Assembly (NCBI GenBank): GCA_046760205.1 | Contig: JBHIDS010000003.1 | Location: forward strand, 1 to 33,695 | Reading direction: 5' to 3' | Source of the DNA: Candidatus Methanofastidiosia archaeon | GTDB lineage: Archaea > Methanobacteriota_B > Thermococci > Methanofastidiosales > SZ-28-30 | DNA: 33,695 nt | Shown here: positions 1-33,695 of the stretch, piece by piece | Layout of the letters: every line of letters starts with the position of its first letter | Numbering within the stretch: the first letter of the stretch is position 1 | The notes under the pieces: model-generated | The model's input: the letters and a program-made list of their open reading frames with translations, nothing else | Databases searched by the model: none | What the model was told of the DNA's origin: nothing | Made by a program: the position numbers and the translations under genes

Positions 1-559
1 CTTCGGCTTCCTCCATAGGTGCAGAGGCTGCAAGGGCTGGGATTTCCATGACGATTTTCCCCCAAATCCCTCCACGCATCTTTATGTGGGTGTAAGCTTT
101 TTCAATGGAATTTATTTTGTACCTCTCATCTCCATCCATAAGCTGGCTTTTCCCCACCAAATTTAGATATCTCTCAAGTTTTGAACAAACATTTTGAAAG
201 CTCTCTTTTGACATTAATCTTGATGCTCTTGAAAGGTGAACTGCAAGCTTTACAAAGAGGATATCTCCAAGTACCATGAAGTTGTTTGCCTTCTGTACAT
301 CAGAAAGCTCATTGAGTGAAGAATCTTTTTTGTCCACAACATCGTCGTGTACAGAGGTGGCGAGAAAGAATGCCTCGCACACCCTCGAAATCTCCTCTGC
401 AAGCTCTTCTTCCCCACCAAATGCTTCGCAGGTAATGAAGGAAAAACATGAAAATATCTTTGCAAGCTCTTTTTCACTCTCGTAGTAATCTAAGAGCTCC
501 AAGAGATTCTCATTCCCATCCTTGAACTCTTCTTTGAGTGAATCGAAAAGACTATTCAT
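1..559 (-). CDS. Polyprenyl synthetase / class I isoprenoid synthase family protein, divergent; 3' part runs off the window
   Basis: Not in the ORF track. Manual translation from ATG 559: MNSLFDSLKEEF...EAFFLATSVHDDVVDKKD...FMVLGDILF...GKSQLMD...; the frame is open to the window edge. It has the first Asp-rich motif DDxxD, the LGD motif and a GQxxD-like motif of trans-prenyltransferases. Confidence 0.75.
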   Translation of the reverse strand, partial: MNSLFDSLKEEFKDGNENLLELLDYYESEKELAKIFSCFSFITCEAFGGEEELAEEISRVCEAFFLATSVHDDVVDKKDSSLNELSDVQKANNFMVLGDILFVKLAVHLSRASRLMSKESFQNVCSKLERYLNLVGKSQLMDGDERYKINSIEKAYTHIKMRGGIWGKIVMEIPALAASAPMEEAE

Positions 560-670
560 ATCAAAGATTTGTATTTTACCTAATAAGTATTTGCTTTTTT
601 GGATTTGAAATTATATGGTTGAAATTTTTGGTGCAAGTGATATTGTATACCCTCAAAAGACAAACCATAA

Positions 671-680
671 ACTTTATATA
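671..680 (+). promoter_or_regulatory. Archaeal TATA box (TTTATATA) for the small ORF at 704
   Basis: ACTTTATATA lies about 30 nt before ATG 704, the spacing of a leaderless transcript. Confidence 0.5.
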
Positions 681-703
681 CAAAAATTTCAACAGGTTTT
701 CAC

Positions 704-868
704 ATGAAGATTTCAGATGAAATAAGGATTTTGATAAGGATGGACAAGAGCATAGAGGAGATAGTGGAATTAGGTTATCCCAGGTATTTGGTATATGAGA
801 TATTTGACAAAGAATTTGCAATACAGATGAATTTAGCCGAAGAAGAGGACTTTCTCACAGACTCCTAG
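704..868 (+). CDS. Small hypothetical protein (54 aa), possibly HTH-like
   Basis: MKISDEIRILIRMDKSIEEIVELGYPRYLVYEIFDKEFAIQMNLAEEEDFLTDS*. It has an upstream TATA box, fills the intergenic gap, and stops 1 nt before the convergent bshA stop. Confidence 0.6.
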   Translation: MKISDEIRILIRMDKSIEEIVELGYPRYLVYEIFDKEFAIQMNLAEEEDFLTDS

Positions 869-869
869 A

Positions 870-1946
870 TCAACCTTTTAAAACCCTCTCATAGTACCTC
901 TCGTACTTTGGGACAATCTTTTCTGGAGTGAAATATCTCAAAACCCTTTTTCTGCCAGCCTCTCCCATCTTTTTTTGTAAATCTTCATCCTCAAGAATCA
1001 TAAGGCACTTTTTGGCAATCTCTTCTATATCCCCCATCTTTACCAAAAAACCACACTCCTTTGTTATAACCTCTAAAAGTCCTCCAGTTTTTGTAGCCAC
1101 AACTGGAATCCCGCAGCTCATCGCCTCCAAGGCTGCAAGTCCAAAGCTCTCCATCTCGGAGGGAAGTAAGAAAAGGGAAGAACTCGACAAAACCTTTGAG
1201 ACATCTCTTAAATTTCCTGTGAACTTTACCATATCTTCAAGACCCAGCTCTTTTGCAAGCCTTTTGGCTTTCAACTTTTCTGGACCATCTCCCACCATTG
1301 TTAACCTGCACTCAATTCTCTTTGTTATCAACTTGAAGGCATGGATTATGTCTGGAATTCTCTTTATTCTTCTAAAGTTGGAGACGTGAACGATGGTCCT
1401 TTCCCTTCTCTCCACAAACCTCCTCTTGAACTTCAAAGGGTCTATGAAGTTGTGAATAACCTCTATATGGTTTTTTATTCCAAACTCTTTTATGGTGAGT
1501 CTTTTTAGATAATTGGAAACAGAGGTTAATCCATCACTCTTTTCCATCGAGAACTTGGTTATACTTTTATACGATGGATCTAGACCAACGAGCTGAACAT
1601 CTGTTCCATGAAGGGTTGTAACGATTTTCACCCTGTTTGTGAGTTTTTTTGCAAGGTATGCAGAGGTGGAATGAGGTATGGCATAGTGAACGTGCAGCAG
1701 TTCGAGTTTTTCCTTCTCACAGACTTCAGCCATCTTTGAGGTTAGAGCCAAGGTATATGGTGGGAACTTGAACAGTGGGTACTTTAGCATATCAACTCTG
1801 TGAAAGTGAACCTTCTCATCCAACCTAAAGGGCAAAGAATAGCTTATGAAGTGTACCTCATGATGTTTGGCAAGCTCTCTTCCAAGCTCAGATGCCACTA
1901 CACCGCTGCCCCCAAAGGTGGGATAACAGGTAATTCCAATCCTCAT
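870..1946 (-). CDS. bshA: N-acetyl-alpha-D-glucosaminyl L-malate synthase BshA (GT4)
   Basis: Signature segments MRIGITCYPTFGGSGVVASELG, FPPYTLAL, LLHVHYAIPH, TTLHGTD, HVSNFR and ESFGLAALEAM. Adjacent to bshB1 and bshC. Confidence 0.93.
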   Translation of the reverse strand: MRIGITCYPTFGGSGVVASELGRELAKHHEVHFISYSLPFRLDEKVHFHRVDMLKYPLFKFPPYTLALTSKMAEVCEKEKLELLHVHYAIPHSTSAYLAKKLTNRVKIVTTLHGTDVQLVGLDPSYKSITKFSMEKSDGLTSVSNYLKRLTIKEFGIKNHIEVIHNFIDPLKFKRRFVERRERTIVHVSNFRRIKRIPDIIHAFKLITKRIECRLTMVGDGPEKLKAKRLAKELGLEDMVKFTGNLRDVSKVLSSSSLFLLPSEMESFGLAALEAMSCGIPVVATKTGGLLEVITKECGFLVKMGDIEEIAKKCLMILEDEDLQKKMGEAGRKRVLRYFTPEKIVPKYERYYERVLKG

Positions 1947-2654
1947 CTAAAACCTCCAAAACTTTAAAGGATCGTCAATCCTTAAAGTATCTCTCACCAA
2001 GAAAGCCTCTCCATACTGAGTGTTTATCATGGCACCATAAAATCTTGCCTTTGCCCTGGTGTGATAGAGATAGTTCTCAGCCCCTATGAATCTGTAGTTT
2101 TTTATCTCTTTTCTATTTAGAAATTGGGTTTTGAAGGCTTTTAAAGCCTCAATCTTTTTCTCAAAGTGGTTGGTGATATCCACTATGAAAGTTGGTCTAA
2201 AGGTGTCATGTACCATGTAGTAGATTAACTGGTTTGGAGAGTGAATATCTAAGTCAAGCTCGATCTTTGAAAGCCTTGCCATAAAGCAAGCCCTCTTACA
2301 GAGTTTGGAGGCTCTTGCATGATCTGGATGTCTGTCGTTCCAATAAGGTGCAAAAACTAAGGAAGGTCTTAACTTTCTAATCCTTTCTGCAAGCAAAACT
2401 CCATTCTCAAAGCTGTTTTCAATTTTACAGTCTCCAAGATTCAAATTCTCCCTCAAATCCAGCCCCAGAACCTCTGAAGATCTCTCAGCCTCTTTAAGTC
2501 TCTTTTTGAAATTTCCCCTCGAACCTAACTCACCTTTAGTTAAGTCTATTATCCCTGTCTTGTATCCTCTGGCTTTGAGCTTTGCCAAAGTCCCACCTAC
2601 TCCAAGCTCTGAATCATCTGGGTGGGCTCCCACAACTAAAACATCTATCTTCAT
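1947..2654 (-). CDS. bshB1: Bacillithiol biosynthesis deacetylase BshB1 (PIG-L/LmbE family)
   Basis: Metal motifs AHPDDxE and DRHPDH, plus DLTKGELGSRG and YGEAF. Lies between bshC and bshA. Confidence 0.9.
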   Translation of the reverse strand: MKIDVLVVGAHPDDSELGVGGTLAKLKARGYKTGIIDLTKGELGSRGNFKKRLKEAERSSEVLGLDLRENLNLGDCKIENSFENGVLLAERIRKLRPSLVFAPYWNDRHPDHARASKLCKRACFMARLSKIELDLDIHSPNQLIYYMVHDTFRPTFIVDITNHFEKKIEALKAFKTQFLNRKEIKNYRFIGAENYLYHTRAKARFYGAMINTQYGEAFLVRDTLRIDDPLKFWRF

Positions 2655-4213
2655 GTATACACCAAAATGTGGTCTCCAGCCTCTGCTTTCTCAAATTCCT
2701 TTTTCAAAAGGTCTATAAAAGTGTTTCCAAATTTAGTGAGATAATAAAATACATTCAGCCTTCTTTCCTGAAGCCTTGATAAGGGAAAGAGGTTGTTGTG
2801 AGCCTTTTCAATCTGAGATCTTAGGATTTCATTTTTCATCTTTACAGAACTTAAAAATTTTGACTTCAAGGAGAACAACTCATTTTCAATTCTCTTACGT
2901 GATGCAAGGGTTGCTCTTTTCAAATTTGGATCTATGGATTCTGCATAATTTGAAATTTCATCGAATTCTTTAAGAATTCCTTTAGAGAAGTCATCGAAAT
3001 TTCCTACTTCTTTCCTTAAAAGTCTTGAAATTGGGCTTTCAAACTCCCTCAACTCAAAAACTTCAAGATTGTACTTTAAAAGAATCTTTTTAATCTTTCT
3101 CTCGACGATGGTGGCACCAAATCTAGGATAGATTGCAGGCATCTCCACTCCAAAGAATTCATAGACTTTCCTCAATTGGGCAAAATATGAGATCTCGGAA
3201 GAGCCCGCCACATAAGATAGGGTGGGAAGGAGATAGTCCTGAAAAACTGGTCTTGTAACAACGTTGGTGCTGAAAGAATCTATTTCAGAGTGTAAAAGCT
3301 CTTCAAACTCCTCTCTTTTGTAAACTCTTTCAGAAACCCTGAACTTGCTCCCATCGAACTCAACCCTCTCTCTTCTCCCATCCTGTATCAAAAAGAGGTT
3401 GCAGCTCCCCAAAACCTTGTGGAGCTTAGGTTTGTACCCTCTTTCTCTTAGCTTTTCAGAGGAGGCTTTAACAAGCTTTGAGATTTTTGTTGGATTTTCA
3501 ATGAGCCTCTCACAGAATTTGGGCATGAACTTTCTCAAAGGGTGAGGTTCTATCAAAATCAAACCATAATTTGAGAACAACCTACTCATGATTCTTGAGA
3601 AGTACTCCCCAAGATTTGTAGATTTTTCAGCCTCTTTTTTAAGCATAAGGATAAAAAAATCCTTGAACTCACTCTCAGATGTGGTTTCATCCATATTTTC
3701 AATCAATTCAAAAACGTTTACCTCACCTGTTTTTATGTCAGAAATACTTTTTTTTTCTATCTTGCCTTTAAGTTCAAGCTTTTCAGGACGGTTGTCTTTT
3801 AGAATATAAGTAGATGCAATCTCCTCAAAGTCATGATCCTCTGAGGCATTCCAGAATAGGGGCACGCACTTTATATTCCTTTTCTTCAACCTCTCACAAA
3901 GTATGATGGCTGTGAGAGCCTTGTAGATGGTAAATAGTGATCCTGTAAAGATTCCTGCTTGCTGTCCAGAAACAACAACATAGGTATCCTCACTTAAAAG
4001 GGTTTCTAGATTCTCAAAGACCTTGTCTCCAGCTTCGATTCTCTTATTGTACTCCCTTAAAACCTTCAAAAGGCTTTCCCTATCTATTTCTCTATTAGAA
4101 ATTTCAATTTTTCTGTAGTCTTTGGCATAGAAGTCTTTCAACTTCTCAAAGTTCAAAATATAATCGTAAGCTATCGTTCCTTTCTTCAAGATCTTGTTCA
4201 TATCTAATTGCAT
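2651..4213 (-). CDS. bshC: Bacillithiol biosynthesis cysteine-adding enzyme BshC
   Basis: GQQAGIFTGxLFTIYKAL, WNASEDHDFEEI, SxNVVTRPVFQDYLLP, YVAGSSEISYF and LQER are BshC/YllA motifs. 520 aa; ATGA overlap with bshB1. Confidence 0.92.
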   Translation of the reverse strand: MQLDMNKILKKGTIAYDYILNFEKLKDFYAKDYRKIEISNREIDRESLLKVLREYNKRIEAGDKVFENLETLLSEDTYVVVSGQQAGIFTGSLFTIYKALTAIILCERLKKRNIKCVPLFWNASEDHDFEEIASTYILKDNRPEKLELKGKIEKKSISDIKTGEVNVFELIENMDETTSESEFKDFFILMLKKEAEKSTNLGEYFSRIMSRLFSNYGLILIEPHPLRKFMPKFCERLIENPTKISKLVKASSEKLRERGYKPKLHKVLGSCNLFLIQDGRRERVEFDGSKFRVSERVYKREEFEELLHSEIDSFSTNVVTRPVFQDYLLPTLSYVAGSSEISYFAQLRKVYEFFGVEMPAIYPRFGATIVERKIKKILLKYNLEVFELREFESPISRLLRKEVGNFDDFSKGILKEFDEISNYAESIDPNLKRATLASRKRIENELFSLKSKFLSSVKMKNEILRSQIEKAHNNLFPLSRLQERRLNVFYYLTKFGNTFIDLLKKEFEKAEAGDHILVYT

Positions 4214-4235
4214 TGAAAACCCTTTAAATTCTCTT

Positions 4236-4243
4236 TATTTAAA
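4236..4243 (-). promoter_or_regulatory. TATA box of the bsh operon
   Basis: TTTAAATA on the minus strand, about 30 nt upstream of the bshC ATG. Confidence 0.5.
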
Positions 4244-4276
4244 CTCTGCTTTACAGGGTTAAATAAAGGCTTTGAG

Positions 4277-4747
4277 TTAGAGAGTTTTCTGGACTTTCTG
4301 ATAATATTCAAGTAGCTCTTCCAAGCTCTTCCAGAGCTCTTCCCTCTCTGACTTCAAACTCTCCAAAGACCCAAAGACCCTCAAAACATCCTCAAAGATT
4401 TTTTTGTTCTTTCTCAAAACCTTCTCTCTCTCCTCCATGATAGAGATGATATCTAGGGTTTCTCCCAGAACCATCCCAAGCTGTATTATCAAAAATATCT
4501 TGTAATCCAAATCATCGCTATCTGCCAACTCATCTATGTAGTGTTTCTCTGAGAAAAGGTTGTCAATTAGCTGTAGGAGATGGGAGTTGAGCCTGCCCAA
4601 AACCTCTATGGCTGTTTTCAAATCCTCCATGAGAAGGTTGATAGAATCTAAACCTTCTGAGAATTCTCGATCATAAAAACTCTCAAAAAAAGTTTTCATT
4701 CCTCGCCGATGAAGCATTTTTATCTTCTTGAGGTCAAGGTCTTTCAT
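4277..4747 (-). CDS. Hypothetical helical/coiled-coil protein (156 aa)
   Basis: The ORF track gives 4277..4879. ATG 4747 (MKDLDLKK...) has a TATA-like CTTATAAG about 25 nt upstream and avoids overlap with the Zn-finger ORF. Confidence 0.6.
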   Translation of the reverse strand: MKDLDLKKIKMLHRRGMKTFFESFYDREFSEGLDSINLLMEDLKTAIEVLGRLNSHLLQLIDNLFSEKHYIDELADSDDLDYKIFLIIQLGMVLGETLDIISIMEEREKVLRKNKKIFEDVLRVFGSLESLKSEREELWKSLEELLEYYQKVQKTL

Positions 4748-4829
4748 TAAGATGAATAGTATTCTAAACTTATAAGGTTTTCTCATCTTTTTGGCTTGGG
4801 ACTTTTTCCACAATTGTAATCTCTTGCTC

Positions 4830-4976
4830 TCAGAGAAAATCTCTCGGAATCTCTTTAAGGGATGTGGGGAAGTACCCACAGTCTGGGCACTCCAAAAGAT
4901 GGGGTTGAGAGAATAAGATATCCTCTTGCAACCTCCAACTTACAGAACCACAGAATGCACACTGGTACATTTTCAT
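4830..4976 (-). CDS. Small CPxCG-type zinc-finger protein (48 aa)
   Basis: MKMYQCAFCGSVSWRLQEDILFSQPHLLECPDCGYFPTSLKEIPRDFL*. It has CxxCG and CPxCG, an SD-like GGTAGGTGG before the ATG, and TTATATATAA at about 5014-5023. Confidence 0.75.
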   Translation of the reverse strand: MKMYQCAFCGSVSWRLQEDILFSQPHLLECPDCGYFPTSLKEIPRDFL

Positions 4977-5077
4977 CCACCTACCAAGGAATTATTACTA
5001 TGAAAATAGTAAGTTATATATAAGGTTTTCGGTTTCCTAGATGAAAAGAAATAAATACCAAAGCGTCAAGGAGCTTT

Positions 5078-6001
5078 ATGATAGAAAATAAGAAAGTGTT
5101 GGTAACAGGTGGTGCAGGATTTATAGGTTCCCACTTAGTGGATTCTCTTTCTGAGAAAAACGAGGTTGTGGTTGTTGACAATCTCTCCTCTGGAAGAAGA
5201 GAATTCTTGAATGATAGAGCCAACTTTATTGAAAAAGACCTCTCAAACTTAGAGGATGTAAAGGCTCACTTCTCAGATGTGGATTTTGTCTTTCACTTAG
5301 CTGCAAACCCAGATGTGAGGGAAGGACTTCTAAATCCTGAGGTTCTTTTGAAACAAAACATAATCTTGACCTTCAATGTCCTGGAAGCCATGAGAGAGAA
5401 TTCGATTAAAAGAATGGTATTCACCTCCTCATCCACAGTTTATGGAGAGGCTCAGATGCCAACATCAGAAGAACATCCATGCCTTCCAATCTCCCTCTAT
5501 GGAGCTTCAAAGCTTTCCTGTGAGGCGCTGATCTCCTCATACTGCCACTCCTTTGAGATGCAATCTCATATTTTAAGACTTGCAAACATAGTGGGAGAGA
5601 GAAGCACCCATGGAGTGATTTTAGACTTTATAGAAAAGCTTAGGAAAAAACCAGAAGAGCTTGAGATTTTAGGAAATGGAAGCCAAAAGAAATCCTATCT
5701 TCACATCTCAGATTGCATAGATGCAACCTTCTTTTCTCTTGAAAAGAGCAAAGGTAAAGTAAATATCTTCAACATAGGTTCAAAGGACACTATAACTGTT
5801 GAAAGGATTGGAAAGATCGTTTCAGAAGAGATGAATTTGAATCCAAAGTTCAAATTCACTGGAGGAAAGAGGGGATGGAGAGGGGATGTCCCCAAGATGC
5901 TCTTGAACCTTGAGAAAATAGAGAAATTGGGATGGAATCCAAGGTACTCTTCAGAAGAGAGTGTGAGAGAGGCTGTGAGAGGTTGTCTTGGAAAGGTTTA
6001 A
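5078..6001 (+). CDS. NAD-dependent epimerase/dehydratase (UDP-glucose 4-epimerase-like)
   Basis: TGGAGFIGSH Rossmann motif, SSSTVYG and catalytic YGASK. Confidence 0.9.
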   Translation: MIENKKVLVTGGAGFIGSHLVDSLSEKNEVVVVDNLSSGRREFLNDRANFIEKDLSNLEDVKAHFSDVDFVFHLAANPDVREGLLNPEVLLKQNIILTFNVLEAMRENSIKRMVFTSSSTVYGEAQMPTSEEHPCLPISLYGASKLSCEALISSYCHSFEMQSHILRLANIVGERSTHGVILDFIEKLRKKPEELEILGNGSQKKSYLHISDCIDATFFSLEKSKGKVNIFNIGSKDTITVERIGKIVSEEMNLNPKFKFTGGKRGWRGDVPKMLLNLEKIEKLGWNPRYSSEESVREAVRGCLGKV

Positions 6002-6024
6002 AAACTCATACATAGACACAAATC

Positions 6025-8289
6025 ATGAAAAGGATTCTTGGGGTTCTGTTTCTACTTTTCTTGATTTCCTCAATTTCCAGAACCTCCCCTCAAGACTATG
6101 ATTTTTATCTGGTTTGGGAGAAGGATTTTTGGTCCGTCTTAGGACACTCGACTCACTTTGTTGATATTGATGGCGGTTTATTAGAAATCTTTGTTATTGG
6201 GAAAACATCAAAAGAAGAAGATCCTGGATTTTTTGTTTTAAATGCTTTTGGGGAAAAGATCTTTAGAAGAGAAATGTTTTTTAATTTAAAATTCTTCTTC
6301 ACTGACTTGGAGAATGATGGATTTAAAGAAATTTTCTATTTTAGAAGAATCCCTTTGAATGAAAAGCGAGAAGAGCGCCTTGAAAGAATAGAGGTTTTGA
6401 ATCATGAGGGTATTCTACTTTGGTCATATGACTATATGAAAACTTCTGAGTTACTTTATTCATTACCAGATTTCATATTTCATGATATCAACGATGATGG
6501 TTTGAAGGAGATTTTCGTAGGCAATCTCATTTTTGATGCTGAGGGAAATGTGATACAAACTTTCGATGAATTCTTCAATTGTGTTGGCGTTGGAGATTTC
6601 AACGATGATGGCGAGATTGAGGTCTTGCTTTTGAAGGAATTTTATCCTAAAGAAACTCTTATAAGGGAACAAACTTTTGAAATATCTGATTTGGAAGGTG
6701 AAGTTCTTTGGGAATATCAAGTGGTACAAGAACACAATTTTGAAGGTAGAGTTTGGACACAGCTCTTAGATTTGGATGGAGATGGAAAGAAAGAATTGAT
6801 ATTTTTCGAAAATGGTCTTATTTATCGATTGAATCCAAATAACTTCTCTGAAAAAATAGTTATACTTAAGCTAAAAGAGGAGGTCGCACCTGGTTGGGTT
6901 TATCCTTTTTTAGAGATCAAAGATATAGGTGGAGATGGAAATCAAGAGTATTTGGTTTTGACACAAGATTGGTACAAACACGAACAAAAATTTTATGTTT
7001 TTGATGAGAATAAGAGATTTCTTTGGGAGTATGAAAATATGAATTGGGATATGATTGAAGAAAGAGATCTGGAAAACGATGGAAAGTTAGAGTTCTTTTT
7101 TTCAAATTCCAAAGATTTCGATGTGGATTTAGGTGTTTTTGATGTTCTTAATTATGATGGAAAAAGAAGATGGGGTTTGATATTTAATAATCATGTAGAG
7201 TTTGAAGTTTGGGATGTGAATCTCGATGGAGAAAAGGAAATCATTGCTTATGATTCCTTAGCTAGGAAAGAGTCTTTTATCAACATTTTCAACCCGCAAG
7301 GCGAGTTGATCAAGAGGTTTGAGATTGAACAATACTCCACGATTTTCTTTCATGATTTTGATAATGATAAAGATTTGGATTTTTTGGTTCTAACCTATAC
7401 AGAAGATTTTTCAAAAGGAAAGCTCTCCCTTTACTCAAACTCCTTAAATAATGGACCTTTGGATGAGATTTCAAATAGAGCCGTAAAGCTTCAAGGAGCA
7501 GATTTAGAAAAGGCAGGGTTTGAGGATTTTGACAGAATAAAATATGAATGGAGAAGGCTTTCTCGTATTTTGAAAAAATCTTATACTCAAAGAAATCCAT
7601 TTTATCTAATTATAAAATACAGAACTCAAGCAAAGTTCTTTTTTGGATTCTTCACTATCCTCTTCATGACCTTATCCCTGTATCTAACCAGGTTCTTCAA
7701 AAAGAAAGAATCAAAATGGGAGATTTTATGGAGTTTTAAAAAAGTAATTCTGTACTTTATCGCTTTGATGTTATTATCTCTTCTCGCTCTCATCTACTTT
7801 CTCTACAAGATCTTAAAATCATCTGAGGATTACAAGAAGGCTCTTGGATTTGTTAAAATCACAAAAAGACAGATTTTCATCACTATTGTCATAGGTTTGA
7901 TTCTCTTCTTTGCAAGCTCAAGTTTGACTGTTCTTTTTGCTCTCAGTGACATAAAACTTCCAGACATTTCAAGAGCTGAATATCTTATTAAAAACTACCT
8001 TCTCTTCGCAATCCTTCTAATGGTGATAACTGAATCCATAGGAGAAGAAATAATATTCTCAAGTTATCTCTACCCAATCCTTAGAAACAAGTTAGGAGTA
8101 AAGCTTGGAATCTTCTCAATTGCCTCGTTATTCTCAGTGATGCACCTTGAGCCAGTTTTCATTTCAATATTCTTCATTGAATCTTTGATAAAAACCTACA
8201 TCTACGAAAAGACCCACTGCATATACGTTCCAATGATAATTCATTTCATACATAACTCCATAGTTGTAGCTCTGATTTACTTCACCTGA
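6025..8289 (+). CDS. Membrane protein with extracellular FG-GAP/VCBS-like repeats fused to a C-terminal CPBP (Abi/CAAX) intramembrane protease domain
   Basis: N-terminal signal peptide; repeated Dx[DN]xDGxxE loops (DLENDGFKE, DINDDGLKE, DFNDDGEIE, DLDGDGKKE, DVNLDGEKE, DFDNDKDLD); TM region with GEEIIFS, FSVMH and HFIHN. Confidence 0.75.
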   Translation: MKRILGVLFLLFLISSISRTSPQDYDFYLVWEKDFWSVLGHSTHFVDIDGGLLEIFVIGKTSKEEDPGFFVLNAFGEKIFRREMFFNLKFFFTDLENDGFKEIFYFRRIPLNEKREERLERIEVLNHEGILLWSYDYMKTSELLYSLPDFIFHDINDDGLKEIFVGNLIFDAEGNVIQTFDEFFNCVGVGDFNDDGEIEVLLLKEFYPKETLIREQTFEISDLEGEVLWEYQVVQEHNFEGRVWTQLLDLDGDGKKELIFFENGLIYRLNPNNFSEKIVILKLKEEVAPGWVYPFLEIKDIGGDGNQEYLVLTQDWYKHEQKFYVFDENKRFLWEYENMNWDMIEERDLENDGKLEFFFSNSKDFDVDLGVFDVLNYDGKRRWGLIFNNHVEFEVWDVNLDGEKEIIAYDSLARKESFINIFNPQGELIKRFEIEQYSTIFFHDFDNDKDLDFLVLTYTEDFSKGKLSLYSNSLNNGPLDEISNRAVKLQGADLEKAGFEDFDRIKYEWRRLSRILKKSYTQRNPFYLIIKYRTQAKFFFGFFTILFMTLSLYLTRFFKKKESKWEILWSFKKVILYFIALMLLSLLALIYFLYKILKSSEDYKKALGFVKITKRQIFITIVIGLILFFASSSLTVLFALSDIKLPDISRAEYLIKNYLLFAILLMVITESIGEEIIFSSYLYPILRNKLGVKLGIFSIASLFSVMHLEPVFISIFFIESLIKTYIYEKTHCIYVPMIIHFIHNSIVVALIYFT

Positions 8290-8326
8290 TTGGTTTAAAT
8301 CTCTTCAAAATTCTCACGGTACTAAC

Positions 8327-8340
8327 CGAAATGTTTATAT
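8327..8340 (+). promoter_or_regulatory. BRE-TATA promoter of the aglJ-like gene
   Basis: CGAAATGTTTATAT; the same 14-mer recurs at 10240-10253. Confidence 0.6.
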
Positions 8341-8384
8341 ATTAATAGTTAACAATACTAATTAATAGTGAAGAAGGAGGTTGT

Positions 8385-9293
8385 ATGAAGATTTCAGTGA
8401 TAATTCCAACCTTAAATGAGGAAAAAACCATAGAGGAAGTAATTGAGGGTTTTAAAAAACAGAAGGTTTCAGAGATAATAGTGGTAGATGGAAACTCTCA
8501 GGATGAAACGAGAAGGATTGCAAGAAGGCTTGGTGCTGAGGTTTTCATACAGCCTGAAAAGGGGAAGGGAGAGGCTGTGCTTTATGGTTTTGAGAAAGCC
8601 TCTGGAGATGTTTTAGTTCTCATAGATGGAGATGCCACCTATCTTCCAGAAGAGCTTCCAAAGCTTTTAAAACCTCTCGATGAAGGGTGTGAGCATGTAA
8701 TTGGAAAAAGGAAATTCTCAAGTGGCGCCATCACTAAGTTCAACATGCTGGGAAACAAAATTTTGAACAAGATGTTTGGAATGTTCTATGGAGAGTTCTT
8801 CTCTGACATCTTGACAGGTTACAGAGTGATAACAAAAGATGCCTTTGAGAGATTGGATTTGGCATCCATGGGATTTGGAATAGAACCAGAGCTCCTCATC
8901 GAGAGCATAAGAAAGAGAGTTAAGATTTGTGAGGTGGAGATTTCCTACCTTAGGCGGCCCAAGGGAAGCAAGACCAAACTTCACCCTCTGAGAGATGGTC
9001 TAAAGATTGGATTAACTATCTACAGATTGACGAGGCTGCACAACCCACTCTTTTTCTTTGGGATAATTGGAGCTGTTTTTTTGATCATTGGATTTTTCTT
9101 CGGAACCATCATTCTACAGGAATACTTCAGAACTGGATTTGTGACGAGAATTCCATTGACCATTCTATCCATATTGCTTCTCCTTGGTGGTTTGAATTTC
9201 TTGCTTATTGCAGTTATTGCAGATTTGATAATAATGCTTCATAAAGACACCATGAACCTGATACAGAGGCTCGAATTTTCAAACAAGAAATGA
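8385..9293 (+). CDS. aglJ: GT2 dolichol-phosphate glycosyltransferase, AglJ-like
   Basis: IIPTLNEE, VVDGNSQDET, GKGEAV, the DxD motif DGDATY, FGIEPE and KLHPLRDG, plus two C-terminal TM helices. SD GGAGG. Confidence 0.75.
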   Translation: MKISVIIPTLNEEKTIEEVIEGFKKQKVSEIIVVDGNSQDETRRIARRLGAEVFIQPEKGKGEAVLYGFEKASGDVLVLIDGDATYLPEELPKLLKPLDEGCEHVIGKRKFSSGAITKFNMLGNKILNKMFGMFYGEFFSDILTGYRVITKDAFERLDLASMGFGIEPELLIESIRKRVKICEVEISYLRRPKGSKTKLHPLRDGLKIGLTIYRLTRLHNPLFFFGIIGAVFLIIGFFFGTIILQEYFRTGFVTRIPLTILSILLLLGGLNFLLIAVIADLIIMLHKDTMNLIQRLEFSNKK

Positions 9294-9309
9294 TTTAAGA
9301 GGCATTTAG

Positions 9310-10236
9310 GTGAAAAAAATAGGAATAACTGGAGCTGGTGGGTATGTTGGAGCCATGCTTTGCCAAAAATTGAAAGAGGACTATGAGTTGGTTTTGATCG
9401 ATGACTTAAGTAACTCTCAGATAACTGAAATTAACGATATAAAAATAAAAAAACAAGATGTTTATGATTTTGATGGTTTAAAAGAGTTGTTGGATGTTGA
9501 TTTGGTTGTTCATTTGGCAGCCCTCTCAGGGGTCTTAGAGTGTGATGAAAATCCAACTCTTGCATACAAGACCAACGTAATAGGGACGCTGAATATCTGT
9601 GAGGTCTGCAGAGAGAGGAAAATCCCCCTGATATTCTCTTCTTCTGTTGGCGTCATTGGAGATCCAAAACAGCTTCCAATAAAAGAGGACCATCCCCTAA
9701 ATCCCTTAAACCTGTATGGCTTCACAAAAAAAATTGCACAAGAAAACATAATCTCATACTCTAAGGATTTTCCAGCCTACATTCTCATCAAAACCAACAT
9801 CTATGGAAGCTACTCTGTTGATGGCAAAAAGATCAGTAAAAACTCTGTCATAAACATCTTTTTAGACAATGCAAAAGAGAGAAAACCCTTGATGATAAAC
9901 AAACCTGGCACGCAGGCGAGAGACTTTATCTATATTTCAGATGTGATAGAGGCATATCTTTTGGCAATTAAAAAAATCGAAAAAGAAAAAAACGGGACAA
10001 AGCTTTTCTGCATAGGGAGTGGAAAATCCACATCCATAGTTGATGTAGCAGAGATGATAAAGGGCGTTGCATTGGAAAAGGCTTTTGAAGTCCAAGTTCA
10101 GATGAGAGAAAACCCAAGAAAGAGAGAGACTCTCATAGAGGAGTTTTACGTTGATATCAGTAAGGCAAAAGAATACCTAAATTTTAAACCTCAGCATAGA
10201 TTGGAGAGAGATTTGAGAGAGATGTTTGCTGATTGA
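9310..10236 (+). CDS. NAD-dependent epimerase/dehydratase
   Basis: TGAGGYVG, HLAA, YGFTK and RDFIYISD. Confidence 0.88.
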   Translation: MKKIGITGAGGYVGAMLCQKLKEDYELVLIDDLSNSQITEINDIKIKKQDVYDFDGLKELLDVDLVVHLAALSGVLECDENPTLAYKTNVIGTLNICEVCRERKIPLIFSSSVGVIGDPKQLPIKEDHPLNPLNLYGFTKKIAQENIISYSKDFPAYILIKTNIYGSYSVDGKKISKNSVINIFLDNAKERKPLMINKPGTQARDFIYISDVIEAYLLAIKKIEKEKNGTKLFCIGSGKSTSIVDVAEMIKGVALEKAFEVQVQMRENPRKRETLIEEFYVDISKAKEYLNFKPQHRLERDLREMFAD

Positions 10237-10239
10237 AAT

Positions 10240-10253
10240 CGAAATGTTTATAT
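10240..10253 (+). promoter_or_regulatory. BRE-TATA promoter
   Basis: CGAAATGTTTATAT, identical to 8327-8340, upstream of the GT4 gene. Confidence 0.6.
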
Positions 10254-10290
10254 GGTTTCTCGAGATTGAAGGGGTGTTTGAGATTGAGGT

Positions 10291-11445
10291 ATGAGGGGGG
10301 GTGATGTGAAAATAACTTTGATTGGACCCTCAAAACTTTTCATAAGTGGAATAAGCATCTATACCATAAGATTAGCCAATGCACTCTCGAAAAAAAACCA
10401 AATTTCAGTTGTGTGTCTGAGAAAACTGTTGCCAAGAATACTGTTTCCAGGAAAAAAGAGAATTGGAGAGAATATTTCAAACTTTGAGTTTTCTAAGGGA
10501 ATAAGAATCTTTGATGGAGTTAACTACGCCTCTCCTCTAAGCTGGATAGGTGCTTTGAGATTCATTGAAAGGATAAACCCCGATGTTGTCATCTTTCAAT
10601 GGTGGTCATCCTCAGTTCTCCATACATATATATTAATAAGATTTTTTTTGAAAGTAAAAACCAAAATCGTTGTTGAGATGCATGAAGTTATAGATCCTGT
10701 AGAGAGTAGAACCTTTATAGTTAGATTGTATTCTAAGATCTTTGGAAGATTCTTTCTAAAAAACCTTGATGGATACATAACTCACTCAGAACACGACAAA
10801 AAGCTGGTTTCTGAAACATACGATATAGACGAAAAAAGGATAAAAGTAATACCTCATGGTTTGTACGACCAATACAAAAAGATAGATCGAAAAATTGCAA
10901 AGAGTTCATTAAACATTGAGGAAGAGTTTGTAATTTTGTACTTTGGTTTGATCAGAAGGTACAAAGGTGTTTTTCATTTAATCGATGCCTTCGAGATTCT
11001 GCCTAAGGAGATTCTAGAAAAATCTCGGTTAGTCCTTGTGGGAGAAATCTGGGATGAAGAAAAGAAGCTAAAAAAAAGGATAGATTCATCAAACCTGAGA
11101 GACAGAATAACCTTAGTGGATAGGTATGTTTACGATAGAGAACTCGAGAACTTTTTCTCCTGTGCAGATGTCGTTGTCCTTCCATACTTAAGAGCATCTC
11201 AGAGTGGCGTTGCTCACATAGCGATGGCTTATGGAAAGCCTGTAGTTGTTTCCAAGGTGGGTGGACTTGGAGAGGCATTGGAAATTTATGAAGGAACCTT
11301 TTTTGTAAACCCAGAAGTTCCAGTGGATATCGCAGAAAAGATTACAAAGGTCTATAAAACCTCAAAAAGTTATGAGTCTCCCCAAGAGTACAGATGGGAA
11401 AAGGTATCTAGAAAGTACCTTGAGTTTTTGGAGGATGATTTTTGA
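10291..11445 (+). CDS. Glycosyltransferase family 4
   Basis: FGLIRRYKG and VVLPYLRASQSGVAHIAMAYGKPVV. The start could be GTG 10306. Confidence 0.88.
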   Translation: MRGGDVKITLIGPSKLFISGISIYTIRLANALSKKNQISVVCLRKLLPRILFPGKKRIGENISNFEFSKGIRIFDGVNYASPLSWIGALRFIERINPDVVIFQWWSSSVLHTYILIRFFLKVKTKIVVEMHEVIDPVESRTFIVRLYSKIFGRFFLKNLDGYITHSEHDKKLVSETYDIDEKRIKVIPHGLYDQYKKIDRKIAKSSLNIEEEFVILYFGLIRRYKGVFHLIDAFEILPKEILEKSRLVLVGEIWDEEKKLKKRIDSSNLRDRITLVDRYVYDRELENFFSCADVVVLPYLRASQSGVAHIAMAYGKPVVVSKVGGLGEALEIYEGTFFVNPEVPVDIAEKITKVYKTSKSYESPQEYRWEKVSRKYLEFLEDDF

Positions 11446-12534
11446 ATGCACTTAAATACTCTCAAGTATATCAACCATTTCATATCCTCAAAGATTGCAA
11501 GATTTACCTATAAAACTCAAGGTCCTCTATTTCTGAATATGGCACTAACCTATAGGTGTAATTCCAAATGTCAAATGTGCAACATCTGGAAAACCTACAA
11601 AAAAAATTCACAAAAAGCTACTCAGGAATTGAGGATTCAAGATTACGAAAGATTTTTCAATGATAACAAGAAATATCTTAAAGACCTCTTGCAGATTGCA
11701 ATCACAGGAGGAGAACCTTTTCTTCGAGAAGATCTTGTAGAGTTGGTGAAAATCATACACAAATTGTATCCAAGAGCTTTCATAGACCTCTCCACCAACG
11801 GATTCTTATCAAAAAGGATTACAAGCACAGTTGAGAAGTTCTTTAAAGAGAACCCAATTTTGAGGCTTCAAGTGAGTGTCTCTTTAGATGGAATTGGTGA
11901 AGTTCATGATGAGATAAGAGGAGTAAAAGGAGCCTTTGAAAAGGTAAGAACAACTTGTGAACTTTTGAGAGAACTTAAGGATAGATTCTCAAATCTTGAA
12001 ATCACCCTAAGCTTTACAATTCTTGAATCAAACTATAAAGAGATTTCAAAGGTTTACCAGTTCGCAGAGAGGTATGGAGTAAGATTTACACTCAGACCAG
12101 CTCAAGTGAGTGAAATATACTATCTCAACCCAAACCTAAAGGTATCTTTTCCGAATGATATGATTCAATTCGTTGAGATGAAGGCAAAAGAGATCTCTTT
12201 AGGATATAGAAGTTTTTTCATTCGACACATAAAAAACTATCTGAGAAATCCTAAAAAACAAATAGTTCCATGCTACTCCCTCTTCTACTCAATGTTTACC
12301 GATCCTTTTGGAGATGTTTATCCTTGCACCTTCATCAACTCTTCTGTTGGAAACATAAAAGATGCAGAGTTTTTTGAGAGAATCTGGAATTCCAACAAAA
12401 TAAAATCGATGAGAAAGGAGATAAAGAACAATAGATGTCCAAATTGCTGGACAGAATGTGAGAGCAACAAGTCCATATACCTCGATGGAACATCTCTTCT
12501 TTTTTGGTATATTTTTGAAAGACACCTTAGATAA
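11446..12534 (+). CDS. Radical SAM protein with SPASM/twitch domain
   Basis: CNSKCQMC (CxxxCxxC), TGGEPFLR, VSLDG, and C-terminal PC...GDVYPC...CPNCWTEC. Confidence 0.9.
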   Translation: MHLNTLKYINHFISSKIARFTYKTQGPLFLNMALTYRCNSKCQMCNIWKTYKKNSQKATQELRIQDYERFFNDNKKYLKDLLQIAITGGEPFLREDLVELVKIIHKLYPRAFIDLSTNGFLSKRITSTVEKFFKENPILRLQVSVSLDGIGEVHDEIRGVKGAFEKVRTTCELLRELKDRFSNLEITLSFTILESNYKEISKVYQFAERYGVRFTLRPAQVSEIYYLNPNLKVSFPNDMIQFVEMKAKEISLGYRSFFIRHIKNYLRNPKKQIVPCYSLFYSMFTDPFGDVYPCTFINSSVGNIKDAEFFERIWNSNKIKSMRKEIKNNRCPNCWTECESNKSIYLDGTSLLFWYIFERHLR

Positions 12535-13795
12535 ACTTTTCATACTCGGAGATCAAAGAGTGTGCAAGCTTTTCCAAGGTATGGTTTTTTTGAAAGTACT
12601 CTCTGCCATTTTTTCCAAACTTTTCCTTTTTTTCTAAAGCCTTCTCAATTTTCTCTGCAAGCTCATCGATTTCTGAGGACTTAAAACAGAAACCATTTCT
12701 ATCCTCTCTAACAAGCTCAGGAATCCCTCCGATTCTCGATGCAACCACAGGTAACCCTGAGGCCATTGCCTCTATTATGGTCATTGGACAGTTCTCAGGA
12801 GTTCTCGAAGGTAGGACGAAGAGAGAACTTGTCCTGTAGGCGCATGCCAAATCTGAGGAGAGCAGTCTTCCTGTGAAGACTATCCTTTCATCTTTTTCTA
12901 ATTTCAGGAGATTTTTCCTCTCATTTTCATCCCCCACTATCATAAGTTTAAGATTTTTCCCACAACTTTTTTTGAGAATCTTGAAAGCTTCGATCAAATC
13001 CTCAACTCCCTTGGACTTTGAGAGAGTCCCTACATATAAAATTACTTCGTCATCAGGTTCAACTCCAAATCTCTTTTTAAAATAAACAACCTTTTCCTTT
13101 GAGAGGGTATCAAAGATTTTAGAATCTAAGGCGTTGGGAATGTGAGTGAATCTCTTATCTGGAAAGAATTTCTTGAGAGTTTTGAGCATGTATCTACTTG
13201 GACAGATGATACAGTCTATTTTTTTCAAAAAATATTTCCAAACACTTTTTATTCTAGGAGGTCTGAGCTCTCCTTGACTCAAATAACACCAAGTGCACCT
13301 TAGATAGGAGTAACTTATTCTACAGGATCTTCCATCTCTTCTCACATAGTTATAGTTTCTTGGGCAGATCAAGTCCCAGCCATGAGCGGTAAAGAAGGTA
13401 GGCAATCCCTTCCTCTTTGCAGCGATAAAGGGAGAAAAGCCCAGGGCGTCTATGTTGTGAGAGTGCAAGAGCTCTATATTCTTTTCTTTGATTAAGGTTT
13501 TGATCTTTTTATAGAGTATTGGACTTAACTTCAGACCATAATTTAGAAAAGTGTTTAAAATGGAGTTCATCTGATAAACAACCAAATTTTTCCCTTTAAA
13601 ATCTCTCTGAATTTCTTCATTGATACGATTTTTCCTTTTAGCTCTGAGCCTGTACCCAAGATGATCATAAACAACGTAATTCTCAATTCCCATCTTAGAG
13701 AGGGATAAAGCGTAGTTGTAAGCAGAGATTGCATCTCCACCGACGAAGTGGGGTGGGAAGTTGAAGGATAGGGTTAAGACTTTTTTGAGATTCAT
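12527..13795 (-). CDS. Glycosyltransferase family 4 with Cys-rich insert
   Basis: FPPHFVGG, YVGTLSKSKG, PSRTPENCPMTIIEAM and GGIPELV. ATG 13795 is preferred over the track start at 13804. Confidence 0.87.
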   Translation of the reverse strand: MNLKKVLTLSFNFPPHFVGGDAISAYNYALSLSKMGIENYVVYDHLGYRLRAKRKNRINEEIQRDFKGKNLVVYQMNSILNTFLNYGLKLSPILYKKIKTLIKEKNIELLHSHNIDALGFSPFIAAKRKGLPTFFTAHGWDLICPRNYNYVRRDGRSCRISYSYLRCTWCYLSQGELRPPRIKSVWKYFLKKIDCIICPSRYMLKTLKKFFPDKRFTHIPNALDSKIFDTLSKEKVVYFKKRFGVEPDDEVILYVGTLSKSKGVEDLIEAFKILKKSCGKNLKLMIVGDENERKNLLKLEKDERIVFTGRLLSSDLACAYRTSSLFVLPSRTPENCPMTIIEAMASGLPVVASRIGGIPELVREDRNGFCFKSSEIDELAEKIEKALEKKEKFGKNGREYFQKNHTLEKLAHSLISEYEKFI

Positions 13796-13870
13796 CAAAA
13801 CCACTCTTGCAAAGCATTTATATGGCTTTGTATCATAACAAAATAGAAAAGATTTGAAAAAGGGAATCTC

Positions 13871-15478
13871 ATGAGTATCAAAAAAGCCAAAAGCGAAAAG
13901 AGAGCTTTCGTAATTGGCCTCGATGGTGCAACCTTTGATTTGATAGAGCCTTGGATTGATAAAGGAGAATTGCCTAACCTCTCAGAATTATCAAAAGAAA
14001 GTGCAAGAGGAAAGCTTCTCTCCACAATTCCTCTCTTGAGTCCCCCAGCATGGGCTTCCTTTGCAACAGGTTGCAACCCTGGGAAACATGGGATATTTGA
14101 TTTCTACATCAAAGCCTGCAGAACCTATGAAAAAGCTCCAGTTAGTTCAAGAACTGTGGCATCTGAAACTCTATGGAAAATCTTGGAAAGAAACGGCAAA
14201 AAAATTGGTTTGCTCAACGTTCCGCTAACTTATCCTCCAATTGAAATAAAGGGATTCATGGTCTCAGGCTTAGGGGCTCCGAGTTTTGAAAGTGAGTTTA
14301 CCTACCCTTCGAATTTGAAAGATGAATTGAAGAAAGTCATTGGAGACTATGTAATCGATGTAGAGTATGACCTACATCAAAAGATAGACGTTGATGAATT
14401 CTCAAAAGATTTAGAAAAGATGATAGAATTTAGGAAGAGGGCTTGTATTTTTCTCATGGAAAAATATTCTTGGGATTTTTTCATGGTGGTTTTTGTGGGT
14501 ATTGATAGAATTCAGCATTTGGGATGGGAAAAAAATTCAAATGAATTCAAGGCTATTCTAAAAATCCATAAAAAGATAGACGAGGCTATTGGCGAGATTC
14601 TTTCAAAGCTTGATGAAAATACCATCGTCGTTATCCTATCTGATCATGGATTTCATCAGGTTTACAAGAAGTTTTGTGTGAACACATTTCTAAAGAAGTT
14701 GGGATTGTTGAAAACCAGAAGAAGGCTTGATATTCTTTTCTTTTTTTATCAATTTTTTGAGTTGTCAATAAGAAAACTTCCAAGTTTCGTTAAGAGAAGA
14801 ATTTTGAGAATATTTGATTCTTTTATCTCGAAATATAAGAAGAAAACCTTTATCAGCAATATAAATTGGCAAAAAACCAAAGCCTACATGGATTCACAAT
14901 TTGGTATTTCAATAAACCTAAAGAAAAGAGAACCTCAGGGAATCGTCGATCTCGATGAATGTGAGAAAATAAAGAATTTCTTAATCAAAAATCTCAAAGA
15001 ACTTTGCGATCCAGAAACTGGTGAAAAAATCATCAAAGCTGCTTTCAAAAGAGAAGAGATTTACTCTGGAAATCATTTATCTGAATCTCCAGATATCCTT
15101 TTTTCATTGAAACCTGGATACAACACTTCTGAAAAGTTGATTTCAAAGATCACATCTCAACAAACGAATACATCCGGATTTCATTCGATGAATGGAATCT
15201 TTATGATAAGAGATAGAAGGGTTATCGAAAAAAAGAGTATTGAAGAGGCAAGAATCGTAGACATCACTCCAACTATCTTATATTTGATGGGAGTTCCAGT
15301 TCCAAAGAGCATGGATGGAAGAGTCTTGACCGAGTTGTTCAAAAAGGAGTATCTAAAATCCAATCCAATAGAATATGTAAAAGAAGACATAAAGGTAAAA
15401 AAAACAAAACTTGATGTTTATTCAAAGGAAGATCAAGAAAGGATTGAAAAAAGGTTAAAGGGGTTGGGTTATCTCTAA
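13871..15478 (+). CDS. Alkaline phosphatase superfamily protein (type I phosphodiesterase/nucleotide pyrophosphatase-like)
   Basis: IGLDGAT, SPPAWASFATG, DRIQH, LSDHGF, GFHSMNG, DITPTIL and the C-terminal RLKGLGYL. Confidence 0.88.
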   Translation: MSIKKAKSEKRAFVIGLDGATFDLIEPWIDKGELPNLSELSKESARGKLLSTIPLLSPPAWASFATGCNPGKHGIFDFYIKACRTYEKAPVSSRTVASETLWKILERNGKKIGLLNVPLTYPPIEIKGFMVSGLGAPSFESEFTYPSNLKDELKKVIGDYVIDVEYDLHQKIDVDEFSKDLEKMIEFRKRACIFLMEKYSWDFFMVVFVGIDRIQHLGWEKNSNEFKAILKIHKKIDEAIGEILSKLDENTIVVILSDHGFHQVYKKFCVNTFLKKLGLLKTRRRLDILFFFYQFFELSIRKLPSFVKRRILRIFDSFISKYKKKTFISNINWQKTKAYMDSQFGISINLKKREPQGIVDLDECEKIKNFLIKNLKELCDPETGEKIIKAAFKREEIYSGNHLSESPDILFSLKPGYNTSEKLISKITSQQTNTSGFHSMNGIFMIRDRRVIEKKSIEEARIVDITPTILYLMGVPVPKSMDGRVLTELFKKEYLKSNPIEYVKEDIKVKKTKLDVYSKEDQERIEKRLKGLGYL

Positions 15479-15776
15479 AGTCTTATAAAATTTGATTTTG
15501 TTGAGTGAACAAAAATAGGCTTTGGGCTTGGCATTTGAAGGATGTTGGCAAAAAGAATTAGGGAACTTTATTTCAGATATGCAACCAAAAGCTAATCCCC
15601 ACTTAGATTTCTTGGTTAGTTTTTTGGAATTATTAGACAATCCCATGTGAATAGAAAAATTTATAAAGAAATAAAAGCCATAAAGAAGTAGAAAGATTCA
15701 CTCAGAATGAGCATTTGCGTATTGCGTATATCCCTAACGTTAGGCGACATTTTGCTCGTTAACCAGGAAGATTAGA

Positions 15777-17291
15777 ATGTCCACTGTTGATCCTAGAATC
15801 ATGGAACTTGCAATAGAAGTAGCGAAAAAGTCGAAACCAGAATCTAATAGTCGGATTCATCTAAAAGTTGGTGTAGTTATCGTTAAAAAGGGAAAGGTCT
15901 TAGAGACAGGTTGCAGAGGAGAATTATGCGTGGGAGAACATGCAGAATATACTGTGATTGAAAGAAAATTGAAGAATAGAGATTTAACAGGTTCTGTACT
16001 ATATACTACTCTGGAACCTTGCACAACTCGAAAACATCCCAAAATACCATGTGCTAAATGGATAGTTAAGAGAAGAATACATACAGTGGTAATAGGAATT
16101 TTAGACCCGAATCCAGAAATCCGAGGTAAGGGAGTATTGTTTTTGAGAGAAAATAACATCTTGGTGGAACATTTTCCTGCCGAATTACAATTGAAAATCG
16201 AGGAAATAAATAAAGACTTCATAAAACAAATCAAAAAGAAACTATCTTTTGATGACGAATCCTCAATTGAAGCTCCTTCCGATTATGAAAAGAAACCATT
16301 ATACGCTGCGAGCATAAATGACTTATCGTTGGAATCTATTAGATTCTATTTTCAACGCATTAACTCAAAGATTCCTGTCCCATCGGAAGAACTTTGGCAA
16401 TTTTTCTTGAAAAGAGGTTTTTTGATCATTTCTGGGAAGAAAAGAATCTTAGTTCCAACAGTAGCAGGGCTTCTCCTGTTTGGAAAGGATCCGGAAACCT
16501 TCTTAGTTCAAAGTAAAATAAAAGCAGACTGTTTTCGTGGAAATGAACCGGTTGAAACAATCGATCATTTAGACATTAGAGGACCACTCCCTAAAATAAT
16601 AGACGAAACTACAAAATTCTTCCTTAGAAACATGAAGAGTGCCATGAGGATTGAAGGATTTTCGAGAGTCGAGATTACCGAGTATCCTCTGGAAGCATTA
16701 CGAGAAGCTGTTCGAAATGCTGTAATTCATAGAAATTATGCGATAGAGGGTGCTACTGTGATGGTTAAGATGTTTAGAGATTGGGTTATCATAGAAAGTC
16801 CTGGACTTCTCCCACATCCCTTAACTTTAGAAAAAATTCGCTCCTTGAATTATAAACCAGTTTCAAGAAATCCAATTATAGCGAGGGCGATGTTTGATAT
16901 GAAATTTATGGAAGAAAGAGGAGGCGGAATTAGGAGGATGCACGACGAGATGTTAAATCATGGGCTAAAAGAGCCAATCTTTAATTACGATTCGGGTTAT
17001 TTTACTGTGACTTTCCACGGTCCTGGTGAAAAGATACTGGACATTCACCCCCAAAAAGTAACAATAGTTTATGCAATTGAGCCAGCCAAACTTGCTTTGC
17101 TCAATGAACGACAAAAGGGCATTCTAAAGTATCTTCTTGAGCATGGGAGGATAACAAGTGAGGAATGTACGAGACACTTTAACATCACCAGGGATACAGC
17201 AAACAGAGACTTTAAGAGATTGATTGAAAAGGGATTAATAGAAAAAAGAGGAATAGGACGGGCAACTCATTATGTTCTTAAAGAGAGATAG
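15777..17291 (+). CDS. Zn-dependent deaminase domain fused to a RecG-C/HATPase_c_4-like domain and a C-terminal winged HTH
   Basis: N-terminus has HAE...LEPC-x9-C and DPNP. The middle has PTVAGLLLFGKDP, YPLEALREAVRNAVIHRNY, ESPG, SRNPII and EERGGG. The C-terminus is DeoR-like (LNERQ...TANRDFKRLIEKGLI...G.GR). Confidence 0.8.
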   Translation: MSTVDPRIMELAIEVAKKSKPESNSRIHLKVGVVIVKKGKVLETGCRGELCVGEHAEYTVIERKLKNRDLTGSVLYTTLEPCTTRKHPKIPCAKWIVKRRIHTVVIGILDPNPEIRGKGVLFLRENNILVEHFPAELQLKIEEINKDFIKQIKKKLSFDDESSIEAPSDYEKKPLYAASINDLSLESIRFYFQRINSKIPVPSEELWQFFLKRGFLIISGKKRILVPTVAGLLLFGKDPETFLVQSKIKADCFRGNEPVETIDHLDIRGPLPKIIDETTKFFLRNMKSAMRIEGFSRVEITEYPLEALREAVRNAVIHRNYAIEGATVMVKMFRDWVIIESPGLLPHPLTLEKIRSLNYKPVSRNPIIARAMFDMKFMEERGGGIRRMHDEMLNHGLKEPIFNYDSGYFTVTFHGPGEKILDIHPQKVTIVYAIEPAKLALLNERQKGILKYLLEHGRITSEECTRHFNITRDTANRDFKRLIEKGLIEKRGIGRATHYVLKER

Positions 17292-17294
17292 ATC

Positions 17295-17404
17295 TTGCGT
17301 CAGATTTACGTCAGAAGTTCAACATTTTGCGTCAGATATTATTTTCTCAAAGAATAATGCTTCCTGTCAGATTTACATCTGGTTTTTAAAATTTTGCGTC
17401 AGAT
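17295..17404 (+). repeat. Five copies of a TTGCGTCAGAT-like motif
   Basis: TTGCGTCAGAT at 17295, 17327 and 17394; TTACGTCAGAA at 17306; CTGTCAGAT at 17364. Confidence 0.75.
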
Positions 17405-17430
17405 AGTAGATTTATGTAAGCAAAACGGTC

Positions 17431-17519
17431 GCCTAACACAGCATAAAAGGTTCGTGCTTTACGACATTTACCCAAATTTTTGCTTCGCAAAAACTTCTTT
17501 TATGTTGCTTTCGTTAGCC
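17431..17519 (+). other. attC-like recombination site (89 bp)
   Basis: R'' GCCTAAC (RYYYAAC, 17431-37); arm CATAAAAG (17442-49) pairs with CTTTTATG (17497-504); inner hairpin TTTTTGC-TTC-GCAAAAA (17477-93); R'-like GTTAGCC (17513-19). Confidence 0.65.
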
Positions 17520-17696
17520 AATATACTGCCAGAGAAAGTACTTCACATATATTGTTTTGCAAACCAGAGATTTTTGTGCAAAGTGATACTGAATAATGCA
17601 TTATTGATTGTGAAAAGGGTGATTAGGATTTAGTTCCAAACCCAGCTCTCCAAAAAGCTTATATTGATGTTTCTAAACATCTTAGGAGTGGCTTGA

Positions 17697-18488
17697 ATGT
17701 TAGACAATCAAACCTTATCAAAACATGCCAAAATGTTTGACACCTATTACAGTGACTTTGGAGAAATTTGTATAAGAGAGAAGTCCTACTCCTTCAACAT
17801 CGCTCATAGAAAGGTGAAAGATGAAATATTCTCTCATATAGAGATGGATGGGAAGAAAAAACCAGTAAAGATCCTTGATGCAGGTTGTGGTATGGGATTA
17901 TCTTTAAAAGAACTCCACGAACTAACCAACAAGTCATGTGTAGAGTTGTATGGTGTTGATATATCCAAGGTACAAATTGAAAGAGCTAAAAATATCTATG
18001 AAGTTCCAGCAAAACTTTTTGTATCTCCAATAGAAGAATTACCTTTTGAGAATTCTTTTTTTGATTTTGTCATTTGTTCTGAAGTACTTGAACATGTTTT
18101 GGATCCACAACTTTCTCTTTCAGAACTTTCGAGGGTCATTAAGAAAGAAAATCTTTTAATACTTTCAACTCCCAACAAGAAAAGCATATACGTTTTAATA
18201 GAAACTCTAATTAAAAAACTTAGGGGAGAAAAGCATGTTATCAAAGGTAAAGGAAAGTATTCGATAAAGGATAACCCAATCCCTAAAAAATATCTATTTC
18301 AATATATCAAAGATGCAAACTTTGAGATCATCTATGTGGCTTTCAAAAATGCCTTTTTTCCCCATGCTCAGAGTTTTCTGCCAGTCTTTGTCCAGAAGTT
18401 TCTCATTTCTCTCTCCTTTAGAGTAGAAAAATCCCCTCTTAAAGAGTACTTCTGCCGTCAGACAATAGTGATAGCCAAGAAGGTGTAG
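17697..18488 (+). CDS. Class I SAM-dependent methyltransferase
   Basis: ILDAGCGMG, GVDIS and LPFENSFFDFVICSEVLEHV. Promoter CCAAAAAGCTTATATT at about 17650. Confidence 0.88.
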   Translation: MLDNQTLSKHAKMFDTYYSDFGEICIREKSYSFNIAHRKVKDEIFSHIEMDGKKKPVKILDAGCGMGLSLKELHELTNKSCVELYGVDISKVQIERAKNIYEVPAKLFVSPIEELPFENSFFDFVICSEVLEHVLDPQLSLSELSRVIKKENLLILSTPNKKSIYVLIETLIKKLRGEKHVIKGKGKYSIKDNPIPKKYLFQYIKDANFEIIYVAFKNAFFPHAQSFLPVFVQKFLISLSFRVEKSPLKEYFCRQTIVIAKKV

Positions 18489-18490
18489 GA

Positions 18491-19513
18491 ATGAAGATTC
18501 TCACAGTTTCTACATTTCTCCCTCCCGTACTAGGTGGTGGGGAGAGTGTTGCTTTGGAACTTTCAAAAAGAATTTCAAGGCATGACATTGAAGTTCATCT
18601 CTTAACTACCAGTAAAAGAGCATATTCTGATAACATTATCATCCATTCTGTGCCTTTTACCAAAGGATTGGAGATCTTTTACTCTACCTTTGGATGGTTT
18701 GCTTTGAAAAAAATCATAGAAAAGAATAAATTTGATATCATCCACTCTCATTTGATTCAACCATGGGGATTTGTTTTTAGAAATTGTAGGGAAAAAAAGG
18801 TTATAACAGTTCATGGAGCAGTTTACCCTGAGAGAGGATTTCCAAACAGATTTTTCATAGATTCTGCCCTAAAAACTGCTAATAGGATAGTAGTCCCTGC
18901 CAAATGGACTCTTAAATACATAAAAAGGCACTATGGCTTTCAGGGGATATACATACCGAATGGAATAGACACAGAAACCTTCAAACCAAACAACGATCGT
19001 AAGAGAGATAATGTTATATTGTTCGTTGGAAGATTTTTGGAACAGAAGGGAGTAAGAGAACTGGTGGAGGTTGCAAAGCAATTAAAAGAATATGAATTCT
19101 GGTTCGTTGGAGAGGGACCACTTGGAAAGATGATAAACTTGCCAAATACCAAAAATCTTGGAATGAAAACAACGAAGCAATTGGTGGATATTTACAATAA
19201 AGCCACGATATGCACCTTTCCCTCTTACTTCGAGAGCTTTCCCATGGTGGGGCTTGAGGCTCTAGCTTGTGGGAAAGCCATAGTTACAACGAAACTTGGA
19301 TTTTCTGAAATGATTGAAAATGGAGAAAATGGAATATTGATAAAATCAAAAGATGTTGGCACACTCAAAGATAAAATAACTCTTTTAATGGAAGACACCA
19401 AACTTAGAAAAAAGTTTGAAAAAAATTCGAGAAAGAGCGTGTTGAAGTTTAGATGGAACCTAATTTTAGAAAAGTACTTAAAGTTGTACAAGGAATTAAT
19501 TGATCATGAGTAG
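18491..19513 (+). CDS. Glycosyltransferase family 4
   Basis: PPVLGGGE, IPNGID, FVGRFLEQKG and PSYFESFPMVGLEA. Confidence 0.9.
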   Translation: MKILTVSTFLPPVLGGGESVALELSKRISRHDIEVHLLTTSKRAYSDNIIIHSVPFTKGLEIFYSTFGWFALKKIIEKNKFDIIHSHLIQPWGFVFRNCREKKVITVHGAVYPERGFPNRFFIDSALKTANRIVVPAKWTLKYIKRHYGFQGIYIPNGIDTETFKPNNDRKRDNVILFVGRFLEQKGVRELVEVAKQLKEYEFWFVGEGPLGKMINLPNTKNLGMKTTKQLVDIYNKATICTFPSYFESFPMVGLEALACGKAIVTTKLGFSEMIENGENGILIKSKDVGTLKDKITLLMEDTKLRKKFEKNSRKSVLKFRWNLILEKYLKLYKELIDHE

Positions 19514-21251
19514 AGATTCAATCAGACTCAGGTTTTGGATCATCTCAACATTTGGGCTGTGCACAATTTTGTTGTTTGCAAGATTACTGAAGATGGGAAT
19601 TTCTCCTCCTCAATCTATTTACTATCTTGCCTTAATCATGATAATACTTCCTTACATTTTTCATTTGGAATCGCTCAACAAGAATGAAATGATTCTGGGA
19701 CTTATTTTTTTATCTGCTGCCATCAATTTTCTGTATCCTATAATGTCTCCTAATGGGATTCCATACAATATAGATTCTTTGTACCTAACTCAGACAACTC
19801 AGTTATTTTCTAAAAGTGGACATTGGATGATAGATAGTGGAACTCAACTCGCAAGAGCTTACAGCAACTATCCAAGTGTATCAATTTATAACATTTTCTT
19901 CAAAGAAATCACTGGAATTCCAATTTTGTTTTTGATTTCTTGGAGTCTTACCTTAATAAGATTTCTTGTCATTCCACTATGTTTGTTTGAGATTTTAAGG
20001 TATTTCTTTGAGAAATCCACTGCTTTTTTAGGAGTTGTCATATATCTAACCTCACCTTCATCCATGGTGTTTCCTCATCATGAGAATTTAGCATTGGTTT
20101 TCTTTGTCATGTTTCTCTTCTTTACTTTGAAATCGGAAGAGAATGGTGGAAAAACTTCAATGAAATATATTTTTTTAAGTATGTTGATGATTGTTTTGAT
20201 AGTTTTCACTCATCACTTTTCCTCATTCATTCTTCTAATATGGATTTTTGGAGTCTATGTTTTAAGAATGGGAGCTAAGAGTTCATCTTTGATAAATAGA
20301 AAATTTTTTGTTGATAACAAAATATATAAATTTTCTTTCATTTCAATTCTTCTTGTGATAACTTTATTTCTTTCATTTCATTTGTGGATAAACATTAAAA
20401 TGTATCTAAATATTTCCACTGTTCTTTCAAACTTTGTAAGAAGTATATTTGATTTTTCCTCAGAAGCTCTTTTCAAGCAATCTCAGTTTGAGCACTACTA
20501 CAATATTTATGAGAGATCCATCCTTTACTTCTCAATGCTCATAATTTCTATTTCCTCTTTTCTGGGATTTTTCAAATATTTAAAACGCAGAGTTTTCGAC
20601 ATCGTTGTTATGAATTTCATTTTAAGTCTCACAATTACAGGAATTTCAATATTCGCCTTTTTCTTCACCCCTTATAGCTGGATTATTGAGAGGATATTTG
20701 AATTCAGTTACATTGGATTTGCATCAATGGCAGCATTTTGGTTTTCAAAGATGAATAAATATAAACTAAGAAAAATGGTTGTTCCAATTCTAATCTCAAT
20801 TCTACTTATTGGAGGAAACCTCAAACTCGTTGGGAATCCCAAGATGTATTATTTCGAAATACAGGAAACTGAAAATAATAGAAGAAAATCTGAAGTCTAT
20901 TCTATGAAAGCTTACCATTCTACTCAGTTCTTGAAGAACATCAACATCGATAGTCAAGTTATGGGAGATTATTACGTTATAAATTTATACGGAGGCTTGG
21001 GACATTTGAAAACTCCATTAGATATTTTTCCACCTTCTGGTTATGTCTATAAGTTTTTTATTAAAGAATATATTTCACAAGAGGATGTTATCATCTTGTA
21101 CAAGAGAAACGTTGGGTATGTTGTTATTCACAAGTTCATGAGTTTCAAAACCTATATAAACATAAGCAACAATCTCAATTTGCATGGAAATTTTGATAGG
21201 ATATTTGATGATGGAGAATTTATCGTTTATAAGCTTATATCGACAATCTAA
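19500..21251 (+). CDS. Polytopic membrane protein of the glycosylation locus (GT-C/DUF2206-like)
   Basis: More than 10 hydrophobic segments, FTHH motif, and a C-terminal soluble tail with YVVI...FDRIFDDGEFIVY. The start may be ATG 19506. Confidence 0.6.
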   Translation: MIMSRDSIRLRFWIISTFGLCTILLFARLLKMGISPPQSIYYLALIMIILPYIFHLESLNKNEMILGLIFLSAAINFLYPIMSPNGIPYNIDSLYLTQTTQLFSKSGHWMIDSGTQLARAYSNYPSVSIYNIFFKEITGIPILFLISWSLTLIRFLVIPLCLFEILRYFFEKSTAFLGVVIYLTSPSSMVFPHHENLALVFFVMFLFFTLKSEENGGKTSMKYIFLSMLMIVLIVFTHHFSSFILLIWIFGVYVLRMGAKSSSLINRKFFVDNKIYKFSFISILLVITLFLSFHLWINIKMYLNISTVLSNFVRSIFDFSSEALFKQSQFEHYYNIYERSILYFSMLIISISSFLGFFKYLKRRVFDIVVMNFILSLTITGISIFAFFFTPYSWIIERIFEFSYIGFASMAAFWFSKMNKYKLRKMVVPILISILLIGGNLKLVGNPKMYYFEIQETENNRRKSEVYSMKAYHSTQFLKNINIDSQVMGDYYVINLYGGLGHLKTPLDIFPPSGYVYKFFIKEYISQEDVIILYKRNVGYVVIHKFMSFKTYINISNNLNLHGNFDRIFDDGEFIVYKLISTI

Positions 21252-21264
21252 CAAAATATTGGAT

Positions 21265-22095
21265 ATGGAGAAGATCCTCATGAATAAGAGATGGTTAGAA
21301 GCTCAAAACTGTGAAAAAGAATATTGGAATAGCAATGTTTTGGATGTTGAGAACGAGGAACTGCAACTTAGGTTTTTCAATTTGATGAAAGAATTAATGA
21401 AAGAATTAAAAATAGGAGAAGGAGACCGAATACTTGACTTAGGTTGTGGACCTACCTGTATCTCAAAATTCTTTGAAGGTACTGTTAGAATAGGAATAGA
21501 TCCCTTAATCATTTACTTCAAGAAAAACCTAGAGTTGCCAAAGGATATTCTCTTCACAGAGGGAAGAGGAGAACACTTGCCATTCAAAAATTCCAGTTTC
21601 GATTTAATCATTTGCAGAAATGTAATTGATCACACCGAAGATCCAGAAAAAGTTTTAAAAGAAGTTTTAAGAACCCTCAAAGAAGGAGGATTTTTCATCA
21701 TCATCTCAAACATTTACTCTAAATTTGTTTCAAAGATAAAGAAATTTCACGAAAAAATGAATTTCTTAAGAGAAAATTACCATCCACATTTTTTTAGTGT
21801 ATTTGAGCTTAAAGAACTTTGTGGAAAGTTTTTTGAAGCTATTAATGAAGAAACAGTTTTTCAGAAGAATAATTTCAAATTTAAATCAAAGAAAATGGAT
21901 AAAGGAAATTTTAGAAGAATAATTCTTTTTTTGAAATATTTGAGTAGTTTAGATTTTGATCCAATATTGAATTATTTGAGAAGAAAAATCACTTTTTCAT
22001 ACTGGAATTTTATTGGTTTTCTCAACCATAAATTAATGAAAAACGATTTCTATCAGAGTGAATATCTTTTTTTACTAAAGAAATCTGAGAGATGA
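21265..22095 (+). CDS. Class I SAM-dependent methyltransferase
   Basis: ILDLGCGP, GIDP and LPFKNSSFDLIICRNVIDH. Start moved to the ATG downstream of the previous stop (track start 21184). Confidence 0.83.
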   Translation: MEKILMNKRWLEAQNCEKEYWNSNVLDVENEELQLRFFNLMKELMKELKIGEGDRILDLGCGPTCISKFFEGTVRIGIDPLIIYFKKNLELPKDILFTEGRGEHLPFKNSSFDLIICRNVIDHTEDPEKVLKEVLRTLKEGGFFIIISNIYSKFVSKIKKFHEKMNFLRENYHPHFFSVFELKELCGKFFEAINEETVFQKNNFKFKSKKMDKGNFRRIILFLKYLSSLDFDPILNYLRRKITFSYWNFIGFLNHKLMKNDFYQSEYLFLLKKSER

Positions 22096-23270
22096 AAAAA
22101 ATGAAGATAGCGATGGTTGGGGGGATGGGAGATGTGCCACCAAGAAGCAGTGGAGCCATAGAGAGACACATTCATAACATCTCAAGAAAGTTAACTAAGT
22201 TTGGGCACGAAGTTCATGTTTATGTAAATTTGAATAAAGAACTAAGAAAAACTGTTGAAGGATACAACATCCACAGCCTAAAGGTAAGAAAAATTCCTGG
22301 ATTACCCTATCTTAGTAGAGTTTACTTCTTTGGAGGAATGATGAAAGAGATTGCGAAGAAACAAGATTTTGATGTTGTTCATTCGCAAGTTTCTCTTCCT
22401 GCCTACTCAACGATAAGTTCTCTCAAGAACTTAAAAATACCTTTGATATACACTGAACACTTTTGGAGTATGTGGATGATGGACGATAAGTCAGGATTTC
22501 CATTTTCATACAGAGTATTCACACCCATAGGAAAGATGGCTTCAAAAAAACTTTACACCCTTGCAGATCATCTGATTTTTTTGAGTGAAAATTTTGAGAG
22601 AGAAATTCGAAAGCGTTTGGAGTTCGATCATAAAAAGATTTCCATAATCCCAAATGGTGTTGATACAGAAATTTACAATCCGAAAAATCGAAACATGGAA
22701 ATATTTGAGAGATGGAACTTGAACAAAGAGATTCCAAAGATACTCTATGTTGGTAGACTATCTCCTGAGAAGGGAATTATTTATTTGTTGCAAGCCTTCA
22801 AAGAGATTTTGAGGATTTATGAGGTGAATTTGCTGATAATAGGTGAAGGACACCAAGAGAAATACTTGATGGAATATTCAAAAAAGATAGGTGTAGAAGA
22901 TAAAGTGATTTTTGCTGGAAATTTAGAAGTTGGTATGTTAAAAAGGCTCTATGCCTCTTGCGATATTTTCTGTCTTCCAAGTTTACATGAAATGTTTCCT
23001 CTTGTAATCTTAGAAGCCATGGCAAGCCAAATCCCAATCATTGCCACAAGAACAGGGGGAATTTCAGAGACGATTGAAAGTGGCAAAGAAGGTTTACTTG
23101 TTCCATCGATGGATTCAAAGGCTCTTGCAAAGAAAATAATTACTCTTATCGAAGACAAAAATTTAGCAAAAAATCTCACAAAGAATGCTTATAAAAAGGT
23201 AATCTTGAAGTACTCATGGAATAAAGTTGCAAGAGAAATTGAAAAAGTCTACCAAAATTTGATCCATTAA
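22092..23270 (+). CDS. Glycosyltransferase family 4
   Basis: IIPNGVD, YVGRLSPEKG and PSLHEMFPLVILEAMA; ATGA overlap with the upstream gene. Confidence 0.9.
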   Translation: MKKMKIAMVGGMGDVPPRSSGAIERHIHNISRKLTKFGHEVHVYVNLNKELRKTVEGYNIHSLKVRKIPGLPYLSRVYFFGGMMKEIAKKQDFDVVHSQVSLPAYSTISSLKNLKIPLIYTEHFWSMWMMDDKSGFPFSYRVFTPIGKMASKKLYTLADHLIFLSENFEREIRKRLEFDHKKISIIPNGVDTEIYNPKNRNMEIFERWNLNKEIPKILYVGRLSPEKGIIYLLQAFKEILRIYEVNLLIIGEGHQEKYLMEYSKKIGVEDKVIFAGNLEVGMLKRLYASCDIFCLPSLHEMFPLVILEAMASQIPIIATRTGGISETIESGKEGLLVPSMDSKALAKKIITLIEDKNLAKNLTKNAYKKVILKYSWNKVAREIEKVYQNLIH

Positions 23271-23311
23271 AATGTTTGAAAAGATTTATATATCTATGGA
23301 AAATCATCAAT

Positions 23312-23650
23312 ATGGTAAAAAGTGGTTTTCTACTTATTGTTGGGATGATCGTCATCTCACTTACACTTTTAATCTTCAACCTTCAAGGATTTAGAGTTCT
23401 TCTTGGAATAATCTTTGTTCTTTTCTTGCCAGGTTACGTTTTGATGCAGACTCTTTTTCCAAAAGGGGATCTGGATTGGACTGAAAAGGTAATTTTGACC
23501 ATAGTTTTGAGTGTTTCTGTGGTTATAATTGATGGATTGATCCTTGACAGATTCTGGGATTTGAGCTTTATTCCAATCATTGCCTCTTTGAGCCTCTTCA
23601 TCCTGGTTTTTGCTCTGATTTCTGCAATCTTGAGAATCAGATTTTCTTAA
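23312..23650 (+). CDS. DUF1616-like small membrane protein
   Basis: FVLFLPGY..LFP...E...L...LS motif. TTTATATA at 23285-92 supports ATG 23312. Confidence 0.7.
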   Translation: MVKSGFLLIVGMIVISLTLLIFNLQGFRVLLGIIFVLFLPGYVLMQTLFPKGDLDWTEKVILTIVLSVSVVIIDGLILDRFWDLSFIPIIASLSLFILVFALISAILRIRFS

Positions 23651-23658
23651 CTCTACAA

Positions 23659-24915
23659 TCATTTCAAAATCCTTTTCACAAAACCAAAAAAGATTGCAAG
23701 AGATACAATGGTTTGGGTTGTAAGATAGGCAATTCCCACCCCTTTAAGTCCCATCCTCCCCAAGAGCAAATAGCTTAAGACTAGTGTTGAAAATGAGATG
23801 AGGGCATTGAGCTTTATCACATTGCCCACTTTCTTTTCTAGGTTGTAGAGAACAATCCTTAGAGTGTTTATCGAGAGAGGAATTGAAGAAAGAACGAGCA
23901 GGATCAAAATACCATGACCACTCTCAACATACCTGTTACCAAAAAGCCCAAGAAGGAAATCCACAAAAACCAAGGTTAAAGCTATTGCAGGAGTTAAAGT
24001 GATTACGATGAATTTGAGAGAATTTCTCAAATTCTCAGAGATCATCTTCTCGTTGTGAGAGCCCTCAGCTAGAAGGGAAGAGGCTGTGGCTTGAGGTAGG
24101 ATGAAGAGAATGGATGCAATCATAAAAGAAACATAGAAGTAAGCTGTTGACTCTGGATTTAGGAGATTGATTATCATCAAAGGTAGAACCATTACTGGGA
24201 GCCTCGATAGAAGTCCTGCAAGATAGTTTCCAAATGCAAAACTCAACATGGGCTTTAAGGATTTAAAGTCAAAGTCAAGCCTTAAACGATACTCCGGCAT
24301 AAGTCTTTTAAAATAAAAGTGAAAGCTCAAGAGAAAGGCGAGGAGAGATGCAAGTCCCCAAGAGACGAAGATTCCCATGGCTCCAAGAAAAATCAAAAAG
24401 AAGGGAAAGGCTATTTTTAAAATACTGAAGAGGGTGTTCTTTAAAAGGATGTACCTTGCCTTTCTCAAAGAGAGAAACAAACTCTCAAGAAGAACTGTGA
24501 AGAGCCAAAAAAGGGTGAAGAGAATAAAGAGGGAGGAGTAGAGGAGGCTTTCTCTTAGAAAACCAAGCTCTGGAGAGATTGAGTCTAAAAAAAGCAAAAA
24601 TATCGTTGAGAGAACCAAAAGAGTAAAACCAGATATTGTAAAGCTTGAGTTGATTATTTTTTCCTTGTCCTTAAAAGTAGGCAAAACCCTCACCATCAAA
24701 ACTCCAAAACCGAGGTTTGAGAAGGAGGATAGTAGAGTCATTCCCGAAATTAGGGCCACTGCAAGCCCTAAAGATTTTGGAGAGTAGAACCTCGCACAGA
24801 GAGTCCAGAAGATGAATCCCAAAAAAGAGGATACGAGGGAGTTTGCTATGAGGTAGGTGGTGGTCTTTATAAGAGTGCTGTCAATCAAAGCCCTGATTCT
24901 TTTTCTTACATTCAC
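23659..24915 (-). CDS. Oligosaccharide flippase (MOP/Wzx family)
   Basis: About 12 TM segments, LGFIFW..AR.Y, NLGFG, AYFY and LGLFG..Y; GTGA overlap with the AglB-like gene. Confidence 0.85.
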   Translation of the reverse strand: MNVRKRIRALIDSTLIKTTTYLIANSLVSSFLGFIFWTLCARFYSPKSLGLAVALISGMTLLSSFSNLGFGVLMVRVLPTFKDKEKIINSSFTISGFTLLVLSTIFLLFLDSISPELGFLRESLLYSSLFILFTLFWLFTVLLESLFLSLRKARYILLKNTLFSILKIAFPFFLIFLGAMGIFVSWGLASLLAFLLSFHFYFKRLMPEYRLRLDFDFKSLKPMLSFAFGNYLAGLLSRLPVMVLPLMIINLLNPESTAYFYVSFMIASILFILPQATASSLLAEGSHNEKMISENLRNSLKFIVITLTPAIALTLVFVDFLLGLFGNRYVESGHGILILLVLSSIPLSINTLRIVLYNLEKKVGNVIKLNALISFSTLVLSYLLLGRMGLKGVGIAYLTTQTIVSLAIFFGFVKRILK

Positions 24916-27900
24916 ATTTGATTGAATCCTTGTAGGTTATAAAAAACTTTGCCAGAAAGAATAAGGATTTTAAAGGGAGAGGACTTGTAGTACCAGATCG
25001 AACCTTCAGGCTCTGCATCCAAGATGTGAGTGAGCAAGAGATACTCTCCAGGTTTTAGATCTTTTTTCAACTTGAGTTCAATATAGATGTACTCACTTTT
25101 TGTATTTGAATCTTGAGAGTATGAACTTGAAACCTCAAGCTCCTGCACTATCTTTAAAGAGGGAAGTCCTTTTAGATTAAATATTATCCTATCCTCAATC
25201 AATGGCTTAAAATTGGTTTTTACCTTGAATCTAATCTTTAAGCTCTCCCCAGCTTTAATCTCTGGAATCTCATCAAAAGTTCTCCATTTTTCATTTGAGA
25301 GATACCTAACATCGACTATCTCTGAGGAGAAATCTGTTTCAAACTTCAAACTCAAACTCCCAAAGTCCTTGCCATCTGAGACAAAAACATGATATAGGTT
25401 TAAACCCTCAAATATTCTCAAAGAGGGAGAAGAATCTTTTCCTATTTTCAGCTCAAAATTACCCCTCGCATCTGTTTTGGTTTTCCAAACTCTCTCTCCA
25501 CTTCTTACAACAACTTCTGCTCTCTCAACAGGTGTATTCCTGAATGCCTCTCCCTCTATCCTAAGCTCATCAAACGTGGCATTTAGTTCAGCTCTCACAG
25601 AAATCGTTTCCTTTGGAATGTGAGAAATCTCAAAGAGTTCGAATGCGAAGTAGGTGTTTTTTGGAGTCATCCAGCCATCAGATGTGGAATTTCTATCCTC
25701 GGGAACCTCTAATATGTAGGAGATATTCCCAGAATAGCTTTCCTTAGAAGTTAAACCAGAAAATCCGTCCCATCCCCAACCATAAAAGCTTGAGGGGTCT
25801 TGCTCATCGTAGATGACTCTCTCTCTTTCATCTGAGAGGTATATGCTATCGAAGAGAACATAGTCTCCAGAACCTCCAAAGAAGGCAATCTCGAAATTTT
25901 CTATCCTGCCATAGGGTGATTTTCCAAGCTCCTGTGAAACTTCATCTGAGAGTCTCACAGTAACAAAGTTCCAGTTCTTGTTTTTAAGATGAGGGATTTT
26001 CACTCCAGGATAGCTCAAAGCTCCATCTGAAATCTGATGCCAGTTGCCATTTACAAAAAAATAGATACTGATAAATGAGTTTGGATTGGATTTTTTATAG
26101 GCAAAGTTTAGATGAGTCATTCCCTCAGAGGATGCAAGCTTTTCTTCTAACCTAGCTGTGAGCTGGTACGTTCCAATCCTTAAGTCTCCAGTGAGTTTAA
26201 AGGAAACCGTAAAACTCTCAGTAGATGCAGGATCTAGCTCAACGTCAAAGAACTCTCTGTAGCCCAAATCCCCATGAGGGTCGATGAGATAGACCTCCAA
26301 GGTTCCAAATAAAGGGTCTGCATCAGAGTTAACCTGGACCTCAAATCCCTCTTGGTATCTCTTCACAGATATGAACTTGTGATGCTCAATTTTGTAGATT
26401 TGGACATCCCCCTTTGAAAAAACCAACTCAAACCCCTCGGGTTCTGAAGAGGCTTTTGCAAGAAGAGAATCGTAAAAACTCATTGAACTTTGAGCATACC
26501 ATTTTATCTTTAACCACTTAAGTAGGGTTCTCTCATCGATGAGCAAATAGTCCACACCCCTCTTTTTAGCAATCTTTAAAGATTCCGTAGGATTTTCAGT
26601 AAAGATGGAGTAGAGTTCTGAGTCGCTTGCGTTTGGATGCCCCCCCAGAAAAGCTGTTTTTCTTTCAGCCTTCGCCTGAATCAACCAAGTGTAGTCCCAC
26701 CATGAGAGGATCACAGAATCTTTGGGAGTTTTGCTTTTTATGAATTCAAAGCTCTCTTGAAGCTCTTCTGTAATTAAAGGAGAAATCTCATTTAGATGGT
26801 TGTAGGAGAGGAAGAAGTTTGGAAGAACCAGTAAAATCACCAAAGACAACCTCAAAGAGGATTTGTCAAGAAAAAGAGCTCCAAGAAAACATAAGATGGG
26901 GGATGCCAGAAACAAGAATCTCACCATGATGTACATCAAGGCAGAGCTTGCAACTATGTATCCAAGAACAAAACCATTTCTCTTTCTTATGAGAGGGATG
27001 AGTCCCAGAGGAGAAAGAATAAAGAGCACTCCAAGATAAGAGGCTAAGTTTTTAAAGGTGAGTTGGTACTGCTCTGTAACGGTTCTGTCAACTCTAAAGG
27101 GGTCAAGGTTTACGTTGAGCTCGTAAAGTTCTAAAAGTTGGTTTTGAATAAATCCACTCTTTAACTCTAGGAGAATAGCTGAAATGAGGAGAATTGAAAA
27201 AATCACGATCTTCAAGCTTCGATTTTGGAACTTTAATTTCTTTATGAAGGCAAGAAGAAAGGATAAAAAAATTACAGAGCCTAATAAAATTGCTAAAAGC
27301 TCAATCTCCCTCAGCTGGTTTTCTACAAGACTCTCTTTGAGTTGAAGGTGGTATATGAAGAAGAGGTGGTTGAAGAGAAAGATCAAACTCAATCCCAAAA
27401 TGCTGGTGATAGAAAAGGAGAGAATACAATTTTTGAAGTTGGGATTCTTTAAGGTGAGAAGATTCAAAAAGTATCCTAAAAAGCATGCTGTAAGCGTAAC
27501 GAAGGCAAAGGGCCAGCCCACCCATGTTATTCCACATAAAAAGAGAAAGAGAGAAGATAGGAAAGAATATCTTTTATTTTCAAGACTTAGGTGAAAAAAA
27601 TAGAGCATCCAGAGCATGAAAAAGAGCATGAAAACATCTCCCCTAAGGTTTCCAGCAAGACTCTTTTCTATGGAGGCTTGGGTTATGGCATAAAAGAGAA
27701 CTGTTAATAAGGCAACCTTTGCTGTGTACATTCTCTTTATCAAAAGGTAAAGTGGGATTGCACTCAAAGTTCCAAAGATTGCAGGAAGAAGCTTTGCGGT
27801 CCTAAAGAGAGAGAATCCAAAAAGATTCAAAAATTTGTGAAAGATCCATGCAATAAAGTACATTCCCTCATAACCAACAACATAGTAAAAAGAACCCTCT

Positions 27901-28091
27901 GCTCCATCGTAGAAGTTTAGAATTGGATAGTGAGAGCTTTCAACCAACCTTTGAATTCTGTCAAAGTGCATGAAGGGATCTGCAAAGAGAAGATATGAAA
28001 ACCTTGCACTGGATGCTCTGAGAGAGAAGGCAAGTGAAAGCAACGCTATGAGAATAACCTCTCTTCTTCTTTTTTTGAGTTTAAGGTTCAT
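24912..28091 (-). CDS. STT3/AglB-like oligosaccharyltransferase with a long C-terminal extension
   Basis: N-terminal TM region with DPFMH, RGD and TVTEQ (TIxE-like); SWWDYTW acceptor motif; about 480 aa of additional beta-rich extracellular sequence. Confidence 0.78.
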   Translation of the reverse strand: MNLKLKKRRREVILIALLSLAFSLRASSARFSYLLFADPFMHFDRIQRLVESSHYPILNFYDGAEGSFYYVVGYEGMYFIAWIFHKFLNLFGFSLFRTAKLLPAIFGTLSAIPLYLLIKRMYTAKVALLTVLFYAITQASIEKSLAGNLRGDVFMLFFMLWMLYFFHLSLENKRYSFLSSLFLFLCGITWVGWPFAFVTLTACFLGYFLNLLTLKNPNFKNCILSFSITSILGLSLIFLFNHLFFIYHLQLKESLVENQLREIELLAILLGSVIFLSFLLAFIKKLKFQNRSLKIVIFSILLISAILLELKSGFIQNQLLELYELNVNLDPFRVDRTVTEQYQLTFKNLASYLGVLFILSPLGLIPLIRKRNGFVLGYIVASSALMYIMVRFLFLASPILCFLGALFLDKSSLRLSLVILLVLPNFFLSYNHLNEISPLITEELQESFEFIKSKTPKDSVILSWWDYTWLIQAKAERKTAFLGGHPNASDSELYSIFTENPTESLKIAKKRGVDYLLIDERTLLKWLKIKWYAQSSMSFYDSLLAKASSEPEGFELVFSKGDVQIYKIEHHKFISVKRYQEGFEVQVNSDADPLFGTLEVYLIDPHGDLGYREFFDVELDPASTESFTVSFKLTGDLRIGTYQLTARLEEKLASSEGMTHLNFAYKKSNPNSFISIYFFVNGNWHQISDGALSYPGVKIPHLKNKNWNFVTVRLSDEVSQELGKSPYGRIENFEIAFFGGSGDYVLFDSIYLSDERERVIYDEQDPSSFYGWGWDGFSGLTSKESYSGNISYILEVPEDRNSTSDGWMTPKNTYFAFELFEISHIPKETISVRAELNATFDELRIEGEAFRNTPVERAEVVVRSGERVWKTKTDARGNFELKIGKDSSPSLRIFEGLNLYHVFVSDGKDFGSLSLKFETDFSSEIVDVRYLSNEKWRTFDEIPEIKAGESLKIRFKVKTNFKPLIEDRIIFNLKGLPSLKIVQELEVSSSYSQDSNTKSEYIYIELKLKKDLKPGEYLLLTHILDAEPEGSIWYYKSSPFKILILSGKVFYNLQGFNQM

Positions 28092-28141
28092 TCAACAATC
28101 CTTCATGAAAAACCTTAAAAGTTTTGTCCTTACTTTAAGCT

Positions 28142-28879
28142 ATGGGTTTCTATCACTTAGATACCAAGAACAGAGAGATGGAAGTACTCTTGGTAGAAAA
28201 CATAGACATGCAGGAGCACATCCAAAACTATATTAGAAGAACTGCAAAGCTCTTCAACTTCACCACAAAAGATGTGATTGAGAGAGATCCAAGAACCATC
28301 ATCACTCAGATAGAGAACCAAAACTTTCAGTTCTTGAGGTTGAGATTCAACGATCCCTCTCCTGGGGTTGCAAAGTCTCTGGTTCTAGAGGGAATCCTTG
28401 AGCTCTCTCCCTTAAAAGATCCAAGAGAGATCTTCAAGGACTTCAAGAGGTACGAGTGTGAGATGAACCTCATAAATTTGAGCACAGAATTTCTGCCTTC
28501 AATGGTCTTGAGAAGGTTGAGAGAGGTTATGAGAGATTTTGAGATTTTAAATGAGCTCTCTTCAAAACTAAACTCTGACAAAACCTTTGACCATTTTGTG
28601 AGATACTTTGGGCTTGAGATCTTTGAGTTTCAGGTGAAGTTTGGAATGCCTATGCACGATGAGGGGTATAGGAGGTCTGTGCTCTCTTCGGATTTCTCAG
28701 ACCTTCCAGTTTCAAACCAGATTCTCTGGGACATTTACTTGGAGATAACCATCTCTGAGAAGCTCGTTCAGTGGACCTGGTACTATTTAAGAGAGGAGGA
28801 GTGCAAAGAGATAGTAAATATCTTCAACAGGATTTGTTCTTATCTTGAGCAACTTGGACTTTTAGGTGAAGAATTTTAG
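28142..28879 (+). CDS. Hypothetical protein
   Basis: 245-aa ORF with host-like codon usage and no recognised motif. The start may be ATG 28178. Confidence 0.65.
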   Translation: MGFYHLDTKNREMEVLLVENIDMQEHIQNYIRRTAKLFNFTTKDVIERDPRTIITQIENQNFQFLRLRFNDPSPGVAKSLVLEGILELSPLKDPREIFKDFKRYECEMNLINLSTEFLPSMVLRRLREVMRDFEILNELSSKLNSDKTFDHFVRYFGLEIFEFQVKFGMPMHDEGYRRSVLSSDFSDLPVSNQILWDIYLEITISEKLVQWTWYYLREEECKEIVNIFNRICSYLEQLGLLGEEF

Positions 28880-28895
28880 AAAAGGAGGTTGACTC

Positions 28896-29312
28896 ATGTT
28901 GAAGTTGGTGGGTATAGGGCTTCTATTGGTTGGGATTCTGGTTTATATTTCAGCAACAGATTACATCTCAGAGGAATTTGTCCTAGAGGGAGAGGAGGTT
29001 GTATTAGATTACGAATTTTCCAGGTTGGATCCCATGGCTCACAGACTCTCAGGCGAGATAGAGTCTGAAAGAGAGATCACCATTTCACTTTCTGGAAGTA
29101 AAGCCTTTGAAAAAAGAGGAAAAAGAATAAAAATTGATGAGAGTTTTTCAAAGGGAGAGAGAATAGTGCTAAAGCTCTCAAATTCAACTCCCACGAAGGT
29201 GAGATATGATCTAAAGCTGGTTTGCTACTCCTACATCTACTCAGGTTCTCTCTTTACTTTCTTAGGAGCCATTCTCTTGTTGTTGGGATTTTTCTTTGAG
29301 AGAAAGGCTTAA
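28896..29312 (+). CDS. Hypothetical membrane-anchored protein
   Basis: SD AGGAGG; N- and C-terminal hydrophobic helices flank a small beta-rich domain. Confidence 0.7.
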   Translation: MLKLVGIGLLLVGILVYISATDYISEEFVLEGEEVVLDYEFSRLDPMAHRLSGEIESEREITISLSGSKAFEKRGKRIKIDESFSKGERIVLKLSNSTPTKVRYDLKLVCYSYIYSGSLFTFLGAILLLLGFFFERKA

Positions 29313-29329
29313 AAATCATCACTATAAAA

Positions 29330-29376
29330 GCCCCGAGCATCGCCGAAGGTTTGCTTGGTGGTCAGCCTCTCTTTTT
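29330..29376. other. GC-rich hairpin: candidate small RNA or terminator
   Basis: Stem CCGAGCA/TGCTTGG encloses GCCGAAGGT (CUUCGG on the minus strand) and is followed by TCTCTTTTT, within an AT-rich gap. Confidence 0.3.
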
Positions 29377-29540
29377 GCTCTTAACAGAAAGATTTATATC
29401 ATCGGAAATCGAGATCTTGTTTTTCATGCAAAAAAGAAGAAATCCAAGGGTTTAAATTTTCTATTATGGCTTAGCCATAATAGAAAAATAAGTTCAATAT
29501 ATATTGAATTTTACTTTTGTAAAGTACAAATTTTTTTGAA

Positions 29541-29589
29541 CCAAAAAGCTTAAATAATAAGTTGATTATATAAAAAAACTTAGAGGTGA
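29541..29589 (+). promoter_or_regulatory. BRE-TATA promoter and SD of the peptide cluster
   Basis: CCAAAAAGCTTAAATA at 29541-56; GAGGTGA at 29583-89. Confidence 0.6.
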
Positions 29590-29590
29590 G

Positions 29591-29902
29591 GTGATGAGAA
29601 GGAACAAGGCAATTGCATTGTTGGTTTGTGTGAACTTGTTTTTGGTTGGAAGTGCAATGGTTGTAGAACAAGCTGGTTGGATAATTGCTAATAGTGCTGG
29701 TTGTACAAGCACGCAATATGCTAGAGCTTACAACACTGGAAGCACAGGTGGTGGAGGAGGTTGCGGAGGAGGATGGGGGGAACTTGGAGATTATGAGACA
29801 TGGGCTCTTATATGGTCTGGAGCATATTGGGGGGCAAAAGCTGGAACAGAAATAGGTGGAGCTGTGGGAGGTTTTATTGGAGGACTAGTGGGGGGATTGT
29901 AG
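29591..29902 (+). CDS. Gly-rich secreted peptide, putative (circular) bacteriocin/archaeocin precursor
   Basis: Basic-hydrophobic leader, poly-Gly linker, and a C-terminal glycine zipper GAKAGTEIGGAVGGFIGGLVGGL. Directly upstream of SpoIIM and Yip1 genes. Start is GTG 29591 or ATG 29594. Confidence 0.65.
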   Translation: MMRRNKAIALLVCVNLFLVGSAMVVEQAGWIIANSAGCTSTQYARAYNTGSTGGGGGCGGGWGELGDYETWALIWSGAYWGAKAGTEIGGAVGGFIGGLVGGL

Positions 29903-29936
29903 TTCATTTGAATTTCTATAAATTTTTTTAATTGAG

Positions 29937-30287
29937 GTGGTAAAATTGAAAAAAGAAGTGCCTGGAGTGGCTGGATATCTAGCAGGACTAGTGGTGATAC
30001 TTATAATTTATTATTTATTTAGGCCAATTAGCGAGATATTTAATATATCATTTGCTGTTGTTTTAGGATTTAGTGTTGGAATAAGTGTTGATGAAATTTT
30101 GTCAAAGGGTAGAATAAGGAAAGAAACAATAGTTGGAGGTATAGCTGGAGCTATAGTTGCTGGAATAACATTTTTTTATCTACTCGAGGTAGGAGTAGCA
30201 GAAATTTTCAGTTGGGCTTTGAGTTTTACTTTGGGTTTTGGTATTTTTACATTGAGTGAATATGTTGTTTCAAAAAGGAAAAGTTAA
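29937..30287 (+). CDS. Small 4-TM protein, putative immunity protein
   Basis: 116 aa, four hydrophobic segments in two similar halves, basic termini. The role is inferred from position only. Confidence 0.55.
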   Translation: MVKLKKEVPGVAGYLAGLVVILIIYYLFRPISEIFNISFAVVLGFSVGISVDEILSKGRIRKETIVGGIAGAIVAGITFFYLLEVGVAEIFSWALSFTLGFGIFTLSEYVVSKRKS

Positions 30288-30308
30288 ACAGAATTTTATG
30301 GTGATAGA

Positions 30309-30872
30309 ATGATTGTAAATTTTCTTTTTAGAAACAGAATACCTTTGCTTTTAGCATTTTTTATTTATGTTTTAAGTTTTTCAATAGGAATGTTTTTATC
30401 ATATAACTCAGAAATTCACCAACCAATTCCAGAATCGTTCTATGATATGAATCCATACAGAATAAAAGGTAATCCAGATAGTCCTTTGTTTTTTCTGAAA
30501 TACAATTTGCTGGTAATAACAATATTAATAGTTGGAGGATTTTCCTTGGGAATACTTACCTTATTAAACCTCGCCTTCAATGGCTTAATATTTGGGGTTG
30601 TTATAGGAGATTTTCTTAATAAAATTTCCATCTCAAAAATCTTGATTTTAACCCTTCCTCACGGAATCTTTGAGCTTCCAGCAACCTTGCTTGCTGGAAC
30701 TGTAGGCTTTCTGATTGCAAAATCCTTTTATAACTACCTAAGGTTTGGAGAGGAACCTTTGAAAAAACAAGAGCAAAAAGATATTTTTGCTTTATCTACC
30801 TTCTCAATCGTTTTGATCGTTGTTGCAGCAATAGTTGAGGCAAAGATAACAACCCAATTTATAGGTGGTTGA
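30309..30872 (+). CDS. SpoIIM / DUF95 family membrane protein
   Basis: LAFNG, LPHGIFELPA and VAAIVEA motifs. Confidence 0.85.
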   Translation: MIVNFLFRNRIPLLLAFFIYVLSFSIGMFLSYNSEIHQPIPESFYDMNPYRIKGNPDSPLFFLKYNLLVITILIVGGFSLGILTLLNLAFNGLIFGVVIGDFLNKISISKILILTLPHGIFELPATLLAGTVGFLIAKSFYNYLRFGEEPLKKQEQKDIFALSTFSIVLIVVAAIVEAKITTQFIGG

Positions 30873-31520
30873 ATGAACAGAATTATTGGGATTTTGGTAA
30901 AACCAGTAGGAACAATAAGAGAAATCAATGAGGAAAAAGTAGATTTGAATAAACCATTTTTAATTGTTTTTCTCATAGCTTTTTTTAATTTTATCACTGC
31001 ATTCTTCATGTTGAATGAGATGGCAAAAGTACTTCCAAAAGAACATAGACCCTTTTTTTGGGCAGGGGCAACTGGTGGAGTGCTTGGTGCCACTCTTGCA
31101 GTATTTTTAAATTGGATAATTATTGCTGGAATATTTCATTTATTAGCTTTGGCATTGGGAGGGAAAGGTAGCTTTAGAAAAATCTTGGAAATATTTGGCT
31201 GGGCTCACATTCCAAAAATTTTTTCAGCTATTTTTGTGTTGATTATCATTGTTACAATGTTTCCAAAAGAAGTGCCTTCAAGCATAGATGTAGAAAGTAT
31301 TCGATTGTTGTTTCAAAATTCTTTGTCAATCAAAGCAACGAAAATTATTCAAAGAATCTTCTTATACTGGACTCTATCTCTCTTAGGGATTGGAATCTAT
31401 TTTAATCACAAAATTTCAAAAATTAGAACAACTTTGGTAATTGTTTTGCCAGTCTTGATTTACACATTTTTTGATGTTTTTTTGAAAGATCTCATATTGA
31501 GATATCTTGGGTTTCCCTAA
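30873..31520 (+). CDS. Yip1-domain membrane protein
   Basis: N-terminal ILVKP...I.E, WII.AGIFH...LGGKGSF and GWAHIP; 5 TM segments. Confidence 0.8.
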   Translation: MNRIIGILVKPVGTIREINEEKVDLNKPFLIVFLIAFFNFITAFFMLNEMAKVLPKEHRPFFWAGATGGVLGATLAVFLNWIIIAGIFHLLALALGGKGSFRKILEIFGWAHIPKIFSAIFVLIIIVTMFPKEVPSSIDVESIRLLFQNSLSIKATKIIQRIFLYWTLSLLGIGIYFNHKISKIRTTLVIVLPVLIYTFFDVFLKDLILRYLGFP

Positions 31521-31599
31521 TCCTCAACTTTCTCCTTTATCTTTTCCAAAAATTTGTCATAGAAATCAACTTAAAAATAATCTTAGAAGAAAAAGAATA

Positions 31600-31616
31600 A
31601 GAGAAAGGCTTAAATA
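31600..31616 (+). promoter_or_regulatory. BRE-TATA promoter of the tRNA pair
   Basis: AGAGAAAGGCTTAAATA; the TATA starts about 31 nt before tRNA-Thr. Confidence 0.65.
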
Positions 31617-31640
31617 ATCATTCAAAAGAAAACATTTGAG

Positions 31641-31797
31641 GCCTCGGTGGCTTAGCGGTAGAGCGACCGCCTCGTAAGAACCCCTTTTCTTTCTTAAAAG
31701 AAAGAAAAGCTGTTCATGGGAAAAGAAAGAATTTTTCTCTTTCAAAAAAAGGTTCAGAGAGAGCGGTAGGTCGGGGGTTCGAATCCCCCCCGAGGCT
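31641..31797 (+). tRNA. tRNA-Thr(CGT) with an 85-nt intron at position 37/38 (31677-31761)
   Basis: Acceptor stem GCCTCGG/CCGAGGC, anticodon stem ACCGC/GCGGT, loop CT-CGT-A|A, T arm GGGGG-TTCGAAT-CCCCC. BHB motif with bulges TAA and AGA and outer helix GAACC/GGTTC. Confidence 0.92.
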
Positions 31798-31799
31798 TT

Positions 31800-31873
31800 G
31801 GGGTCGTAGGGTAGCTTGGTGATCCTTGTGCCTTCGGGAGGCATAGACTCGAGTTCGAATCTCGGCGACCCCA
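31800..31873 (+). tRNA. tRNA-Pro(CGG)
   Basis: Acceptor stem GGGGTCG/CGACCCC, anticodon arm GTGCC-TTCGGGA-GGCAT, T loop TTCGAAT; CCA is not encoded. Confidence 0.95.
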
Positions 31874-31919
31874 TAAAATATTTAGATAAACCTTATAAAC
31901 CTTCAAAGGAATCCAAAAT

Positions 31920-33173
31920 ATGAAGTACCAGAGCTTCACCTCCCCAAGGTGCAAGATCTTTGTGGAGATGGATAAAACTCTGAAAATATCGAGAGAAAAA
32001 TGCATAACCTGCAAGGGGAGATTGCTCTGTGGACTTCCAGCTTGCCCGATACTAGAGCAGGTGAAGGTTCAGAGATTGAAGAAAGAAAAACTAAGGAAAA
32101 ACTTTCAGGGTCCTGCACCCTCTCTCTTTGTGAGTTGGCACGACTATCCCAACGTCAACGTAGGATTTCTCTCTCTTCCATTTCACACAGAAGATTCAAT
32201 GATTTATGATGATCCAGCAAGATGGTATGGACTTGGATTTCCTGAGATCATAGAGTACAGATCAAGCCTTGTACGTTCAATGGAAAAGTGTAACGTTAAG
32301 GATAAAGGAAAACTCACCCAAAACCTTGAGGAGATTTCTGCCTCTGAAATTCCAGTTGAGGTTGAGATTGGGTTGAAGTCAAAGCCCAAATTCCAAGTGG
32401 TTTTCTCAGCCATAGCACAACCTATGGGACCTTTTGGCAAGCTCAAAAGCTTCAAGATAACGGAAAATCCTAAGATTCCAAAAAAAGTGGATAGAATTCT
32501 TGGAGATGAGCTCAAGGCTGCAGACTCTTTAAACCTTTTGTACAGAAAAGGACTCGATGTTTACTATCTTGAAAGAATCTTCAGTGCGGGAATTTTGGGA
32601 AATGAGAGAAAGCTGGTGCCGACCAGATGGAGCATTACAGCTGTAGACAACATTCTATCTAATCGTATGATAGATGAAATCAAAAACTTTAAGATTTTGG
32701 AGAATTTCAAGATATTTTCAAATTCCTATCTTGGAAACCACTTCGAGATTCTGCTCATGCCTGAAAGATGGCGATACGAGCAGCTTGAGGCTTGGGTTCC
32801 AAATACATTCTGGACTTTAGGACTCAGTGAGATAAAGCTCATAGGGGAGCACGAAACCTACTTTGGAAGGAGTGACTATGCCATTCGAGAGGGTGGGGGT
32901 TACTATGCAGTAAGGTTTGCAGTTTGTGAGCTTTTAAAAAGCATGAGAAGACAAGCTACAGTTCTTGTTTTTAGAGAGACCTCGAAAGATTACTATCTTT
33001 CTGTTGGAGTATGGGAGTGTCGAGAAAATATAAGGAATGCCAGAGAGATTTCAGAGTTTGAGAGTTTAAAAGATGCCTTGAACGACATTGGGGGGAGGTT
33101 GAGGATACCAATCAAAGATTGGAAAAAGAAAAGCATTATTCTAAACCAAGAAAAACTGGATCACTGGATTTAA
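31920..33173 (+). CDS. nreA: Nre family archaeal DNA repair protein
   Basis: CxxCKGRLLCGxxxCP zinc finger, PSLFV, RKLVPTRWSITAVD, GGYYA and C-terminal PIP box QEKLDHWI. The start may be ATG 31968. Confidence 0.9.
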   Translation: MKYQSFTSPRCKIFVEMDKTLKISREKCITCKGRLLCGLPACPILEQVKVQRLKKEKLRKNFQGPAPSLFVSWHDYPNVNVGFLSLPFHTEDSMIYDDPARWYGLGFPEIIEYRSSLVRSMEKCNVKDKGKLTQNLEEISASEIPVEVEIGLKSKPKFQVVFSAIAQPMGPFGKLKSFKITENPKIPKKVDRILGDELKAADSLNLLYRKGLDVYYLERIFSAGILGNERKLVPTRWSITAVDNILSNRMIDEIKNFKILENFKIFSNSYLGNHFEILLMPERWRYEQLEAWVPNTFWTLGLSEIKLIGEHETYFGRSDYAIREGGGYYAVRFAVCELLKSMRRQATVLVFRETSKDYYLSVGVWECRENIRNAREISEFESLKDALNDIGGRLRIPIKDWKKKSIILNQEKLDHWI

Positions 33174-33226
33174 CCTGTAGGCAAAGCTTTAAATGTTTCA
33201 TTTCATATTAAAACAGAGGTAGTCGG

Positions 33227-33508
33227 ATGCCTGAAGATGATAGTGAGAAGGAGATAGAGAAAGCCTTAGATGAGTACATAGAACTCCAAGTAGAAAGGCT
33301 AGTAACAGAGAAATTGAAAAGATTGGTATCAGTGGAAGTTTCAAAACTCAAAAAAGAGTTAAAAGATTTTGTGAGAGAAGAAGTTTCAAGTTTAAGAGAA
33401 AAACCAAAGATTCTTGAGGAAAGTCCGAAAGAGGATGAGAAGATAAAGAAAGCCTTTGAGAGCCTTCGCGAGGCAAAGCTTAAACAGAGCAAAATTTTAG
33501 GTGAGTGA
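33227..33508 (+). CDS. Hypothetical charged coiled-coil protein (93 aa)
   Basis: TATA-like CTTTAAAT at about 33187 and SD GAGGT; sequence is E/K-rich and helical. Confidence 0.7.
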   Translation: MPEDDSEKEIEKALDEYIELQVERLVTEKLKRLVSVEVSKLKKELKDFVREEVSSLREKPKILEESPKEDEKIKKAFESLREAKLKQSKILGE

Positions 33509-33686
33509 GATGCCTACTTGCTTATTTTGTGGAAAGGAGAAGAAGACCCACTGGAAGACGGATCTTTTGATAGATTACAAAGTGGATACCCTTAGAGTAA
33601 CGGTTTGCAGAGATTGCAGAAAACACAAGATTTCATCCCTCTATGTTAAGGCTTTAGAGAAGGCTGCAGAGGAAGAGAGATGGTGA
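33501..33686 (+). CDS. Small zinc-binding protein (CxxC...CxxC)
   Basis: CLFCG and CRDC; coupled to the upstream gene. The start may be ATG 33510. Confidence 0.65.
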   Translation: MSEMPTCLFCGKEKKTHWKTDLLIDYKVDTLRVTVCRDCRKHKISSLYVKALEKAAEEERW

Positions 33687-33695
33687 GGGCAACCG

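Follow-up and report, generated by a model that had tools for sequence, protein, structure and literature searches.

A canonical bacillithiol (BSH) gene set, bshC-bshB1-bshA, is present in an archaeon (Table 1), on the window analysed here, by which we mean the whole stretch of 33,695 nucleotides. The host archaeon is uncultured, comes from marine sediment or a vent, and belongs to a Theionarchaea-type family within the GTDB class Thermococci. We think it probable that the three genes form a functional chromosomal operon for the whole known bacillithiol route, gained horizontally by the ancestor of this family and kept by selection. From the genes we infer bacillithiol as the product, expression of the operon, and a physiological role and a recycling route for the thiol.

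Table 1 Coordinates of the bacillithiol operon and of the region ahead of it in the window
Feature	Position	Strand	Description
bshC	2651..4213	-	520 aa; putative cysteine-adding enzyme of bacillithiol synthesis; TIGR03998, PF10079 + PF24850, 4wbd
bshB1	1947..2654	-	235 aa; GlcNAc-malate deacetylase; TIGR04001, Zn ligands as in 2ixd
bshA	870..1946	-	358 aa; GT4 UDP-GlcNAc:L-malate glycosyltransferase; TIGR03999, 2jjm/3mbo
Intergenic region ahead of bshC	4214..4276	-	63 nt; sequence read
TATA-like TTTAAATA	4236-4243	-	22 nt before bshC ATG

Gene calls were judged against NCBIfam equivalog cut-offs, with Pfam and PDB comparisons added. The open reading frames given in a preliminary description of this DNA, with a 4-nt overlap between bshC and bshB1 (2651-2654) and a 0-nt gap between the bshB1 stop and the bshA start, were exactly reproduced, and its three gene identities held in the profile check, all of them scoring above the equivalog cut-off. 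BshC reached 436 bits (cut-off 265.8) and contains Pfam domains PF10079 (320 bits) and PF24850 (84 bits), Rossmann-like and coiled-coil, its sole PDB match being B. subtilis BshC (4wbd, 198 bits). BshB1, a PIG-L domain protein, scored 252.7 bits on its own model (cut-off 182.5) and only 45.5 on that of BshB2, and its residues H11, D14 and H112 align with the zinc ligands H12, D15 and H113 of BC1534 (2ixd), as named in PMC5790435. BshA, with GT4 domains, reached 483.3 bits (cut-off 273.7; next best family 124.9), and matched at full length the BshA proteins of B. anthracis (2jjm/3mbo, 350 bits) and B. subtilis (5d00, 338 bits); the alignment to the B. anthracis enzyme takes in the N-terminal acceptor domain, and L-malate is the predicted acceptor. 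Functionally, BshA would transfer GlcNAc from UDP-GlcNAc onto L-malate, the zinc-dependent BshB1 would deacetylate the product, and BshC would add cysteine, giving Cys-GlcN-malate. According to a 2018 review (PMC5790435), in vitro reconstitution of the BshC reaction was still outstanding, and the last pathway step thus rests on genetics in Bacillus.

Judged by its letters, the intergenic region ahead of bshC is a possible archaeal promoter, from which a short-leader or leaderless transcript might start. Of the archaeal TATA box proposed in the preliminary description, the TATA-like TTTAAATA is indeed present, but the motif occurs in the window 8 times versus 6.2 expected, which is not above chance, so that it fits a promoter without being evidence for one. 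Neither sigma-70-like sites (8 versus 9.4 expected) nor terminator-like sites (1 versus 4.4 expected) were informative. The open reading frame upstream of bshC (4277-4747) was considered as a conserved fourth gene and rejected, being unrelated to the upstream reading frame of the family-mates (BLASTP E = 33; the 25-27% identity between them is alignment noise), and it has no Pfam or NCBIfam match. None of the eight reading frames scanned in 1-8289 matched an integrase or transposase family, and a search for mobile-element scars around the operon returned short repeats of low identity only. Other genes of the window are AglJ (339 bits versus 325), one resembling STT3, one resembling NreA and one for a tRNA with a long insert.

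Within the phylum, BshC above its cut-off is confined to one family, occurring in 4/4 family genomes, 0/30 genomes from the rest of the order and 0/129 from the rest of the phylum. All three reading frames are intact in each of the four. The C-B1-A order is kept in 3/3 family-mates (contigs of 19.5-124 kb), where genes for TFB, an aIF-2B-family protein and Sir2 lie alongside; the two genera do not share the same flanking genes. Beyond the phylum, the C-B1-A cassette is also found in Bathyarchaeia, Asgard archaea and several bacterial phyla: in a locus comparison that kept the best 80 of 204 relatives, 31 of them archaeal, the order was C-B1-A in 26 of the 31 archaeal loci, the remaining five being cut by contig ends. 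In one Bathyarchaeia chromosome (L029) the BshA reading frame has only 135 aa. The closest bacterial loci are flanked by NifS, MoeB/ThiF-like, FdhD, NadA and CysK genes, none of them diagnostic of domain, and domain was therefore tested genome-wide. The window's genome has TFIIB repeats and lacks Sigma70_r2; among the controls, TFIIB was present in 4/4 archaea and 0/10 bacteria, with the reverse for Sigma70_r2. The archaeal host named in the preliminary description is borne out by this test, by the kinship group of the genome and by the AglJ, STT3-like and NreA-like genes in the window.

Evolutionarily, a BshC tree built on these best 80 of 204 relatives plus the window united 32 archaeal and nine Aerophobetes-type rows in one clade (SH-aLRT 95), with the other 40 bacterial rows apart. 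The window's BshC sits on a long branch (0.72) and shares 35-39% identity with its family-mates versus 44% with an Aerophobetes-type copy, and a concatenated tree placed the window beside Bathyarchaeia and Aerophobetes (support 81). Neither tree recovered the window and its family-mates as one clade, and their monophyly was not rejected (AU p = 0.395); given the lack of a clear grouping and the differing flanks, the status of a single ancestral acquisition is that it is not rejected. In composition the genes resemble their genome: GC and GC3 of all three lie within 1 sd of the genome's 824 long reading frames, and their codon-usage index percentiles are 77, 82 and 42, in agreement with the neighbour-like codon style noted previously. 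The cassette is under purifying selection. Between two family-mates dN/dS was 0.12 for BshC, 0.10 for BshB1 and 0.06 for BshA, at a dS of about 1, and the eight strain differences listed in the operon include five synonymous changes and no stops, with no frameshifts. The cassette's confinement to one family (4/4 versus 0/129), its host-like composition and the purifying selection acting on it suggest an acquisition that was horizontal and old and has been assimilated, as the preliminary description had proposed, and the data fit an old horizontal acquisition kept by selection. The cassette may have come from a C-B1-A pool common to lineages that live anaerobically in sediments and vents (Bathyarchaeia, Asgard archaea, Aerophobetes-type bacteria and others), and after entry into the family ancestor it would have acquired host composition and been retained by selection.

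We searched the genome, which is 91.9% complete, for dedicated bacillithiol partners. The bdr/ypdA and brx genes that the preliminary description had listed as companions to look for were not found there. The best scores on the Bdr/YpdA model TIGR04018 were 63.4 and 58.4 bits versus 339.9, and both of these proteins were rejected as Bdr, being thioredoxin reductase equivalogs with a CAIC motif; BrxA/B and BrxC (TIGR04191, TIGR04019) had no match in the genome at E <= 0.001, and the best genome score for BshB2 was 43.7 bits versus a cut-off of 195. Since neither Bdr/YpdA nor bacilliredoxins were found, a redox-buffer role of the thiol is one that we can only infer. The genome also encodes six DinB_2 (PF12867) proteins above the Pfam cut-off; the best YfiT score of the four that were scanned was 45.5 bits versus 160, so these are not BstA/YfiT equivalogs. 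DinB_2 above cut-off occurred in 4/4 family genomes versus 0/37 relatives, a striking contrast but one of a single lineage, and among Asgard archaea it occurred in 5/7 genomes with a true BshC versus 131/244 without, which is no enrichment; DinB_2 is at most a tentative candidate for a bacillithiol user that travels with the operon. The thiol would probably act as a low-molecular-weight cofactor or protectant, perhaps for the DinB-superfamily proteins of this genome, and its disulfide would have to be reduced by a non-Bdr enzyme, for example one of the two thioredoxin reductase systems.

Three other readings of the locus were weighed, and the one that seems barely credible is that bacterial DNA was misjoined or misbinned into an archaeal genome. 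The genome is an assembly of 285 contigs in which no 16S rRNA gene was found, and the best BshC identity, the 44% mentioned above, is to a bacterial MAG; however, in three runs of a second study window positions 1-12000 are each time covered whole by one contig (24.7, 17.9 and 25.6 kb), which differs from the window at 35-36 positions with no indels and no joints. In these independent assemblies a single contig carries the operon together with 8 kb of glycosylation genes, so the operon is not chimeric, a danger that the preliminary description had itself raised. Archaeal genes stand in the same window, the operon adjoins TFB in three family-mates, operon and genome agree in composition, and the contamination estimate is 0.41%; by independent assemblies, archaeal neighbours and composition, a bacterial misjoin is effectively refuted. 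It is also quite improbable, if somewhat less so, that the operon is a silent or decaying leftover of transfer that does little. No RNA run among those listed holds window positions 500-5500, dedicated bacillithiol-using enzymes were not recognised in the genome, and the short BshA reading frame of the Bathyarchaeia chromosome suggests that such cassettes may decay, but against this stand the intact reading frames throughout the family, dN/dS values of 0.06-0.12, strain variants free of stops and frameshifts, and the translational coupling that has been kept.

A more serious, though still unlikely, alternative is that the operon makes a relative of bacillithiol suited to an anaerobic archaeal cytoplasm, either an N-methylated one like that of Chlorobi or a glycoside in which another acceptor takes the place of malate. 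The N-methyl-bacillithiol pathway of the Chlorobi type uses the methyltransferase NmbA (PDB 9RI2; PMC12719100), and it is N-methyl-bacillithiol that an anaerobe is known to contain (PMC12719100). Anaerobic life in sediments or at vents is also shared by the host lineage and the other carriers, the usual partners Bdr and Brx were not found, and the window's proteins lie on a long branch. Yet BshA scores 210 bits above its equivalog cut-off and can be aligned with B. anthracis BshA over the whole length, acceptor domain included, BshB1 and BshC also exceed theirs, and scans of reading frames, NCBIfam and Pfam revealed no methyltransferase in or beside the operon. We retain synthesis of bacillithiol itself by a selected operon as the preferred reading.

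We know of no archaeon in which bacillithiol itself has been measured. Thiols measured in archaea to date comprise gamma-Glu-Cys, from haloarchaea, and CoA, from hyperthermophiles (PMC7278568), and the same 2020 review counted for archaea 39 InterPro hits to BshA and as many to BshC, most of them from Asgard. A 2025 survey confined to RefSeq found no archaeal bacillithiol pathway. For bacillithiol genes in Theionarchaea or Bathyarchaeota, our literature search returned only PMC7278568 and papers citing it; the word 'archaea' is absent from PMC6282198 and PMC6336425, and PMC8261052 and PMC9426492 are irrelevant to archaeal bacillithiol genes. Archaeal bsh gene sets are already in print, and the system described here is not new in kind; the rarity implied by the preliminary description was overstated, given the archaeal homologues of PMC7278568 and the complete Bathyarchaeia and Heimdall-type cassettes.

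More broadly, we tentatively suggest, at somewhat less than even confidence, that genuine bacillithiol is made by strict anaerobes of at least three archaeal phyla, which traded the cassette across domains with Aerophobetes-type sediment bacteria and operate it free of Bdr and Brx. If so, the Theionarchaea-type family would be the first bacillithiol producer outside Asgard archaea and Bathyarchaeia, and disulfide recycling and conjugate formation would be carried out by a system not yet described, perhaps thioredoxin reductase/thioredoxin and DinB-fold proteins. A recycling route not yet described is also what the carriers checked, without Bdr and Brx, point to. A canonical, long-resident and selected bsh operon in a relative of Thermococci offers a clean test case for archaeal bacillithiol, all three of its proteins being near to characterised enzymes. 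As the clade common to archaeal and Aerophobetes-type copies shows, pathways for thiol cofactors pass from one domain to the other in anoxic sediments.

Compared with the pathway of B. subtilis, B. anthracis and S. aureus, the archaeal operon agrees at equivalog level in all three enzyme families, and its BshC has the two-domain build of B. subtilis BshC at a distant similarity. In Bacillus, however, bshA and bshB1 form an operon with bshC elsewhere (PMC5790435), as the preliminary description had stated, whereas here a single tight C-B1-A operon is found, in an archaeal host and without BshB2, Bdr, BrxA/B or BrxC matches. The mycothiol system of Actinobacteria (MshA/MshB/MshC) is alike in its sequence of a GT4 glycosyltransferase, an LmbE-type deacetylase and then cysteine addition, but cross-hits to it are weak (MshA 65.8 and MshB 34.5 bits, far under the cut-offs of 462.5 and 224.4), and cysteine is added there by the CysRS-like MshC and here by BshC. 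Closer at hand are divergent Bsh-like clusters of Asgard archaea and Bathyarchaeia, present in 131/251 Asgard and 50/251 Bathyarchaeia genomes sampled, which probably make up a large part of the archaeal homologues counted in the 2020 review. There a BshA-type GT4 gene adjoins a BshC-family gene in 5/5 loci examined, and both of the BshA copies that were scanned score above the TIGR03999 cut-off (346 and 390 bits), but the BshC-like proteins score 30-110 bits versus 265.8 and a BshB-like one 76.5 versus 182.5. The window's cassette was rejected as a member of this type, since its BshC at 436 bits marks it as canonical, and none of the divergent type occurs in the window's genome, which has a single BshC-family match. 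The nearest counterparts are the Bathyarchaeia, Heimdall and Aerophobetes-type cassettes of MAGs, whose BshB1 and BshA score above cut-off in the loci tested, whose BshC falls in the same clade as that of the window, and of whose carriers the four that were checked also lack a Bdr over cut-off. Unlike these Bathyarchaeia, Asgard and Aerophobetes cassettes, that of the window belongs to the phylum that holds the Thermococci, where it is restricted to its family (4/133), with BshC identities of only 35-44%, and its C-B1-A order differs from the C-A-B1 or C-B1 order of the Aerophobetes-type copies.

The bshC, bshB1 and bshA genes read as a coupled cassette just as the preliminary description had them, with bshC and bshB1 sharing 4 nt and bshA beginning right at the bshB1 stop, and all three products score well over their NCBIfam equivalog cut-offs, with Pfam concordant for each. 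In NCBIfam, the second-best GT4 family for the bshA product reached 124.9 bits, and the bshB1 product reached 45.5 bits with the BshB2 model. BshA aligns over its full length to BshA of B. anthracis (2jjm/3mbo, 350 bits) and B. subtilis (5d00, 338 bits), and for BshC, B. subtilis BshC (4wbd) is the sole solved structure matched. BshB1 conserves H11, D14 and H112, aligned to H12, D15 and H113 of BC1534 (2ixd), which are zinc ligands according to PMC5790435.

Bacillithiol (BSH) biosynthesis genes in the window
Gene	Coordinates	Strand	Product	Model	Score (cut-off), bits
bshC	2651..4213	minus	520 aa	TIGR03998	436 (265.8)
bshB1	1947..2654	minus	235 aa	TIGR04001	252.7 (182.5)
bshA	870..1946	minus	358 aa	TIGR03999	483.3 (273.7)

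A chimeric contig, the hazard raised in the preliminary description, was not seen: window positions 1-12000 lie within single contigs of 24.7, 17.9 and 25.6 kb from three runs of a separate study, differing at 35-36 bases and free of indels and joints, so the operon is genuinely joined to its archaeal neighbours. The host genome (2.25 Mb in 285 contigs, 91.9% complete, 0.41% contaminated), of which the window is all of contig C3, contains TFIIB repeats, and sigma-70 region 2 was not found in a genome-wide profile search; among control genomes, TFIIB occurred in 4/4 archaea and 0/10 bacteria, and sigma-70 region 2 showed the opposite. Elsewhere the window carries an AglJ equivalog (339 bits versus 325), STT3-like and NreA-like genes and many GT4 genes, as well as a tRNA carrying a long insert. 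This tRNA (31641-31797, plus strand; 157 nt) matches the full 71-position model, implying an insert of ~85 nt, an archaeal-type intron, and stands beside tRNA-Pro(CGG) (31799-31874, plus strand), the only one of the pair called by ARAGORN. Adjoining the operon is a large protein-glycosylation island (5078-28091). At least five GT4 glycosyltransferases lie in it, along with the AglJ equivalog, two NAD-dependent sugar epimerases, two methyltransferases and a radical SAM/SPASM protein; it further encodes a 1059-aa STT3-like protein and a 754-aa protein that combines FG-GAP and CPBP protease domains.

Of the archaeal TATA box proposed in front of the operon, a TATA-like motif, TTTAAATA, does stand 22 nt upstream of the bshC start; since such motifs occur in the window at chance frequency (8 versus 6.2 expected), it is compatible with an archaeal promoter and does not prove one. 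The open reading frame upstream of bshC (4277-4879, minus strand; 156-200 aa, start uncertain) matched no family and is not homologous to the upstream frame of the other three genomes of the same Theionarchaea-type family (hereafter family-mates), and its 5' part is overlapped in another frame by a 46-aa, zinc-ribbon-like frame with two CxxC pairs (4833-4970, minus strand). In these family-mates, which form a sister genus (loci L013-L015), a 149-182-aa protein lies immediately upstream of bshC and overlaps its start; this protein (L014:4731-5180, plus strand, and the corresponding position in L013 and L015) weakly matches the TrmB-regulator C-terminal sensing domain (PF11495, 25.6 bits) and PLD-like domains, and may regulate the bsh operon there.

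Within the family, the operon has the look of a horizontal acquisition that is old, assimilated and under selection, much as had been proposed. BshC exceeds the cut-off in all four family genomes, spanning two genera, versus 0/129 in the rest of the phylum set, 0/30 in the rest of the order and 0/7 genomes sampled from the class. The codon style was said to resemble that of the neighbours, and codon usage, GC and GC3 of the bsh genes indeed fit the host. Two family-mates compared give dN/dS values of 0.12 for BshC, 0.10 for BshB1 and 0.06 for BshA (dS near 1); five of the eight listed strain differences in the operon are synonymous and none creates a stop; and no mobile-element genes flank it in Pfam or NCBIfam searches, nearby repeats being only short and of low identity. 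It is from this family restriction, host-like composition, low dN/dS and lack of stops and mobile genes that the picture of an old, selected transfer derives. The other three genomes retain the bshC-bshB1-bshA order, with TFB, an aIF-2B-family gene and Sir2 as neighbours. As to whether the family acquired the cassette once or twice, both are possible. The grouping of the window with its family-mates was not rejected by an AU test (lnL difference 3.05, p = 0.395). The window's BshC is 35-39% identical to those of its family-mates versus 44% to an Aerophobetes-type copy; the genes flanking the operon differ between the two genera, and the window did not join its family-mates in either the BshC tree (81 rows) or a concatenated three-protein tree (37 rows, 1140 columns).

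Beyond the family, one genome per species was scanned; 204 of 221 pattern hits were BshC relatives, of which the best 80 were retained. Thirty-one of these are archaeal (18 Bathyarchaeia, 8 Heimdall-labelled, 2 Promethearchaeati and 3 Theionarchaea/Thermococci), and 26 of the 31 loci have the bshC-bshB1-bshA order, the remaining 5 ending at contig edges. Within the same 80, this order recurs in Latescibacterota/Gemmatimonadota, Abyssobacteria-type and Actinomycetota loci, Aerophobetes-type loci have bshC-bshA-bshB1 or bshC-bshB1, and Paenibacillus and Acidobacteriota have bshC alone. BshB1 and BshA exceeded their cut-offs in the Theionarchaea, Bathyarchaeia, Heimdall and Aerophobetes loci tested. 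In the BshC tree, all 32 archaeal and 9 Aerophobetes-type rows fall in one clade (SH-aLRT 95), with the other 40 bacterial rows outside and the Aerophobetes group sister to Bathyarchaeia (support 99). The Aerophobetes-type bins are truly bacterial, every one of them showing 6 sigma-70 matches and lacking TFB. The tree comes from a quick, unrooted search on a sample biased to the query's motifs (best 80 of 204) and does not set the direction of transfer. The closest bacterial cassette (L019:511-10535) sits amid sulfur and cysteine genes, preceded by NifS, a MoeB/ThiF-like gene and FdhD and followed by NadA and the cysteine synthase CysK. On a Bathyarchaeia chromosome, the BshA frame behind bshC-bshB1 (L029:7195-7602) is only 135 aa, with the locus continuing past it, and may be a disrupted copy.

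The biosynthetic chain is deduced from the family assignments together with the established Bacillus pathway (PMC5790435). The preliminary description had pointed to bdr/ypdA and brx as partners to look for, and neither Bdr/YpdA (best 63 and 58 bits versus 339.9) nor BrxC or BrxA/B was found in the 91.9% complete host genome; the two best Bdr/YpdA matches are ordinary thioredoxin reductases. BshB2 was likewise not found in this genome, and Bdr exceeded its cut-off in 0/4 other carriers checked (Bathyarchaeia, Heimdall and two Aerophobetes-type). The DinB_2 superfamily includes bacillithiol and mycothiol transferases. The host has six DinB_2 (PF12867) genes (contigs C131, C31, C37, C2, C57 and C110; L096-L099) and its family-mates 2-3 each, whereas 37 further relatives and 4 archaeal control genomes had none above the cut-off. 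None of the four proteins scanned with the YfiT model is an equivalog (best 45.5 bits versus 160); in one (L097:45-821), a YfiT-like domain (45.5 bits) is fused with a zinc motif resembling that of rubrerythrin. The co-occurrence of DinB_2 with BshC (4/4 versus 0/37 relatives) is a single lineage contrast, and was not repeated in Asgard genomes (5/7 with BshC versus 131/244 without). Given this, and the redox partners not found, we consider it only probable that the organism makes bacillithiol, and we infer that the thiol could act as its main redox buffer.

Canonical BshC is rare inside archaeal groups (2/251 sampled Bathyarchaeia and 7/251 sampled Asgard-phylum genomes), and the common archaeal form is instead a divergent BshC-family protein of 540-620 aa, far under the cut-off (TIGR03998 30-110 bits versus 265.8), present in 131/251 Asgard and 50/251 Bathyarchaeia genomes sampled and not found in a search of the host genome. 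It adjoins a BshA-type GT4 in 5/5 loci examined (L102-L106, from genomes G412, G519, G460, G298 and G352), with BshA over the cut-off in the two scanned (346 and 390 bits); in one of the Bathyarchaeia loci, a BshB-like gene (weak, 76.5 bits) and a weak DinB-type match are present as well. The product of this divergent cluster may be an undescribed BSH-like thiol.

The preliminary description knew of no demonstration of BSH in archaea, and the 2020 review 'Redox and Thiols in Archaea' likewise reports BSH as not detected and only two YpdA homologues, alongside InterPro hits in archaea for BshA (39) and BshC (39), mostly Asgard (PMC7278568). According to PMC8113031, comparative genomics suggests a wide distribution of BSH derivatives across Bacteria and Archaea, and a 2025 survey limited to RefSeq did not find an archaeal pathway (PMC12719100). 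Our literature searches found nothing on bsh in Theionarchaea or Bathyarchaeota. Since archaeal BshA and BshC are in print and those of Theionarchaea are unreported, what is new here is the lineage, a canonical bsh cassette in a group without an earlier description of one, whereas archaeal bsh genes as such, and this kind of cassette, were already known.

Follow-up and report, generated by a model that had tools for sequence, protein, structure and literature searches.

A probable integron-type gene cassette at a repeated attI-like element in an archaeal N-glycosylation locus

The locus and its cassette gene

We analyzed a 33,695-nucleotide contig, hereafter the window, from the metagenome-assembled genome (MAG) of a Candidatus Methanofastidiosia archaeon. 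The MAG is estimated to be 92% complete, consists of 285 contigs and contains no 16S rRNA gene. The window encodes AglB/STT3, glycosyltransferases and a flippase, and TBP is encoded in the genome, in agreement with the archaeal glycosylation locus recognized in a preliminary description made from the sequence alone. Among these genes lies one that the same description considered unrelated to its neighbors, and domain scans of the window and of the 504-amino-acid product bear this out. The features of the region are as follows.

15622..15739, + strand: 'B' element, a repeated, promoter-like and attI-like sequence that ends at the proposed crossover G (15739)
15660..15668, + strand: TATA-like box (TTTATAAAG) with purine-rich GAAAAA before it; conserved in the C56 copy of B
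15733..15744, no strand: junction palindrome CCTAACGTTAGG, with the cassette boundary between 15739 (G) and 15740 (T)
15740..17513, + strand: predicted gene cassette (TTAGGCGAC ... attC ... G), delimited by the limits of homology to metagenome loci L094-L101
15777..17291, + strand: cassette ORF of 504 amino acids, with a cytidine/dCMP-type deaminase domain (5-107), HATPase_c_4 (325-413) and a winged helix-turn-helix, wHTH (442-492), from Pfam, NCBIfam and PADLOC scans
17295..17410, + strand: four GTCAGAT-containing repeats (at 17299, 17331, 17366 and 17398; direct repeat D2), inside the cassette and 3' of the ORF
17428..17519, + strand: attC-type site (covariance model CM R1, 68 bits, E 8e-13)
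17428..17507, + strand, left part and center of the attC-type site: R'' 17428-17437, unpaired A 17438, L'' 17439-17450, hairpin 17452-17464, conserved CCCAAAT 17471-17477, hairpin 17477-17493, L' 17494-17507
17508..17519, + strand, right end of the attC-type site: 5-nt spacer 17508-17512, R' 17513-17519

The 504-amino-acid protein has 628 homologues at E <= 0.001, and in a sister family SIR2_2 replaces the deaminase. The full deaminase-HATPase_c_4-wHTH fusion was not found in any of the 40 relatives searched. We consider it probably a defence or regulatory protein. The GTCAGAT repeats are retained by the homologous cassettes L097-L101; that they serve as an operator for the wHTH is a guess. 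Another 504-amino-acid ORF, flanked by two attCs in G045:C18, proved to have no relation to the ORF of the window.

Terminal complementarity and structure of the attC-type site

The preliminary description drew attention to GTTAGGCGAC at 15739-15748 and to its exact reverse complement GTCGCCTAAC at 17428-17437, both of which are present, as are GCCTAAC at 17431-17437 and GTTAGCC at 17513-17519. It took this complementarity to be the hallmark of an integrated cassette. The 10-nt match is exact, but alone it is no better than chance: perfect 10-nt inverted pairs no more than 2 kb apart number 301 in the window, against a mean of 143 in 20 shuffles, and shuffling the two spacers produced at least one 10-nt inverted match in 950 of 5000 trials (19%). 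It exceeds chance only because of the membership of the site in a family, the covariation within that family, the cassette boundaries and a neighbor-complementarity test.

Folding of 17425-17525, a check proposed earlier, gave the expected imperfect hairpin, which encloses two others. Energies reach -16 kcal/mol on the bottom strand (z -3.3, equaled by 0 of 200 shuffles) and -11.4 on the top strand (z -1.8, equaled by 7 of 200). With filters off, CM R1 gives 17428..17519 as its sole match with E < 0.9 in the contig. The stretch 15480-15600 had seemed attC-like by eye and was set aside, as the model gives no match there.

RNAalifold predicted only 4 pairs on the MAFFT alignment of the sites, and the structure was therefore set by hand. 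Across 31 copies and 26 modelled pairs, pairing holds in 76.9% of the cells (63.5% in shuffles). Changes on both sides affect 151 cells, versus 71 in shuffles, and none of 500 shuffles reached that count; slid controls gave 37-53. By folding and covariation, the site thus meets the criterion that the inverted repeats R''-L'' ... L'-R' be capable of a hairpin fold.

The fit to a textbook attC is partial. The consensus of attC R boxes is RYYYAAC / GTTRRRY. In the window, R'' (GCCTAAC) fits RYYYAAC and R' (GTTAGCC) does not fit GTTRRRY, nor does GTTATAT, a common variant in the family. TAAC/GTTA is nearly invariant (column pairs TA in 29 of 31 copies, AT in 27 and 24, CG in 21). The available part of PMC8946536 describes attCs whose bottom strand has extrahelical bases, a central spacer left unpaired and a terminal structure that varies. 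Unlike these roughly symmetric spacers with bulged bases, the loop between the R and L stems here is 1 x 5 nt, with one unpaired base on the '' arm, and no conserved bulged base was seen in the L stem of the family. The terminal structure of the sites, a three-way junction with CCCAAAT that is conserved in part, is a further difference from integron attCs.

A family of sites in the genome and beyond

We identified many relatives of this site. Iterated nhmmer searches of the MAG recovered 46 copies (39 at E < 1e-3) and CM R1 gave 35 matches at E <= 0.01, 31 of these being the seeds of the model itself. The search for similar attCs that the preliminary description called for thus succeeded, and the designation 'orphan' has to be revised: the 89-nt element is single at its locus, yet one of 35-46 covarying attC-like sites in the MAG. 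The copies lie between ORFs, are co-oriented with them and form clusters spaced 0.5-2 kb apart on contigs C13, C31, C49, C73, C58, C118 and C167. Their cargo includes an MNT/HepT pair, a split restriction-modification methylase, methyltransferases, transporters and hypothetical proteins, and is typical of cassettes, as reported in the portion of Ghaly 2022 (PMC9668308) that we drew on. The locus itself meets the SALIN criterion, that is, one attC with a CDS on a 33.7-kb contig without a second attC or a tyrosine recombinase.

The family occurs in 7 of 40 relatives, and in none of the three from the same family-level group. The covariance model confirmed 72 of 80 loci, selected by pattern from many archaeal and bacterial phyla, and found 26 further matches there. 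Because the pattern that picked these loci came from the family itself, their score is partly built in by the selection.

Boundaries and geometry of the cassette

The gene recurs, together with its attC, in ten metagenome loci at 76-95% nucleotide identity and in unrelated flanks; for up to 4 kb these flanks lack homology to the window. In six of the seven loci that possess the left end, blastn homology begins at 15735-15738. On the right, homology of L097, L101 and a unitig from sequencing run X3 continues through the hairpin to 17499-17507, with its limit at 17507 in L097 and L101, short of the G of R' (17513). In a cold-seep contig (X9, record 25), homology covers 15739-17438 alone and ends after R'' rather than R'. 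AttCs lie on one or both sides of the gene in all eight loci with sufficient sequence, and in five of the ten the same G|TTAGG junction is abutted by an unrelated attC. In run X3, one contig has the 3' end of a different attC joined to 15739. C15738 is missing from the main X3 strain, and this yields the B consensus CCTAA|GTTA. The sequencing runs consisted of contigs throughout; parts without cover and depth figures served only to note which contigs join what. No empty site, which had been proposed as a check, was found in relatives. Synteny is unreadable because the nearest genomes have only 32-40% identity in the flanking gene.

R'' of the window (17428-17437) complements the 5' end of its own cassette at 10 of 10 positions, and its own R' at only 7 of 13. 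The same relation is seen across the genome: R'' matches the reverse complement of the R' of its upstream neighbor at a mean of 8.2 of 13 positions (n=14), against 6.8 for its own R' (n=32) and 6.6 for non-neighbors (n=1592). The resampling p is ~3e-4, and two pairs at 12/13 exceed every null pair; 6 of the 14 pairs stand at 6/13 or below. The homology limits, the X3 junction and the neighbor test together meet the criterion of a crossover between the G and TT of R'. The limited homology in ten copies and the alternative X3 junction also support the proposal that this is an integron-type cassette with its own R' half at the 5' end.

The landing site

The sequence upstream of the boundary (TGCGTATAT..CCTAAC-G) had been read as the end of a previous attC. 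It is instead the 3' end of the repeated, attI-like B element, which resembles G000 C56:2946-3071(-) and C13:11596-11717(+); B heads the array on C13, and further B 3' ends lie at C58:9061-9094 and on C83 and C211. In 7 of the 8 loci displayed, the architecture of the B 3' end (palindrome, 6-8 nt, G|TTA) stands directly 3' of an array-type recombinase gene. The archaeal BRE/TATA consensus underlies our reading of 15660..15668 as promoter sequence, and the TATA-like box is only a candidate promoter of the cassette gene, its function being inferred.

Recombinases

The preliminary description suggested a search for intI, and inferred insertion at a secondary site by an IntI acting in trans. The search was negative: the best score against TIGR02249 in the MAG is 84 bits, below the cut-off of 265, and model positions ~179-235 are unmatched. 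No IntI passed this cut-off in 34 genomes of the order or in five further archaeal genomes, and none with the extra domain occurs within 4 kb in the 80 related loci. An intI with the extra domain adjoining an array, the criterion of a complete integron, was thus not found. With no IntI above cut-off at any relevant place, and a linked enzyme that is Xer-like, the inferred agent is without support. A recombinase on C39, considered as an IntI, is merely a 107-amino-acid remnant.

Five of the 80 related loci have a Xer-like type within 4 kb. In all nine linked cases the recombinase lies upstream of such sites in the same orientation, and a B-like site follows it. The linked recombinases pass the NCBIfam XerA model NF040815 (256.6 and 242.1 bits; cut-off 220), and in alignment they retain the catalytic R..HxxR..Y core and lack the IntI insertion. 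They represent a second, patchy copy that is often truncated and bears an N-terminal extension; its identity to the housekeeping Xer encoded in the same genomes is 37-41%. The copy in G000 comprises only the first 109 amino acids, at the end of contig C99, and the recombinases of one bacterium and one archaeon are 84% identical. We infer that the enzyme is a Xer-like 'array-type' recombinase without the IntI-specific insertion rather than a classical IntI, at about even odds. One bacterium has 29 sites of this attC-like family and six IntI genes above cut-off. The full-length IntI of G045:C43 has a single weak family site, 9.5 kb distant. A crude regular-expression search, a weak test, found no RYYYAAC..GTTRRRY pairs beside the true IntI genes of G045.

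Interpretation and alternative explanations

Given the analyses presented above, we propose that 15740-17513 is a mobile gene cassette of the integron type, which docked at the G|TTA of B and forms a SALIN-like unit in the N-glycosylation locus, with a probability of roughly 0.87. Family membership, covariation, exact boundaries and occurrence in other contexts are established by comparison at the sequence level, and single-strand folding, cleavage chemistry, promoter activity and recombination by an integrase are inferred; no circle or recombination event has been seen directly. As a single strand, the attC would form a three-way junction together with two stems, R (..TAAC/GTTA..) and the long, covarying L. 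The R' box would be cut between G and TT by a tyrosine recombinase, and the circular cassette would therefore have a complete attC. After insertion, the R' tail of the cassette would be found at its 5' end. Docking is predicted at the G|TTA of the promoter-bearing, attI-like B (15622-15739), which would probably drive expression of the cassette.

Explanations without a cassette fare poorly. A chance inverted repeat around a vertically inherited gene, to which the 19% of spacer shuffles with a 10-nt match might have lent support, is already refuted by the comparative data: the site family, covariation, neighbor geometry and metagenome cassette boundaries all stand against it, as does the absence of the full fusion protein from the 40 relatives. 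The terminal inverted repeats GTTAGGCGAC / GTCGCCTAAC, and the one contig whose homology stops directly past the right-hand repeat at 17438, could instead suggest a small transposon or MITE-like element. This is hardly tenable, as L097, L101 and the X3 unitig remain homologous across the hairpin as far as 17499-17507, no target-site duplication was seen, there is no transposase inside, and the sites form arrays separated by different genes. We judge it very unlikely, too, that the site is a structured RNA (a terminator, processing site or small RNA) beside an ordinary resident gene. Strong covariation, cTTCGg-type loops and a fixed place between co-oriented genes would suit an RNA, but an Rfam scan at E <= 10 returned only three chance-level rows and no family match, and G-T and A-C mismatches are about equal, hence without transcript-strand bias. 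An RNA also leaves unexplained the pairing of R'' with the R' of the upstream neighbor, and the movement of gene and site as a unit with breakpoints at G|TT.

The enzyme that moves such cassettes is less certain. We tentatively suggest, at somewhat less than an even chance, that the cassette is a unit of an integron-like gene-capture system without IntI, with a Xer-family enzyme, the attI-like B, a distinct class of attC, a cross-domain distribution and scattered B pads. The insertion in IntI is what reads extrahelical bases. In the system suggested here, a Xer-family recombinase with an N-terminal extension and without that insertion would serve two sites of its own, the palindrome-bearing B and an attC class without extrahelical bases (R stem, 1 x 5 loop, long L stem, CCCAAAT junction). 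It may extend to Methanophagales, Methanoperedenaceae, Thermoplasmatota and Asgard archaea, and in bacteria to Thermodesulfobacterium, Ignavibacteria and Dehalococcoidia. Detached B sites would be extra promoter-equipped landing pads, as in the glycosylation locus here. Alternatively, and possibly though doubtfully, this is a classical integron cassette moved by a canonical IntI from another cell or an unassembled contig, the Xer-like enzyme being cargo or coincidence. The incompleteness of the MAG (92%, 285 contigs) leaves room for this, as do the six IntI genes in the bacterium with 29 family sites. In the material we had from Ghaly 2022 (PMC9668308), moreover, published archaeal integrons are mostly CALINs without IntI and archaeal attCs recombine with IntI1. 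Against a canonical IntI, none of the 80 loci has an extra-domain IntI within 4 kb, versus five with the Xer-like type, and the cut-off is reached in none of the 34 order genomes or five further archaeal ones. The G045:C43 IntI has but one weak family site at 9.5 kb, and the linked recombinase is fixed in position and strand in 9 of 9 cases, with a B-like site following.

Relation to known systems

Insofar as the sections of Ghaly 2022 (PMC9668308) at hand describe them, archaeal integrons comprise six IntI in 75 MAGs, and archaeal attCs recombined with IntI1 in E. coli. Our sites share with integron cassettes and archaeal CALINs of that source an ORF followed by R''-L''...L'-R', a boundary at the G|TT of R', co-oriented arrays of short genes, attCs more alike within a genome, toxin-antitoxin and restriction-modification cargo, an integrase mostly absent nearby, recovery from MAGs, and occurrence in both archaea and bacteria. 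A departure from integrons is that the linked recombinase has no IntI-specific insertion and shares the orientation of the cassettes. The single cassette with one attC, no nearby integrase and a chromosomal G|TT-type site resembles SALIN/attG insertion, from what is available of 10.1101/2022.09.11.507474. Whereas attG is there an arbitrary 5'-GWT-3' site, insertion here is at the conserved end of B, and is closer to attI because the B end also follows recombinase genes.

A literature search on integron, XerA and gene cassettes revealed no such system by title or abstract, the supplementary lists of Ghaly 2022 being outside its scope, and one on attC and Methanophagales found nothing. Archaeal integrons were reported only in 2022, nearly all as integrase-less clusters, with single sites excluded from the count, going by the part of PMC9668308 consulted. 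Here, comparison alone indicates that a single site belongs to a true mobile cassette with base-exact limits, and points to a possible cassette mover where IntI is missing, namely a Xer-like recombinase that has an attI-like site of its own. If true, part of the excess of CALINs and SALINs over complete integrons would be explained, structure-specific cassette capture would have a second, simpler enzyme, and cross-domain gene flow in anoxic sediments would become directly testable.

Xer/dif and Xer-dependent mobile modules are among the closest known systems, and the R/L arms of the sites may resemble archaeal dif arms. Another is the 'integron-like' subgroup of simple tyrosine recombinases (Smyshlyaev et al. 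2021, PMC8138268); the accessible part of that source reports neither cassette arrays nor att sites for members lacking the insertion. Compared with archaeal XerA as characterized in the available text of Cortez et al. 2010 (PMC2958812), the linked enzyme is alike in passing the XerA model and lacking the IntI insertion, and differs in that it adjoins cassette arrays, bears an N-terminal extension and is a second, patchy copy.

A cassette in an archaeal glycosylation locus

The reading of positions 15740-17513 as an integron-type cassette is well supported; it behaves as one and, by most of the features tested, is one. The unit stands alone at this locus, SALIN-like (that is, resembling a single attC without an integron integrase), with an attI-like site as its docking point; lacking intI, it does not qualify as an integron proper. 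The preliminary description had called it a cassette, which is upheld by the attC-type family of its site, the complementarity between R'' and the neighbouring R', and homology confined to the cassette limits in metagenome loci.

Features of the cassette and its upstream flank
15622-15739: repeated element B, with copies on MAG contigs C56 and C13 and further 3' ends on C58, C83 and C211
15739-15748: GTTAGGCGAC, upstream of the ORF
15777-17291: cassette ORF, 504 aa
17295-17410: four repeats containing GTCAGAT, 3' of the ORF and ahead of the attC
17428-17437: GTCGCCTAAC, exact reverse complement of GTTAGGCGAC, after a 136-nt spacer following the ORF
17513-17519: GTTAGCC, end of the hairpin-forming stretch

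The window is a complete 33.7-kb contig of a 2.25-Mb MAG (285 contigs, 92% complete, 39% G+C). The MAG encodes TBP, which among 14 control genomes is restricted to the four archaea, and the window carries genes for an STT3/AglB-type oligosaccharyltransferase, a flippase, epimerases and many glycosyltransferases; the earlier designation as an archaeal glycosylation locus is therefore correct. Adjoining glycosyltransferases on this archaeal contig, positions 2651-4213 (-) encode a BshC-like protein (bacillithiol synthesis; Pfam E 3e-95). The phosphodiesterase gene at 13871-15478 has paralogues on contigs C87, C198 and C86, which also bear attC-type sites, and some of these paralogues may be cassette cargo themselves. 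The spacer 3' of this gene (15480-15600) is similar to C58:4987-5070, C85:6867-6941 and C17:5478-5547; the covariance model found no attC in it. An approximately 100-nt promoter-proximal element at 17560-17696 (GGTGATTAGRATTTAGTTCCAAA, then a TATA-like box) has at least 10 copies upstream of genes in the MAG, two of them in direct succession on C133. Unrelated to the cassette, it is probably a regulator's binding region.

The ORF product joins a cytidine/dCMP-type deaminase with HATPase_c_4 and a winged helix, a full fusion found in none of 40 relatives. PADLOC aligned its middle part with pAgo-associated proteins, and 628 homologues were recovered at E <= 0.001. A sister family carries a SIR2_2 domain where the deaminase stands, and this swapping of effector heads suggests, by inference, a defence-type protein. 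The GTCAGAT repeats, one of which forms the palindrome CAGATTTACATCTG, are conserved in homologous cassettes from other metagenomes and may serve as an operator to which the protein binds through its winged helix.

The attC-type site family

The 10-nt complementarity of GTTAGGCGAC and GTCGCCTAAC, previously taken as the hallmark of a cassette, is exact but on its own is no proof, because the window contains 301 10-nt inverted pairs spaced no more than 2 kb apart, where 143 are expected, and shuffling both spacers yields at least one such match in 950 of 5000 trials. In the folding check that had been proposed, the bottom strand of 17425-17525 as ssDNA gives -16 kcal/mol (z -3.3, equalled by 0 of 200 shuffles); the top strand is weaker (-11.4 kcal/mol, z -1.8).

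The unit is not the orphan that it had seemed. Five nhmmer iterations seeded with the window copy gave 46 matches in the MAG, 39 of them at E < 1e-3, and the family's covariance model, R1, identified 35 sites. Only one lies in the window (17418-17531, 68 bits; second best 14 bits, E 0.95). The sites stand between co-oriented ORFs, often beginning 10-70 nt past a stop and finishing 10-20 nt before the next start, and same-strand clusters occur on seven contigs. Aligned copies open with C-R-Y-A-T-A-A-C and a single unpaired A, followed by one half of a 10-12-bp stem, a first hairpin and TTCRCCCAAAT; then come a second hairpin, in many copies with a cTTCGg loop, the motif ACTTC, the remaining half of the stem and a 5-nt spacer, mostly AAAAC, before the final G-TTA-KRY-GAAAT.

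With the structure set by hand on 31 copies, and 500 shuffles and slid partners as controls, 76.9% of cells are paired (63.5% in shuffles) and 151 carry changes in both partners, compared with 71 for shuffles (none of the 500 reaching 151) and 37-53 for slid partners. Mismatches of the G-T and A-C types occur at similar frequency (R stem 28/31; L stem 41/25, one conserved G-T included; hairpin 2 4/8), which disfavours a site acting only in the transcript.

If the cut falls at G|TT in R', the tail of every R' is part of the following cassette, with whose R'' it is expected to pair. The mean match of R'' to the R' of its upstream neighbour is 8.2/13 (14 neighbour pairs), compared with 6.8/13 for its own R' (n=32) and 6.6/13 for unrelated R' (n=1592; resampling p ~3e-4); four pairs score 11-12/13 and six score 6 or less. 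The window R'' scores 11/13 against the upstream junction and 7/13 against its own R'.

What had been likened to the right end of a previous attC upstream is the 3' end of B, as its C56 and C13 copies indicate. Features of B are a TATA-like box, a terminal CCTAA|GTTA and a palindrome, which is degenerate in the window copy and appears there as the direct repeat TTGCGTAT x2; that copy also has one additional C (15738), absent from the main strain of metagenome run X3. B heads a four-site array on C13, and a co-oriented attC follows within 2.6 kb in four of six copies.

Other cargo in the MAG includes a nucleotidyltransferase/HepT toxin-antitoxin pair with attC on both sides (C167:1952-2888) and, flanked by B and an attC, a restriction-modification enzyme of split N6_Mtase/HSDR_N/Methylase_S type (C56:330-3071). 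An amino-acid permease broken into two ORFs (237 + 188 aa) within the C13 array (12496-13778) is a decaying cassette gene.

Mobility across metagenomes

A protein-query scan of metagenome contigs gave 11 loci, of which ten (76-95% nt identity, 14 R1 sites) were compared and L104 (36% protein identity) was left out. An attC lies directly upstream of the cassette gene in L094, L095, L096, L099 and L100, and ~130 nt downstream in L097, L098, L099 and L101. By blastn, the left limit of homology to the window is 15738 (L094, L095, L096, L100), 15737 (L097), 15735 (L099) or 15748 (L098), and the right limit is 17507 (L097, L101), 17478 (L099) or 17453 (L098, whose hairpin carries an insertion), the remaining loci reaching the contig end before any right limit; no match extends beyond these limits in the flanks compared (<=4 kb). 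Run X3 contains both the window arrangement and a separate contig on which another attC's 3' end precedes 15739. Over 15739-17438, a cold-seep contig of 1.9 kb matches at ~97% with unlike flanks, its homology ending after R'' (17438), not at R'. The core 17434-17504 occurs with different flanks in dozens of contigs from four metagenome runs. In L098 (2235-2425), the copy of the cassette's attC has an insertion of >100 nt in the first inner hairpin, with intact outer stems.

Candidate recombinases

Insertion by an IntI acting in trans, as previously inferred, finds no support: the best match to the IntI profile TIGR02249 in the MAG is 84 bits (cut-off 265), in two pieces skipping model positions 179-235, and no gene exceeds the cut-off in 34 genomes of the order or in five further archaeal genomes carrying these sites. 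One of five bacterial genomes, G045 (3.9 Mb, reached via L146), has 29 sites of the family alongside six IntI genes over the cut-off and many fragments.

A scan of 185,579 species genomes with a pattern derived from the family gave at least 118 stretches in at least 80 loci. Among the matches listed, R1 confirms 72 of 80 loci, with 26 further matches in them. By record title, the archaeal ones belong to Methanophagales, Methanosarcinales, Methanoperedens, Methanocellales, Archaeoglobales, Thermoplasmata, Altiarchaeales, Aenigmatarchaeota, Promethearchaeota and Pacearchaeota, and the bacterial ones include Dehalococcoidia, Aminicenantes, Ignavibacteria, Cloacimonadota, Caldisericum and Thermodesulfobacterium. 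Within 8 kb per locus, none of these 80 has an IntI with the insertion, and five have an Xer-like recombinase with an N-terminal extension.

This recombinase exceeds the cut-off of the NCBIfam XerA model (257 and 242 bits; cut-off 220), falls below that of the IntI model (239 and 215 bits) and, when aligned, is without the IntI insertion of ~40 residues. Wherever it lies <4 kb from an R1 site, it is upstream on the same strand (9/9: L121, L143, L114, L128, L154, G006:C8, G047:C142, G045:C18 and G033:C115). No R1 site was found in the 2.3-3.5 kb available around the copies in L229, L230 and L073, and none is listed on G010:C90; L233 has another recombinase, of undetermined type, downstream of a site. 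In seven of eight loci inspected, the stretch from the recombinase stop to the first cassette holds one or two palindromes and then G|TTA(G/T), a layout shared by the 3' part of B. Among 41 relatives, copies of >=60% identity occur in four of eight genomes with R1 sites (G000, G010, G019, G033) and 0 of 33 without (hypergeometric ~7e-4, kin not being independent), and G006 has a remnant. Every copy in the order is truncated, interrupted or ended by a contig edge; that of the MAG comprises the first 109 codons, at the end of C99.

This linkage is most simply explained if the Xer-like enzyme serves as integrase for this class of sites, which we put at slightly below even odds. The additional domain of IntI was reportedly found by MacDonald in 2006 (cited in PMC8138268) to read extrahelical bases; an enzyme without it fits the absence of conserved bulges from the family's sites. 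Archaeal integrons (PMC9668308), SALINs and attG (preprint) and structural features of attC (PMC8946536) are already described in the literature. Our literature search found no publication on Xer-type integrases with cassette arrays; supplementary data, possibly relevant, were not covered. The recombinases of L121 (5282-6394 (-), Thermodesulfobacterium MAG) and L230 (1195-2337 (-), Methanoperedenaceae) are 84% identical over 371 residues, a likeness that is a recent cross-domain transfer.

Follow-up and report, generated by a model that had tools for sequence, protein, structure and literature searches.

A RibD-like deaminase on a GHKL ATPase and winged-helix scaffold: probably a single-gene immune system on an archaeal gene cassette

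Among prokaryotic Schlafen proteins, the commonest architecture joins the Schlafen domain to a GHKL-type ATPase, with or without a helix-turn-helix, and the available text of two sources proposes that it combines an effector with a sensor (PMC13056530; 10.64898/2026.05.29.728809). In RzAgo, a PF13749 domain is described in the accessible part of one of them as binding and hydrolyzing ATP and driving tetramerization, with E314 and N318 contacting the gamma-phosphate and Mg (10.64898/2026.05.29.728809). DUF4062 has been shown experimentally to be an NAD+-degrading defense effector, according to the available portions of three 2026 preprints. As far as the accessible text of Taboada et al. goes, two SLFN-HisKinase constructs were tested and neither was among the two protecting systems (PMC13056530), which speaks against taking defense by a related scaffold alone for granted. 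Mobile contexts have been described too: the available text of one study places integrons and CALINs in 75 archaeal MAGs (10.1101/2022.02.06.479319), and that of another has integron cassettes encoding defense systems (10.1101/2024.07.02.601686). For the architecture reported here, deaminase–GHKL–winged helix-turn-helix (wHTH), we found no description in the literature, where the supplementary tables of Schlafen/DUF4062 papers might list one.

We analyzed a 33,695-nt stretch of DNA from an uncultured archaeon (the window), in which an ORF at 15777..17291 starts with ATG and encodes a 504-aa protein made up of a deaminase, a middle domain, a GHKL ATPase and a wHTH; all features given below lie on the forward strand. 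The RibD-like zinc deaminase domain (aa 1-156, 15777..16244) was recognized by Pfam, NCBIfam, Foldseek and alignments, with the Pfam match to dCMP_cyt_deam_1 at residues 5-107 (E 4.2e-16). It is followed by a scaffold middle domain common to SLFN-bearing and DUF4062-bearing relatives (aa 170-324, 16284..16748), by the GHKL-type ATPase core (HATPase_c_4, residues 325-413, 16749..17015; Pfam E 3.3e-24), and by a C-terminal wHTH (aa 436-504, 17082..17288), the last seen both in the AlphaFold2 model and by Pfam (HTH_DeoR at residues 445-490, E 4.9e-8; HTH_24 at 442-489). The AlphaFold2 model (mean pLDDT 86.3, pTM 0.54) was parsed into a deaminase at 1-156, a disordered segment at 157-163, a scaffold at about 170-425 and a wHTH at 436-504, the domain-to-domain arrangement being uncertain at this pTM. 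Foldseek matched the first domain to RibG/RibD over about 146-152 columns (rmsd 1.9-2.5 A, 30-36% identity), with TadA-type tRNA deaminases as the next-best structural matches, and the scaffold to 3LMM/DIP2311 (E 1.9e-15); PADLOC Ago-associated models matched residues 162-396. An earlier note, made from the sequence alone, had described a HATPase_c_4 plus winged-HTH scaffold, on which Pfam, AlphaFold2 and Foldseek all concur, and the AlphaFold domain parsing that it proposed as a check recovered deaminase, scaffold and wHTH as separate units.

When the translation was read for the zinc site, H55-A56-E57 (HAE, nt 15939-15947) was found together with P81-C82, nine residues and then C92 (PC-x9-C, nt 16017-16052), just as the earlier note had it. 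H55, E57, C82 and C92 were invariant in all 30 family members compared, whose identity to the window protein is 37-89%. The same held in 30 family sequences for E310 and N314 of an E310-x3-N314 motif lying 5' of the ATPase core (nt 16704-16718), which we read by analogy with RzAgo E314/N318. The fusion family has three further invariant residues, E22, R47 and R85, and aligned RibD rows lack them at those columns. These alignments show that the deaminase and ATPase motifs of ORF 15777..17291 are intact and conserved.

The host genome encodes a paralogue of 451 aa, sited between hsdM and hsdS, that consists of SLFN_AlbA_2 (PF04326, residues 15-123) and HATPase_c_4. Residues 170-502 of the window protein align to residues 140-451 of this paralogue with 35% identity, and the deaminase stands at the position of its SLFN_AlbA_2 domain. 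In a sister clade, DUF4062 (PF13271, present in proteins such as P0024 and P0035) is carried at the same junction on scaffolds 55-62% identical to that of the window protein; thus, residues 152-509 of P0024, whose N-terminus is DUF4062, align to window-protein residues 147-503 with 61% identity. In the window protein itself, Pfam matched neither PF04326 at E<=1 nor PF13271. The N-termini of the best 120 homologues were a deaminase in 60, DUF4062-like in 57 and neither in 3; 2 of the 60 deaminase homologues are N-terminally cut and have no precomputed deaminase Pfam. On the scaffold tree, a single change of the deaminase label suffices (SH-aLRT 95). Multiple independent deaminase/DUF4062 swaps were considered and rejected, since the tree requires one change only. 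These comparisons show a one-junction module replacement, with the deaminase in place of the SLFN nuclease or DUF4062, and the effector swap that had been proposed from the sequence is upheld against both partners.

The RibD-like clade, as characterized in the available text of Iyer et al. 2011, has an HxE motif, a conserved His in the CxxC insert and an extended strand 4-helix 4 insert. In the window protein we found HAE at 55-57, C82-x9-C92 with H87 between the cysteines, and a DPNP...G loop at residues 110-119; H87 is nearly invariant in the wider deaminase clade, but not in all fusion members. Within the loop (D110-P-N112-P), D110 and N112 align with BsRibG Asp101/Asn103, described as binding the ribose 2'- and 3'-OH, and K89 is next to the alignment column of Lys79, which binds phosphate (PMC8256712, accessible part). 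Since the 2'-/3'-OH contacts are retained, a mononucleotide or a 3' end would fit better than an internal base. Such RibD-type contacts could equally suit a metabolic ligand, which counts against a role in conflict.

A housekeeping pyrimidine deaminase of the host's riboflavin pathway, fused to a regulator, is one reading of this kinship: the best named matches are RibD/RibG, and the archaeal/fungal pathway is described as using a separate deaminase (PMC8256712, accessible part). However, searches of the 91.9%-complete host genome turned up no RibD_C (PF01872), DMRL synthase/RibH (PF00885) or DHBP synthase/RibB (PF00926), while the same profiles were positive in all 14 control genomes. Among 80 other genomes from the host phylum, 36 have full-length RibD, which the host lacks; in the host the gene is cassette-borne, and the fusion is found in none of 40 relatives. 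The NCBIfam RibD model (TIGR00326) gave 65.9 bits against a cut-off of 156.35 and matched at model positions 1-142 of 343 only, in keeping with the reductase domain having been noted as missing. In the deaminase tree, a clade with SH-aLRT 97 unites the domain with hundreds of deaminases in other fusions, and the 25 sampled RibDs of the host phylum fall outside it. With RibD_C, RibH and RibB absent and the clade apart from the sampled RibDs, the deaminase is, judging from sequence, not a riboflavin enzyme, and we regard the housekeeping reading as largely refuted, with virtually no chance of being right. The earlier note had named clustering with riboflavin enzymes as part of the outcome that would refute its proposal, and we found the opposite: a genome without the pathway and a deaminase outside the sampled RibD clade.

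This deaminase domain is widespread. It matched 7851 representative clusters at E<=1e-3 and 631 at E<=1e-30, and among the top 150 matches (47-69% identical, proteins 147-1086 aa long) it occupied either terminus or an internal position. A scan of 124 proteins found the deaminase in all and any other Pfam domain in few, namely TPR in 5 and Mrr_cat, EAD7, KaiC, cyclase and NUDIX as single cases.

Integron core sites follow the consensus R' GTTRRRY with the inverse RYYYAAC, and the recombination junction lies at G|TT. Homology between the window and its close copies, which come from metagenomes and are 77-93% identical, starts at a GTTAGGC core site (15739..15745), where tblastx limits agree, and stops at about 17516, after an attC-like site; among 4-6 independent copies it breaks at ...G|TT on both sides. 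GTTAGG is common to 6 of 8 alignment rows, which are unrelated further upstream. Between the left boundary and the ATG, a short leader (15746..15776; alignment and sequence reading) is conserved and includes a purine-rich stretch for ribosome binding. An iteron block conserved in the close copies (17295..17410) separates the stop codon from attC and contains three exact copies of TTGCGTCAGAT and one copy with two mismatches, inside a 67-nt tandem duplication. The attC-like recombination site (17416..17529), identified by covariance model R1 and by alignments, carries an inverse core GCCTAAC at 17431-17437 and a hybrid core GTTAGCC at 17514-17520. All four rows preserve its inner stem, and five terminal-hairpin pairs are altered on both sides; the terminal hairpin is variable, with a loop insertion of ~80 nt in L104, and the single-sequence fold has a z-score of only -1.3. 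At ~1.78 kb, the unit seems large for an integron cassette. Since homology to the close copies is confined between the GTTAGGC core site and the attC-like site, the gene is an integron-type gene cassette with core-site bounds and an attC-like hairpin, which bears out the view of it as a mobile single gene.

The close copies all lie in different neighborhoods. The metagenome copies form same-strand arrays beside other cassettes; in two of them (L100 and L102) the gene stands behind other cassettes, with two R1 hits flanking the upstream ORF in each, one such ORF being SIR2-like (SIR2_2), and a DDE transposase adjoins the copy in L101. The window, in contrast, has one attC site only and thus a lone cassette, surrounded by a glycosylation gene cluster rather than a cassette array or defense genes, which counts against a role in conflict. 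The host genome (92% complete, 285 contigs) gave no integron integrase: the best match to IntI (TIGR02249) reached 84 bits against a cut-off of 265 and lacked model positions 179-235. The passing remark in the earlier note on an integron cassette therefore stands for ORF 15777..17291 and not for the remaining window, and a cassette within an integron describes the metagenome copies and not the window copy. A second study is also said to have found defense systems on integron cassettes (10.1101/2024.07.02.601719). R1 gave a single hit across 1.16 Mb from 80 bacterial and other loci; this search doubled as a specificity control, and its outcome indicates that cassettes with this type of attC do not house the bacterial fusions. 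Six viral-contig relatives were confirmed, none with the full-length fusion. A tie of the gene to the upstream phosphodiesterase gene (Vesta-like pairing) was rejected, because that flank is absent from all close copies. As side observations, a PDB look-up for window positions 31920-33170 gave no match, and archaeal SSU rRNA was not found in the MAG, whose archaeal origin is shown by ribosomal protein L31e.

We then examined 58 full-length bacterial homologue loci. Restriction-modification (R-M) genes lay within six ORFs in 21 of them and at position +/-1 in 12, in arrangements such as hsdS/gene/hsdR (L039, L040, L068) and res/gene/mod (L047, L059, L064). An association of the bacterial homologues with R-M genes is thereby shown and, with one close copy behind a SIR2-like cassette, the survey of defense and cassette context suggested by the earlier note came out in its favor. 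The other 37 loci had no R-M gene inside six ORFs, and their +/-2 neighbors were mostly housekeeping genes with few defense-type matches, which counts against a role in conflict.

Since the deaminase is joined to an ATPase/DNA-binding module that elsewhere bears known anti-virus weapons, the archaeal cassette gene is probably a single-gene immune system. As a mechanism, we favor, as likely on balance, a conflict system whose scaffold, under the control of ATP and the HTH, sets free a deaminase directed at ribonucleotides; the role in conflict is most likely directed against viruses or mobile elements. The defense role, the ATP control, the substrate class and the trigger are inferences. The middle domain, GHKL ATPase and wHTH, together the C-terminal two thirds, would act as a regulatory or sensor scaffold, and the RibD-like zinc deaminase would be the effector on a scaffold that elsewhere bears a Schlafen nuclease for tRNA or the NADase DUF4062. 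At rest, the deaminase would be kept inactive. The wHTH or the middle domain may sense a trigger, perhaps one tied to the adjoining R-M system in many bacterial relatives; oligomerization would then produce active deaminase units. The substrate would be ribonucleotide-like, i.e., a free nucleotide, a cofactor or a 3'-terminal RNA nucleotide, and its deamination could poison or starve the replication of the invader and possibly that of the cell.

A ligand-responsive transcription factor would account for several of the same features. Here the wHTH would bind DNA, for example the iterons of its own cassette, and the deaminase would serve as a metabolite sensor or "trigger enzyme" of nucleotide or pterin metabolism, with no role in conflict. 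The wHTH is of DeoR/MarR type, relatives are annotated "DeoR family transcriptional regulator," the iteron block 3' of the stop codon is kept among close copies, and the 37 bacterial loci without nearby R-M genes lie among housekeeping genes. However, the invariant catalytic residues argue against a dead sensor, the changing neighborhoods of the close copies leave no conserved target operon, and neither the NADase or tRNA nuclease found on the same scaffold, nor the patchy distribution (0/40 relatives), nor the 12 of 58 loci directly adjoining R-M genes is what a regulator of this kind would lead one to expect. We consider it unlikely.

The cassette setting, the conserved repeat block next to the gene and a single gene with a potentially toxic enzymatic domain would also suit an addiction module, in which a deaminase toxin is restrained by the scaffold/wHTH or by iteron-block RNA and selected for cassette retention rather than virus defense. 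Yet there is no second small conserved ORF (the window has nothing equivalent to the small ORFs over the repeat blocks of L103 and L107), and the bacterial relatives are mostly outside cassettes of this attC type (one hit in 1.16 Mb) and often inside R-M operons. Such a module overlaps with abortive-infection defense and is hard to tell apart from it; we rate it as very unlikely. The position between hsdS and hsdR, or res and mod, raises instead an R-M accessory that edits nucleic-acid polymers, the wHTH bringing the deaminase to DNA or RNA for self-marking, invader mutagenesis or, like the Schlafen domain it replaced, action on tRNA by editing. In its favor, the deaminase stands in for a tRNA-directed nuclease, and TadA-type enzymes are the next-best structural matches, but in both sequence and structure RibD/RibG come closest, ahead of TadA or APOBEC, and the RibG residues for the free ribose 2'-/3'-OH are retained. 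We rate this accessory role, too, as very unlikely.

Beyond the favored single-gene conflict system, we tentatively entertain a broader possibility: RibD-like deaminases might be a widespread unrecognized immune effector domain, a conserved clade (631 representative clusters at E<=1e-30) joined in bacteria and archaea to sensor regions that number in the hundreds and mostly lack annotation, and on activation deaminating a ribonucleotide or nucleotide cofactor that is new as a defense target, with deaminase–GHKL–wHTH as the "Schlafen-replaced" form, moved between lineages, including into archaea, by integron-type cassettes. The RibD-like deaminase would then be comparable to what DUF4062 turned out to be. 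If true, these readings would mean a new effector chemistry (a RibD-type deaminase) on a scaffold known for tRNA nuclease or NADase, a clean natural three-way effector swap for dissecting GHKL-wHTH sensing and switching, candidate immune proteins in a large family of deaminase fusions that has no annotation, and a concrete archaeal case of a defense-type gene on an integron-type cassette. One cassette in several neighborhoods bears on the spread of defense-type genes.

Compared with integron cassettes, archaeal ones included, the gene shares a single core-site-bounded ORF followed by an attC-like hairpin and, in the metagenome copies, arrays; it differs in that the window copy is alone, within a glycosylation cluster, in a genome without a detected integrase. 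With RibD/RibG, it shares the fold, the HxE and PC-x9-C zinc site, the inter-cysteine insert with His87 and the DPNP loop with its ribose-binding Asp/Asn, whereas it has no reductase, its genome has no riboflavin pathway, and it belongs to a separate clade with the extra invariant E22, R47 and R85. Nucleotide-depletion defense of the dCTP-deaminase type reportedly acts on the nucleotide pool (Tal et al. 2022 and Hsueh et al. 2022 are said to describe it). It resembles our protein in having a CDA-fold zinc deaminase, but clade and partner domains differ, and the PADLOC "dCTPase" model, of 630 positions, matched only residues 55-114 (60 around the zinc motif, E 7.2e-4).

DUF4062 (NIR) TIR-like NADases (Swarozyc, Evangelion, NIR-Avs2, Vulcan and Vesta) follow a like logic in the available text, a single gene providing effector and auxiliary region. 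The window protein, in contrast, lacks the DUF4062 domain that carries the catalytic Glu, and the tested systems, in the accessible parts of the preprints, carry other auxiliary regions (HTH/winged AUX, HEAT, STAND); those parts make no mention of HATPase, RecG, Schlafen or deaminase. The prokaryotic Schlafen-GHKL(-HTH) proteins ("Schlatpase"; pSlfn HisKinase-HTH; 3LMM/DIP2311) have the same middle domain, PF13749 ATPase and C-terminal wHTH and, as far as the available sources describe them, are sited like the homologues of the window protein within type I R-M operons. Set against Schlatpase/pSlfn, the window protein has, by sequence, the PF13749 domain with its E-x3-N Mg/phosphate motif, while the defining SLFN_AlbA_2 nuclease (E-x4-(E/D)-x-K motif) is missing and a zinc deaminase stands there instead.

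Translation of window positions 15777-17291 (+ strand) gave an intact 504-aa open reading frame, in which Pfam placed a zinc deaminase of the cytidine/deoxycytidylate type at residues 5-107 (E 4e-16), HATPase_c_4 (PF13749) at residues 325-413 (E 3e-24), and a DeoR/HTH_24-type winged helix at residues 442-490. The zinc motifs are H55-A56-E57 and P81-C82, followed after nine residues by C92. Parsing with AlphaFold2, as the earlier note had proposed, resolved separate units: a deaminase (1-156), a disordered stretch (157-163), a scaffold (~170-425), and a winged helix-turn-helix (wHTH; 436-504), with a mean pLDDT of 86.3 from an alignment of 30 homologues. When this model was searched with Foldseek, the deaminase domain matched RibG/RibD (rmsd ~2 Å over ~150 columns, 30-36% identity), and the remainder matched 3LMM (DIP2311), an AlbA_2/HATPase_c_4-type protein from structural genomics. 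RibD was also the best named family, with the deaminase half alone matching (model positions 1-142 of 343; 65.9 bits, cut-off 156 bits). Together, the translation, Pfam, model, and Foldseek results bear out the description in the earlier note of an intact Zn-deaminase active site joined to HATPase_c_4 and a wHTH, and the end of the RibD match at position 142 agrees with its statement that the reductase domain is missing.

The deaminase domain is RibD-like by sequence and fold. It carries the signature of the RibD-like clade defined by Iyer et al. 2011 (PMC3239186), i.e., HxE, a His (H87) in the insert between the zinc cysteines, and a long strand-4/helix-4 loop. Ligand binding in BsRibG uses Asp101 and Asn103 for the ribose 2'- and 3'-OH and Lys79 for the phosphate (PMC8256712); in a HMMER alignment to 2B3Z, D110 and N112 of the fusion fall on Asp101 and Asn103, and K89 adjoins the Lys79 column. 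Across the family, D110 does not vary, nor do two further residues, the basic R47 and R85, and N112 and K89 are almost invariant. Since the RibG ribose and phosphate contacts are kept, we infer that a ribonucleotide-like molecule whose ribose is free, not a base internal to a polymer, is the likelier substrate.

The host genome contains one further HATPase_c_4 protein, a canonical 451-aa paralogue (contig C8, L006:631-1986) with SLFN_AlbA_2 at 15-123 and HATPase_c_4 at 291-376, whose gene sits between hsdM and hsdS in a type I restriction-modification (R-M) operon. Since fusion residues 170-502 align to paralogue residues 140-451 (35% identity), the deaminase occupies exactly the place of the Schlafen domain, in keeping with the earlier claim that this scaffold usually bears an N-terminal Schlafen/AlbA_2 domain. 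Among the 120 best homologues, whose N-termini we labeled ourselves, 60 had a deaminase (two of them N-terminally cut and without a precomputed deaminase Pfam), 57 a DUF4062-like N-terminus, and three neither. The effector swap that had been proposed thus finds support both in the paralogue and in P0024, a DUF4062 protein 61% identical to fusion residues 147-503. In a scaffold-only tree of 121 rows, built like our other tree by a quick method, one change of the deaminase label suffices (SH-aLRT 95), which fits one exchange between two sister clades. Repeated deaminase/DUF4062 swaps were ruled out, as the scaffold tree needs a single label change.

At E<=1e-3, a full HMMER scan with residues 1-160 as query returned 7851 representative clusters, of which 631 also passed E<=1e-30. 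Identity was 47-69% among the best 150 matches, which measured 147-1086 aa and carried the domain N-terminally, C-terminally, or mid-protein. Pfam detected the deaminase in 124/124 scanned proteins of 149 matches, few of which carry further domains; among the families listed (25 of 34), the partners were TPR (5) and β-propeller, KaiC, Mrr_cat, EAD7, cyclase, NUDIX, and methyltransferase (1 each), and RibD_C was absent. Neither HATPase_c_4 nor RibD_C was found at the 10 loci scanned of 15 deaminase-only genome loci. Such pairing of a single conserved catalytic domain with a great many unannotated partners is typical of a shuffled effector. Elsewhere in the host genome, contig C40 (L004:946-1893) encodes a 315-aa protein in which an AAA_33 kinase-like P-loop domain is fused to a cytidine/dCMP-type deaminase, a layout resembling that of kinase-deaminase nucleotide-depletion defence proteins.

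The window holds an archaeal glycan/N-glycosylation cluster (GT4 and GT2 transferases, epimerases, radical SAM, methyltransferases, flippase, STT3/AglB), and the host genome is archaeal because L31e is present. Three adjacent genes at 870-4213 (- strand), for a GT4 glycosyltransferase, a PIG-L deacetylase, and BshC, resemble a full bshA-bshB-bshC set for bacillithiol, here in an archaeon. An Rfam tRNA at 31641-31797, without an ARAGORN call, spans 157 nt and therefore carries an intron; it directly adjoins tRNA-Pro(CGG) at 31799-31874.

Nine metagenome copies of the fusion gene, with proteins 77-93% identical, have no flank in common with the window, and similarity to them (tblastx) is limited to ~15707-17360. 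The left edge is GTTAGGC at 15739-15745, found in 6/8 alignment rows, each time after unrelated sequence ending in G; at the right edge, between CG and TTA at ~17516, conservation stops after spanning an iteron block and an attC-like site. These edges were read using the general integron core-site consensus and a crossover between G and TT. Aligned across copies, the attC-like site shows the inverse core GCCTAAC at 17431-17437 and an inner stem that is conserved; its terminal hairpin varies, with five pairs changed on both sides; one cassette copy has a ~80-nt insertion in the loop. A covariance model built from four closely related sites (R1) recovered these training sites and, in each of the metagenome copies L100 and L102, two further sites flanking the ORF immediately upstream of the fusion gene. 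Its single match in 1.16 Mb of bacterial and other loci shows that R1 is specific. The host genome gave 14 further matches at E<=1, seven of them at E<=3e-4 on seven different contigs; of the 11 best, nine follow a same-strand ORF at a distance of <=100 nt, and the other two are an ambiguous case and a match at a contig end. Besides the window site, at least 11 attC-like sites of this family, most of them just behind a same-strand ORF, have a CCCAAAT loop motif in common and are scattered singly over contigs of the host genome (C167:1949-2063, C198:2114-2218, C49:2266-2392, C110:6054-6164, C73:9192-9288, C64:2-77, C118:1620-1699, C31:892-975, C31:9476-9601, C58:9959-10064, and C87:9426-9517). 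An integron integrase was not found in this 285-contig MAG, the best match reaching 84 bits (cut-off 265) without model positions 179-235. Judged by sequence, the fusion gene is an integron-type cassette; the remark of the earlier note on integron cassettes holds for this gene, given its core-site boundaries and the attC-flanked neighbors in L100 and L102. Integrons and attC clusters are known from archaeal MAGs (10.1101/2022.02.06.479319), and defence systems are known in integron cassettes (10.1101/2024.07.02.601686; 10.1101/2024.07.02.601719).

Between the stop codon and attC, the iteron block (17295-17410) comprises three exact TTGCGTCAGAT-type copies and one 2-mismatch copy; the TTGCGTCAGAT-type iterons are contained in a 67-nt tandem duplication, and the block is kept in cassette copies with proteins only 77-83% identical. 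Possible roles are those of an operator for the wHTH, a promoter or terminator of the cassette, or a small RNA. With the cassette removed, 15732-15745 plus 17514-17525 would form a near-palindrome, an inverse-core-like site abutting a core-like site. The window has no proper attC upstream of the cassette, which therefore seems placed at a minimal or secondary site. In the metagenome array L102, a SIR2_2-like ORF (1805-3001; attC matches 1789-1877 and 3180-3261) is the cassette directly upstream of the fusion cassette. In L101 (L101:1746-3398, L101:224-1711), a 92%-identical copy has a DDE transposase gene directly at its 3' end; similarity to the window protein ends at residue 479, and the C-terminal wHTH may be altered.

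Contigs of a different study (sequencing run X3) bridged both cassette junctions. The attC bins (17354-17567) had many loose contig ends and a depth relative to neighboring bins of 1.4-6x (X3), 17-26x (X7), and 4-11x (X8), as expected of a repeated site. In run X2, positions 15490 and 17647 are joined in one 94-nt contig, which has 7 other letters at the joint and skips 2156 nt, more than the cassette itself; depth was 13.2 for this contig, 12.9 for the cassette contig, and 22.9 for the flank. Because its shorter side is just 30 letters, this joint is only a weak hint of a co-existing cassette-free allele.

A homologue scan with one genome per species confirmed at least 590 relatives, of which the best 80 were kept. 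Full-length fusions numbered 58 in these 80 (28-42% identity, many bacterial phyla), including the cultured strains Algoriphagus sp. A40 and Hymenobacter lutimineralis. R-M genes, found with HMMs grown from Pfam-checked seeds among ORFs called by the longest-ORF rule rather than a gene finder, lay within six ORFs at 21/58 of these loci (17 type I, 4 type III) and at position +/-1 at 12/58, counts whose sole baseline is the housekeeping figure in PMC13056530. The gene was arranged as hsdS/gene/hsdR in L039, L040, and L068, and as res/gene/mod in L047, L059, and L064; AbiEii, AAA_13, TIR_2, and HD neighbors occurred at two loci each. At the remaining 37 loci, the 124 ORFs at +/-2 were mainly housekeeping, with few defence-type matches (DUF1156 methylase, PD-T4-6-like kinases, ORC/Cdc6-like). 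The defence context that the earlier note wanted surveyed in homologues is seen at the R-M-associated loci. The AAA_13 proteins (L070:7467-9698, L022:4547-6775) adjoin bacterial fusions with type I R-M within six ORFs in both, and are presumably of the PrrC/RloC type. The fusion occurred in 0/40 host relatives, and a full-length fusion in 0/6 confirmed relatives in viral contigs.

We consider it rather probable that the fusion is a single-protein conflict system, with the deaminase as effector, the GHKL ATPase as switch, and the middle domain plus wHTH as sensor or anchor. By analogy with RzAgo, a Schlafen-Argonaute, ATP binding to the GHKL domain would drive oligomerization, and since deaminases of the RibG fold generally work as oligomers (RibG being tetrameric; PMC8256712), assembly could turn the enzyme on. 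The retained contacts to ribose and phosphate, together with R47 and R85, suggest that the target is a free ribonucleotide, a nucleotide cofactor, or the 3' end of an RNA. Embedding in R-M operons suggests, by analogy with PrrC, a back-up that would fire when restriction is blocked. Since the winged/HTH auxiliary domain of Swarozyc recognizes a phage portal protein (10.64898/2026.05.01.722283), the wHTH of the fusion need not bind DNA.

The iterons and the DeoR-type wHTH would also suit a plain transcription factor with an enzymatic sensor, but we think this unlikely given the invariant active site, a scaffold common to NADase- or nuclease-bearing proteins, and no conserved neighbor gene. A cassette-addiction toxin, a role that overlaps abortive defence and is hard to tell apart from it, is quite unlikely, and equally so an R-M accessory that edits polymers, against which the retained RibG-type ribose contacts argue. 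That the domain serves riboflavin synthesis as a housekeeping deaminase is highly improbable. The host genome, 91.9% complete, yielded no match to RibD_C, lumazine synthase, or DHBP synthase (14/14 control genomes were positive), and no full-length RibD, which occurs in 36/80 other genomes of the phylum. A tree of 107 deaminase domains, with RibDs from the host phylum only, every third of the 149 'other' proteins, and outgroups on long branches, put 30 fusion and 50 other-architecture domains in one group (SH-aLRT 97) and the 25 RibDs apart (support 92). Clustering with riboflavin enzymes, which would have told against a conflict effector, was thus not seen, and on this tree and gene content the deaminase is not a riboflavin enzyme.

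In literature full text, we found neither a deaminase-PF13749-wHTH protein nor a defence-effector role for RibD-like deaminases described; the Schlafen, SLFN-pAgo, and DUF4062 papers do not use the word 'deaminase' in their texts, although their supplementary tables may list the architecture. Neither the scaffold, nor the principle of exchanging effectors, nor cassette-borne defence is new, whereas the deaminase effector on the PF13749-wHTH scaffold and the size of the deaminase clade appear undescribed. DUF4062 is a TIR-like NADase and defence effector (10.64898/2026.05.01.722283; 10.64898/2026.06.25.731849; 10.64898/2026.09.04.749371). Schlafen-HisKinase(-HTH) is the commonest of 55 pSlfn architectures, interpreted as effector plus sensor, and a defence gene lies <=10 kb from 69.6% of pSlfn genes (PMC13056530). 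RibG/RibD have the fold and the ribose-binding Asp/Asn in common with the fusion deaminase, but their reductase half is absent from it. The PF13749 domain of RzAgo is an ATP-binding and ATP-hydrolysing unit that drives tetramerization, with E314 and N318 located at the gamma-phosphate and Mg (10.64898/2026.05.29.728809); the fusion has E310-x3-N314, invariant across its family. Of 103,533 prokaryotic Schlafen proteins, ~59% have a GHKL domain, and most of these also an HTH at the C-terminus (10.64898/2026.05.29.728809), and the fusion shares this PF13749 plus HTH scaffold with them, bearing a deaminase where they bear a Schlafen domain.

What the first reader, a model, noticed from the sequence alone, without database searches (positions are those of the whole stretch)
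29541..31520. Minimal circular-bacteriocin-like (archaeocin) cluster next to tRNA genes
Seen: own promoter and strong SD, then precursor, 4-TM protein, SpoIIM/DUF95 and Yip1, tightly packed and ending just before the tRNA promoter. Established: DUF95/SpoIIM proteins, often with Yip1 proteins and small immunity proteins, mark head-to-tail cyclised bacteriocin clusters. Similar loci have been predicted computationally in archaea. Inference: this cluster makes a membrane-active antimicrobial peptide. There is no ABC ATPase or peptidase in the cluster, so export may use the Sec-like leader.
Basis: partly seen in the sequence, partly recalled or inferred. Interest (0 to 1): 0.75.

Follow-up and report, generated by a model that had tools for sequence, protein, structure and literature searches.

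The report
Archaeal bacteriocin-like peptide–SpoIIM–Yip1 cassette
A four-gene, 2.3-kb cassette that some strains of this archaeon carry and others lack pairs an orphan secreted-type peptide with membrane proteins related to those bacteria use to make ring-shaped antimicrobial peptides, so it is a good but unproven candidate for an archaeal antimicrobial peptide system.

Summary
Four tightly packed + strand genes lie at 29594-31520: a 102-aa peptide with a signal-like N-terminus and a glycine-zipper tail, a 113/116-aa four-helix membrane protein, SpoIIM (PF01944) and Yip1 (PF04893). They follow a promoter-like element and end before two tRNA genes.

The SpoIIM groups with SpoIIMs of Bacillus and Priestia circular-bacteriocin clusters that also carry Yip1, and with archaeal cassettes of the same layout. 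It does not group with the housekeeping copies. Makarova et al. (2014, 2015) described this cassette type (arCOG01996, Yip1, small variable membrane proteins) but read it as defence or membrane remodelling.

In Methanococci and Archaeoglobi the first-slot peptides form a family with a conserved leader and a variable part of 54-77 aa. 23 of 32 have a SpoIIM gene just downstream.

There is no ABC ATPase on the contig, and nothing bears on cyclisation.

New here: a public contig joins 29298 to 31600 across a 15-nt direct repeat, so the cassette is a strain-level insertion or deletion. In another population the peptide's C-terminal third does not align.

Verdict: a bacteriocin-like peptide and immunity module, about 50% likely. 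A similar module was noted before in this scan on Asgard DNA.

The parts
29299..29313 (+). Left copy of the exact 15-nt direct repeat AGAGAAAGGCTTAAA. It overlaps the stop codon of the upstream 138-aa gene and is the left edge of the 2,301-nt indel.
29299..31599 (.). The 2,301-nt segment present in the window but skipped in one contig of run X3 (empty site). It holds the whole cassette and its upstream intergenic region.
   Evidence: joint 29298->31600; 15 letters fit both sides; record of 390 nt, depth 5.4, flanks with 0 and 2 other letters
29487..29556 (+). Repeated promoter/operator-like element. It contains the 16-nt palindrome TTCAATATATATTGAA (29493-29508) and the BRE/TATA-like AAAGCTTAAATA (29545-29556). 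Copies lie on contigs C2 and C90, with partial copies on C89 and C43.
   Evidence: depth spike
29583..29593 (+). Shine-Dalgarno-like GAGGTGAGGTG directly before ATG 29594.
   Evidence: read directly
29594..29902 (+). Gene 1: orphan 102-aa peptide. It has a basic N-terminus (RRNK), a hydrophobic stretch of about 18 residues with a small-residue site (GSA) after it, a Gly-rich middle with 2 Cys, and a GGxxGG-type glycine-zipper C-terminus that runs to the last residue.
29937..30287 (+). Gene 2: 116-aa protein (113 aa from TTG 29946) with four hydrophobic helices and net charge about +3 (by eye). It sits in the slot that small immunity proteins hold in bacteriocin clusters. It has no homologues.
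30309..30872 (+). Gene 3: SpoIIM/DUF95-family membrane protein with the PHGIFE.P motif. It is an accessory paralog; a second SpoIIM lies on contig C226.
30873..31520 (+). Gene 4: Yip1-domain membrane protein. Its start codon abuts the SpoIIM stop codon.
31600..31614 (+). Right copy of the 15-nt direct repeat. It is part of the promoter-like element before the tRNA genes.
31641..31874 (+). Two tRNA genes that bound the cassette on the right: one with an intron (anticodon loop read by eye as CGU, Thr) and tRNA-Pro(CGG).

Best explanation
The four genes are one dispensable, self-contained module that makes a small membrane-active peptide for competition between microbes and protects its producer. 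Proposed course, all of it inferred: the operon is transcribed from its own promoter, which carries a palindromic operator shared with a few other loci. Gene 1 is made as a 102-aa precursor. Its N-terminal signal-like leader takes it to or through the membrane, most simply by Sec with cleavage near GSA/M, about residue 21, or near residue 26. The released peptide of 76-81 aa acts on target membranes through its aromatic and glycine-zipper C-terminal helices. SpoIIM and Yip1 are membrane proteins of the same lineages as those in Yip1-type circular-bacteriocin clusters of Bacillota. Here they would handle the peptide (release or export, possibly head-to-tail ligation) and contribute to self-protection. 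The small cationic four-helix protein of gene 2 would be the cognate immunity protein. I put cyclisation itself at no more than one in three. Shown: gene content, order and families; clade membership of SpoIIM; the same slot architecture in other archaea; leader-and-variable-core structure of the slot-1 family elsewhere; presence/absence of the cassette between strains; a localised stretch in the peptide's C-terminal third that does not align in a relative. Inferred: secretion, cleavage, activity, immunity and cyclisation.
For: (1) Families and packing.
(2) The SpoIIM is an extra paralog (second copy on C226). No close relative of it was found with this protein in the 3 same-family and 30 same-order genomes searched; the best E-values there were 3e-10 to 5e-4, whereas one Thermococcaceae genus reaches 1e-27.
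(3) It is 32% identical over its full length (E 2e-21) to the SpoIIM of a B. thuringiensis circular-bacteriocin cluster. In a 114-row tree it sits in an 18-row clade (SH-aLRT 95). That clade also holds 8 Thermococcaceae cassette copies, the Methanococci, Archaeoglobaceae and M. hollandica cassettes, the B. thuringiensis and Priestia cluster copies, and Paenibacillus and Chloroflexaceae copies that lie in circular-bacteriocin-type clusters. The housekeeping copies and the genome's own second paralog are among the other 96 rows.
(4) Cassette-type Yip1 was found beside SpoIIM only in that clade: window, L056, L072, L124, L125/L136/L137, L122, L054, L097. The window's Yip1 gives E 3.4e-6 to NCBIfam YknW_fam. 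YknW is an accessory subunit of a peptide-toxin efflux pump.
(5) The same slot order, peptide then small TM protein then SpoIIM (then Yip1), occurs in L056, L072 and L100. It also occurs in tandem modules in Methanococci: 20 of 23 modules have a small ORF between peptide and SpoIIM, most with 2-4 hydrophobic segments.
(6) The slot-1 family has a conserved leader and a variable remainder: identity 0.79 against 0.28 in 9 Methanococci-type members, with post-leader lengths of 54-77 aa.
(7) Bacterial precedents have long signal-like leaders in Yip1-type clusters. In the B. thuringiensis 99-aa precursor the family model matches residues 39-99 only. The Chloroflexaceae precursor is 114 aa. Altitudin S has a 56-aa leader and a 76-aa core.
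(8) Strain-level indel bounded by the 15-nt repeat. In run X4, positions 29780-29922 (the last ~41 codons of the peptide gene plus the spacer) are replaced by 134 unalignable letters, while the other 3.8 kb laid from that contig shows 121 other letters and 30 gaps.
Against: The peptide has no detectable relative: self only in 5.8 bn clusters; self plus two low-complexity giants in 1.84 bn representatives; nothing credible in 60 relatives.

A profile of the slot-1 family built without the window's peptide scores it at E 0.37 (5.4 bits), below a spurious ORF. Its E 4.9e-18 is circular, and the pairwise E 0.009 to L056 may be compositional.

It matches no bacteriocin or circular-bacteriocin model, while controls do.

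AlphaFold2 gives three helices and a disordered Gly stretch at pLDDT 60-62, not a confident compact bundle.

The ABC ATPase and the ~550-aa membrane protein present in all seven bacterial clusters whose gene content I read in full are absent from the whole 33.7-kb contig; the two Clostridium tables list the ATPase but leave about 2.2 kb unannotated.

The C. perfringens bacteriocin SpoIIMs fall outside the clade, so being bacteriocin-linked is not one lineage.

The tree was a quick search with long branches. Its rows were gathered with a profile built from cassette-type sequences.

A hydrophobic N-terminus plus a hydrophobic C-terminus also fits a two-pass membrane protein that is never released. 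Makarova et al. counted this kind of protein as a 3-TM membrane protein.

The unalignable stretch in X4 rests on one contig and lies in slippage-prone GGN codons.

There are no expression data.
Confidence: 0.5

Rival explanations
1. A membrane protein complex with no toxin role. All four products stay in the producer's membrane and act in membrane remodelling, vesicle formation or a related envelope function, as Makarova et al. (2015) proposed for arCOG01996 cassettes by analogy with eukaryotic Yip1 and with SpoIIM in engulfment.
For: All four proteins are predicted to be membrane-embedded. The published reading of this cassette type is this one. The gene-1 product has hydrophobic segments at both ends and no confident soluble fold. 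The cassette adjoins an N-glycosylation and envelope island.
Against: A housekeeping envelope function fits poorly with several results. The cassette is present in some strains and absent in others. It was not found in the same-family and same-order genomes searched. Methanococci carry tandem arrays of diversified modules, and only 14 of 40 genomes have them. The leader is conserved and the core is variable. The SpoIIM and Yip1 lineages are shared with bacterial bacteriocin clusters.
Confidence: 0.17
2. A membrane-associated defence or immunity cassette. Either the small peptide is an internal effector, for example a membrane-depolarising suicide peptide triggered by virus infection, or the module only protects against peptides made by neighbours. 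Makarova et al. [quoted passage not shown]
For: This is the published suggestion, and such loci lie near restriction-modification genes in Pyrococci and near SalXY-type ABC transporters in Methanococcales. The cassette is variable and dispensable like defence islands. YknW-type Yip1 proteins act in protection against a peptide toxin. In the leucocyclicin Q system, loss of the DUF95 gene left mature circular peptide inside the cells, which shows a role in secretion. That the same study also found a role in immunity I recall only; I did not see it in a call.
Against: None of the four proteins matches PADLOC or PHROGs at E<=0.01. No virus-sensing or nucleic-acid-directed component is present. An N-terminal signal-like leader with a small-residue site suits export better than an internal effector. 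Immunity-only modules would not need a variable peptide gene at the head of each module.
Confidence: 0.15
3. The adjacency means little. Gene 1 is an unrelated small envelope protein, for example a glycine-zipper anchored or lipid-modified surface protein (a Cys follows SAG at residues 34-37), or is not translated. Only SpoIIM and Yip1 form a functional pair.
For: The peptide is an orphan. There are weak, non-significant similarities to glycine-zipper families (E 5.8). The composition is low-complexity.
Against: The gene has a strong ribosome-binding site and its own promoter, and all four genes are tightly packed. The indel removes all four genes together. The same slot is filled by a peptide of like size and shape in the related cassettes. 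The gene is kept, with in-frame differences, in a ~97%-identical relative.
Confidence: 0.06

Closest known systems
Yip1-containing head-to-tail cyclised (circular) bacteriocin clusters of Bacillota (e.g. the B. thuringiensis pYGD30 and Priestia megaterium p2 clusters seen here; pumilarin and altitudin clusters in the literature)
   Same: The SpoIIM is of the same clade: 32% identity over full length, E 2e-21. A Yip1 gene is present. The precursor is about 100 aa with a long hydrophobic leader and a hydrophobic remainder of about 60-76 aa. A small hydrophobic protein lies next to the precursor. The clusters are plasmid-borne or strain-variable.
   Different: There is no ABC ATPase and no ~550-aa polytopic membrane protein. 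The peptide matches no circular-bacteriocin model. It is Gly-rich (a run of about 15 mostly Gly residues), net acidic by eye, and has 2 Cys. The host is an archaeon. Cyclisation is untested.
Archaeal arCOG01996 (SpoIIM/COG1300 paralog), arCOG02054 (Yip1) and arCOG09673 (small variable membrane protein) cassettes of Archaeoglobi, Methanococci and Thermococci (Makarova et al. 2014, PMC4158269; 2015, PMC5898192)
   Same: It is a three- or four-gene cassette with a SpoIIM paralog, Yip1 and small fast-evolving membrane proteins. The window's SpoIIM groups with such cassettes. The profile search from slot-1 peptides recovered Metvu_0325, the arCOG09673 example named in the paper.
   Different: The window's two small proteins are not detectably homologous to those of the described cassettes. 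The lineage is an order other than Thermococcales within the same class. Unlike some described loci, it has no SalXY-type ABC, AAA+ ATPase or S-layer gene nearby. The papers do not propose a bacteriocin role. I could not see their supplementary tables, so I cannot say whether this exact arrangement is listed.
YknWXYZ of Bacillus (four-component efflux pump that protects against the SDP peptide toxin)
   Same: It includes a Yip1-family accessory membrane protein. The window's Yip1 hits NCBIfam YknW_fam at E 3.4e-6 over its full length. Another Yip1 of this genome (C91) lies next to a 274-aa protein with four predicted hydrophobic segments that I did not scan against any family library.
   Different: The score (26.7 bits) is far below the family cut-off (110). 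The cassette has no YknX, YknY or YknZ counterparts.
Linear glycine-zipper (GxxxG-rich) class II bacteriocins and microcins (comparison recalled, not from a call)
   Same: Small, secreted, with a Gly-rich hydrophobic C-terminal helix suited to membrane insertion.
   Different: No match to any such family was returned at E<=10. Those peptides normally use double-glycine leaders with C39-peptidase ABC exporters. No ABC ATPase is on the contig. I did not test C39 itself beyond the ORFs scanned.

Membership tests
Circular (head-to-tail cyclised) bacteriocin gene cluster | SpoIIM/DUF95 membrane protein in the cluster (class-defining) | tested here: met
   PF01944 E 7.1e-25. It shares a clade with the B. 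thuringiensis and Priestia cluster SpoIIMs. Pairwise E 2e-21.
Circular (head-to-tail cyclised) bacteriocin gene cluster | Precursor that belongs to a known circular-bacteriocin family | tested here: not met
   No hit to PF09221, TIGR03651 or any other bacteriocin model at E<=10. The positive controls P0011 and P0012 match both models.
Circular (head-to-tail cyclised) bacteriocin gene cluster | Leader of 2-56 aa and core of about 58-76 aa folding into a compact helical bundle | tested here: inconclusive
   The sizes fit: leader about 21-26 aa, remainder 76-81 aa (ranges). The AlphaFold2 models are low-confidence (pLDDT 60-62) with a disordered Gly stretch. I did not attempt a fold search on such a model.
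Circular (head-to-tail cyclised) bacteriocin gene cluster | Small, cationic, hydrophobic immunity protein next to the precursor | tested here: inconclusive
   Gene 2 is small (113/116 aa), has four hydrophobic helices and a net charge of about +3 by eye, and is in the right position. It has no homologues, and its function is untested.
Circular (head-to-tail cyclised) bacteriocin gene cluster | ABC transporter (ATPase plus membrane protein) in the cluster | tested here: not met
   34 PF00005 matches in the genome, none on contig C3, which is the whole window. No large polytopic protein lies in the cassette.
Circular (head-to-tail cyclised) bacteriocin gene cluster | Peptide bond between the first and last residue of the mature peptide | not testable with these tools
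   This needs mass spectrometry of the product.
Archaeal arCOG01996 cassette (Makarova 2014/2015) | SpoIIM paralog distinct from the widespread stand-alone copy | tested here: met
   A second SpoIIM lies on C226. The tree separates the window's copy, together with the cassette copies, from the copies found in nearly all relatives. The arCOG number itself could not be assigned because no arCOG library is at hand.
Archaeal arCOG01996 cassette (Makarova 2014/2015) | Adjacent Yip1 (pfam04893) gene | tested here: met
   PF04893 E 8.3e-21. phmmer gives E 3.5e-15 and 6.6e-14 to the Yip1 genes of the Archaeoglobaceae and Methanococci cassettes.
Archaeal arCOG01996 cassette (Makarova 2014/2015) | Small membrane proteins of the arCOG09673 superfamily | tested here: not met
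   A profile of the family (which includes Metvu_0325) built without the window's peptide gives E 0.37. The likeness is one of slot, size and shape only.
YknWXYZ-type peptide efflux system | YknW-family Yip1 protein together with a MacB-type ABC and a membrane-fusion protein | tested here: not met
   YknW_fam scores 26.7 bits against a cut-off of 110. No ABC ATPase is on the contig.

The most novel reading that the evidence does not exclude
This is a natural minimal system for head-to-tail peptide cyclisation. In archaea a SpoIIM protein, helped by Yip1 and without any ABC transporter, would take a Sec-delivered precursor, remove its leader and ligate its ends. The widespread arCOG01996 'dark matter' cassettes would then be a large, unrecognised reservoir of circular archaeocins with cognate immunity genes, exchanged between strains as 2-kb modules.
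Probability: 0.15. Interest if true: 0.85.

Novelty: new variant of a known kind. Interest (0 to 1): 0.6.

Why it matters
Very few archaeal antimicrobial peptides are known, and in my searches no paper links SpoIIM or DUF95 to bacteriocins in archaea (the 2019 mBio survey of archaeal antimicrobial peptides was not held).

If the reading is right, a cassette type known since 2014 only as uncharacterised membrane 'dark matter' becomes a family of peptide-toxin and immunity modules. These modules share machinery with Gram-positive circular bacteriocins.

Which protein cleaves and cyclises circular bacteriocins is still unknown. A four-gene version without an ABC transporter, with a natural empty-site strain as a control, would be a compact system in which to ask what SpoIIM and Yip1 actually do.

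If the reading is wrong, the module is still a clear example of a strain-variable membrane cassette inserted at a tRNA promoter.

Tried and rejected
- Complex prediction of SpoIIM with the peptide: no verdict. It is not used either way.
- RNA evidence: no RNA holder listed.
- Fold search: not run, because both AlphaFold2 models were low-confidence.
- ESM Atlas: no usable feature hit for the peptide. The structure neighbours were generic helical hairpins, and the 116-aa protein had only unnamed clusters at 0.90 or less.
- PADLOC and PHROGs: 0 families for 6 proteins.
- Sigma-70 promoter and terminator scan: about chance level, and not suited to an archaeon.
- Rfam at permissive threshold on 29200-29620: only chance-level hits.
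- Literature: Makarova et al. 2019 (mBio 10:e00715-19 / PMC6509191) is not held, so I cannot say whether it already reads these cassettes as archaeocins. The supplementary tables of PMC5898192 and PMC4158269, which list the loci, were not seen.
- A post-hoc filter for 'signal-like N-terminus plus Gly/Ala-rich uncharged tail' flagged peptides near 7 of 89 SpoIIM rows. All 7 were in cassette-type loci, against 2 of the 79 rows from L043-L121 (L056 and L072). I wrote the filter after seeing three such peptides, and it missed the Thermococcaceae loci L037, L040 and L041, so it counts for little.
- Lipoprotein reading (Cys after SAG): considered, not tested. The Cys lies about 12 residues beyond the hydrophobic stretch.
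- Double-glycine leader with a C39 exporter: no ABC ATPase on the contig. C39 was not sought in the ORFs of 1-12,500, which I did not scan.
- Integrase or transposase inside the indel: none is possible, because the four ORFs account for the coding space.
The charges given are counted by eye.
Full report
**What is there.**
- The window is the whole of contig C3 of a 2.25-Mb, 285-contig archaeal genome bin.
- Four + strand ORFs lie at 29594-31520: 102 aa (103 from the GTG one codon upstream), 116 aa (113 from TTG 29946, the start that another gene caller chose), 187 aa and 215 aa. The gaps between them are 34, 21 and 0 nt.
- Pfam places the third in SpoIIM (PF01944, E 7.1e-25) and the fourth in Yip1 (PF04893, E 8.3e-21). 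The first two have no family.
- Each gene is preceded by a GGTG-type ribosome-binding motif.
- An AAAGCTTAAATA element sits 38 nt before the first start codon. It aligns with two other copies in the window, one of them 25 nt before the first tRNA gene. On its own the motif count is not significant.
- The 70 nt that carry this element, including a perfect 16-nt palindrome, recur at 96-98% identity on other contigs. One copy lies directly before a 105-aa gene. I therefore take it as a real, shared promoter/operator.
- Two tRNA genes follow the cassette. Upstream lies an N-glycosylation island with STT3/AglB, a flippase, glycosyltransferases and methyltransferases.

**The peptide.**
- Gene 1 encodes a basic N-terminus, an ~18-residue hydrophobic stretch ending in Gly-Ser-Ala, a middle with two Cys and a run of about 15 mostly Gly residues, and an aromatic, GGxxGG-patterned hydrophobic tail that runs to the last residue.
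- It is an orphan. It found only itself in the 5.8-billion-cluster collection. In the 1.84-billion-representative HMMER search it found itself plus two giant low-complexity proteins. It found nothing credible in 60 related genomes and has one copy in its own genome.
- It matches no bacteriocin model. Two annotated circular-bacteriocin precursors, used as controls, matched PF09221 and TIGR03651.
- AlphaFold2, alone or with a 22-row alignment, gives helices at about 2-44, 64-82 and 88-101 and a disordered Gly stretch, at pLDDT 60-62. That is too poor for a fold search.

**SpoIIM and Yip1 point to bacteriocin-type machinery.**
- The genome has a second SpoIIM gene and seven Yip1-domain matches, so the window's copies are extra paralogs.
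- A SpoIIM homologue occurs in 57 of 61 genomes of the class. The window's copy is only distantly like those (E 1e-5 to 1e-12). Its best matches (E 1e-27, 37% identity) are clustered paralogs in one Thermococcaceae genus.
- tblastn against 72,556 plasmids gave 8 records. The 6 bacterial ones (Bacillus x3, Priestia, Clostridium perfringens x2) all lie in circular-bacteriocin clusters, and 4 of them also hold a Yip1 gene.
- One archaeal record, a Methanomethylovorans hollandica plasmid, has a divergent Yip1, two nearly identical 66-aa peptides, an 80-aa protein and SpoIIM. The other, haloarchaeal, has a long SpoIIM fusion with no such context.
- I built a tree of 114 SpoIIM domains from all loci in hand (quick IQ-TREE search). 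The window's protein lies in an 18-row clade with SH-aLRT 95.
  - Inside the clade are the Thermococcaceae, Methanococci, Archaeoglobaceae and M. hollandica cassettes and the B. thuringiensis and Priestia cluster proteins. Four further bacterial proteins are there too; two of them (Paenibacillus, Chloroflexaceae) sit in clusters with a recognisable circular-bacteriocin precursor, Yip1, a 550-585-aa membrane protein and an ABC ATPase.
  - On the other side are the housekeeping copies, the genome's own second paralog and the C. perfringens proteins.
- A Yip1 profile found a Yip1 gene beside SpoIIM only in loci of that clade.
- Pairwise, the window's SpoIIM is 32% identical over its full length to the B. 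thuringiensis one (E 2e-21). The Yip1 proteins share a 56-residue block (E 7e-6).
- The literature agrees that SpoIIM is the hallmark of these clusters and that Yip1 is common in them (passages read). It also agrees that the cleaving and cyclising enzyme is unknown.

**The cassette type is known in archaea, under another reading.**
- Makarova et al. described arCOG01996 (a COG1300/SpoIIM paralog) in three- or four-gene cassettes. These contain arCOG02054 (Yip1) and small, fast-evolving membrane proteins such as arCOG09673, and occur in Archaeoglobi, Methanococci and Thermococci.
- They read the cassettes as 'novel membrane-associated defense systems' (2014; passages) or as membrane-remodelling or vesicle systems (2015; section 3.3 read in full).
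- I found no paper that links them to circular bacteriocins. The 2019 mBio survey by the same group was not held, and supplements were closed.
- This scan had noted a SpoIIM/Yip1/ABC module in an Asgard archaeon and a peptide/SpoIIM/Yip1 cassette in a Gemmatimonadota genome before.

**Slot-by-slot comparison.**
- A Methanococci bin (L056) has a 113-aa peptide, a 136-aa four-helix protein, SpoIIM and Yip1, followed by a secreted protein, another small membrane protein and an ABC ATPase.
- An Archaeoglobaceae bin (L072) has a divergent Yip1, a 103-aa peptide, an 86-aa two-helix protein and SpoIIM.
- The two peptides are homologous (E 5e-7).
- A profile of them retrieved 21 proteins of 90-129 aa, among them Metvu_0325, the very arCOG09673 example of the 2015 paper.
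- Aligned, they show a conserved N-terminal part ending in V-G-D and a variable remainder of 54-77 residues. In nine Methanococci-type members the identity is 0.79 before that point and 0.28 after it. I chose the boundary after seeing the alignment.
- The family occurs in 14 of 40 Methanococci genomes, with 1-4 copies each.
- In the fetched regions, 23 of 32 members have a SpoIIM gene within 1.5 kb downstream on the same strand, and 22 of 32 have a Yip1 within 7 kb. Of the nine without a SpoIIM, three lie within 1.5 kb of a locus end.
- The modules stand in tandem, up to four or five in a row, with one Yip1 at the end. In 20 of 23 modules a small ORF of 77-201 aa, mostly with 2-4 hydrophobic segments and highly diverse, lies between peptide and SpoIIM.
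- Six Thermococcaceae loci likewise hold 10 small ORFs that share an MW(R/K/G)(K/E)ALV start and then differ.
- A conserved leader, a variable remainder, a variable small membrane protein beside it, and repetition in arrays are what toxin-immunity and bacteriocin loci look like. Housekeeping complexes do not look like this.

**The main weakness.**
- The window's own peptide cannot be shown to belong to that family. A profile built from 50 family members without it scores it at E 0.37, second to a spurious ORF among 217 window ORFs.
- Its E-value came from a profile that contained it. The co-linear pairwise alignment to L056 (30% identity, E 0.009) may owe much to composition.
- Gene 2 also has no detectable relative, including among the 20 middle-slot ORFs.
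- The likeness of the first two genes is therefore one of position, size and shape only.
- The cassette also lacks the ABC ATPase and the large membrane protein found in the seven bacterial clusters I read in full, and listed among the basic features by a review. For the two Clostridium clusters only the ATPase could be read.

**Population evidence.**
- An exact 15-nt direct repeat (AGAGAAAGGCTTAAA) lies at 29299-29313, where it overlaps the stop codon of the upstream gene, and again at 31600-31614, in the tRNA promoter.
- Eight public runs from two studies hold the stretch or part of it. I laid the contigs of four runs on 26000-33695.
- One 390-nt contig of run X3 (depth 5.4) runs from 29168 to 29298 and continues at 31600 to 31858, with 0 and 2 differences. 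It skips exactly the 2,301 nt between the repeats. Low-depth pieces from inside the cassette are also present in that run.
- The cassette is thus present in some genomes and absent in others that are otherwise near-identical. Either it was inserted with a 15-nt duplication, or it was lost by recombination between the repeats.
- As I recall, these contigs are built from 31-letter words, so a 15-nt repeat should not cause a false join. A read-level check is still needed.
- In run X4, from the other study, a 7.7-kb contig carries the cassette. Positions 29780-29922, which are the last ~41 codons of the peptide gene plus the spacer, are replaced by 134 letters that do not align at 85% likeness. 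The other 3.8 kb laid from that contig, from gene 2 onward, shows 121 other letters and 30 gaps.
- Small indels that sum to in-frame lengths lie in gene 1 (3 nt) and in a loop of gene 2 (12 nt). This rests on one contig, in slippage-prone sequence.

**Reading.**
- I think the cassette most likely (about 0.5) encodes a released, membrane-active peptide together with its handling and immunity proteins. It would use SpoIIM and Yip1 of the lineage that serves circular bacteriocins in Bacillota. Entry to the membrane would be by the signal-like leader, which explains why no ABC exporter is needed.
- Cyclisation is possible but unsupported (at most one in three, given the above).
- The rivals are a non-toxic membrane complex (0.17), a membrane-associated defence or immunity-only module (0.15), and an unrelated first gene (0.06).
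- None of the four proteins matches PADLOC or PHROGs.
- It is a new variant of two known kinds, not a new kind. It is an ABC-less, four-gene form in a new archaeal lineage, with orphan variable parts, and it is a strain-level indel beside tRNA genes.

Noticed in passing
window 31641-31797: tRNA gene with an intron of about 85 nt at the canonical position. The anticodon loop, read by eye, is CU-CGU-AA (Thr). Rfam found it (54.4 bits) but ARAGORN missed it. It is followed after 2 nt by tRNA-Pro(CGG).
   Followed up: partly
window 29326-29400: Just downstream of the left promoter-like copy (29299-29316) lies a stable hairpin followed by a U-run (MFE -22.2 kcal/mol, z -2.5; 3 of 200 shuffles fold as well). 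This may be a small RNA. It has no Rfam match, and it lies inside the 2.3-kb indel.
   Followed up: partly
window 29487-29556; also G000 C2:35059-35126, C90:9254-9308, C89:39-73, C43:10766-10794: A ~70-nt promoter/operator-like repeat with the palindrome TTCAATATATATTGAA, at 96-98% identity on other contigs, often at contig ends. On C2 it directly precedes a 105-aa gene that by eye looks like a small helix-turn-helix regulator (not tested). This suggests a small regulon that includes the cassette. It explains the depth spike at 29341-29597.
   Followed up: partly
window 29457-29487: A second, 23-nt near-perfect palindrome (CTATTATGGCT/TAGCCATAATAG) that recurs on contigs C39 and C66. Its function is unknown.
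   Followed up: no
window 12527-28091: Large glycosylation island: a 1,059-aa STT3/AglB-like oligosaccharyltransferase, a flippase-like protein, three GT4 glycosyltransferases, two methyltransferases and a 583-aa protein with no family. G+C dips to 29-30% at 20-22 kb.
   Followed up: no
window 15777-17291: A 504-aa protein that joins a cytidine/dCMP deaminase domain, a HATPase_c_4 domain and a C-terminal winged-helix/DeoR HTH. This is an unusual fusion.
   Followed up: no
L139 (G066:C1:1175000-1190000) and L140, L141, L148: Methanococci genomes carry tandem arrays of up to four or five [variable peptide, small TM protein, SpoIIM] modules, closed by a single Yip1 gene. Each module has its own SpoIIM copy, which argues that SpoIIM is matched to its peptide.
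   Followed up: partly
L100 (1.9-kb contig labelled Cyclobacteriaceae): An archaeal-type module (129-aa peptide whose leader resembles the Archaeoglobi leader, a 147-aa four-helix protein, SpoIIM) on a short contig binned as Bacteroidota. This is either a binning error or a transfer between domains.
   Followed up: no
L124 (Methanomethylovorans hollandica plasmid pMETHO01, 89089-97568): Two nearly identical 66-aa, very hydrophobic peptides, an 80-aa protein and a SpoIIM of the same clade, with a divergent Yip1 and a regulator. The peptides match no bacteriocin model. This is a cultured, plasmid-borne candidate that could be tested directly.
   Followed up: partly
L129 (G000 C91:6197-9203): Another cassette-type Yip1 of this genome lies next to a 274-aa protein with four predicted hydrophobic segments, which I did not scan against any family library. 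I did not test whether this pairing resembles YknW beside its ABC permease.
   Followed up: no
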